Positions 1 to 39,856 of a stretch of DNA of 39,856 nucleotides are shown in pieces. Location of the stretch: the IMG/VR virus record IMGVR_UViG_3300027132_000047, positions 1-39,856 of that record. The stretch is one strand, 5' to 3'. The notes beneath the pieces were generated by a model. It saw only the letters and a list, made by a program, of their open reading frames with translations. It was not told the DNA's origin and ran no database searches. Source of the DNA: a virus. Taxonomy: Duplodnaviria; Caudoviricetes. A program made the position numbers and the translations under genes. Positions within the stretch are counted from its first letter, which is position 1, and each line of letters opens with the position of its first letter.

Positions 1-1476
1 TTTGTAGTTCAACCATATGATGGTTCAGTTGCCTTATTTAATGTATTAGCTACAGGAGCAGCTACATTCTCAAGTAGTGTAACGGCATATAGCTTATCAT
101 TAACAAATGAAATTAATGCAGGTCAAGGTAGATTTAGCGGTTGGTATACGGCAGGTGGTGGACTTGCGGTTGAAGTAGGAGTATCTGGTGGAGTTGGTAA
201 TGTATTAGCTTATAATAGAAGCACAGGTAATTATTCTACCCTTGCATTAAACGGTGGTTCTGGCGGTGCTTCTTCAACACAAATTTGGATTAACGCAACA
301 GGAGTAGGTATAGGTACTACATCGCCAAGTGCAAGGCTAAATGTATCAGGAGATATTCATATTGGAGATTACGGAACTGCTTCTTTAAGAACTTTAGATT
401 TAAGGTCAAGCAATTCTATATTATCAATACAAACAGACGGAACTTCAGGTTCGTTAGGTACAAATATAATTTACTCTTGGGCGAATGGTGGGCAAGGTCC
501 TCTAAGATTTAGCAATGCTTCTGGCGAAGTTATGAGGTTGGCAGGGAATGGTAACGTAGGTATAGGTACTACAAGCCCTAACAATACGTTAACTGTAAAT
601 GCAGGCGCAGCTAATAAAGGTATTGATTTAACTATTAACGGTACTACAACTATTGCTCGGTTTGGTATAACAGACCCAAATGTAAATAACAACGCTTATA
701 TTGGTGGATTTTCAAATAATGATTTTTTAATCTATAGTAATAGTGCCGAACGTATGCGCATAACAAATGGTGGTGCATTATTGATTAATCAATCAACATC
801 TTATCACGGAGCATATTTAGCATTAAATGGAAAACTACATTATTCTGCTGTCGGTGGTGATATAGGTGGCACTATCTACTCTACATGGACACAAGGAAGT
901 AATGGAACTGAATATTATGCAGGTGATTTAAAATTTCAATATTTTACTAATAAAGGAAGCGGATATACTTTATATGATGGAATGATTTTAGATGGTGCTG
1001 GAAGATTAGGTATAGGTACTAACTCGCCGGGTACTACTTTAGATATTTCTGTTGCTGAAGCATCGTTAAGATTAACATCTACTACAGGAACTAATTTTAC
1101 AAACCAAAGAATTGTAAATACAGGCGGCACTTTATGGAGTGGTATAGAAAGGTCTACAGGTGGGGTATTAGGAATTACAGGTGCCTATGAAGCCTTTTTA
1201 CTTTATGGCGCAGACAACCCAATGTATATTGGAACAGGAAATTCTTTCTTAAGGTTTGGTACAAATTCTACCGAACGTATGCGCATAACTTCGGGGGGTA
1301 ACGTAGAAATAAACACAGGCTCAATAAAGACAGGAGAACCAGACACGGGTTGGGGTAGAGCAGCAATCAAAATAGGAGCAAGTGTAAGCGGCACTGCGTT
1401 TAACGTAACTCGTTACTTACCTGTAAGCGTAGACGGAACAGTATATTATATTAATTTAAATAGTTCAACACCTTAA
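1..1476 (+). CDS. Tail fibre / receptor-binding protein, 5'-truncated by the window
   Basis: Frame 1 is open from base 1 (FVVQPYDG...) through the track ORF 532..1476. It has repeated GNVGIGTTSP and ERMRIT modules typical of phage fibres. Confidence 0.85.
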   Translation, partial: FVVQPYDGSVALFNVLATGAATFSSSVTAYSLSLTNEINAGQGRFSGWYTAGGGLAVEVGVSGGVGNVLAYNRSTGNYSTLALNGGSGGASSTQIWINATGVGIGTTSPSARLNVSGDIHIGDYGTASLRTLDLRSSNSILSIQTDGTSGSLGTNIIYSWANGGQGPLRFSNASGEVMRLAGNGNVGIGTTSPNNTLTVNAGAANKGIDLTINGTTTIARFGITDPNVNNNAYIGGFSNNDFLIYSNSAERMRITNGGALLINQSTSYHGAYLALNGKLHYSAVGGDIGGTIYSTWTQGSNGTEYYAGDLKFQYFTNKGSGYTLYDGMILDGAGRLGIGTNSPGTTLDISVAEASLRLTSTTGTNFTNQRIVNTGGTLWSGIERSTGGVLGITGAYEAFLLYGADNPMYIGTGNSFLRFGTNSTERMRITSGGNVEINTGSIKTGEPDTGWGRAAIKIGASVSGTAFNVTRYLPVSVDGTVYYINLNSSTP

Positions 1477-1478
1477 AA

Positions 1479-1862
1479 ATGGCATTAGAAACAAAATGGG
1501 TAGTGGTTCAAATGGACACTGCCCCAAGCGAAGATGGTTTAACCGATGTAGTTAAACGAGTACATTACAGATACGAAGGTACAGACGAACAATACTTTGC
1601 AGAAGTTTACGGAGTATTATCTTGTGCTACACCTTCGGCAACCGACTTTACTGCTTATGCAGATTTAACTTATTCTAAAGTAGTTGAATGGTTAGCAGAT
1701 GGCTTAGATGACCACGCTTTAGATAGCAACCTTGAGGCGCAAATCGAGAACCTTAAAAACCCCCCTATTGTAAATTTGCCTTTGCCATGGGTCCCAGCTC
1801 CTGTACCTCCAACATCAATTGTTGAAGAACCTGTAACAACAAACAATGAAGAAAGTATTTAA
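1479..1862 (+). CDS. Putative tail fibre assembly/accessory protein
   Basis: Lies directly after the fibre. Its V-HY-Y...F..Y..LT...V..W...PLPW pattern is common in fibre-adjacent phage proteins. Confidence 0.6.
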   Translation: MALETKWVVVQMDTAPSEDGLTDVVKRVHYRYEGTDEQYFAEVYGVLSCATPSATDFTAYADLTYSKVVEWLADGLDDHALDSNLEAQIENLKNPPIVNLPLPWVPAPVPPTSIVEEPVTTNNEESI

Positions 1863-2106
1863 TTGGATGGGGGGATTTTTCTCCTCAGAGAGTAATAACT
1901 CTAGTAAAAGATTAGTGGGCATTATTGGGGCAGGTTTTCTTTATTGGACCTTATACACCAACTCTATGTCAGAGGCTCATGTAGTACCTGCAGAATCGCT
2001 TGTATGGGCTACTACAGCCCTTGTAATGGTTTCTTTAGGTCTAACTACCATTGAGTCTGTTACGGGGCTAATCAAGGGATTTAAACAAGGTAAAACGGAG
2101 GAGTAA
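1846..2106 (+). CDS. Holin-like two-TM membrane protein
   Basis: SSKR motif followed by two hydrophobic helices and a charged C-terminus. Confidence 0.55.
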   Translation: MKKVFNWMGGFFSSESNNSSKRLVGIIGAGFLYWTLYTNSMSEAHVVPAESLVWATTALVMVSLGLTTIESVTGLIKGFKQGKTEE

Positions 2107-2481
2107 ATGAAAAAAGGTATAACAAGATTTATGCAAATATTTCTTTACTCGGACTCTGAGCCAAACGAGGTTTTGATTGGTGTATTACACGCACTGATAC
2201 TTCCGTTTGCTATGTTTGAGTTAGGCGACCCTTATCTAATCTTACAGGTCATAGCTTCATTTGTAGGCTTTTTTCAGCTCTATGCGGTGCTATATGATGG
2301 TTCATTAAAAATTAGAAAGATAGCGGTGCAGCTTGCTACTATGATTGCATTAGGAACTGTAATCAACTATTACCAAATGGGTATGCTAAAGGGTAGCAAT
2401 TTTGGTTGGTTATTGATATTAATTTTTGCAATATGGAATTTAATTAGAGTAACAAAAGAGCATATTCAAAAAATTAAATAA
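2107..2481 (+). CDS. Four-TM membrane protein
   Basis: Four hydrophobic segments, within the lysis cluster. Confidence 0.6.
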   Translation: MKKGITRFMQIFLYSDSEPNEVLIGVLHALILPFAMFELGDPYLILQVIASFVGFFQLYAVLYDGSLKIRKIAVQLATMIALGTVINYYQMGMLKGSNFGWLLILIFAIWNLIRVTKEHIQKIK

Positions 2482-2786
2482 TGGACATAACTACAATACT
2501 TGTAACTTCTATTACTGTTTTAGGTGGTGCTGGTGCTTGGAAGTTCTACGAGGAAAGAATGAAAATAAAGCATACAGAAAAGAGCATAGAAAAAAAAGAC
2601 GAAAATTTATATAGAGATGATTTGAGGGAAAGGGTAATAATCTTGGAGCAAAAACTTGAAACATCTATAAAGGAGAAGCACGATTTAATAACTAAAATGA
2701 GTGATATAAAACAAGAGATGACTGAGTATAAAGTTCGGCTTCAATTTTTAGAAAAAGAAAACGAAAGACTAAAGTATAAAAATTAA
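2481..2786 (+). CDS. N-terminal TM plus coiled-coil protein
   Basis: ITTILVTSITVLGGAGAW followed by a heptad-rich charged region. Confidence 0.6.
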   Translation: MDITTILVTSITVLGGAGAWKFYEERMKIKHTEKSIEKKDENLYRDDLRERVIILEQKLETSIKEKHDLITKMSDIKQEMTEYKVRLQFLEKENERLKYKN

Positions 2787-2790
2787 ATTA

Positions 2791-3084
2791 ATGGCAAAAG
2801 CAATAAGAAAAAAAGCGGAAGAGTCAGGAGGCTTAAAGATAGGTGCTAATCCTTTACCTATTTCATTCAAAGAGTTTAGCAAGAATCCGGTTGTTGGCAT
2901 GTTATTTTTATGCATCTGCGGTATCAGTTATTTATATGTGGACAATGCAAAGCGTAATGAAAAGCAAGATGAAAAGATAGGTGCTTTGTATGAAATGGTG
3001 CGCAAAAGCGATAGCAGTAATGCAGCTTCTACCGCCAGACTAGAAATGGCCGTGGATCTAAAGGCTCTTAAAAAGTTTAAGTAA
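2791..3084 (+). CDS. Single-TM protein (possible i-spanin-like)
   Basis: TM segment VVGMLFLCICGISYLYV followed by a short coiled coil. Coupled to the next lipoprotein gene. Confidence 0.45.
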   Translation: MAKAIRKKAEESGGLKIGANPLPISFKEFSKNPVVGMLFLCICGISYLYVDNAKRNEKQDEKIGALYEMVRKSDSSNAASTARLEMAVDLKALKKFK

Positions 3085-3371
3085 TGAGATTCTTATTTAT
3101 CCTTCTACTTGTAGGATGCGGGCATAGTGACGACAGCATGAATGATCTTATTAATAAGGTTAATAAGAGTCAAGAGGACAGTAAGAGGGTTCAGGTAGAA
3201 TCCTCGAACGATAACAAGAAAGTTATTACTAAGACTGTAAAAACTATAGTCACCCTAAAGCAGGAAGTAAAAGAATTAAAAACAGAATTAAATGAAGTTA
3301 AGAGTAAGCTGGATTCCGCTAATTCTATTGATACTGGCTCCAAATTTAAGTTCAAGCCAATCAGTCGTTAA
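3084..3371 (+). CDS. Lipoprotein with coiled coil (possible o-spanin-like)
   Basis: MRFLFILLLVG-C lipobox and a coiled coil. Confidence 0.55.
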   Translation: MRFLFILLLVGCGHSDDSMNDLINKVNKSQEDSKRVQVESSNDNKKVITKTVKTIVTLKQEVKELKTELNEVKSKLDSANSIDTGSKFKFKPISR

Positions 3372-3735
3372 GAAGATTGGTGGCGAGGAGAGGATAATTA
3401 TTAGTAAGCAGGAGGGCGAAAAGATTAATGCAGCATTTGATAGCTTAGAGGCGCTTGTTTCTATAAAAGACAAGAAGATCGACAGCCTTATGTTGCAAAA
3501 TAAAAAGCACGCTGACAGCTTAAGTATTGTTATACTATCTAGTAGGGATACGTTTAGTATTAAAAACAAAATACCATATGACACTCTAACTGATTATAAA
3601 TCAAGGTATTATAAAAATATAGCAATATATGAGCAGTATGAAAAGGATATGAATTTTGAAATAAAACTTCATAGACTGAACAGTGTTCTGTTTGCTGCCT
3701 TAACTTTGTTCTTATATTCTAGAATAAATAATTAG
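3292..3735 (+). CDS. Signal-peptide protein with C-terminal hydrophobic anchor
   Basis: N-terminal signal and C-terminal VLFAALTLFLY. Overlaps the upstream lipoprotein gene by 80 nt. Confidence 0.55.
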   Translation: MKLRVSWIPLILLILAPNLSSSQSVVKKIGGEERIIISKQEGEKINAAFDSLEALVSIKDKKIDSLMLQNKKHADSLSIVILSSRDTFSIKNKIPYDTLTDYKSRYYKNIAIYEQYEKDMNFEIKLHRLNSVLFAALTLFLYSRINN

Positions 3736-3771
3736 GGGGTATATTTTTTATTATTTGAAAAATATCATCCT

Positions 3772-3779
3772 TATTTTTG
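3772..3779 (+). promoter_or_regulatory. Bacteroidota-type -7 promoter box (TATTTTTG)
   Basis: Matches TAnnTTTG in an intergenic gap 22 nt before ATG 3802. A similar CATTTTTG lies at 11563-11570. Confidence 0.45.
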
Positions 3780-3801
3780 CTTATTAATTAAACCAACATT
3801 T

Positions 3802-4080
3802 ATGTTAGATTTCAACAAACCACTTACTGGCCTTGATGGCTTAGAAGTAAAAGACGAGAAAAATGAGTCACTACCTGTAGGAAAGCTTTTAGCTGGACAA
3901 TTGGCTAGTGCAAACAAAGGTGACGCTTTAAAGTTATTTACTTGGGCTCAGAAGATTTACAATGGTGAATCTTTAGACCTAGATAAATCTGATGAAGGTA
4001 CCTTAAAGGAATTTATTAAATCAAATGAGCAAATGACTGTGCTTGCGAAAGCTCAGATCCTAGCTTGCTTTAAGGATTAA
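3802..4080 (+). CDS. Hypothetical protein
   Basis: 92-aa ORF with an A-rich start context. Confidence 0.75.
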   Translation: MLDFNKPLTGLDGLEVKDEKNESLPVGKLLAGQLASANKGDALKLFTWAQKIYNGESLDLDKSDEGTLKEFIKSNEQMTVLAKAQILACFKD

Positions 4081-4082
4081 AA

Positions 4083-4373
4083 ATGGAGAAAGATTTCCAA
4101 TCAGAGTTAGAAAAGATGGATAACAGATTGACAGAGTTAGAGTCTAAGATAGACAATATTGACAGTAAGTTAAATCAAGTCGTTGAAGCTCTGGTTGGGA
4201 ATCCCCTCATGGGTAAGGGCGCAGGTCTTGTTAGCAAGATAAACCACCTAGAAAGGGAGATTGAGGACCTCCGTGATTTTAAAAAGAAAATTATTTATAC
4301 CGTATCGGCGATTGTTTCAGTAGGCATAGTCGTACAGTATTTTATCACTACATATAGATCTTTAGGGAAATGA
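4083..4373 (+). CDS. Coiled-coil protein with C-terminal TM (XhlA/holin-like topology)
   Basis: Heptad repeats followed by IIYTVSAIVSVGIVVQYFI. Confidence 0.6.
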   Translation: MEKDFQSELEKMDNRLTELESKIDNIDSKLNQVVEALVGNPLMGKGAGLVSKINHLEREIEDLRDFKKKIIYTVSAIVSVGIVVQYFITTYRSLGK

Positions 4374-4915
4374 GGTTACTAATATTTTTGATATTACTTA
4401 TAGCATGTAACCCCGTAAAGCAGGTACTTAAAGATCCAGAAAAATTTGAGAAGGTAAAGGATGCTGTCATTAGAAGTGGCGCCTGCATTAACGATACCAT
4501 TACAGTAGAGAATACTAAGGATTCTGTTATATATAAGGATTCTATAGTAGAAAAAACATTGAATGTTCCGTGCCCAGATTTTGAAAAGAATCTACCAGAC
4601 GGGACCGTAATTAAAATCAGCTCGGGGGTATTAACCTACCAACACAACTGCAAAGAAAAAGAAGTTATTAGAACTACTACTAAAACTAATAACATAAGAG
4701 ATAGAGCGCTTGAGAACATTCTTAAGGGCGACATACAGAAAAGAGACAGCGCCATCGCTGCGTATGTTAAGTTATACAGTCAAACGCAAGAGGAACTAAG
4801 GAGTGCTAAGAAGGAAAACACAAAGCTTAAGTTAAAGTTTTGGGCTATCATTCTAGCTGCCGGTGCAATAATATTTCGTAAACAAATATTCAAAATAGCT
4901 CGTGTCTTTATTTAA
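4370..4915 (+). CDS. Lipoprotein with C-terminal TM (unimolecular spanin-like)
   Basis: MRLLIFLILLIA-C lipobox, plus C-terminal FWAIILAAGAIIF and a basic tail. Confidence 0.6.
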   Translation: MRLLIFLILLIACNPVKQVLKDPEKFEKVKDAVIRSGACINDTITVENTKDSVIYKDSIVEKTLNVPCPDFEKNLPDGTVIKISSGVLTYQHNCKEKEVIRTTTKTNNIRDRALENILKGDIQKRDSAIAAYVKLYSQTQEELRSAKKENTKLKLKFWAIILAAGAIIFRKQIFKIARVFI

Positions 4916-5180
4916 AGTTTCAGCAGCAAGAGATGGTAAGCATGCATGGCAGGCTACTGGCAAGAACCCTAAGACTGGTCGTGAGATCACAATTAAGGGT
5001 GGCGAGCCTAAGCACCGTGGCAAGTGGGGATTGAAGGGCGGTAAAAGTGAAGGTCAGGTTAAAAGCTACTTTGCAAGACACGCTGCGAATAAAAGTCCTA
5101 AGGGTTATATAAACGACAAGAATTGGAGAGAAGGTTCCCAGATAGGAAAAACTGTAAACATACCTAATAACAGGTTCTAA
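4902..5180 (+). CDS. Small basic (K/G-rich) protein, possibly nucleic-acid-binding
   Basis: GTG start, strongly basic, contains KSYFARH. Confidence 0.6.
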   Translation: MSLFKVSAARDGKHAWQATGKNPKTGREITIKGGEPKHRGKWGLKGGKSEGQVKSYFARHAANKSPKGYINDKNWREGSQIGKTVNIPNNRF

Positions 5181-5881
5181 TGAACATACAAGATATACAT
5201 AACGTCATACTGTTTTATCTAAACAAAGCTCAGCAGGGTTTTGTAACTCACTCAGAGATAGATCAGGTATTGGATAGAGCTCAGATGGCGTTATTCAATA
5301 AGTACCACTCTAACCCTATGATATACACCATCCCCGGTGCAAAAGAAAAGGTTGGGTACGGAGACTCACAAAGAATGGATGACGCTCTAGCGCCGTTCAA
5401 AGCTACATACACATTCACAAATAACGATACACCCGGCGGTGTAATATCTATGCCGTCTCAATATATGCACCTTATTGCTTTATACACTAGCTTGTATAAC
5501 AATCAGTTACAAAGAAACGTAATTAGTGCAGTTCAGGTTTTATCTGAAGAGGAGTTGATAGAGAGATTAAACTCTCAAGTTATTCCGGTAACGACAGATG
5601 ATCCTATTGCAATTATGAACGCCGCTAAGAAGATCCAGCTATTCCCCGACCAGCCATCTGCTGGTAAGGTTTATTACTTTAAGAGACCAGCTGTTCCTTT
5701 ATTTGCGTACACTCAATCAGGGCGTACTATCACATACAACTCTGGTGGATCTACACAGCTTGAATGGAATGAGGCTGATATTAATAATGTAATTGTAGAG
5801 GCTTTATCGTACTATGGATTGAATCTTCAGTCTGGTGATGTGGTACAATTCGCTCAACAAAAAATAAGTGAAGGACAATAA
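5180..5881 (+). CDS. Putative tail ring/adaptor protein (crAss/phi14:2-like)
   Basis: N-terminal LNKAQQGFVTHSEID..L.RAQ pattern. First of three coupled 200-250 aa genes before the muzzle-like gene. Confidence 0.6.
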   Translation: MNIQDIHNVILFYLNKAQQGFVTHSEIDQVLDRAQMALFNKYHSNPMIYTIPGAKEKVGYGDSQRMDDALAPFKATYTFTNNDTPGGVISMPSQYMHLIALYTSLYNNQLQRNVISAVQVLSEEELIERLNSQVIPVTTDDPIAIMNAAKKIQLFPDQPSAGKVYYFKRPAVPLFAYTQSGRTITYNSGGSTQLEWNEADINNVIVEALSYYGLNLQSGDVVQFAQQKISEGQ

Positions 5882-6498
5882 TGGCAACTACTAAATATAA
5901 AATATCGGAACAGATACAGAGGTTATTGAAAGGTAATCCTGTTATTAGTGCTCGTGTTCATATCAATGATGTTAAGTTATTGGTGGCGCAAGTTGCTAAC
6001 CAGTTGTTGAAGACTGAGACGTTTACTGTTAACATGGCTGAGGGTGATACAATTCCCCCGAACTGCATGATTTACACATACGAATCTGTTCCAGTTACAA
6101 CATACCAGACATCAAAAAGTAGATGCACTCTACCGTCAATACCAATTAATCTTCCTAAGAATATTGGAGTATTCCATATATCTAAGACTGATGCTATTGA
6201 CGAACCATTCATCCCTATCCCATCTGGGTTATACGGAATAGTAAAACCACAGGTATTACTTGGCGAACTTAGTGGGCTTATTGGGTACGAAGTATTTGGT
6301 AGCACTGTTGTGTTTACTAAGAACTTACCGGGCATGAGTGTTAATAATGTTTTTATTCGCCTTGTTGGCGTTGATTTAAATACTGTTGATGACTACACGA
6401 TCCTACCTATATCTTCTGATATGGAAGCTCAGATAGTTCAGACTGTATTTAATATTCTTGTTCAGGCTCCTCCAGCAGATAAACAAACTAACGACTAA
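5881..6498 (+). CDS. Putative tail ring protein
   Basis: Size, synteny and the C-terminal LPISSDMEAQIV pattern. Confidence 0.55.
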   Translation: MATTKYKISEQIQRLLKGNPVISARVHINDVKLLVAQVANQLLKTETFTVNMAEGDTIPPNCMIYTYESVPVTTYQTSKSRCTLPSIPINLPKNIGVFHISKTDAIDEPFIPIPSGLYGIVKPQVLLGELSGLIGYEVFGSTVVFTKNLPGMSVNNVFIRLVGVDLNTVDDYTILPISSDMEAQIVQTVFNILVQAPPADKQTND

Positions 6499-7259
6499 TG
6501 AAAGTATATACTTTAAATAATATAGTGAGAGGTGCGTTGATGTCTAGAGGATATCCTATGCACTTCTATTTGCAATTCTTACACTACGGCGTACAGTGCT
6601 TACGTGAATTAAATTTTGATGTACTTCAGAATGTAAAGAGCGTAAGGCTTCCGGTTAATAGCTATAAGGCGTGCACGTTGCCTATCGACTTTGTTGACTA
6701 CATAAGAGTAGGTACAGAACTTGGTGAGTACATAGATCCATGGGGTCCAAAAGAATCTTTTAACCGCCTAAATAAGTTTGATTCTCAAGGCAATAAAATA
6801 CCTTACGCAGATGTGGAATCGCAGAACTATTATCTACCAGCGAACTTCGACGGACTCTGGTATACAAATTATGCTAATGACAAAGGCGAACTTACGGGTA
6901 GAATATACAATGCTCAGCCTACTTTTCGACATTCATTCGAGATCGTTAGAGAAAGAAATGAGATACAACTAGACACTAGCTATAAGGGTACTGAGATTAC
7001 TATGGACTATCTAACAGATGGTTTAACAATTGATGCATCTAATGCAATACACCCATATGCTTCTGCAACCATAGAAGCTTATATCATATGGAAGATGAAA
7101 GATAATGGTCGCCAATATAACTTAGGTGATCGTGAATCTTCTAAGCAGGAATTTTACAATCAGCTTAGAATACTAAAAGGTAGAATGAACCCGATGGATA
7201 TAAACGATGTAAGAAGATCTCTTGCATACGGTTACGGTCCTACGATAAAAAATGCTTAA
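6498..7259 (+). CDS. Putative tail ring (tubular) protein
   Basis: RELNFD...LPIDFVDYIRVG motif resembles crAss-like ring proteins. Confidence 0.6.
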   Translation: MKVYTLNNIVRGALMSRGYPMHFYLQFLHYGVQCLRELNFDVLQNVKSVRLPVNSYKACTLPIDFVDYIRVGTELGEYIDPWGPKESFNRLNKFDSQGNKIPYADVESQNYYLPANFDGLWYTNYANDKGELTGRIYNAQPTFRHSFEIVRERNEIQLDTSYKGTEITMDYLTDGLTIDASNAIHPYASATIEAYIIWKMKDNGRQYNLGDRESSKQEFYNQLRILKGRMNPMDINDVRRSLAYGYGPTIKNA

Positions 7260-10200
7260 TGCCAAATACAAAGAAAATACCTATCGGTGGATTAAACACC
7301 GATGATGCAGAGTACCTATTAGATCCTAAGGAATATCTTGGCGGTCTTAATATTCGTTTTGCTACAACTGAGAATGGTCAGGTGGGTAAAATTTCTAACG
7401 TAGAAGGTACTATAGAAAAGACGCAGACACTTAATGAGTTTGGCGTTAGGAGTACATTTAATCTACCTGCTGGCACCAACGAAACAATTGGCGCGTACGA
7501 AGATACTTCTAACAGAAGAATCATTTGGTTTAACTGGAACTCTAGTGGATCACATGGCGTTTATTGTTATGATTTTGATACAGATTTAATTTATACTGTA
7601 CTTAAGAACGCCGACGTAACTGGTGGGTTAAACTTCCAGAGATCTAAGTTTATGCATAGCATAGCTCATATAGATAACATTATCTTTTGGACCGATGATT
7701 TCAATGAGCCAAGAAGAATAAACGTAGAGAGAGGTATTAAAACAAACCACCCTACATACGTTAGTAATGAAGGTACATACACTATACCTCTTGCTCAGTC
7801 AGCTATAACAATCATACGCCCTCAGCCAGTATACCCAGCAAACGTTGGATTCTATACTACAGTCAATGGCGCCGATGATTTAAATTTCGACACATACCAA
7901 TCTACTTATAGATTTGTTTATAAAGATAAGGAGTACAGTACATTCTGTACTTATTCAACTATACTTCCAACAGCAGGTGCTCTTGGCTACTTTAAATTCA
8001 TTATACCATTAGAACAGAAAATACCATCAGATATCGAAAAGATAGAGATGGCTGTTAGGTTTGGTATCAGTGGTAAATTATCTATAGTTCGTACTTGGTA
8101 TGCGGATAAGGATGCTGCTGCAATCGCTGCACATAACGCTGGCACTACAGCACTTGAATTCGACTACTATAATAATACTTTAGGAGTTAACGTTGACGAT
8201 GCTACGGCATCTAAGCCGTTTGATAGTGTACCAAGATTAGCTGGTACATTAGATATAACAAAGAATAGATTGTTCATGGGCGATATCCTACTTGGGTATG
8301 ACGCGCCGAATACAACATCTATTACACTGTCGCTATCTAATACAGCTGGTAGCAATGGTATGCCTGTATTTAAAAGCGGTTCTAGCTATAAGTATGGCGT
8401 TGTATTCTACGACGACTTTGGTAGATTCTGCGGTGTTGTTCCCGGTCCTTCTATAAGTGTACCAGACAGAACAGAGATTAATAGCCAGTTCGCTATTGGT
8501 ATCAACTGGACATTAAGTAACGCAAACGCAATAAACGAAATACCTGATTGGGCTAAATACTTCTCTGTAGTTAGAACAAAGAATAAGAGAACAGGATTCT
8601 TCCAGCAGTTTAAATCATCAGAGCTACGTGTAGCTTCAAAGAATGACGCTGGTGAGTATGTTCTAGGATTAGACACAACAAACGTAAAGGTGTTTGGTCT
8701 TGCAATAAAAGCTTCTGATCTATCTTTATTTGGTCAGGGGTATTCTTACCAACAGGGCGATCTTGTTAACATATATAACGGTCTTGTTAAATATACATCT
8801 AGAGTTTTAGATACATATTCTGATTTTATTATTGTTGAGTATGTATTAATCAGCAATCCATTAACATCTAACGATGAGGTTATTGTTGAGGTTTATTCTC
8901 CAAAGAAGACTTCTGAGAATGAAATCTTTTACGAGATTGCAAACAAAACTCCAATACTTAATCCGGGTACATCAACAAGAACTTATGGAGACTTGTTCTC
9001 TACAACTGGCGGTGATGTTACTTTAAAGACAAGAACTCGACCAGACACTACAACATACATCGTTGAGACAATGAACTATAACGATGGTATTTATACAGTA
9101 TGGGCGGACAATACAGGTCGTGCAGCTATTGAGATAAATGACAAGGTTGAAAGACTTAACACAGCAGTTTGTTATAGCAATGTATTTAACACAGCTAACA
9201 ATGGGCTTGTTTCTTTTGATGCATTATCTGTATCAATACTTCCATTAGATCTTGGCGCTATTGAAAAATTGATTAGCACATCTAAGGTTCAGTTCGAGGG
9301 AACTGTCATGTTAGCTATTGGTCAACAAGAGACCGCTTCTTTGTACATAGGAGAGACTCAGATATTCGATGCAAGTGGATCTTCATTCATTGCAAAGAGC
9401 TCGGGGGTAATAGGACAGGTTAACATATTAAGAGGAAGCTACGGAACAATAAACCCTGAGAGTGTTTACGAATGGAGCGGTGAGGTTTTATTTTTTGATA
9501 CAACTAAAGGTAGCTGGGTAAGATACAACAATCAGGGGCTATCTGAGATATCTCTAATAAAGATGTCTAAGTACTTTAAGAAGATAGGTTCAGATATATT
9601 AAACTATTATAAATCGCCAGAGACTTATAACTTTGCGAATAACAATTCCCCTATAAGGGTTCTTGGTGGTGTTGATCCTTTCCATACGGAGTACTTGATG
9701 AACATGCCAAGGATGACTGTTATCCCTCAGAACGAGGTTTTAACAGACATGGAGCTAGGGTCTAATACATATGCGTACACTCTAGCGCTTGCTACATTAG
9801 TGGCGGTTCCAGAAACCCTTACAGGTTTTACATACGAACTTGGTTTTGGACCATCTGCGTCTCAGACATTTGTTCTTACTGGTACAAACTTAAGAACAGG
9901 TATGATTGCAACTGTTACTGGCACCACGGACTATGAGGTGTCTTTAAACAATACAGCTTTCTCTCAGTCTGTTTCTATAGCAGAGGTGGGTAGCGCTATA
10001 TCTAGTACGGTATACGTTAGATTAAAGGCTGGCAGAGTTGTAGGTAACTATAATTCTCAGACTATTAATTGTCAAACGCAGAATGCAGAGCTATCTGATA
10101 CTGTTGTTTGTAGTGGTAGTGTTACTGCTAATGTTACTCCGAGAATTATTGCAACCCCGAGCTCGCTCACTGGGCTTGATTATGTTGAAGGATTTGGGCC

Positions 10201-10762
10201 ATCAATAGCTCAGCAGTTCACTATACAGGCGCTTAATCTTACAGCTGGCGGCGGCACAATCGCAATCGCAGCTACACAAAACTTTGAGGTGTCTGTTACA
10301 AACGCCCTACAAGGATTTAGTTCTTCAGTAGTTACGCTTCCTTACACAGGAACCGGCACACTCGCCAACAATACAATTTGGGTAAGATTAAAATCTGGTA
10401 GATTAGTTGGGTCATTTGGTCCTGAAAATGTAGGCGTTGCTGGTGGCGGCGCTTCTACTAACGTAGCTGTTAGTGGATCAGTTACAGTTCAGCCTCCTGC
10501 ATCATACTATGGTTATGGCGCACCTGCCAACTACTATACTACATCTGCTACTGCTTGTTCAAACTACAACACAGCTAGATACGTATACGCTGCAGAGGGT
10601 CATCCAAGTGGGGTAACAAGACTTTACAACGACACAGGATTACAGTACCCTATAACAGGCCAAAACAATAAGTGGTTGTCAATAAGCCTTAATGGAACTG
10701 GCGCTGTGTATTCTGTACAATTAGATAACGATGGCTACGTGATAGCTACAACAAGCTGCTAA
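7259..10762 (+). CDS. Tail muzzle/stabilisation protein, N-terminal part, with two Ig-like repeats and a Cys-bounded domain at the C-terminus
   Basis: Motifs GGLNTD...Y....NIR, IFWTDDFNEPRRIN, YKYGVVFYDDFGR, YGTINPES and GGVDP resemble crAss-like muzzle proteins. Confidence 0.7.
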   Translation: MPNTKKIPIGGLNTDDAEYLLDPKEYLGGLNIRFATTENGQVGKISNVEGTIEKTQTLNEFGVRSTFNLPAGTNETIGAYEDTSNRRIIWFNWNSSGSHGVYCYDFDTDLIYTVLKNADVTGGLNFQRSKFMHSIAHIDNIIFWTDDFNEPRRINVERGIKTNHPTYVSNEGTYTIPLAQSAITIIRPQPVYPANVGFYTTVNGADDLNFDTYQSTYRFVYKDKEYSTFCTYSTILPTAGALGYFKFIIPLEQKIPSDIEKIEMAVRFGISGKLSIVRTWYADKDAAAIAAHNAGTTALEFDYYNNTLGVNVDDATASKPFDSVPRLAGTLDITKNRLFMGDILLGYDAPNTTSITLSLSNTAGSNGMPVFKSGSSYKYGVVFYDDFGRFCGVVPGPSISVPDRTEINSQFAIGINWTLSNANAINEIPDWAKYFSVVRTKNKRTGFFQQFKSSELRVASKNDAGEYVLGLDTTNVKVFGLAIKASDLSLFGQGYSYQQGDLVNIYNGLVKYTSRVLDTYSDFIIVEYVLISNPLTSNDEVIVEVYSPKKTSENEIFYEIANKTPILNPGTSTRTYGDLFSTTGGDVTLKTRTRPDTTTYIVETMNYNDGIYTVWADNTGRAAIEINDKVERLNTAVCYSNVFNTANNGLVSFDALSVSILPLDLGAIEKLISTSKVQFEGTVMLAIGQQETASLYIGETQIFDASGSSFIAKSSGVIGQVNILRGSYGTINPESVYEWSGEVLFFDTTKGSWVRYNNQGLSEISLIKMSKYFKKIGSDILNYYKSPETYNFANNNSPIRVLGGVDPFHTEYLMNMPRMTVIPQNEVLTDMELGSNTYAYTLALATLVAVPETLTGFTYELGFGPSASQTFVLTGTNLRTGMIATVTGTTDYEVSLNNTAFSQSVSIAEVGSAISSTVYVRLKAGRVVGNYNSQTINCQTQNAELSDTVVCSGSVTANVTPRIIATPSSLTGLDYVEGFGPSIAQQFTIQALNLTAGGGTIAIAATQNFEVSVTNALQGFSSSVVTLPYTGTGTLANNTIWVRLKSGRLVGSFGPENVGVAGGGASTNVAVSGSVTVQPPASYYGYGAPANYYTTSATACSNYNTARYVYAAEGHPSGVTRLYNDTGLQYPITGQNNKWLSISLNGTGAVYSVQLDNDGYVIATTSC

Positions 10763-10763
10763 T

Positions 10764-11522
10764 ATGCTATATATAACTAACTTAACAATATCGACAGTAT
10801 TAGATAAGGTATACATGGTAGTAGCACCAGCTGGTGTTAGTGTGTTCTATTCTAATATAAAGATTATAAATAACGGAGGTACAGGGTACTTTGTTTCTAA
10901 CGGTTCTACAAACCTAAGACTAGAGTCCGCTACTTCTGGAACCGGCAACGTGGTTGTTACGGAACTACTTAGATCTTTTTATAATATAAACGATGGTCAA
11001 GGTGGTACTATAGCTTTCCAGCCAATGATAGATAAGTGGATTACGCAATACAGCTTTAGACCCGAGTGGATGACTATGGTTGGGAATAGGTTAGTAACCT
11101 TTAAGGGTGGTAAACCATATGTGCACGCCGGTCCTTACAATAGTTTCTATGGTCAATTGTGTGATACTTGTATAGCTGTAGCTCATAGTGAAGCTGGTAA
11201 TAGTATTAAGACATACAAGACCGTAGCAATAGAAGGGGATGTCCCAGATCGTATGCACGTAAGAACCGAGGTTCCTTACATACAGAGCACAGACGTGTTG
11301 GCTTTAGAGTTCTCTGTTAAAGAAGGCGTTAATTATTCTGAACTATTCAGAGATAGATTGTCGCCTAACGCTACTGGTAACTATAGCGATAAGCTATATA
11401 CCGGAGATGTTATTAGAGGTGAGTTGTGTAAGGCTATGGTTATATACACCCAACCTCAAGTACTTAAATCTACAAAGTTTATTGACATAGACTTTGACGG
11501 ATCTACCGGACAGACCGTATAA
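10764..11522 (+). CDS. Tail muzzle/stabilisation protein, C-terminal part as a separate ORF
   Basis: TIAF....KWITQYSFRPEW...NSFYG...KEG motifs, which I recall at the C-terminus of single-chain muzzle proteins. Confidence 0.6.
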   Translation: MLYITNLTISTVLDKVYMVVAPAGVSVFYSNIKIINNGGTGYFVSNGSTNLRLESATSGTGNVVVTELLRSFYNINDGQGGTIAFQPMIDKWITQYSFRPEWMTMVGNRLVTFKGGKPYVHAGPYNSFYGQLCDTCIAVAHSEAGNSIKTYKTVAIEGDVPDRMHVRTEVPYIQSTDVLALEFSVKEGVNYSELFRDRLSPNATGNYSDKLYTGDVIRGELCKAMVIYTQPQVLKSTKFIDIDFDGSTGQTV

Positions 11523-11590
11523 ACCACCCCCTGTTTTTAATAGATATACCCAAATTCTGGGTCATTTTTGCATACAATAAATAGAAGATT

Positions 11591-12220
11591 ATGGCACCAC
11601 TTATGATTGCTGGATTAGTAGCTCAAACCGCTGGTAGCGTTTTTGGAGGTATTAAGGGAGCTCAGATGATGAAGCAAGCAAAAGCAATAAATCCAAATTG
11701 GAATTTAAAAGAAAGTCAGGCTGCTAAGCAAATGCTAGGAACAGCGCAAACTCAATTGAATGCGCGTAACCCATTTGCAGAAGCGAGTCGTCAAGCTATA
11801 TTAGGCGGTCAAGCAAATGCTTTGGCTGGCGTAGAAAGAAACGCAATCGATCCGTCTCAGGCTTTAGCTATTATAACTGGCGTTACTGGTCAGACTAACC
11901 AATCCTTAATGGAGCAAGGTAGACAAGACGCCGCAGGTCAAGCTCAAAGAACAGCTAACTTGTTTAACGCACTACAGACTAATGTAGGTCAGGAGAATTT
12001 AGCTAACCAATTCATGGCACAAAAGTATCAAATGGATCTTGGTCAGAAGAATGCTTTACAAACAGCAGGCCAACAGAGCATAGTTAATGCAGCTACAAAT
12101 CTAGCTGGTACAATGTTTGGGGCAAACGCTCAAGATATGGGCACTAAGAACGCTGATAAGAATATGAATGCTGCCTTGATCAATCTCTTATCGGGTAAGG
12201 GGACCTCAAAAGGATTTTAA
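11591..12220 (+). CDS. Putative ejection/pilot protein
   Basis: A/G/Q-rich with a hydrophobic glycine-rich N-terminus. Sits after the muzzle. Confidence 0.6.
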   Translation: MAPLMIAGLVAQTAGSVFGGIKGAQMMKQAKAINPNWNLKESQAAKQMLGTAQTQLNARNPFAEASRQAILGGQANALAGVERNAIDPSQALAIITGVTGQTNQSLMEQGRQDAAGQAQRTANLFNALQTNVGQENLANQFMAQKYQMDLGQKNALQTAGQQSIVNAATNLAGTMFGANAQDMGTKNADKNMNAALINLLSGKGTSKGF

Positions 12221-12230
12221 AAATTTTATA

Positions 12231-13568
12231 ATGCCAGACGGAATACAAGCAATACAATTCGATCAGACCCCTAATCAGTTGCTCTACAAGATGGCGGAAG
12301 ATCTTCGCCAAGAGAAACGAATTCAGGAGCAAATGAAGAGGGAGGATGATGTTAGAAAGTTCAATGTTCTTTCTACAATAAATCCTAATGCCCTATATAA
12401 AGATTTTGATAAGCAGGTTGTAGATGCATCTATAAGCGGATTACAACAGAGGGTTGCTGAATATTTAAAGTCAAATCCTACAACAATGGATTTGCAATCA
12501 TTCATACAAAATAATGTTGGCGATATTGCTCAGTGGAGCGCCAAGACTACAGCTATTAGAACTGGTCTAGAATCTCAGATTCAAAAGATGAACAATAAGG
12601 CTGGCATAGATGTAGATACGCTATTCAAAAAGACAATTCAAAATGCACTTTACGATCAGAATGGACAACTTAAATCTGCAAAAGATTTAGATCCATCTAA
12701 AGATTGGATAACAGAAACATATGCAGCTAGCCCTAAAAGCTTTACTGATATGCAGCAGGTCGGGGGAGCTCTTTTAAAATCTATTAACGATGCTCCTAAA
12801 AAAACCACAACTGTAGATGTAACTACACAAAGAGGTAAGGTTATAAATGTTGAAAAGAAAAGTCTTGAGTATTCACCAGCATTCCAGCAAGTTAATACAG
12901 CTACTGGTAATATAGAATTTAAAAAGAAGGATGGCTACCTTGACGAATCAGCTTACAATTATTTTGTTCAACCGGGATCTCCAATGGAAGGTTACCTAGA
13001 GAACCAAGTAGATAGGATTGTTGATTCTTATAATAAAGATAAGTCTACCCAAAACAAATTAAAGATTGGTAGTGTAGATATTTCTGATCCGGGTAATAGA
13101 GAGTTAATTAAGAGAGCTTGGTTAACTAACTATGTTGAAAACACAGCTGGATCTAAACAACAGGACGTAACTAAAGATATAGTTAAGCCGCCAAGTATAA
13201 ATATCTTTAATCAACCTACCACAGCGGACCCTAACTTTGTTAGTCCAACACAGAGGATTAAGGAGATTGTATCATTAAATGATAACTTCTTGGGGAAAAA
13301 GGAAACTTCTGGTCAAGGTAATATTAGATATACTGTTACAGATCAATTTAAAGAACTACCTTTGTTTAAGAGTATTGGTACCGGTAAGACATATGGCCCA
13401 TCTGAGGTTGTGTTCCTTAAGAATATAAAGGGTGGCGAAGACCAATTTATCGTAAGAGAAAAGCCCGGCAAACCGCTTAAAGTTTATACAGTTAAACAAT
13501 GGAATGACTTTATTGACGGCACTTACATCGACCCATCAAAAGGGAAAGTTAGAGGTGTTGAAAGATAA
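12231..13568 (+). CDS. Putative internal virion (ejection) protein
   Basis: Lies between the pilot-like and giant proteins. Helical, Q/K-rich. Confidence 0.55.
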   Translation: MPDGIQAIQFDQTPNQLLYKMAEDLRQEKRIQEQMKREDDVRKFNVLSTINPNALYKDFDKQVVDASISGLQQRVAEYLKSNPTTMDLQSFIQNNVGDIAQWSAKTTAIRTGLESQIQKMNNKAGIDVDTLFKKTIQNALYDQNGQLKSAKDLDPSKDWITETYAASPKSFTDMQQVGGALLKSINDAPKKTTTVDVTTQRGKVINVEKKSLEYSPAFQQVNTATGNIEFKKKDGYLDESAYNYFVQPGSPMEGYLENQVDRIVDSYNKDKSTQNKLKIGSVDISDPGNRELIKRAWLTNYVENTAGSKQQDVTKDIVKPPSINIFNQPTTADPNFVSPTQRIKEIVSLNDNFLGKKETSGQGNIRYTVTDQFKELPLFKSIGTGKTYGPSEVVFLKNIKGGEDQFIVREKPGKPLKVYTVKQWNDFIDGTYIDPSKGKVRGVER

Positions 13569-13582
13569 TAAAAAGAAAGATA

Positions 13583-16500
13583 ATGGATATAAAACAAACG
13601 CTATTGAATTTTCATGAAACACTTAAGTCTAACCCAGAATTAAGTGACGATGAATTATTAAATAAATTTCCTGAGTTAAATAAGGATTCTTTATCAGCTG
13701 CGTTCGATTACTCTGCTACATTAGATAGTGGCAAGTATAAATCTGAAGTTGAGTTTGAAGACAAGTTCCCAGAATTCTTTCCTGTAAAAAAAAAAGAGTT
13801 GGATGGGCAGACTCTGCCAGAAGTTACTGTAAAAAGTACCTCCAAGTCTCAGTCACAATTGGGACAACCTGCACAGACTCCGACATCTGTATCAAATTCT
13901 TCTTTATCTGTATCTCAGCCAAGTTTGGCAACAGAGGTTGATTACTCCCCGTTATCAACAGAAGATCTAAGTAATAAGTACAAGGAATTAAAAACACTTG
14001 CTGATCAATATAAATCTAATATTGATAAGTTTAAAGCTGAAGGAGATTCTGGTAAGATTAGATTATCTGGTACCGCAAACGAATACAATAAAATAATCGG
14101 CGAACTTAATTACGTAGCCGACATGTATAAGATAAAGGCTAAGGACGCTTCATTACCTAAGTTTGATGTTATCCCACCTACCGGCGAGCCTATTGTAAAA
14201 GACGAGCGCCAGAAGGCGTCTGATATACTTAGGGTTAATCTAGCTGCATTAAAAGAGAAATCTTATTTAGAAGCTGGAGATCCTAACGCAAAGAACAAAG
14301 CGATATTTGAGGTTAATAAATCTTACAATGCAATTAACCAGTCGCCAGACTACTCTACTGCATTACAAAATCTTGGTAACTTAAAGCAACAAGTGTTTAA
14401 TGTTACTGCAGCAGATCCAGAATCAAGAGATTTATTAATGCAGAACCTTGGCGAAGATGCTAAAGGTATTTCTACATTCTTATTAAAGGACAGGAAGGCT
14501 ATAGAAAACTGGCAAGCTCAGGGTTTGAACCCAGCTCAAGGTGTAGCTTTAGATTACATAAAAGTATTCCAGCCAGAAAAATATAAGGCATTCCAAGAAA
14601 GAGCGACCGCTGCAGCTACGGGAGAAATGGCTGGGGTAGGTAAGCAGATTACTAATTTTGAATTAGAGAATACTGGTATTGGTATATTAAAGACAGGATT
14701 AACAGAGAGATACAATGCGTTACAAGAGTCTATAGTTAAAGCTAATAGAGGAGAGTTAACTGCAGAAGAAGCAAAGAAAGTAAAGTCAGATTCAGAAAAC
14801 ATTTCTAAGTGGCTTGACTATGTAGATAAATTAGAACAAGATCAGTACACTAAATATCCAGAGGCTATTTCATTAGAAATAGATAGAACATTACAGGATA
14901 TTAATAAACCAACTTTAGGTCAGGGAACAAAGGCTGCATTAAACTTAGCAAACTCTATATCTGGTACTTTCCAAGATGGAGTTAACGCAGTGTATGCCGG
15001 ATTGTTTTTAAACGATCAAGAAAGAATAAACAACGACTTAGAGATATTAGCTAAATCTAATACAGAGAATACATTAAACTACACTACTCAGAATCAATCT
15101 TTAATTAACAGACCGTTTCTTACAACTGTGTCTGATGATGTAAAAAAGAAGATTGATGAAATAGACAACTCTTCTATTTCTGATGAAGAAAAATACAAGC
15201 AAAAGTTTCAGATACTAAAGCAGGCTAGAAAGGATGGCAACATTTATACTGTAGTAAACCCTAATAAGTCTAAGGTTAACTGGACAGGCGAGGCCATACT
15301 AAACACTGTAACGAGTGTTGCGCCACAAGTTATTGGGGCCATGGTTCTTTCTGGAGCTACTGGTGGATATGGTGCTGCCACTAAATTAGGGCAGTTATCA
15401 AATCTATTCGCCGTTACAGCAATGCAATCTTACGGTCAAAGATTTAATCAAGCTAAAGAAGAGGGTTCTGAGAATCCATACTTTGATGCTGGAGTTGGCG
15501 CATTAGGAGATGCAAGTACAGAGCTTTTTGGCAATAACATTGCACAGATTAAAAGGGTTTTTGGATCAGGGAATGCTGGCAAGTTATTAGAAAAACTTTC
15601 TGATGGCGATTGGAAAAAATTAATGGCTAATAAGACAGGTGCCTTTAGAAATTTTGGTAAGGTATTATTAGAGCAGGGTAAAGATGTAGTTACTGAGTCT
15701 GGTGAAGAAGGACTTGCTCAAGCTTTAGATAACTTAAGACAAGGCAAACCAATTGGCGAGGGTATGAAAGAAACAATCCTTTCTACATCTATAGGATTCT
15801 TGCCATTAAAAATTATAGGTTTACCTATGGCGTTTAAGAGCGCCAATATGGTAGATAAATTTAACTTATACTCTGCAGGTTTTAATAAGAACACCACAAT
15901 AGCTGGTATAGATAACCAGTTAAAGGCTGGCGATATAAACAAAGAAGAAGCTGACAGAAGAAAGGGTATCGTAAATCAAGTGAACGGCATTATTAATTCT
16001 ATGCCAATGTTTGATGTTAACGGCAAACCTCTTTCTGATGATAACAAAGCGAAGTATGTTTTCAATCAATACATAAAACAGAATTCTAAAGACACGGAAG
16101 GCTTACCATCTAGTGTTGTTAATAATATAAACCAAACAGCACAGCAAGCTGACGCTGAGAATGGTGCAATATTAGAAGGTCAATCTGAAGTAACAATTAA
16201 ATCAAGTAAAGATGCCATTAGTAAAAGCGCAGGGCAAGTCGAGCCTACAATCGGCGATATCGGCCAACCTCAGGGAGTTGTACAAGGACAACAAGAAGTC
16301 GGGCAAGGAGAAGGGGAACAAGGGCAAGCCGCGCAGCCGGGAGCAAATGTTAGCGATAGCAATATCAGCGGCGAAGGGCAAGTAGCTAAGCCATCTGATT
16401 TCGGCGTATCCACTATAGCAAAGGGATTTGCAGAGTTAATGGATAAAGCTAAGAAATCTTTAGGTATTAACGGTATTAGCGTTGATGTTTATAATCAAGA

Positions 16501-19500
16501 AGACTACGATAAGATAGAAAAAGAAGGCGGTAAGTTTATTAAGAGCGCCGACGGTACAGCTGTTGGTGTATTAAAACCTAACGGCGAAATAGTTTCTATA
16601 GTAAAATCTGCAGATAGTAAACAAAAGAATGTAGCCCCAGCTATGATCGAGAAAATGAAACAGCTCGGGGGTCTATTCATGGACAACTTTGATATATACC
16701 TAACAAAGCAATACGAAAAGGCTGGGTATAAGGTTGTAGCAAGATTACCATTTAACGAAGAGTTTGCACCAGAAGGATGGGATGCAGAAGGTTCTCCTCT
16801 AAAGAACAAGCCTGATGTAGTATTCATGGCTAGAGAAGACTTAGCGCCAGATGAAGTAAAGGTGTTTGACAAGAACGATTACGATGGTGCAAAGGCTTAC
16901 ACAGAGGGTCTAGTTAAGGGTGCGACATTACCGCTTCAAACAATATCTATTGACGCCAATAATCAAGCAGATCTTGGTGAGGTGACAGTTAAGAAAACAA
17001 TACACAAGAAAGTAATATCTGATGTTAATAGAGCTGCACAAGCTTTAGCTAAGGTCGGTATTAAGTTTAATGTATACCAGAACGCAGAAGAGTTTACTAA
17101 GGCTACAGGTCAAGAGAAGTCTACACAAGGAGTCTTTAATGATGACAACGGTACGATTTCTATTAACTTAAGTGAGATTAATAATTCTGGCGATTGGAAT
17201 ATTGCATGGCATGAGGGTTCTCATCCTGTAATGAATATTATTAGGAACACGAACCGCCCACTTTATGATAAGATGGCGCAGGGTATAGCTGATTTGGCTA
17301 AGAAGAATCCATCTATTAAAGCGGTAGCTCAATGGGCCGGAGAGAATTACGAAGGTAAGGAGACTCAGGTTGATGAATCTATGGTTGAAACTATAGCTTT
17401 AATCGCCGACAATAAGATAGATCTAGATGCAATACCTCAGGGCTTAAGACAAGATATAATTGACTTTGTAAATAAGGTAGCTTCTTATCTTGGATTAGAT
17501 CCAATATTAAGCGACACATCTGCAAAGGCGTTTGTTGAAAAGGCTAAGGAAATATCTAATGCATTAAAGACTGGTCAAGATATTTCAGAGGTAGTAGGTG
17601 CAGAGAATGTTAGGGAGTATCAGAATAATCTAGACACGCCAGAGATTGTGGTTGCAGGGGAAATGAATAAGACCCCTCAAGCAAAAATATCTGACACCCC
17701 TGCTATTGATGTTTACGAGTCTAAGGAAACTGAGAAGCTTCCTGTAAAATCAATAGAAGATGTTTACAAAAAGTTTGATGGTAAGGCTGTGGCAATTAAC
17801 TCTGATCCTACTAGGGTTGGTGAATTAACGCTACCGTCTGGTAAGAAAATATTTATGTATGGCGGACCGGCTTACTTATCATTAAAAGATAACGTAGATG
17901 CTGGTGTTGGTTTTGCTACAACTCAACCATCAAAAGTTAAGACTTGGTCTACCTATTTAAAGAGCGTTTTCGGTGATAAAGATGGTGTAACATTAGTAAC
18001 TACACAGGCGCCAACTTCAATGATGGCGAACTCATATTCATTAAGATATGTTCTTGATGCTATCTCTACATTACCTAAATCTATATTAAAGTCTAAAGAA
18101 TTCAAGGACGAGTTCTTCGGTAAGGATCTAGTATTACTTAAGGATGCATTTGGAGAAAAAGGTTACAATGACTTTGTAAATAAGTATAAGAAAGCGGACT
18201 TGTCTGATAGTAAAGTTATCGACGGCATGATTTCTGAGATGGCGTACAAGGTTGGTGATGACAATAAGCCTGCAAGCTTCAAGGCAAGAGGTGCATTCGT
18301 AGGCAACCTATTAGGTGGCGTTGCACTGAAGGCAGATATTAAGGGAGTGGAAGGCGATAAAGGTTACGTATCTAAGAAGCCAACTAAGTTTATTGCCAAG
18401 CAATTATTTGACAGGTTAGGTTTAAACCAAGAAAAACTATTCTATGAAATAGGAGAAAAGTCTCTTGTTGACTTATACATGAATGAAGGGAAGTGGGGAA
18501 TGGCAGTAGCTGGATTTGAAACTAAGGCAGGCGCATCTATTGATCCGGCTGGCGGTGTGAAACATCCTTTGTTCAACGCTAAGTTCCCCGGCAGTGACGC
18601 CTTCTTGTTAGATGGCGCATATGAGATCGATAAATTATTTGCACCTCAAGATATTATATCTAGTGGTGGTAACCCATACACAAAGTCTGCAGCACAAATG
18701 CTAGCAGGTAGTATGTATGTGATGGGCGATAAGACAAAAGGTGAAAAGTCTTTTGAATACAAACCATCTCCTATTTCGGGTACTAAAATTCAGCAGAAGA
18801 AATCTGCAGTAGTTCTTGCTGAGATGGAGTCTATTGTTAAGACAGCAAAAGAAAACGGAACATACCTTAAGGCCCCTAACGGTAAGGCTACGAAACTTAC
18901 ACCTGATCAATGGGCAGAAGTAAGGACAAATAATTTCAAGAACTGGTTTGGTGATTGGGAGAAAGATCCTAAAAATGCAAGTAAGGTTGTGGATGCGAAT
19001 GGCGAACCTAAAGTGGTTTATCATGGTTCAGGACAAGTATTTGATGAATATAGTTTAGACTACGGAGGCACTAATACGGGGGCAAAGAACGGGACTTTAG
19101 GTTTCTTCTTTACAGACAACAAGAAGGTTGCGGATAGTTTTGGAGGCAATATGTATAATGTCTTCTTGAACATGAAGAATCCAATTGAGGCTGGGTATTT
19201 TTCTTATGATGCAGATGGAAGAATAGATAAAATAAACACTGTTGACGGTTATGAAAGTGTCAAGAACGCAATACTAAAAACATCCAGCAAGAATAATTGG
19301 ACAGATATTGATAACACGGATATTGATAAATGGAGGAATAAAATTACTGGCCTAGGGTATGACGGTGTAATAATTGATACTCAGGTAGACTCAAAAGAGA
19401 TTGTTGTTTTAGGTAAGGGTCAAGGTTACGCGAAACCTCACTTAATGCACATCGCGTTCGAACCTAATCAAATCAAATCCGCTACCGATAATACTGGCGA

Positions 19501-22500
19501 GTTCAGTAAGGCAAGCAATAAGATCCAACAGAAAGTTGGCAAGGTAGAACTACCTGATACTACAATAAAACAAATGACTGAAGATGATAAGGGCAACTAC
19601 TTGTTCTATCACTACAGCCCTAACAGCATAAAGGTTATTGACCCAAGCAAGTTTGGTAAAAACTTAGCTACAGGCAAGGACGAGCGTCCGGGTATTGGTA
19701 TCTCAATGTACTACACTAGACCTGACGTAAGAGAGCAGGGTGTACCCGGAGATTTCGGATATGTTGTACGTGTAAATAAAAACAAAGTATATCCTTTCAA
19801 TCAGGATCCGCTTAACTTGATCGAGCCTGCAAAGAGAATGTTTGAAAAACAATTCCCGGGGCAAGCGTTCGATACTAACAAACAAGTTGCTTGGGTTTCT
19901 AAAGCTGCGGCAGGTCGTGGATATCCTATGACTGTAGCAGAATGGAATATCAAAGGTAAGAAGTACTTGAGGGCTCAAACAACAGAGGCGTTGAAGCCAG
20001 AGGTTTATAGTAAAATAAAACCGGGCACAATTAATCAAGTAGAAATAAACCCTAGCCTAGAGAAGTTTAAACCTAACGCTAAGAAGCGTGGACAAACAAA
20101 GGCGTCTGGATTATCTCTAGAGGATCTTAAAGATTTCAACAACTTACCTAATGTAGAATGGGCTGTTAATACAAAGTACTTGCCGCTATCTGAATTTGGA
20201 ATTGAAAATCTAGATAAAGAGAATGTAAAGACTCTTGCAACTAAACTTGCTGAGGTAGAGGGTCCATACCAACCTATATTAAAAGCTATTGCTAAAACAC
20301 CTAACGCCGATAAGGTTAAGATGTATACGCTAGATCGTAAAAACAATACGCTTGGTGAGGTTGCTGGATTATACTCTCGTCCTAGGACTATGTTTGACAA
20401 GCCAGTTATTGGTATCACTACAGATAACTACATCAATCAGTACGCCGCTACGGTGCACGAGATGTTACACTGGGTTACTGTTGATAGTGTAAATAAATAT
20501 AAAGGCACTAAAGAGTATAAAGCTTTACAAGACATATACGATTACTTAAAAGCTACGCACCCAGAAATTAAGGGCACTAAAGCAGCTGGTGATTACTATG
20601 GACTACAGAACTTTAAAGAGTTTATGGCTGAGCTATTAGTCAACAAAAACTTTAGAGACAAGATATCTGGCGTAATGGCTAAAGATAAAGAAGAGTTTAA
20701 AGATAAGGTATACAAATACAATCAAACATTATCTAACGATATCATTACAACATTAGTAAACTATGTTCAAAAAGTTATTAAAGACTTGTTGGATAAGTGG
20801 GGTCAGGGTATTGACTTTAATAAGTCAATGCTTGATAACGCTACCGATCTAGCGACTAAAGCGTTCTTCAAAACACAGAACTCTGGTCAGTTATCTGTAG
20901 GTGGACCGAATATAGATGGCGATACTAGAAAGAGTATTGCTAACATGTTAGGTGTACTTAGCGACGCAGAAATCTCTAATGTACTTCAAGAAGAGAAGGG
21001 TCTTAGTGAGGTAGAAGCTATCAGATTAATTGAAGATGTTAAGTTTGATCCAGCATTGAATCCTACAATGGAAGATATAGTTGGTGAAACTGAAGAAGGC
21101 GAGAGAGCTCGGGGGCTTGCTAAAACTTTCCCTGCAAGAAACATAGATACAGTTGTTAAGATTAACGAAGAGGCTAAGAAGTATTTCCAAATATCTAATA
21201 AGCAGACAGCTGAAGAAGCTAGAGCATACACTGAAGGCAAGAACCCTGAAGATGTTTTAGATTACCTATTAACTCAACCTACAGATATACCTCCTAGAGT
21301 TAGGGTATGGATGTCTGGTGCTGCTATGGATAACATAGACATAGAGATTAATAAGGCACAGTTGGCCGGTGATACTGAAAGAGCTGCTAGACTATCAGAG
21401 AAGCAGGCACAGTTGATTAATCAGATTGCGCCGCTTGGTACTGAGCTTGGTCAGGCTATACAAGCGTTCAGAAGATTCTATGAGAACGCTAAAGGGTCTC
21501 CTTCTATGCTTGAATACTTTACTAAAAATATTTTAACTAAGGTAGAAAAAGAAAAGGGTTCTCCTTTAACAGAAAAGCAAAGAGAGGATATAGTAAAACT
21601 AGCTAAAGATTTACAACAAGCTAAGGAAGGCTTACCTAAAGACGAAGCTACATACGCTTTAGCTAACTATGTAGGAACCATAACTCCTGTTAGACCTACA
21701 GATATATTAGAAGCTATCTGGTACGCTCACATCCTGAGTGGTATCACTACTCAGTCTACCAACTTCTTCGCCAACTTATGGAATACATTTGCTGAAGGAA
21801 GCGTTACTGGTATCAGAGAGTCAATTAAAGCTAAGAGCCCAGCTCCATTCTTATATGCCATGAAAGGATTTTTAAACGGCGTAAGAGTTGGATTCATTGA
21901 GGGTGCTGATATTTTAAAGACAGGACTTGCAGCTCAAGATGCTGACAAGTATAAAGAAAATAATCTATTAGAATACTTCTCTTGGACCCAAACAAAGCTA
22001 GGTAAACTACTTGGCGGTAAGGTTGGTAAGGCAATGGATTATGCTGGTGGTTTATCACCTAAGGCTTTGAAGTATGTAGGGCGTGCACTAGCGGCTACAG
22101 ATGCTGCCTTCTCTAGATCTAACACAGAAGCTATGGCCAGAATGATGGCGTATAATATAGCTAAGGAGGAAGGCAAGACAAACCCTGACATGAAGATTAG
22201 AAAGCGTGTTGATGAGATCCTTAATAACACACCCGAGAATGTTGCTGCAGCTAAAGAGCAGGCCACCAAAGAAGGGTATGTTGATGGTAGCAGAAGATAT
22301 AAGCGCCGTGTTTATGAAATCATGGAGCAGGGTAGAGATAAGAATCTTACAAATCAGGCAGAGGATTATGGTACTAGGGTTACTTTAAACTACGAACCAG
22401 AAGGTTTTACAAGACCTTTATACAAGCTAGCTCTTGCAATGCAAAAGTCTACTAAGGTTACAAAGATGTTTATTCCTTTTACTCGTATCATTATTAACTT

Positions 22501-23557
22501 AACTGAGAACTCTTTAAACTATGCAGGCGCTGGTTATTGGAAAGCAATTACCGGGTCAACATCATCAGAGTCTGGAAGAAGAAAATTAACACCAGATGAG
22601 AGAGCTGACTTCGCCATCAAAGCTAGTATTGGGGTAGGTACTTATATCCTTCTATCAGGATTAACTGGAGACGATGAGGATGATCTATTTGAAATAACAG
22701 GTAATGGTACGGGAGATATTCAAAAGAACTTTGAATTAATGAAGAGTGGATGGAGACCTTATTCTATTAAGCTTAAGGATGGTAGATATATATCTTACAA
22801 AGATTGGCCAATCATGCCAGTGTTAGCTTCTATTGGAGCTCAGCATGATGCAGCTAAGTATGTAGATTCTAAGGAACCAACACCACAATCTAAGATTGCA
22901 ATGGCAGGATTTGTTAACTCTTTATGGGACAAGTCTGTAATGAAAGGTCTTCAAGACATGTTAGAAATTATAAGCCCTAAGCAGGAGTATAACCAATCAT
23001 CTAACATTGGCGATAGATTAATCAGTTGGGGATCCGATCAAGCTAAATCTGTAGGCATATCTAACTTTACTCAGCAGACAATTAAAATGATAAATGAGTA
23101 CGGGGATAATCCTATCAAGGCGGCGAAGGGTGTTGAAAGATTATACCGTGATATTCCTTACCTAAATGACGGATTAAATCCTATCTTAGATGTGTTTGGC
23201 GAACCTGTTACACCTAAGACTTCTGAGAAGTTGTTGCCTGTAACAGTAGGGGTGCCAAGTAAGGATGAGATATTGAGTGTGTTTAACGAGAACGGAGTAT
23301 TCATAGGTAAGCCTCAAGAGAGAACCATACTACTTGACGATGGATCAAGTAGACCAATGACGGATCAAGAGTACTATGAATTCACAAAGCTTTCTGGTAA
23401 AATAACTAAGAGGTTAATACAGGAAGAGTGGGCAGATGCTGCTGAGATATTAGCTATCAAAGATAAAAAGGAAAGAAGAAAGACTCTAGCCAAGTGGTCA
23501 GGTAATATTGTGTCAGGTGCAAGAGCAGAAGCAATGGGAGAATTATTCTACAAATAA
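13583..23557 (+). CDS. Giant polyvalent virion/ejection protein (GNAT-like, two zincin HExxH motifs, ART-like domains, LPD38-like C-terminus)
   Basis: HEGSH at 17210 and HEMLH at 20456. FKNWFGDW...EPKVVYHG...GYDG...NQIKSAT at 18860-19525. FIPFTR...GWRPYSIK near the C-terminus. Confidence 0.8.
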   Translation: MDIKQTLLNFHETLKSNPELSDDELLNKFPELNKDSLSAAFDYSATLDSGKYKSEVEFEDKFPEFFPVKKKELDGQTLPEVTVKSTSKSQSQLGQPAQTPTSVSNSSLSVSQPSLATEVDYSPLSTEDLSNKYKELKTLADQYKSNIDKFKAEGDSGKIRLSGTANEYNKIIGELNYVADMYKIKAKDASLPKFDVIPPTGEPIVKDERQKASDILRVNLAALKEKSYLEAGDPNAKNKAIFEVNKSYNAINQSPDYSTALQNLGNLKQQVFNVTAADPESRDLLMQNLGEDAKGISTFLLKDRKAIENWQAQGLNPAQGVALDYIKVFQPEKYKAFQERATAAATGEMAGVGKQITNFELENTGIGILKTGLTERYNALQESIVKANRGELTAEEAKKVKSDSENISKWLDYVDKLEQDQYTKYPEAISLEIDRTLQDINKPTLGQGTKAALNLANSISGTFQDGVNAVYAGLFLNDQERINNDLEILAKSNTENTLNYTTQNQSLINRPFLTTVSDDVKKKIDEIDNSSISDEEKYKQKFQILKQARKDGNIYTVVNPNKSKVNWTGEAILNTVTSVAPQVIGAMVLSGATGGYGAATKLGQLSNLFAVTAMQSYGQRFNQAKEEGSENPYFDAGVGALGDASTELFGNNIAQIKRVFGSGNAGKLLEKLSDGDWKKLMANKTGAFRNFGKVLLEQGKDVVTESGEEGLAQALDNLRQGKPIGEGMKETILSTSIGFLPLKIIGLPMAFKSANMVDKFNLYSAGFNKNTTIAGIDNQLKAGDINKEEADRRKGIVNQVNGIINSMPMFDVNGKPLSDDNKAKYVFNQYIKQNSKDTEGLPSSVVNNINQTAQQADAENGAILEGQSEVTIKSSKDAISKSAGQVEPTIGDIGQPQGVVQGQQEVGQGEGEQGQAAQPGANVSDSNISGEGQVAKPSDFGVSTIAKGFAELMDKAKKSLGINGISVDVYNQEDYDKIEKEGGKFIKSADGTAVGVLKPNGEIVSIVKSADSKQKNVAPAMIEKMKQLGGLFMDNFDIYLTKQYEKAGYKVVARLPFNEEFAPEGWDAEGSPLKNKPDVVFMAREDLAPDEVKVFDKNDYDGAKAYTEGLVKGATLPLQTISIDANNQADLGEVTVKKTIHKKVISDVNRAAQALAKVGIKFNVYQNAEEFTKATGQEKSTQGVFNDDNGTISINLSEINNSGDWNIAWHEGSHPVMNIIRNTNRPLYDKMAQGIADLAKKNPSIKAVAQWAGENYEGKETQVDESMVETIALIADNKIDLDAIPQGLRQDIIDFVNKVASYLGLDPILSDTSAKAFVEKAKEISNALKTGQDISEVVGAENVREYQNNLDTPEIVVAGEMNKTPQAKISDTPAIDVYESKETEKLPVKSIEDVYKKFDGKAVAINSDPTRVGELTLPSGKKIFMYGGPAYLSLKDNVDAGVGFATTQPSKVKTWSTYLKSVFGDKDGVTLVTTQAPTSMMANSYSLRYVLDAISTLPKSILKSKEFKDEFFGKDLVLLKDAFGEKGYNDFVNKYKKADLSDSKVIDGMISEMAYKVGDDNKPASFKARGAFVGNLLGGVALKADIKGVEGDKGYVSKKPTKFIAKQLFDRLGLNQEKLFYEIGEKSLVDLYMNEGKWGMAVAGFETKAGASIDPAGGVKHPLFNAKFPGSDAFLLDGAYEIDKLFAPQDIISSGGNPYTKSAAQMLAGSMYVMGDKTKGEKSFEYKPSPISGTKIQQKKSAVVLAEMESIVKTAKENGTYLKAPNGKATKLTPDQWAEVRTNNFKNWFGDWEKDPKNASKVVDANGEPKVVYHGSGQVFDEYSLDYGGTNTGAKNGTLGFFFTDNKKVADSFGGNMYNVFLNMKNPIEAGYFSYDADGRIDKINTVDGYESVKNAILKTSSKNNWTDIDNTDIDKWRNKITGLGYDGVIIDTQVDSKEIVVLGKGQGYAKPHLMHIAFEPNQIKSATDNTGEFSKASNKIQQKVGKVELPDTTIKQMTEDDKGNYLFYHYSPNSIKVIDPSKFGKNLATGKDERPGIGISMYYTRPDVREQGVPGDFGYVVRVNKNKVYPFNQDPLNLIEPAKRMFEKQFPGQAFDTNKQVAWVSKAAAGRGYPMTVAEWNIKGKKYLRAQTTEALKPEVYSKIKPGTINQVEINPSLEKFKPNAKKRGQTKASGLSLEDLKDFNNLPNVEWAVNTKYLPLSEFGIENLDKENVKTLATKLAEVEGPYQPILKAIAKTPNADKVKMYTLDRKNNTLGEVAGLYSRPRTMFDKPVIGITTDNYINQYAATVHEMLHWVTVDSVNKYKGTKEYKALQDIYDYLKATHPEIKGTKAAGDYYGLQNFKEFMAELLVNKNFRDKISGVMAKDKEEFKDKVYKYNQTLSNDIITTLVNYVQKVIKDLLDKWGQGIDFNKSMLDNATDLATKAFFKTQNSGQLSVGGPNIDGDTRKSIANMLGVLSDAEISNVLQEEKGLSEVEAIRLIEDVKFDPALNPTMEDIVGETEEGERARGLAKTFPARNIDTVVKINEEAKKYFQISNKQTAEEARAYTEGKNPEDVLDYLLTQPTDIPPRVRVWMSGAAMDNIDIEINKAQLAGDTERAARLSEKQAQLINQIAPLGTELGQAIQAFRRFYENAKGSPSMLEYFTKNILTKVEKEKGSPLTEKQREDIVKLAKDLQQAKEGLPKDEATYALANYVGTITPVRPTDILEAIWYAHILSGITTQSTNFFANLWNTFAEGSVTGIRESIKAKSPAPFLYAMKGFLNGVRVGFIEGADILKTGLAAQDADKYKENNLLEYFSWTQTKLGKLLGGKVGKAMDYAGGLSPKALKYVGRALAATDAAFSRSNTEAMARMMAYNIAKEEGKTNPDMKIRKRVDEILNNTPENVAAAKEQATKEGYVDGSRRYKRRVYEIMEQGRDKNLTNQAEDYGTRVTLNYEPEGFTRPLYKLALAMQKSTKVTKMFIPFTRIIINLTENSLNYAGAGYWKAITGSTSSESGRRKLTPDERADFAIKASIGVGTYILLSGLTGDDEDDLFEITGNGTGDIQKNFELMKSGWRPYSIKLKDGRYISYKDWPIMPVLASIGAQHDAAKYVDSKEPTPQSKIAMAGFVNSLWDKSVMKGLQDMLEIISPKQEYNQSSNIGDRLISWGSDQAKSVGISNFTQQTIKMINEYGDNPIKAAKGVERLYRDIPYLNDGLNPILDVFGEPVTPKTSEKLLPVTVGVPSKDEILSVFNENGVFIGKPQERTILLDDGSSRPMTDQEYYEFTKLSGKITKRLIQEEWADAAEILAIKDKKERRKTLAKWSGNIVSGARAEAMGELFYK
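16212..16385 (+). CDS. Overprinted 57-aa basic protein in the +1 frame of the giant gene
   Basis: Hand translation gives MPLVKAQGKSSLQSAISANLRELYKDNKKSGKEKGNKGKPRSREQMLAIAISAAKGK*. The start context is A-rich, and the sequence resembles MPLxKG..IS.N..EL...QA.AIA phage proteins. Confidence 0.7.
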   Translation: MPLVKAQGKSSLQSAISANLRELYKDNKKSGKEKGNKGKPRSREQMLAIAISAAKGK

Positions 23558-23563
23558 ACAAGT

Positions 23564-24070
23564 ATGAAAGATCAAGCAACATTAGACAGGATTAAACTCC
23601 TGCACCCAAAGTTAAGAGAAGAGGCAGGTAAAATTTACGAAGAGATATGTAATGCCTTATCAGGTAAGGCTGCATGTAGATTTGCCTTTACGTTAAGAAC
23701 AATAGCAGAGCAGGATGCCCTGTACGCTCAAGGTAGAACAAAGCCCGGAGCTGTAGTTACTAAGGCTAAAGGTGGTCAGTCGTACCACAACTATGGTTTA
23801 GCTATTGACATTGTGCTACTAATCGATAAAGATGGTAATGGCACATATGAGACAGCTAGCTGGGATACCAAAGGTGACTACGATGGTGATGGCAAATCTG
23901 ATTGGATTGAGATCGCCGAAATATTTAAGCAGTATGGATGGGAATGGGGTGGCAACTGGAAGTTTTTAGATATGCCACACTTCCAAAAGACATTCGGCAA
24001 GTCTGTTAGAGAGCTACTTGAATTGTACAATGCAAAGAAAGTAGATGCTAATAACTACGTACTAATCTAA
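23564..24070 (+). CDS. Endolysin, peptidase M15 family (L-Ala-D-Glu peptidase-like)
   Basis: R...EQ..LYAQGR, SYHNYGLAID, WEWGGNW and DMPHFQ motifs. Confidence 0.9.
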   Translation: MKDQATLDRIKLLHPKLREEAGKIYEEICNALSGKAACRFAFTLRTIAEQDALYAQGRTKPGAVVTKAKGGQSYHNYGLAIDIVLLIDKDGNGTYETASWDTKGDYDGDGKSDWIEIAEIFKQYGWEWGGNWKFLDMPHFQKTFGKSVRELLELYNAKKVDANNYVLI

Positions 24071-24118
24071 TAAAACAGCCAGATAAGATAGCTGAGAAAA
24101 CATCTAAATATAGATAAT

Positions 24119-24150
24119 AAAAAAACCCCCGATCTGGGGGCTTTTTATTT
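24119..24150. terminator. Bidirectional intrinsic terminator
   Basis: A7-CCCCC-GATCT-GGGGG-CTTTTT between the convergent arms. Confidence 0.8.
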
Positions 24151-24196
24151 TACTCGGTTTGGGGTTCAGCGTTTAGTCTATATATATTATCAATAA

Positions 24197-24523
24197 CTAT
24201 GCCAGAATTGACTTTGCAAAGTCTTCTACCTGCTGCCTTTTTTCTGGCGTCATATAGCTCATAAGCCTAGCAACCTCATCATAAACAAGAGGATCGCTAA
24301 AGGCAACATCTCTATCCTTAACCTTATCCCTAGGGACCTTTAATCCAAGGGATTGCTTTAGCCATTTCACCTTTACATGCACTGGCCTTATGCACTCTTC
24401 CTTTATCCCCTTGAACAGGTCGCCGTCACTAAGCAGGGCCTCACAATATTCATTTGCGTTGACGACGTTAGCGTATAAAAGATTTAGTAACTCTGTTTGG
24501 GTTTCAGTTAACTTAATTGCCAT
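24197..24523 (-). CDS. Hypothetical protein
   Basis: 108-aa ORF coupled to its neighbours. Confidence 0.7.
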   Translation of the reverse strand: MAIKLTETQTELLNLLYANVVNANEYCEALLSDGDLFKGIKEECIRPVHVKVKWLKQSLGLKVPRDKVKDRDVAFSDPLVYDEVARLMSYMTPEKRQQVEDFAKSILA

Positions 24524-24776
24524 TGATAATTTGTTCTAGTTTGGTTAGGGTTTGACCGAGGACTATACCGATCTTAAGTTGATCGCCTTCTTCGACAGCT
24601 CGGGAGAGAGCTATGTATATATCCTTTAATGGACCTGTGTATTGGTTCTTTTGAAACGTACCATCTAAAATTTTAAGCAATGTTGATCCTGCCGTACTAA
24701 TAGGCGGCCCAACCTGCTCTCCATTCTCTGTAAAGCGGAATGTTAGAGGGTCGCTAAGTTTTATTTCTATTGGCAT
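24513..24776 (-). CDS. Hypothetical protein
   Basis: 87-aa coupled ORF. Confidence 0.7.
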   Translation of the reverse strand: MPIEIKLSDPLTFRFTENGEQVGPPISTAGSTLLKILDGTFQKNQYTGPLKDIYIALSRAVEEGDQLKIGIVLGQTLTKLEQIINGN

Positions 24777-25351
24777 TATATTTTATTTAATAGTACTTCA
24801 ACTGTTTGCTTTAGCGCCACCAAGTCCGATACGTTGGCGATCTTGTGATCAAAGTCCCAGTGATCTAATGCGGTTTCTGATGGGTGAGCGTTGACTGGTT
24901 CAACTCCGGGGCGATCTATTCTGATGATAATACCACCACGATCTTTGATAGCTTCAGCTTCGTTAGGGAAGCGGCAGTCTGTAATGATCCAGTTTGATGG
25001 ATTATACTGATCCATTTTAGCTGGCTTATAATCCGCCATAAGAGCATTTACCCATGCGTTGTTGTGCAACCCATTCCTTATAGCATCAGTGCCTAGGATC
25101 TGCAGGAAATCCCTTACGGTTGTTTGATGGTAGAAGTCTCCATAGTTCTTCCACCACTCCTCGCCTAGTATTGAGGATTTAAAATCTTGATTTTCGAACC
25201 AATTAGGATGAAACCCTGTAAGTATAGAGGCAATCTGTTTTAACTTCCCAGAGAACTTTTTTACTTCCCACTTGTTGGGTTGTGCATCCTGTATAATTTC
25301 AGCTACCGTATCCTTCCCGGATTTAGCGTAGCCTGATAAGCCTATAATCAT
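24776..25351 (-). CDS. Deoxynucleoside monophosphate kinase
   Basis: IIGLSGYAKSGKDT P-loop, R..LQ.LGT, DCRFPNE and HPSE. Confidence 0.9.
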   Translation of the reverse strand: MIIGLSGYAKSGKDTVAEIIQDAQPNKWEVKKFSGKLKQIASILTGFHPNWFENQDFKSSILGEEWWKNYGDFYHQTTVRDFLQILGTDAIRNGLHNNAWVNALMADYKPAKMDQYNPSNWIITDCRFPNEAEAIKDRGGIIIRIDRPGVEPVNAHPSETALDHWDFDHKIANVSDLVALKQTVEVLLNKI

Positions 25352-25716
25352 TTGATACGTTTTAATTGTTCTTGTAATACTTCATCTATAGTTAACCAGC
25401 TTTCAGGTAATCCCCCGAGCTGCTTGTCATCTATGTAGATGTCAGCAAATATTTTTCTAGAGTCGCTATCGTACTGTACAATGTTATCTGGATGGTTCTC
25501 ATTAATGTGATGGAACTTTACGCCCAACGATCTGAGGTAATCTGCAGCCATTGTTTCATGCTCACCAGACCTACAGGTCCAGATAATAATAGTGTGCCCC
25601 TGATTGTACAGGTTATTGATAACTTCTCTTGCGTGTGGTTTAATTGTGCCGATGTTTGGGTAGTCGGCGTAGACGATAGTGTCGTCATAGTCAAAACTAA
25701 TTATTTTCCCGGCCAT
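25348..25716 (-). CDS. HAD-superfamily hydrolase/phosphatase
   Basis: DYDDT motif I (variant of DxDGT), WTCR, and K..ADIYIDDK. Confidence 0.85.
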   Translation of the reverse strand: MAGKIISFDYDDTIVYADYPNIGTIKPHAREVINNLYNQGHTIIIWTCRSGEHETMAADYLRSLGVKFHHINENHPDNIVQYDSDSRKIFADIYIDDKQLGGLPESWLTIDEVLQEQLKRIK

Positions 25717-26015
25717 GCGAATGTAGTTTTAGTTTCTTTAATTTCAAATGGGGTGAATTCAAGTTGTGTAAGAAGAATAAATAACTCTTCCGCCTCATCA
25801 TAGTCAAGGCTTATTTTTGTACCCCTTTCAAATTCAATTTCTAAACCACTACCATCGTCTGTAATATCAACAGTTACTTTACCTCTAGCGTCTTTGGTCC
25901 ACTGTGTACTTGTGGTCCGTACTAGCTTAGTAAAATTTTTATTCTTTTTTTTCTCAGTCTCAATATTGAAGTCGTGAGAAAAACCTTCTCCAAAATTTAG
26001 GTGTACTTGTTTCAT
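25701..26015 (-). CDS. Hypothetical protein
   Basis: 104-aa coupled ORF. Confidence 0.7.
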   Translation of the reverse strand: MKQVHLNFGEGFSHDFNIETEKKKNKNFTKLVRTTSTQWTKDARGKVTVDITDDGSGLEIEFERGTKISLDYDEAEELFILLTQLEFTPFEIKETKTTFAWPGK

Positions 26016-26026
26016 AGGGTAAGATT

Positions 26027-26051
26027 AAAAAGGGGGATGGTTAGTCCCCCT
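26027..26051 (-). terminator. Intrinsic terminator
   Basis: GGGGGA-loop-TCCCCC followed by T5 on the minus strand, just after the stop of 26057..26287. Confidence 0.7.
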
Positions 26052-26056
26052 GTTAA

Positions 26057-26287
26057 TTAAAATGGTAGGTTCTCTGCAGGAGCGCCAGCAGGTTTCCAAT
26101 TGTCAACTTGTAAATAAGGCTTACCTTCTTTAGTTGTTTTAAGGGTGAGATTAACCCATCCTCTTTCACTTAGGTTTTCTGTTAACACTTGTAAGTTCTC
26201 AGCAGTTAAACCAATCTTGGTTTCTAAATCGCCGAACTTGTTTTCTTTGGTTTCAACACGACCTACGTAGATTTTCTCGTTACTCAT
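26057..26287 (-). CDS. Small SSB-like protein
   Basis: Beta-rich, with an SSB-type C-terminal tail (ENLPF). Confidence 0.55.
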   Translation of the reverse strand: MSNEKIYVGRVETKENKFGDLETKIGLTAENLQVLTENLSERGWVNLTLKTTKEGKPYLQVDNWKPAGAPAENLPF

Positions 26288-26430
26288 TTGGAGTTTATTT
26301 TTATTGTTATTGAAAATGTGTGTTTGAATATTCCGATAGCAATTACTATGCTTTTATTATCAGGCAAGTAGCACAGTGCAATGCCAAGCACGTACTCGGA
26401 ACCGTGCTCTTTATCTAATTCTATTTTCAT
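26284..26430 (-). CDS. 48-aa protein absent from the ORF track
   Basis: MKIELDKEHG...IKINSK*, with ATGA overlaps at both ends. Confidence 0.65.
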   Translation of the reverse strand: MKIELDKEHGSEYVLGIALCYLPDNKSIVIAIGIFKHTFSITIKINSK

Positions 26431-26771
26431 AGGACCTGATTTGATTTTAACATTTGAATTATTTCCTTAAAGTCTTCTAGTGTCATGGCGACAATCGTGC
26501 CTTGCCTATTTCTTTTATGGAAAATTAAATTGTAATTTTGATCTTTAGGCATACTTATTAACACCTTGTGTATACTTCCTAAGTTTTCAACAGCCTTGCA
26601 TTGAACATTGAACGGGTCTGTAAAGCATAGATCTATGCCTTGATCGTCTTTGTTCTTTGACTCAGATCGGGAGCTTACTGCTTTATCCCATCCAAGATCC
26701 TTAAAAAAGTCTCTGATCTGGAGTTCGTACGTATGCCCCTTCTGTCTCGCTGATTTTCCTCTCGTTGCCAT
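26427..26771 (-). CDS. Holliday junction resolvase-like PD-(D/E)xK nuclease
   Basis: S.RQKG..YE...ID...VQCK. The start is likely MATRGK at 26771. Confidence 0.75.
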   Translation of the reverse strand: MATRGKSARQKGHTYELQIRDFFKDLGWDKAVSSRSESKNKDDQGIDLCFTDPFNVQCKAVENLGSIHKVLISMPKDQNYNLIFHKRNRQGTIVAMTLEDFKEIIQMLKSNQVL

Positions 26772-27084
26772 ATCTGGTGTATAATTTTTTTGTTTGTATA
26801 AATTCAAGTATGCTATCCCACTCAACTAAGGGATGGAATTTAGTCTCTAAAAAGAAGTTAGATCTTAGTGGGTCCTTCATGTAAAATGTTTTGTCTGGCG
26901 ATACTTCATCTTCTAAAGTAAGCCTAACTAAATCTAATCCCTTACAATCAACGACCCATTCTCTTACCTTGCCCCCATTGTTAGTAGCCTTCCATAGTGG
27001 CTTACAAAGAACCTGCTTTGATAAGTCTTCCGTAATCTCCTTGGGAGAGCGGCTGTCCTTTGAACTTCGTTTTGTCGCTGCCAT
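26701..27084 (-). CDS. Hypothetical protein overlapping both neighbours
   Basis: Fills the gap between the helicase and resolvase genes. A-rich start context. Confidence 0.55.
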   Translation of the reverse strand: MAATKRSSKDSRSPKEITEDLSKQVLCKPLWKATNNGGKVREWVVDCKGLDLVRLTLEDEVSPDKTFYMKDPLRSNFFLETKFHPLVEWDSILEFIQTKKLYTRYGNERKISETEGAYVRTPDQRLF

Positions 27085-28738
27085 CGTTTACGTTTTGTGT
27101 TGATGAATACCTACTCGTGTTAATATCAAATTTAAAATAGTCTACACCTTCTTGGCCAGTGTACCTAAACCTTACCTTCCATCTGTGCACTTCGGTAAAT
27201 CCTGTCTCCCTGTTCCTGTGTACGGTGAGTCCGTTGTCAGGCTTGTTATAGTAGTGAGAAGAATCTCCGACATCGTATCCGGTAGGTAGATCATACTTGC
27301 CATTCAGTTTAGCCATCTTCTTTGGGTGGGCTACAATGAATACATGTACGCCATAGTTTCTAGCAAACTTTACAATATCACCCATCATCTCGCCGATCGT
27401 GTGGTGCCTATTGTCAGAGTTCTTAGACATGCCTCTCTCAATAGTACTCATGTTATCTATCACCAGTGCGTTTATTCCGTGGCGCTTTACCATCTCCTCT
27501 GCCTTGCCAATAACACCCTCAATAGTAAGGTCATTATCCATTAGCTTGTAGTACTTAAAGTGCTCTGATAGAAACGGAGTAAGCTGCTCTACTTCCTCTT
27601 TAGTTACACGCTTAGTGAACGGCGAGTGGAAGAATGATTTGTTTGTGTGAATAGATATCAAGTCAGCAAGCGCAAACTCTGTGTTGGCTTCCTCGGCTGA
27701 GTATATTAAGTTCTTCCATCCGTGCCTGTCTGCCAGCCTAACTAAAACATTCTTGAGCCATGTAGTCTTACCGGACCCGGGTATACCTGTTATTAATGTA
27801 ACCTGAGCTGGGAACCATTTAAAGTTATCATCCATACCCCAGTCAGCATCACAACCCTCAGGGTACCCTTGATCGTATAGCGCAAGAAGATCCATCGATT
27901 TGCTGTTCGCATCCTCTACACCTTCTACTGGGTATGGCGTAGCGCTATTGTAACATTCCATTAGCGCATCCTTGCCATGCTTTACTAGGGTTTCATTTGC
28001 ATCCTTTTCTGGTAGTGATACTACCCAACAATTAGATTTTCCGAACCGGCGGGCTAGTTCATTTCGTAATGATACGCCCGGCTCATCCATGTCTGTGGCT
28101 AATAGAATTCTTCTTCCTTCAAAGAGTCCGTAGATATCTTCCAGCCACTCGAGCTTTTGGTTCCCTTTGCTCGCGCCGTTAGGTACGCTAATTGTATTCT
28201 TAATCCCAGCTTCGTAAAACGATAAGACATCAATCTCACCCTCAACGATAACCAGTTCATCGTTGCTATTATCAAGAGCGACGTCAATCCCGTAAGGGCA
28301 AAGCATAGCGCCACTAACAAGCTTAAAGTTTTTCTCACGATCCCTAAACTTAATGTTAACCAATTCGCCTTCATAGAAATAATTAAATTGTATTGTGTTC
28401 CTTTGTTCTTGTGCCTGTGGCATGTATTCTGATCCTTCAGATATCTTATATCGTAAAAGCGTTTGATTAGATATACCCCGAGCTGCGAACCATTTAACAA
28501 CAGAGTCCGATAATTTCTTTAGCTCACTTTGTGGTTTATTGTATTCTTTCTTTGGCGCCTTTACAACACCATGCCATCCACAGTTATGACAATTCCAGAC
28601 TCCAGTATCTGCGTTAACAGATAGACAGGGATCGGTCTTGTTTTTTCTAGTAGGGCTACACTTTGGGCATGTTGTTTTAACATCCCCTCGTGCACCGCTT
28701 CTAACTTCTATCCCTAATTGCCGGAGTCTTTCGATCAT
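27002..28738 (-). CDS. Primase-helicase (T7 gp4/Twinkle-like)
   Basis: CPKC...CHNC zinc finger, TOPRIM EGEID and DMD, Walker A GIPGSGKT, and VAHP.K. Confidence 0.93.
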   Translation of the reverse strand: MIERLRQLGIEVRSGARGDVKTTCPKCSPTRKNKTDPCLSVNADTGVWNCHNCGWHGVVKAPKKEYNKPQSELKKLSDSVVKWFAARGISNQTLLRYKISEGSEYMPQAQEQRNTIQFNYFYEGELVNIKFRDREKNFKLVSGAMLCPYGIDVALDNSNDELVIVEGEIDVLSFYEAGIKNTISVPNGASKGNQKLEWLEDIYGLFEGRRILLATDMDEPGVSLRNELARRFGKSNCWVVSLPEKDANETLVKHGKDALMECYNSATPYPVEGVEDANSKSMDLLALYDQGYPEGCDADWGMDDNFKWFPAQVTLITGIPGSGKTTWLKNVLVRLADRHGWKNLIYSAEEANTEFALADLISIHTNKSFFHSPFTKRVTKEEVEQLTPFLSEHFKYYKLMDNDLTIEGVIGKAEEMVKRHGINALVIDNMSTIERGMSKNSDNRHHTIGEMMGDIVKFARNYGVHVFIVAHPKKMAKLNGKYDLPTGYDVGDSSHYYNKPDNGLTVHRNRETGFTEVHRWKVRFRYTGQEGVDYFKFDINTSRYSSTQNVNDGSDKTKFKGQPLSQGDYGRLIKAGSL

Positions 28739-28899
28739 TTATATAGTTTTTTGTATAAAGGTTTTAGTTTTTGGTCTAGTAGTACTATGTCTGTTTTTAA
28801 CTTATCTAGCTTTTCATACATCAGCTGTATCTTTTTTTCAATCGTTTCGCGTTTGTCTTCTAAAGCGTGGATGTCTTTTTTTACTTCGTTGTTAACCAT
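28735..28899 (-). CDS. 54-aa coiled-coil protein absent from the ORF track
   Basis: MVNNEVKKDIHALEDK...LYKKLYK*, with an ATGA overlap into the primase start. Confidence 0.65.
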   Translation of the reverse strand: MVNNEVKKDIHALEDKRETIEKKIQLMYEKLDKLKTDIVLLDQKLKPLYKKLYK

Positions 28900-29338
28900 T
28901 TGTTTTTTGTTTTTGAATCCAATAGTTGGTACTATCTTCTAGATAAGTAATAAATTTTTGTTTGCTTCCGAATAGCGTTGCAGGTCTCATGTACTCTTTC
29001 ATTTTAGGATCCCTTCCCCACGTCTCTGCTTTGTGTAAAATAACAGACTGAAACTGATCAAATGTTACCTTAGGTATCTGGCGTATAATAGCCTTTATCT
29101 TTTCAGTATTATTGTACTTGTTGCCTGAGACTTCGTTGAAGTATTCTATAACATCCTTAGCTAGATCCCTGTCATCAAAAGACTCTATTTCTTTTTTCAT
29201 TTTAACCCAGTATACAATCCTGTGATCGATCTGCTCACTATACTCTATATGATATTGCAGCTCGTGTAGAATTTGATCTATAGATACTAGCGCATCTTTT
29301 TTACTGGCAAATTTCTGTAGGTAGTTTTGAGTATTCAT
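28892..29338 (-). CDS. Replication initiator-like protein (Phg_2220_C-like C-terminus)
   Basis: VIEYFN...W..DPKM..Y.RP.TLF..KF..YL motif. Confidence 0.75.
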   Translation of the reverse strand: MNTQNYLQKFASKKDALVSIDQILHELQYHIEYSEQIDHRIVYWVKMKKEIESFDDRDLAKDVIEYFNEVSGNKYNNTEKIKAIIRQIPKVTFDQFQSVILHKAETWGRDPKMKEYMRPATLFGSKQKFITYLEDSTNYWIQKQKTNG

Positions 29339-29362
29339 ACATTGAGTTTTTAATTGTCATCT

Positions 29363-29656
29363 TCATAACGATTCTACCGATTGAAGGTTAACTTTGTGGA
29401 AGAAAACTTCCGGCATCTTTTTATTTCTTTCTGATGCTATCCTTACAGAGAACTTTGTAAGCTCGCCAATAGATGGTAGAGGTCTAGCCTCCCAATCGTT
29501 AGCTGCTATATAGTTCCCCGGAACTGCGTGGTATCCTGATTCTTGATCAGCTATATTGAACACAACAGTCCTATAAGAGTATTCTTCTCTGTCTTTAGTA
29601 AAGACACGGGGCTCACTTACTTCTATGATTCTCCCGTAGAATGTTGCTTTATTCAT
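29363..29656 (-). CDS. OB-fold ssDNA-binding-like protein (DUF3127-like)
   Basis: GRII.V...G...FSVRI.S...FF.KVN pattern. Confidence 0.5.
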   Translation of the reverse strand: MNKATFYGRIIEVSEPRVFTKDREEYSYRTVVFNIADQESGYHAVPGNYIAANDWEARPLPSIGELTKFSVRIASERNKKMPEVFFHKVNLQSVESL

Positions 29657-30041
29657 AGTTCATCCAGTCGTTTAGTTTAAGGTATGGGTTTGTACTATGA
29701 TTAAACTTAATAGCATTTAAACATAACTGAACTTTGCAGTAGAACTTTTTAATAGGATCGTCTATTAAGAATATTGTTTCCTTTTCTACTCTCCTTAACG
29801 CCTCCCTGTAGTTCTCTCTGAACTGCTTTAATTTGTTTCTGTGTGATTCGTACTCCATGTCTAGGTAGTTCATCACATCTACAGAATCAAATCCGTGCAT
29901 GTCTGCAAGACCAACAGCAACCATTCTTGCTAGGTCCTTTGCGCCTTCAATCTCTTCATTCAATTGCATAGGCTTAAACTTTTCTGAGCTCCATACGAAC
30001 TGGGGTCTCATTGCTTTCTCTAAATCTTTAAGTTTTGTCAT
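29649..30041 (-). CDS. Hypothetical protein
   Basis: 130-aa coupled ORF. Confidence 0.7.
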   Translation of the reverse strand: MTKLKDLEKAMRPQFVWSSEKFKPMQLNEEIEGAKDLARMVAVGLADMHGFDSVDVMNYLDMEYESHRNKLKQFRENYREALRRVEKETIFLIDDPIKKFYCKVQLCLNAIKFNHSTNPYLKLNDWMNYE

Positions 30042-30046
30042 AGTGT

Positions 30047-31042
30047 TTATTTGTTTAGTTTAATTAGAAACGATTTTCTCCAAGTGATTTTACCTTCTGG
30101 CAACTGCATAATACTGGCGCCATCCTTTTCCATCACCTGCTTTAATTTGTTTTGGTATAACTGCTTTTGTAATTCAGCTTCCTTAATACTCTCAGCTATC
30201 CTCTTGTACTCCTCCGCCATCTGCTGATGATCTGCTGAGCCCTGAATAGTAACCTCAGTATCTCTGAGCTTGTGCTTCTCTGATATGAAATAATTAAAGT
30301 CATCTGAAGCATCTGCATCCGGTTCGAACTGCGCAGCTATCCCGTACATCTCATCTTTGTCATCAGTGCCACTAGATTTTAGGGCGTCCACCGCCATTGA
30401 AACTCTCTCTTGGAATTTATTGGCTTCGTTAAGTATCGTTGACTGGATCTCAAAGTCTGCGTCGATCGTTTCAACTAAGAGTTGTCTACCATCCACACGC
30501 ATACATAACTCTGCCCACTCTAGATCACATACTAGCATGTAGTGTTGTACCTGTGCAATGTATTGTGGTGGTATGCCGCCGATGTAAGTATCCACTGTCA
30601 TGCCGTTGATCTTCTTGATCTCTAGGATACCTTTCTTCTTCCCCCGAACTGGGTGCTGTGTGATCAACCCATCTATGTTTGCAAATAGGTTAGGGTACTT
30701 TGGGTTCTCAATGATTGCTTTAATCTTTTTATACTTGCGGACCTTAGTCTTTGTAACTATATTTTTAATGAACGCCTCTTCGCCATCCCAGTACTGCCAT
30801 GAATCAGCAATATTATCCTCCTGCATTTTACCCATCGCCATTTCAATATTCATGATGTTAGGTAGAGGGGATAGTCCTAGTGCTTGGTAGTACATAGATA
30901 TGGGTGACTTCCACTTGTTCCAACCAAGAAGGGTTCCGGCATCTGATCCACCAACCATTCCCTTAAGTGTGAAAGTTTGGCGAAGGCTCTGCCATTCCGA
31001 CTCCGTTAGTTTCGAAGTCGGTGTAAGTTTTAGTTTTTTCAT
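30047..31042 (-). CDS. YqaJ-like exonuclease
   Basis: W...R...GGSDAG.LLG, ANIDG, LEIK, and Y.AQVQHYM. Confidence 0.9.
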   Translation of the reverse strand: MKKLKLTPTSKLTESEWQSLRQTFTLKGMVGGSDAGTLLGWNKWKSPISMYYQALGLSPLPNIMNIEMAMGKMQEDNIADSWQYWDGEEAFIKNIVTKTKVRKYKKIKAIIENPKYPNLFANIDGLITQHPVRGKKKGILEIKKINGMTVDTYIGGIPPQYIAQVQHYMLVCDLEWAELCMRVDGRQLLVETIDADFEIQSTILNEANKFQERVSMAVDALKSSGTDDKDEMYGIAAQFEPDADASDDFNYFISEKHKLRDTEVTIQGSADHQQMAEEYKRIAESIKEAELQKQLYQNKLKQVMEKDGASIMQLPEGKITWRKSFLIKLNK

Positions 31043-31044
31043 TT

Positions 31045-31839
31045 CTACTTTTTAGCTTGTTTGATAAGTGCGTTGAGTGTGGTCTTCTGTGCGAGATTTA
31101 ATTTGTACTTGTCCATCGCTTGAATAACCTGATCGATCTTGCCATCTTTAATAAATTCCATCATGGCATCTAACTTATCTGGGGTGAGTGGCGGCTTCTC
31201 TTCGATCTCAGTAGCCTGCACTTCCGGTTTTGGCGCCGTTTTAGTACTTGATTTGGCAACTGCATGGATCACATCTCTAAAAGACTGAGGCTCCGCAGGG
31301 GCAGTTGCTGGCTTAGGTTCTGCAGGTTTTGTCTTACCTTTTCTATTGTTGATATGTTCAGTTAGGTCCCATACTCTCTGACCTCTTTCGTCAACCACAT
31401 TACCATACTGATCGCATGGCATGGTCACGGTCGGTAGATCATAAAGGAAACGTCCAACGCCCCACTGCACTGCTGCTCTTTTAAGGGCATCTGAGGCCGC
31501 TGATTTGCCAGCCTGCTCGTACATATTATCCTTCTCATTATCTTCGATTCTTGCGCCTGTATCCCAGCGCCATAGGGTTGTGCTAAAGCCTGACATCTTA
31601 CCTTCTGAGGTGAGCTCGGGGACCTCAATACCAATACCATAGAAAATAAACCCAGCTAACTCTTTAACATCTGTCTGCCATCCATGTACGCAGTACTTGT
31701 CTAGAGTGTTCATTACATCTCTGGCATCTATGTACGCAGAGCAGATGGCCTTAGTCTTATCCTTATTACGGGATTGAACACGCCATTGGTAGGGGATTTC
31801 TTTTTTTAAATTCTCGAGGAGTGGTTGTAGGTAGGTCAT
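31045..31839 (-). CDS. Sak/Rad52-family single-strand annealing protein
   Basis: WRVQ...AYIDARDVM..LD and K.AASDALKRAAVQWGVGRFLY. Confidence 0.9.
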   Translation of the reverse strand: MTYLQPLLENLKKEIPYQWRVQSRNKDKTKAICSAYIDARDVMNTLDKYCVHGWQTDVKELAGFIFYGIGIEVPELTSEGKMSGFSTTLWRWDTGARIEDNEKDNMYEQAGKSAASDALKRAAVQWGVGRFLYDLPTVTMPCDQYGNVVDERGQRVWDLTEHINNRKGKTKPAEPKPATAPAEPQSFRDVIHAVAKSSTKTAPKPEVQATEIEEKPPLTPDKLDAMMEFIKDGKIDQVIQAMDKYKLNLAQKTTLNALIKQAKK

Positions 31840-32066
31840 ATAGTTTTTAAATATTGGTTTAAGAATTCGTATTGGGCGGCCTTAAAATATATGGTATCCC
31901 AATCGTATGTGTACTTTGTAATATCGCCGACGGTGATTGCCTTGATAAAACTACCCGCGCATAGTCCTTCGTGGTTCTGTATCAACCACTTGCGGTAAGG
32001 TCGAAGAGGGTACTCTGTACCATCTATCGTCATAGTGTCTTTACTATAGTCGTAATTTATTTTCAC
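31836..32066 (-). CDS. Hypothetical protein
   Basis: 76-aa ORF with a GTG start. Confidence 0.6.
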   Translation of the reverse strand: MKINYDYSKDTMTIDGTEYPLRPYRKWLIQNHEGLCAGSFIKAITVGDITKYTYDWDTIYFKAAQYEFLNQYLKTI

Positions 32067-32119
32067 GCTGATAAAGTTAGCAACTATGGACTAGATAAAC
32101 GCCGTGGTTATTAACATTA

Positions 32120-32350
32120 TTATTGACAATACTTGTCTTTATAGTACTTATCGATAACAGATTTCTTCCATGTGCCGGTGTGTCCATCCTCATCAAAGGC
32201 GTACATCATGGCGTCAGACAAGAACATCTTTTCTTTTTCAATAAGGTCCGCAGCATTATCTAGTAGCCACGTATCAAAATCATTTTGATTAAGCGATGAC
32301 CTCATTTGTATTATGCGTTGGATCGGTGTTGCCATTTGTTTAAATTTCAT
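32120..32350 (-). CDS. Hypothetical protein (distant relative of the MKTA...EKEQI...YY family)
   Basis: TPIQ...EKEK...YYKDKY pattern. Confidence 0.6.
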   Translation of the reverse strand: MKFKQMATPIQRIIQMRSSLNQNDFDTWLLDNAADLIEKEKMFLSDAMMYAFDEDGHTGTWKKSVIDKYYKDKYCQ

Positions 32351-32630
32351 AAATTGTATGTGGGTGATAATTAACGCAGTAAATCTTAATTACATCTATA
32401 TTAGTTACTTCTTTATCATATTGTTTCATTGTATATGAATAAGAATAATGACCTTCATAATCATCAGGGTATTTTGTAATGTATGGAGTAAATCCTAAGC
32501 ATTTAGCTTCTCCTTTATCTACACCATAATACTCATCTAAGCCTTCTCTAATTGCTTCAAAAGATGAAGCAGATAGTATAGGTTTATACTCATCCACAGC
32601 TATATAAGTTACTTTTACTCTTGTTCCCAT
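32340..32630 (-). CDS. Hypothetical protein (AT-rich cassette)
   Basis: 96-aa ORF. Confidence 0.65.
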   Translation of the reverse strand: MGTRVKVTYIAVDEYKPILSASSFEAIREGLDEYYGVDKGEAKCLGFTPYITKYPDDYEGHYSYSYTMKQYDKEVTNIDVIKIYCVNYHPHTIYEI

Positions 32631-32636
32631 ATTGTT

Positions 32637-32948
32637 TTAAACTTCAGTTAATTCTGTTTGTTTTAATAATTCATCCATTGAGAATGTTATATCAGAGCAA
32701 TCCTTAATCAATTCAATTAGCTTTTTTAAATTCTCCTCTGTAAAAGCAAATCTATTGGCTAAGAAGTACTCGTATGGTAATTCTCTGTCTGTAAGCTCTA
32801 TTTCAGCTAATTGTACTCCTAATTCCTTCTGTGGTAGCACTGTAACGGTGAATATCACTGTATATGCATTACCCTTCTTAACCCATTTGTTAATTGGTAT
32901 CTCTTTTGGTCTACCAGCATCATTGATGCATACACATTCTACGCTCAT
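32637..32948 (-). CDS. Hypothetical protein (VECVCIND...WV..G..YTV)
   Basis: 103-aa ORF whose start is embedded in a 41-nt repeat junction. Confidence 0.7.
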   Translation of the reverse strand: MSVECVCINDAGRPKEIPINKWVKKGNAYTVIFTVTVLPQKELGVQLAEIELTDRELPYEYFLANRFAFTEENLKKLIELIKDCSDITFSMDELLKQTELTEV

Positions 32949-33193
32949 ATTGTTTCTGGTTTATAGGTTTGGTTGTAGTATTTTTCTTTTGTCTGTATAG
33001 ACACCCAACCAGATTCGTGTTGACCTTTAGTTCCATTAGCTCCACCTTTAGCACCATCTGAATAAGCATTTATTATCTGCTCTTTTTCTTTTTCAAGAAA
33101 TTTATGTGCCTGTAATACTACTTGGTCTGCTGAAATCATTTGACCTTTATATTGATTAGCCCAATCTTTTAATTCTTGCATTGCTGTTTTCAT
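32945..33193 (-). CDS. MKTAMQ...EKEQI...EKYYNQTYKPETI family protein, copy A
   Basis: Paralogue of 34229..34450 with identical ends. The start is likely 33193. Confidence 0.7.
   Translation of the reverse strand: MKTAMQELKDWANQYKGQMISADQVVLQAHKFLEKEKEQIINAYSDGAKGGANGTKGQHESGWVSIQTKEKYYNQTYKPETI
32947..32987. repeat. 41-nt perfect direct repeat (second copy 34231-34271)
   Basis: atattgtttctggtttataggtttggttgtagtatttttct at both sites. Confidence 0.95.
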
Positions 33194-33203
33194 AGGTTGT
33201 CGT

Positions 33204-33413
33204 TTAATCTTCATATTTTGTTTTATTAATTAACCAAACCGCTAATTTAATAGTCCATTTATTCCAATTTATATACATTTTCTCCATTGCTACCATTTGA
33301 CCAACTGTTAATGCTTTTTGTCCTTTAATACCAAATACCAATTCTGCATCATAAAATCTATGGTCTGCTTCTAAAGTATCCAATAGTTGTAAATCTCTTA
33401 TATCTTGTTCCAT
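33204..33413 (-). CDS. Hypothetical protein
   Basis: 69-aa ORF. Confidence 0.6.
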   Translation of the reverse strand: MEQDIRDLQLLDTLEADHRFYDAELVFGIKGQKALTVGQMVAMEKMYINWNKWTIKLAVWLINKTKYED

Positions 33414-33442
33414 GTTTATTTGCTTTGATTAAGTATTTGTTC

Positions 33443-33727
33443 TTATTTTAAACGTCTAGTCGCATTATCTACTTCTGTCCATTTAGACTTCTGTTTAAAA
33501 GTTTTATCCTCTTTGCCAAGTATTTGTTCTTTCATCCATTTAGCGCCAACAAAAAAAGCTATATCATCTTCTGCATCTGCATCTTCCCACCCTCTTTTTC
33601 TTATCTCCTCATCACTTGGTAGTTCTATTGGTTTAATTCTGTCAATAATTGGAGTATAATATTGATTAATACCATTTAAAGCAATATCAATTGCTATCCT
33701 TACTTGTTCTTCTGTATATAGTTTCAT
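33443..33727 (-). CDS. MKLYTEEQV...PIELPSDEEI...GAKWMKEQIL family protein
   Basis: Shares its N-terminus with 33731..33949. Confidence 0.7.
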   Translation of the reverse strand: MKLYTEEQVRIAIDIALNGINQYYTPIIDRIKPIELPSDEEIRKRGWEDADAEDDIAFFVGAKWMKEQILGKEDKTFKQKSKWTEVDNATRRLK

Positions 33728-33747
33728 AGGTTATTTGTTTTGGTTAA
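33700..33747. repeat. 48-nt perfect direct repeat spanning a gene junction (second copy 33922-33969)
   Basis: The minus strand encodes NQNK-stop-CCT-ATG-KLYTEEQV. Confidence 0.95.
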
Positions 33748-33949
33748 ATTCTATTGGTTCAGCTTTTTTAAAAAATTCATTTACTATTACATCAAGTCCC
33801 ATTCTTTTTAAAGTTTCTTTTATTTGTTGTTCTGTGTATATGTTTTCATTATCGAGTATTTCAGTTGGTGTAATGGAATTATCATAACTTCCAAAACTCA
33901 TTGATTGAGTTGCAATTTTATTTACTTGTTCTTCTGTATATAGTTTCAT
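33731..33949 (-). CDS. MKLYTEEQV...NQNK family protein
   Basis: Bounded by the two 48-nt repeats. Has an internal YTEQQ duplication. Confidence 0.7.
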   Translation of the reverse strand: MKLYTEEQVNKIATQSMSFGSYDNSITPTEILDNENIYTEQQIKETLKRMGLDVIVNEFFKKAEPIEFNQNK

Positions 33950-33952
33950 AGG

Positions 33953-34147
33953 TTATTTGTTTTGGTTAATTTGATATACTTTTTCTATTGTAAATTTGGA
34001 ATAGGAATCAAAGTGATTTGCTGCAAATTCAATGGCATCTTGTTCACTATCAAATTCGTAAGCAGAACTTATAGTCATATACGACTCTAAATCATAAGCA
34101 ACATAAGAGTTATCACGAAGGTCTTTAATTACATAAAATGTGTTCAT
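33953..34147 (-). CDS. Hypothetical protein ending in NQNK
   Basis: 64-aa ORF with a cctATG start. Confidence 0.65.
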   Translation of the reverse strand: MNTFYVIKDLRDNSYVAYDLESYMTISSAYEFDSEQDAIEFAANHFDSYSKFTIEKVYQINQNK

Positions 34148-34228
34148 AGGTTTATTGTTTTAATTGGTTTAATAAAGTACAAAGTTGATTTAATTAATTT
34201 AATTAATATTAAGTATAAATACTCAATC

Positions 34229-34450
34229 TTATATTGTTTCTGGTTTATAGGTTTGGTTGTAGTATTTTTCTGCACTTTTATATGCCTCAATAGTACACTC
34301 CATTGTTTTGTCATGTAAGCATCTATGATGAGCATGAGCATGCTCTATCTGCTCTTTTTCAATAGATAAAAATGTTTGTTGAATCCCTTGTGGGAAAGTG
34401 ATACCCATTGTTTCAAGATTAGTTATTAATTTCTGCATTGCTGTTTTCAT
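34229..34450 (-). CDS. MKTAMQ...EKYYNQTYKPETI family protein, copy B
   Basis: Paralogue of 32945..33193. Confidence 0.7.
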   Translation of the reverse strand: MKTAMQKLITNLETMGITFPQGIQQTFLSIEKEQIEHAHAHHRCLHDKTMECTIEAYKSAEKYYNQTYKPETI

Positions 34451-34632
34451 ATTATTTCTTTTTTATATTGTAAATATTTGTACGGGTCTATAGATATGTC
34501 AACTCTAGTTATGGCGTACAGATCCATAAAGTCTTGAATCTTAGTCATTAATTCCTCCATTTGATCATCATCGTAATCAACTAATGGGGATAGTTCTGTA
34601 TTGTATTTGATGTCACCTGTTACGTATATCAT
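34447..34632 (-). CDS. Small acidic hypothetical protein
   Basis: 61-aa ORF, first gene after the structured leader. Confidence 0.6.
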   Translation of the reverse strand: MIYVTGDIKYNTELSPLVDYDDDQMEELMTKIQDFMDLYAITRVDISIDPYKYLQYKKEII

Positions 34633-34661
34633 GATTACTTTGTATGATTTCTTTTTAGATT

Positions 34662-34905
34662 GGTCACAAACAAATGCTTAAGCCCTCCCCTCCCGACGAG
34701 AACTTAAACATTCGTGTGACCGATTACTTCGCATTGATACTCCCTGAGACTGGCTGAATAGAGGAAAATGCTAACATCCTTGCCTATCCATTTAACACAC
34801 ACCCCGCAGCTTTGATCGCTTCCTGAAGAGGTCCTAGACTTTCAACCTAAGATAAGAGCCATTCGTTGTGAATGGGTGGGGCCTTATGGTAGGGTCTATT
34901 AGGGA
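34662..34905 (-). ncRNA. Candidate structured ncRNA/leader
   Basis: No ORF of 60 aa or more and raised GC. Contains a 24-bp hairpin (34662-34721) whose G-U pairs form only on the minus strand, plus several smaller stems. Confidence 0.55.
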
Positions 34906-34906
34906 C

Positions 34907-34950
34907 AAAAAAATGCCCAGTGCCATTATTGTAGGAGGGACACTGGGCTT
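34907..34950 (-). terminator. Conditional intrinsic terminator (attenuator-like)
   Basis: GCCCAGUG...CACUGGGC then A and U7. Its 5' arm and loop are complementary to 34998-35011. Confidence 0.65.
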
Positions 34951-35029
34951 ACTATTAAAGTAAACTGCAATAGCAGTAAGATTAAGTTTGTATCTCGATA
35001 TCCCTCCTACAGGTATCTAATAGATAATG

Positions 35030-35037
35030 CAAACTTA
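35030..35037 (-). promoter_or_regulatory. Bacteroidota -7 box TAAGTTTG (a convergent identical box lies on + at 34983-34990)
   Basis: Exact TAnnTTTG match. No clear -33 TTTG. Confidence 0.5.
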
Positions 35038-35077
35038 TAATAGCTTATTTGTACTTACAGGAATAACAGGGGGTGAA

Positions 35078-36358
35078 TTATCCGAACATCTTTTTATGGT
35101 AGTCTGTGATCTGACTTTTATAGTGTCTGTCAACAAAGCCAACGTACCTGTTAAAGGAATTGGACATGGGCTTATGGCCGGATGCAAACTTAACGTGCTC
35201 AGGGCTTACATCGTTAGCTAGCATGGTAGTGATGGCCGTCTTCCTCAGCATATGTGGGTGCACCCATTCGTACATGGGCCTAGATTCAGCCACCTTATCG
35301 CCATTAATATCCACCTTCCTCACCGCCACTTCCTCTTGCATCTCGGGATACTGCTTAAAGAATTCCTTGATATGCTTACGGAAGAATGCCTGCGGCTCGG
35401 GGGCACCAATGGGGGTATAAACAGATTGATATACGGATAGGTTATGCATGATAACATCGGTATACTTTTCGGGTAGCGGCATTGTGGTATCCTCTCCGGT
35501 CTTTTGGTTCTCTTTAACCAAGAACACTTCCTTGCCTTTCACCATCATGTCCGACGCCTTTAGGCTTGCAGCATCTGATATCCTGAAGGATGTTACAAGC
35601 ATAGTGGCAGCCATCTCCCACATAAATTTATTATTGGCGTTGAATGTTTTATATAGGCCGTGGTCATCCATTACAAACCTCTTTAGAAAATCGCCATCCA
35701 GAACTATGATTGGTGCGTCCTGACTTGACAACTTGCTCATCTTTGGTAGCTGCAAGAACAACTCATCTCTGTAGTGGTTTAACACTATAGACAACATGTT
35801 AACTACATTCACCCTAGTGTTTAGTTTGTATTCTACATTCTTCATGTGGGAAACAAACTTGTCAAAGTGCAGATTAAATTTATCCGCTAAAATCTTCTTC
35901 GCCTTTAGGTCTTTATTGTCTAAGGACATCTTCATTAAATCTATTGACCCGTGGACCAAGCAAAACTTAGCGTAGCTATCGATGGCGAATGCGTAAGCGC
36001 TGATGGATGATGGGCGGAAGTGGTGCTTCTGCTTTGTCTTAATGTTACCGACCTTGATATCGGTGATATACTTTTGACATAGCTTATCGAAGTTATAGTT
36101 CTCTTCCTCAGTTTCAGGGGTCTTATACTTATCCTTTATAGCATTTATATCCAAGCACTCTTCGTACAGGCCCCTAATAACGGCAGCCTGTTTTTCTAGT
36201 GTAGCATTGTACTTGTACGCCATTGGCCCAACGAACCTGTTTCTTGAAATGGTCAGCAGCTCGGGAGCCTTAATGCCTGTAGACATTCTAACCATAACAC
36301 CCTTATCACGCATCCTACAATAGATGGTATTAGATACTTTATAAAATGATATTGTCAT
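35078..36358 (-). CDS. int: Tyrosine integrase/recombinase, Bacteroidota type
   Basis: Catalytic set FRISD, QKT, HMLRKT, SGH and RYV. N-terminal IYCR...R.STG arm-binding-like domain. The start is likely ATG 36358. Confidence 0.88.
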   Translation of the reverse strand: MTISFYKVSNTIYCRMRDKGVMVRMSTGIKAPELLTISRNRFVGPMAYKYNATLEKQAAVIRGLYEECLDINAIKDKYKTPETEEENYNFDKLCQKYITDIKVGNIKTKQKHHFRPSSISAYAFAIDSYAKFCLVHGSIDLMKMSLDNKDLKAKKILADKFNLHFDKFVSHMKNVEYKLNTRVNVVNMLSIVLNHYRDELFLQLPKMSKLSSQDAPIIVLDGDFLKRFVMDDHGLYKTFNANNKFMWEMAATMLVTSFRISDAASLKASDMMVKGKEVFLVKENQKTGEDTTMPLPEKYTDVIMHNLSVYQSVYTPIGAPEPQAFFRKHIKEFFKQYPEMQEEVAVRKVDINGDKVAESRPMYEWVHPHMLRKTAITTMLANDVSPEHVKFASGHKPMSNSFNRYVGFVDRHYKSQITDYHKKMFG

Positions 36359-36588
36359 GTAGTAGTTTTTTGCATGAATTTTTCCTGAAAATGTATGCAG
36401 ATTGCACGCAAATACGTGCAATTATAAGTAATAAGTGCACATCCATTTGTGCATAATGTGTCATAAAACGCACTTTAACGTACAAAAAAGTGTCGTATAA
36501 AGGACTTTTGCGACAAAAAGTGCAGTAAATTGCGCTTATGATTTACATAAAGTAAAGCTAAAACTTTACATAAAGTGAGGGTAATGCT

Positions 36589-36777
36589 TTACTCTTTAGT
36601 TTCCTCTGCCGGATTCCATATGGATTCCCCATTGGGTCCCCAATAATAGTCACATTTGCCATCCTTAATTGGCGGTTTCAGGAAGTATGATTGAAGGTAG
36701 CCTTCTGTAGCGGTGAACCGGTAGCAGTTTTCTTTATGGGGGCAATCGGTCCCATTACATTTGGTGATGTCACTCAT
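36589..36777 (-). CDS. Small Cys-rich putative Zn-binding protein
   Basis: DITKC....CP....CYRF...C.YYW. Confidence 0.75.
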   Translation of the reverse strand: MSDITKCNGTDCPHKENCYRFTATEGYLQSYFLKPPIKDGKCDYYWGPNGESIWNPAEETKE

Positions 36778-36791
36778 ATGGTTATTAGTTT

Positions 36792-36869
36792 TTGGAATTA
36801 TATTTCCAATTTAATTAAATAATTGTTTTTTAATAGCTTGATTTAAACTAATTAGAATTATATTTCTAA
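36792..36869. promoter_or_regulatory. Pair of 18-bp imperfect palindromes (operator-like)
   Basis: TTGGAATTATATTTCCAA at 36792-36809 and TTAGAATTATATTTCTAA at 36852-36869. Confidence 0.55.
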
Positions 36870-36873
36870 TTTC

Positions 36874-36965
36874 TGTAGTCAGGGCGGGATTCGAACCCGC
36901 ATTATTGTCGGTCCTCTTTTCTATGTTTTATTGAGTCGACCGCCTCGCCATTCAGCCACCTGACT
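36874..36965 (-). tRNA. tRNA-like element with non-canonical anticodon arm (isotype undetermined)
   Basis: Acceptor AGTCAGG/CCTGACT, D region TGGCTGAATGG, and T arm GCGGG-TTCGAAT-CCCGC. No 7-nt anticodon loop. The 3' end is ACA. Confidence 0.6.
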
Positions 36966-37180
36966 AGGTCGGTTGTTCTGGCACAACCATAAGCCCCTTT
37001 GCTTTCTTTAACGACATGAAACATAAACGTCTAGTAGGACCCGTTACGCAAGAAAGCTATGTCTAACCCAACCGCAAGGCATCGGTTCAAGGGTTTTATT
37101 TCCTGTAGACTTAATAACTAGCAGCATCCATCGGCCACCATCCTGCTCAGGTGTAATCAAGGAATCTCACCTCGCCGACT
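36966..37180 (-). ncRNA. Candidate ~215-nt multi-stem ncRNA between two tRNA-like elements
   Basis: Stems AGGUG/CACCU, AGCAG/CUGCU, GUCUA/UAGAC, AACCG/CGGUU, GCUUUCUU/AAGAAAGC and GGUUGU/ACAACC. Confidence 0.5.
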
Positions 37181-37190
37181 TTTATATTAA

Positions 37191-37281
37191 TGAACGCGGG
37201 GCAGGAATCGAACCTGCATCTCATTGAAGCGCTTTCCTCCCTCAATGGCCACTTACATCGTGGCCTTTAAGCTACCCGCGT
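37191..37281 (-). ncRNA. tRNA-like element with aberrant D arm and long extra arm
   Basis: Acceptor ACGCGGG/CCCGCGT and T arm GCAGG-TTCGATT-CCTGC. Internal stems GGCCAC-7nt-GTGGCC and CATTGA/TCAATG. Confidence 0.55.
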
Positions 37282-37286
37282 GATGA

Positions 37287-37637
37287 CTATGCAATCATTT
37301 TTATAAGGCCTAATATCTCGCTGAGGTCGACCTGTGATTTGTCTTTATTTATGGCCACTACATATCTGACAAGCCTGTCGTAAATGTCGGCGTACTCATC
37401 ATCACACCTGTACCTCCATTGGTGATTTGCCCTGTGGTGCACTGCCGTGGTATGGTCTCTGTTGAATAACTTTCCGGCCGATGTGGTAGTAACTCCGAAA
37501 TAGTTCATCAATATTACCATAATAGAGGCGCGCAGGTGGATGTTTTCTTTTTTACGCCGTGGTGCTAGTCTAACATCTATGCCGGTAATTTTTTTACCTT
37601 CCTCACATAACTCATTAAATACTTCTTCCTTGTTCAT
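37287..37637 (-). CDS. DnaA C-terminal-like helix-turn-helix protein
   Basis: R....I..R...G.LFNRDHTTAVH signature of DnaA domain IV. Confidence 0.8.
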   Translation of the reverse strand: MNKEEVFNELCEEGKKITGIDVRLAPRRKKENIHLRASIMVILMNYFGVTTTSAGKLFNRDHTTAVHHRANHQWRYRCDDEYADIYDRLVRYVVAINKDKSQVDLSEILGLIKMIA

Positions 37638-37806
37638 ATACCATAGTTTTTTTCATTAATTCAACGACAACATCTGAAAGCTCTTCATTAATTGTTTTGA
37701 GCTTTTGTATAATTAAACGACGAGATGTTTCGTCCCCTGTCGTTGCTCGGTCCAACTCTTCGTTGATAGTTCGGAACACTTGTTTTGCTGCTGAGATTTT
37801 GTTCAT
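37615..37806 (-). CDS. Hypothetical protein
   Basis: 63-aa helical ORF with an A-rich start. Confidence 0.55.
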   Translation of the reverse strand: MNKISAAKQVFRTINEELDRATTGDETSRRLIIQKLKTINEELSDVVVELMKKTMVYEQGRSI

Positions 37807-37906
37807 AGTGATTTAGTTTTTGTAAACGCATTTTAATTAATTCCTTTTGGATGTAAATCATCCAATCGTTAAATTCTAGTTGTTCTGTTGGGTAGGTTGT
37901 TCTCAT
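37688..37906 (-). CDS. Hypothetical protein (T.YP...L.FN.W..YI)
   Basis: ATGA-coupled to the upstream gene. Overlaps the next gene by 119 nt. Confidence 0.5.
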   Translation of the reverse strand: MRTTYPTEQLEFNDWMIYIQKELIKMRLQKLNHYEQNLSSKTSVPNYQRRVGPSNDRGRNISSFNYTKAQNN

Positions 37907-38142
37907 TTGTAATAAATTTTTAGGCCCTCAGGCGATGATTCAAAAGAGATTAATAAACTAGAGTCGTATAACGCTCTGCTACAGAACTGCTGCATAATCC
38001 ATCCAATGGACGCCTCGTTAGGGTTAGGGATGACATGGACCAATCTGTCTGTGTTTCTGAATCCTGTAATGCCATTAAAGTTCCAAGAGAATTTCTCTCC
38101 CGAGCTGATGGCATCCATGACTTCTTCGAATTTACTTTTCAT
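37903..38142 (-). CDS. Hypothetical protein
   Basis: 79-aa ORF. Confidence 0.6.
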   Translation of the reverse strand: MKSKFEEVMDAISSGEKFSWNFNGITGFRNTDRLVHVIPNPNEASIGWIMQQFCSRALYDSSLLISFESSPEGLKIYYK

Positions 38143-38160
38143 GTTTCAAGTTTTAGTGTA

Positions 38161-38213
38161 GGAGCCGGCGGTAGAGCGAGTACCATAACCTCTAAAGGTT
38201 GCCGGCTCGGGGG
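38161..38213 (-). ncRNA. Repeated intergenic structured element, copy A (others at 39044-39094 and 39488-39539)
   Basis: ACCCC(C/T)GARC leader, closing stem and inner hairpin, immediately after a stop codon. Confidence 0.5.
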
Positions 38214-38294
38214 TTAGTCTAAATTAGTTTCAGGACTAAGTGCATCATTGCCAATAACAATGGCAAAAATAACGGAAGTAATTATTAGTATCAT
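38214..38294 (-). CDS. 26-aa hydrophobic mini-protein
   Basis: MILIITSVIFAIVIGNDALSPETNLD*, with an ATGA overlap from the upstream gene. Confidence 0.45.
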   Translation of the reverse strand: MILIITSVIFAIVIGNDALSPETNLD

Positions 38295-38518
38295 CTGAAT
38301 GTAATTGTTATGCCTAGTCGATTCTTATGTGACCGGTACTTATACTTCATGCAGGCGTGTATGTTAGAACACTTAACACCCGTGTACCTAGAGGCCTCAT
38401 TGATGGTATCGAATTCGGCGATTAGTATTTTGTTTTGAACATCGTATACTCTAGTCTTGCGCTTCATCATAGCGTTGCGCTCTTCTACTCCATTTAATTT
38501 ATACATAGAACGGGTCAA
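38291..38518 (-). CDS. NUMOD1-like HTH DNA-binding protein
   Basis: VYD....LIAEFDTINEASRYTGV..SNI..C. Confidence 0.7.
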   Translation of the reverse strand: MTRSMYKLNGVEERNAMMKRKTRVYDVQNKILIAEFDTINEASRYTGVKCSNIHACMKYKYRSHKNRLGITITFR

Positions 38519-38690
38519 TAAATTTATGATACACTTCAGGTAGGTTATCTAGAACCTCCTGCTTAGGAAAATCTTTAAGGCCACGGCGAATCTTTAAAGA
38601 CTCTTCGGCACCTTTGTTGTAAACGTTTGAGTCATCGGACATCATGTACCAAAAGTCATGCCTCCTGATTAGTTCTATTAGTTCATTCAT
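38499..38690 (-). CDS. Hypothetical protein (HDFWYMMSDD..VY.KG)
   Basis: 63-aa ORF resembling a common small phage family. Confidence 0.65.
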   Translation of the reverse strand: MNELIELIRRHDFWYMMSDDSNVYNKGAEESLKIRRGLKDFPKQEVLDNLPEVYHKFIDPFYV

Positions 38691-39028
38691 AAGTATATGC
38701 TTTTTTTGTTAGCGTTATCGTATATGGCCTTCTGATTATTGTCTTCTGCGAATTTTAAGGCCTCTTCTAGCCCCTCAAAGCAAAAAGACACATCCATATA
38801 CCAAATTCCTTCATCGAGCCATAAACCGACAAAAGAATTCGATTTAAAGGCATCTATGTTTTCGTTGACATATCCTAGCACATTGTGATATGTCAGGTCG
38901 GGGGACTGCCTTTCAAAGCCTTCCAACGATACCATGTATCCCGTCTCAGGGTTTATGTATCCGTGTTGGATGTTGTAAGACACTCCGCCATTTTGTTCTG
39001 CGGTAATAACTGCATTTTGTAGGCTCAT
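38687..39028 (-). CDS. Conserved-looking phage protein, possibly SAM-lyase-like fold
   Basis: GG.S...GYMVS...E...GLW....YMDVS......A..FA...Q.AIYD. Confidence 0.6.
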   Translation of the reverse strand: MSLQNAVITAEQNGGVSYNIQHGYINPETGYMVSLEGFERQSPDLTYHNVLGYVNENIDAFKSNSFVGLWLDEGIWYMDVSFCFEGLEEALKFAEDNNQKAIYDNANKKSIYL

Positions 39029-39043
39029 AGTGTTTAAATTTTA

Positions 39044-39094
39044 GGAACCGAGGGCAGTATCGCTCTGCCTTAACCACTCTCTCGGCTCAGGGGT
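39044..39094 (-). ncRNA. Repeated intergenic structured element, copy B
   Basis: GAGCCGAG/CUCGGUUC stem enclosing GGCAG-AGCGAUA-CUGCC. Confidence 0.55.
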
Positions 39095-39099
39095 ATTTT

Positions 39100-39444
39100 C
39101 TAGCACTCACACGCCATCATGACTGAGAGGACTATTTGGTCGCCAATAAACTTAAGGTCGAATTCAATCTGTAAATAGTATTGGTCCCTTTCTTGCATAA
39201 ACCTGAAGAACTTGTCGAAGAAGGTATTCAAGCTAGCAGCATCTTTGGGCTTATGCTTTGACCAAAACATTTCTAGGTAGTATTCCAAATTTGAATCGTA
39301 TCCATCGGCCTCATCATCAAGATAGTCGGGGCCATTGTCACCGCTAAAATCGGCGTCGGTTTGTAAATTTTCTTTTAGGTAGCTTAGGGCATTGTCTAAC
39401 GTGAAGACATGCACCTGTAGGTTTGCGGATGTGTTAGTTGACAT
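39100..39444 (-). CDS. Acidic hypothetical early protein
   Basis: About 21 D/E versus 8 K/R in 114 aa (hand count). Confidence 0.65.
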   Translation of the reverse strand: MSTNTSANLQVHVFTLDNALSYLKENLQTDADFSGDNGPDYLDDEADGYDSNLEYYLEMFWSKHKPKDAASLNTFFDKFFRFMQERDQYYLQIEFDLKFIGDQIVLSVMMACEC

Positions 39445-39487
39445 AGGTTTGGTGCGTTTGAACTCTCGCTCTTGAGTTTTTGATTAG

Positions 39488-39539
39488 TAACTGCGGGTGG
39501 TATCGCTCCACCTTCGGTCGTTCCTCGCAGTTCGGGGGT
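39488..39539 (-). ncRNA. Repeated intergenic structured element, copy C
   Basis: AACUGCG/CGCAGUU stem enclosing GGUGG-AGCGAUA-CCACC. Confidence 0.55.
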
Positions 39540-39540
39540 A

Positions 39541-39702
39541 TTATAGTTCTTCTAGTATACCGAAAGACTCAGCTACTATGAATAATCCGGCAGCTACTTG
39601 GTAGTCACCTAGATAAAGCCATACACATCCTGCAGCTCTTAAGAAGCTCTTCGCAAGGGATAGGAAAAAATGGCTACGTGTTTTTGATGCTTGTTGTTGC
39701 AT
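39541..39702 (-). CDS. Small two-TM membrane protein (H...SL.KS..R...AE..GILEE)
   Basis: Hydrophobic. The start is likely MQQQ at 39702. Confidence 0.6.
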   Translation of the reverse strand: MQQQASKTRSHFFLSLAKSFLRAAGCVWLYLGDYQVAAGLFIVAESFGILEEL

Positions 39703-39856
39703 TCTTTGAGGTTTTGATGAGAACCTACATGTCATCGAAGACCACGCCCATGGCGGTAGGTTTATAAATTACCACGCGTTCTGCGTGTAGTAGTTTACTG
39801 AGTTTTGAAAGGTTCCTTTAGTTCCGGCCTTGAGGTCGTCTCTAGATGGTATCCGG

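Follow-up and report, generated by a model that had tools for sequence, protein, structure and literature searches.

A small phage gene nested in the +1 frame of a giant polyvalent-type protein gene, probably older than the linker that encloses it

Introduction

In phage lambda, Rz1 is nested inside Rz: the whole of a small gene occupies the +1 frame of a larger one, and both frames are open. The same arrangement is formed in phage phiX174, where gene E inside gene D is a same-strand internal overlap (PMC8227390), and is found at the locus described here. According to the available text of PMC8227390, overprinting creates a new protein on an old frame, with the new frame mostly at +1. Our locus departs from the pattern set out in that text, since by the phylogenetic criterion its +1 gene appears to be ancestral and the enclosing linker new; moreover, the arrangement is labile, the small gene being nested, free or lost among relatives. 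Nested phage genes are already known; what is new here is an apparently old, mobile gene on the inside and a new linker on the outside.

The enclosing gene resembles the phage polyvalent proteins (Iyer et al., 2017; PMC5512222), which, in the main text of that paper, are likewise giant and multidomain, carry ART-PolyVal and HExxH domains together with variable cassettes, are encoded among virion genes and are predicted to be packaged. The word "overlapping" does not occur in that main text, whereas in the window (the whole stretch of 39,856 nucleotides analysed here, IMG/VR record IMGVR_UViG_3300027132_000047) the linker between two modules appears to be the second reading of an independent gene. 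The small product is akin to the DUF6496/phrog_2423 proteins, which include Pbunavirus gp21-like proteins and the N-terminal module of the Obolenskvirus prohead protease; it shares with them an MPL start, an N-x-x-EL helix and a Q-x-x-AIA helix. Unlike them, it has a ~13-residue K/G-rich loop between the helices and four extra residues in the N-terminal region, scores under the Pfam cut-off and is encoded within another gene. At the same place, the end of a syntenic structural block, Cellulophaga phage phi38:1 (Pervagoviridae) encodes gp101 and the Flavobacterium Elemovirus gp21, both annotated as structural proteins; gp101 (1,691 aa) is without a low-T nested ORF, and elemoA gp21 (3,694 aa) hides a different, 42-aa family that is unannotated in the record. 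A search of literature listings, from which most subscription papers were absent, showed no description of this nesting and no paper on DUF6496, and the available text of PMC7077304 does not treat the elemo phages.

Results

The giant gene and its phage

The window belongs to a tailed phage whose record is ~63% complete and contains one copy of the small gene; the sequencing runs in which the phage occurs are mostly riverine metagenomes. The giant gene (13583..23557, + strand; 3,324 aa) sits among virion genes and closes a structural block whose gene order is shared with phi38:1 (gp95-gp101) and elemoA (gp27-gp21). The upstream structural genes of this block (5180..13568, + strand; 233, 205, 253, 1167, 252, 209 and 445 aa) run in the same direction and likely share one late transcript with the giant gene; three of them match PHROG virion structural proteins. 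The 1,167-aa protein matches 76 phage records, 75 of which are Flavobacterium or Cellulophaga phages, with 22-26% identity among the 20 matches listed. Given the matches of the structural block and its synteny with phages of these two genera (phi38:1, elemoA), we infer that the phage infects Bacteroidota. Since the window encodes a tyrosine integrase (35078-36421, - strand), a temperate lifestyle is suggested. Other genes of the window encode a primase-helicase (27002-28738, - strand), a YqaJ exonuclease with a Rad52/Erf-like annealing protein (30047-31839, - strand) and an M15 endolysin (23564-24070, + strand).

Two domains of the giant protein stand out. The ART-PolyVal domain (aa 1804-1974; 18992..19504, + strand) is recognized by PF18760 with E 3.7e-24 and 86.5 bits against a cut-off of 31.2, and a conserved domain with an invariant HExxH motif (aa 1140-1350; 17000..17632, + strand), which we take to be a zincin-like peptidase, was used to retrieve relatives independently of the small gene. 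Because ART-PolyVal and the conserved HExxH domain occur together, the giant gene is, by its domain content, of the phage polyvalent protein type; LPD38 was found in 2 of 16 scanned relatives. Contigs of other phages from the same metagenomes align to the window at the DNA level almost only at the nested gene (16257-16386) and at the lead-in to ART-PolyVal (~18920-19026).

The nested frame

The preliminary description of this DNA had placed a 57-aa ORF, ATG 16212 to TAG 16385, in the +1 frame of the giant ORF, and its coordinates, frame and peptide proved exact: a complete small gene (16212..16385, + strand) lies within host codons 877-935 of ORF 13583-23557. Its protein has 14 K/R and 4 D/E, a net charge of +10, whereas the host-frame reading of the same DNA (16211..16387, + strand; 59 aa) is a stop-free, acidic, G/Q-rich linker under weak sequence constraint, with 12 G, 11 Q, 8 D/E and a single K/R, in keeping with the low-complexity G/Q/E linker noted earlier. 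The segment is also, as had been claimed, richer in GC than its surroundings (0.55, vs 0.35 and 0.39 in the 500-nt flanks). Assembly error is ruled out, since two contigs are identical to the window in and around the nested region: a DNA contig covering 15669-16543, from a sequencing run that is possibly the source sample, and an RNA-library contig covering 16078-16374 both show zero differences. The length of the ORF alone is no evidence for a gene, because a +1 ATG ORF of at least 57 aa appears in 42% of 500 codon shuffles of the giant gene, which itself holds a second such ORF besides the nested one. What exceeds chance is the set of homologues and the selection pattern (both below), and likewise the composition: none of the 57 codons of the nested gene has T at the third position, as compared with 18% T at the matching position of the host gene.

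Nested and free relatives

A search with the window peptide, as had been proposed, recovered 31 homologues among 32 candidates, with 57-82% identity. In the best 80 of 242 viral loci the small gene is nested in 32 and free in 48, which bears out the earlier remark on its likeness to stand-alone small basic phage proteins; these copies are related by descent, so that the counts are not independent events. All 32 nested copies lie in the same +1 phase, at residues 570-1351 of hosts of 1,095-3,634 aa. Every one of the 48 free copies has 1-12 stops in the host phase; two of the 48 are broken or mis-picked and were excluded from later counts. A further 80 metagenome loci, partly from the same phages, comprise 23 nested, 46 free and 11 unparsed copies. 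Free copies adjoin other small K/R-rich genes, ahead of packaging genes.

A tblastn search of 50,697 phage records with the window peptide gave zero matches. Cultured phages are reached by the nested short form of the protein from locus L090, which matches 192 phage records from many hosts. Named bacterial genomes yielded three loci, none from a cultured host, with one nested copy on a MAG contig. Two further loci deserve mention: at L023:8001-8231 a nested copy has lost its stop, lengthening the small protein to ~76 aa, and at L055:121-303, as in L056, a free copy with a single host-phase stop and 10% third-position T lies under a 121-codon open frame.

Selection on the two frames

Across 30 distinct nested copies, the small frame shows an identity of 0.69 and the host frame one of 0.46, with the small frame ahead in 435 of 435 pairs, an apparent conservation that is inflated because the first 80 loci were chosen by similarity to the small protein. 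Difference rates at small-frame codon positions 1, 2 and 3 in these copies are 0.29, 0.20 and 0.42. Since the loci had been picked through the small frame, we added a site-based synonymous test on 12 disjoint pairs (24 of the 30 nested copies), in which host-synonymous third-position change was found at 12 of 511 codons inside the overlap vs 213 of 587 in the 120 codons upstream. Conservation of the +1 frame and suppressed synonymous variation, both named in the preliminary description as the tests to be made, are thus found. Isolated substitutions in same-length pairs were silent for the small frame only in 42 cases, for the host frame only in 5 and for neither in 8; the possible substitutions number 95 small-frame-silent, 103 host-silent and 252 silent in neither frame. 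The site test, together with retrieval through host domains (see below), lessens the selection bias, though it does not abolish it. Purifying selection acts on the alternative frame, which is the mark of an internal overlapping gene.

The host frame leaves its own trace. T at the small-frame third position makes up 1% in the 30 nested copies vs 28% in 35 free ones, and T before AA, AG or GA occurs at 0 of 691 sites in nested and 213 of 747 in free copies; the host frame is thus kept open through the overlap. As a consequence of this T depletion, all host stops are gone, nearly no host codon starts with T, and a hydrophilic linker is left. As read from these alignments, selection preserves the residues of the small protein, while to the giant protein this DNA contributes no more than an acidic, flexible linker.

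The pattern bears on the reading of the ORF as a dead relic or as the shadow of a conserved host linker. ORFs of such length do arise by chance, and true relics are known in relatives; however, the host frame is the less conserved of the two although its synonymous sites hardly change, and true relics can be told apart by loss of the ATG and, in two cases, of the linker as well. We regard this reading as the least probable of all those considered, and it is practically certain that the nested gene is real and under selection.

The nested start

The likely internal initiation region (16192..16211, + strand) has no Shine-Dalgarno sequence, almost no predicted structure and a +1-frame stop six codons before the ATG. 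Its context had been called typical of SD-less Bacteroidota initiation, and the window indeed has A at -3, -11, -12 and -13, with G at -6. At -3/-12/-13, A is enriched in the 30 nested copies (0.70/0.77/0.77, vs 0.37/0.42/0.37 at 3,212 other +1 ATGs), the corresponding frequencies at 111 long-ORF starts of these phages being 0.66/0.57/0.53. A at -6, which is absent in the window, is not enriched (0.40 vs 0.35), and no Shine-Dalgarno sequence was seen at any of the 30 nested starts. Among 109 +1 ATGs, the nested site of the window ranks third by start profile and first by lack of structure, to which the lysine codons after the ATG contribute. In F. johnsoniae, adenines at these upstream positions raise initiation (in the available text of PMC6847099). 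The nested start hence combines the features of SD-less starts in Bacteroidota, namely A at -3, -12 and -13, no Shine-Dalgarno sequence and low structure. TAnnTTTG, which we take to be the Bacteroidota-type promoter motif, was found within 300 nt in 1 of 30 nested copies, below background, and in 9 of 44 free ones. Since the AUG is conserved, the upstream sequence is A-rich and unstructured, and no promoter of its own was found, SD-less internal initiation at the nested AUG on the late message is highly probable. In the four RNA runs compared, of six that contain the phage, thin contig cover extends over the whole 20 kb of phage sequence and may be DNA.

Two other ways of using the small frame can be weighed against internal initiation. 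In a programmed +1 frameshift, ribosomes would produce a shorter giant protein ending in the small module, and the longer relatives that carry this module internally or at the C-terminus (12 of 120, see below) indicate that a free N-terminus is not always needed. This is very improbable, however, because all 30 copies have a +1 stop ahead of the ATG at a distance of 1-20 codons (median 5); in addition, no common slippery sequence is visible, the ATG is retained in all 30 copies and the start context resembles that of real starts. Just as improbable is a purely regulatory translation of the short frame with an incidental peptide, e.g., by coupling to a start codon within the giant gene. Ribosomes in the second frame could conceivably alter the output of giant protein; yet selection acts on the small frame at the level of residues, a free copy elsewhere appears to substitute for the nested one, and coupling to a host restart is unlikely since a host-frame ATG near the nested stop occurs in 0 of 30 copies.

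Loss, replacement and direction of origin

Retrieval from the host side used two host domains, one of which yielded 30 loci, 12 of them already known to be nested. Among the other 18 hosts, L091 nests a family member and so does L090, in the short form; L093, L095 and L098 contain relics; five have an empty giant gene and a free small gene elsewhere in the genome; in five more, another ORF is nested at this position; and the remaining three are without any trace of the family. In L093 and L095 the ATG is lost and the linker carries an in-frame deletion (105 nt in L093), while L098 shows a similar decay next to L099. Loss of the ATG in close relatives had been named as a sign that would speak against the gene; such loss does occur in these three loci, but as decay of the whole gene, accompanied in L093 and L095 by in-frame deletion of the linker. 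Since the host flanks remain 91% and 100% identical to those of L094 despite the deletion, the giant protein does not need the linker. In a loose first look with the long-form profile, 13 of 22 genomes gave no match to the small gene, and among these are 4 of the 5 genomes with a completeness of at least 90%; with the three relics, this makes the gene dispensable in some lineages.

The host segment directly before the nested gene (aa 776-876; 15908..16210, + strand) is 38-42% identical to its counterparts in L085-L087, giant genes that contain neither nested gene nor linker, and this exceeds the identity to any nested host (at most 35%). The genomes of these loci, like that of L084, carry a free small gene beside small basic genes, before HNH and GroES-like genes. 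In classical overprinting the nested protein has the narrower distribution and is without free homologues; here 48 of 80 loci are free. Because free copies are far more widely spread and no linker is seen apart from the small gene, we consider it probable that the frame of the small gene came first and that of the linker later, following the distribution criterion for the ancestral frame given in the available text of PMC8227390. The preliminary proposal that a formerly free gene was absorbed agrees with the wider free distribution and with the homologous giant genes that lack both small gene and linker, whereas its term "overprinted" probably has the direction reversed.

Capture of the small gene likely took place where two domains of the giant gene meet. 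Since free copies carry 1-12 host-phase stops, a one-step insertion would in most cases have disrupted the giant gene, and a gradual route is more likely, in which an upstream frame grows through the small gene while third-position T is purged. At L124:1371-1532, and in L125 and L126, an upstream small basic gene overlaps the first ten codons of a free copy in the giant-host phase, a possible intermediate. A peptide tree of 65 rows, built by a quick method, has four nested/free changes and is compatible with one origin; it fixes neither the direction nor the number of origins. As 11 free copies fall weakly among nested ones in this tree, escape from the nested back to the free state is possible. 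Low third-position T, the sign of a recent escape, was absent in the 12 free copies checked (values 0.24-0.44).

Protein family, fold and function

The nested gene encodes a DUF6496-like protein, a putative long form of the phrog_2423 family, with a predicted two-helix hairpin; the AlphaFold model of the window peptide has helices at residues 12-27 and 43-55 and a mean pLDDT of 86. Its match to DUF6496 (PF20106) reaches 21.9 bits (E 2.3e-4), just below the curated cut-off of 24 bits; P0012 (28.5 bits) and P0019 (29.1 bits), both closely related to it, exceed this value. We therefore describe the window protein, from its profile matches, as DUF6496-like and not as a formal member. The phrog_2423 profile matches the window peptide weakly (E 0.038), the relative P0025 with E 6.7e-9 and the nested short form of L090 with E 2.8e-15, which assigns the short form to phrog_2423. 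Structure-based searches brought few leads: a profile search of solved structures gave one, unrelated hit (E 0.86), Foldseek found none in the PDB at E 0.001 or better, and VIA-align returned generic hairpins (best Z 5.0, none at Z >=8). In BFVD there were weak matches only (best E 0.44), including small proteins of RSB1, BcepNY3 and BcepF1, and in the ESM Atlas a DUF6496-containing cluster at 0.94, which is a lead only.

Genomic context points to the phage head. Family members occur in the head modules of phiEap-2, KBS-S-2A and EPa61, and the family module forms the N-terminus of the AP22 prohead protease, a module that the family matches in profile-profile comparison with E 2.5e-10 and 96.8% probability. 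In the best 120 of 1,205 longer family matches, the module lies at the very N-terminus in 108 and internally or C-terminally in 12; 41 of these 120 carry the protease-associated PF09979 and come mostly from close Acinetobacter phages. According to the available text of PMC11456595, Pa193 gp21 (7.4 kDa, 207 nt), which starts 19 nt after the 837-nt gp20, was detected in mature virions by LC-MS with a Mascot score of 288. EPa61_78 matches gp21, as described in that text, in position and length, and itself matches phrog_2423 with E 2.6e-28; the profile of the window family meets EPa61_78 with 47% probability. By the position and length shared with EPa61_78, Pa193 gp21 is a probable distant family member, and its tie to the window peptide is indirect. 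Since head-module synteny, prohead-protease fusions and the detection in Pa193 virions favour a role in the head, we lean towards a minor head-interior or head-assembly protein as the product.

The preliminary description had instead proposed a basic core or DNA-binding protein; in this view the gene is likewise nested and internally initiated, but its product would chiefly condense DNA in the core. This would fit the net charge of +10 in 57 aa, the place of free copies among small K/R-rich genes before packaging genes, and the presence of a probable distant member in virions. However, the wider family has M1, P2, L3, N and Q as its invariant residues, with no lysine among them, the Pbunavirus and AP22 forms are near neutral, and the prohead-protease fusion points to protein contacts; the invariant pattern agrees with a function in the head no less well than with the condensation of DNA, which we consider unlikely as the main function. 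Less likely still is a product that acts in the infected cell, in late regulation or on a host target, and is no head component. Some relatives do lie outside head modules, in phiCbK among tRNA genes and in RSB1 after lysis genes, and the gene is lost in some lineages, but the synteny, the protease fusions and the Pa193 detection argue against such a role. In the favoured head protein, the MPL...N...Q-AIA hairpin would bind head components, and the lysine-rich loop may possibly touch packaged DNA.

Other nested frames

The elemoA giant gene gp21 contains two unannotated ORFs, one of 42 aa at host residue 1221 and a lysine-rich one of 40 aa at residue 883. In the elemoA_7-9A record (NC_055852.1; L138:30468-30596 and L138:29454-29576) both are basic +1 ORFs with almost no third-position T; their starts lie near 53210 and 54224 of NC_055852.1, and the cultured host of elemoA is Flavobacterium sp. 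BAL314. The 42-aa ORF belongs to a Cys/Trp-containing family with many relatives and is matched in 68 elemo records and two others. This family is nested in a frame of at least 300 codons in 71 of 80 loci, and eight of the nine others are cut by contig ends. Giants account for 8 of the 71 hosts; most hosts have ~400 aa, the family being nested near the N-terminus of such a gene at L144:5880-7037, L182, L205 and ~60 more of L143-L222. The three ~400-aa hosts inspected are flanked by the portal gene on one side and by a virion gene of 480-500 aa on the other, which is the usual position of scaffolding genes.

Further +1 ORFs were seen in relatives of the giant gene. A different, Q/L-rich ORF of 56-62 aa occupies the same junction in L106:9672-9842, L107:9759-9935, L109:9690-9866, L110:3833-4009 and L111 (~host aa 868), where it is conserved barely better than the host frame. 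ORFs of 53-75 aa occur in L091 (host aa 1548), L093/L094 (host aa 1993/1711) and L096 (host aa 2242); they are D/E-rich, unlike ordinary shadow frames, and are candidates for more nested genes. Those of L091 and L093 directly precede the segment that leads into ART-PolyVal. At L082:8988-9110, in a host whose HExxH domain is the closest to that of the window (67%), there is a 40-aa K/P-rich +1 ORF with one third-position T.

Discussion

We herein describe a small phage gene that lies complete within the coding sequence of a giant virion-associated protein and that, in other phages, stands free. Taken as a whole, the proposed mechanism, in which a captured conserved gene is translated from its own internal AUG into a two-helix head protein, seems fairly probable to us, with its separate parts held as strongly as stated above. 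By lying nested, the small gene would stay part of the operon of late structural genes, and a copy standing free elsewhere could replace it.

With somewhat less assurance, and only by a slight leaning, we extend this view to virion-protein linkers in general. They may be a parking place for old small head genes, with several unrelated small families shuttling between free and +1 nested states; their hosts would be giant cargo genes as well as the ~400-aa gene that separates the portal gene from the capsid gene. The small genes would then form a widespread class of virion proteins that is absent from phage annotations, and the linkers would be born as shadows of captured genes.

The locus offers an overlap that was probably formed in reverse: the old gene persisted while a linker arose on top of it, and relatives display the free, the nested and the decayed state. 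It also indicates that a G/Q/E linker in a giant phage protein can be the second reading of a hidden gene, of a kind that gene callers discard. Since a second nested family (71 of 80 loci) is present in the cultured Flavobacterium phage elemoA, this phage may serve as a test system for internal SD-less initiation and for the role of the small proteins in the phage head.
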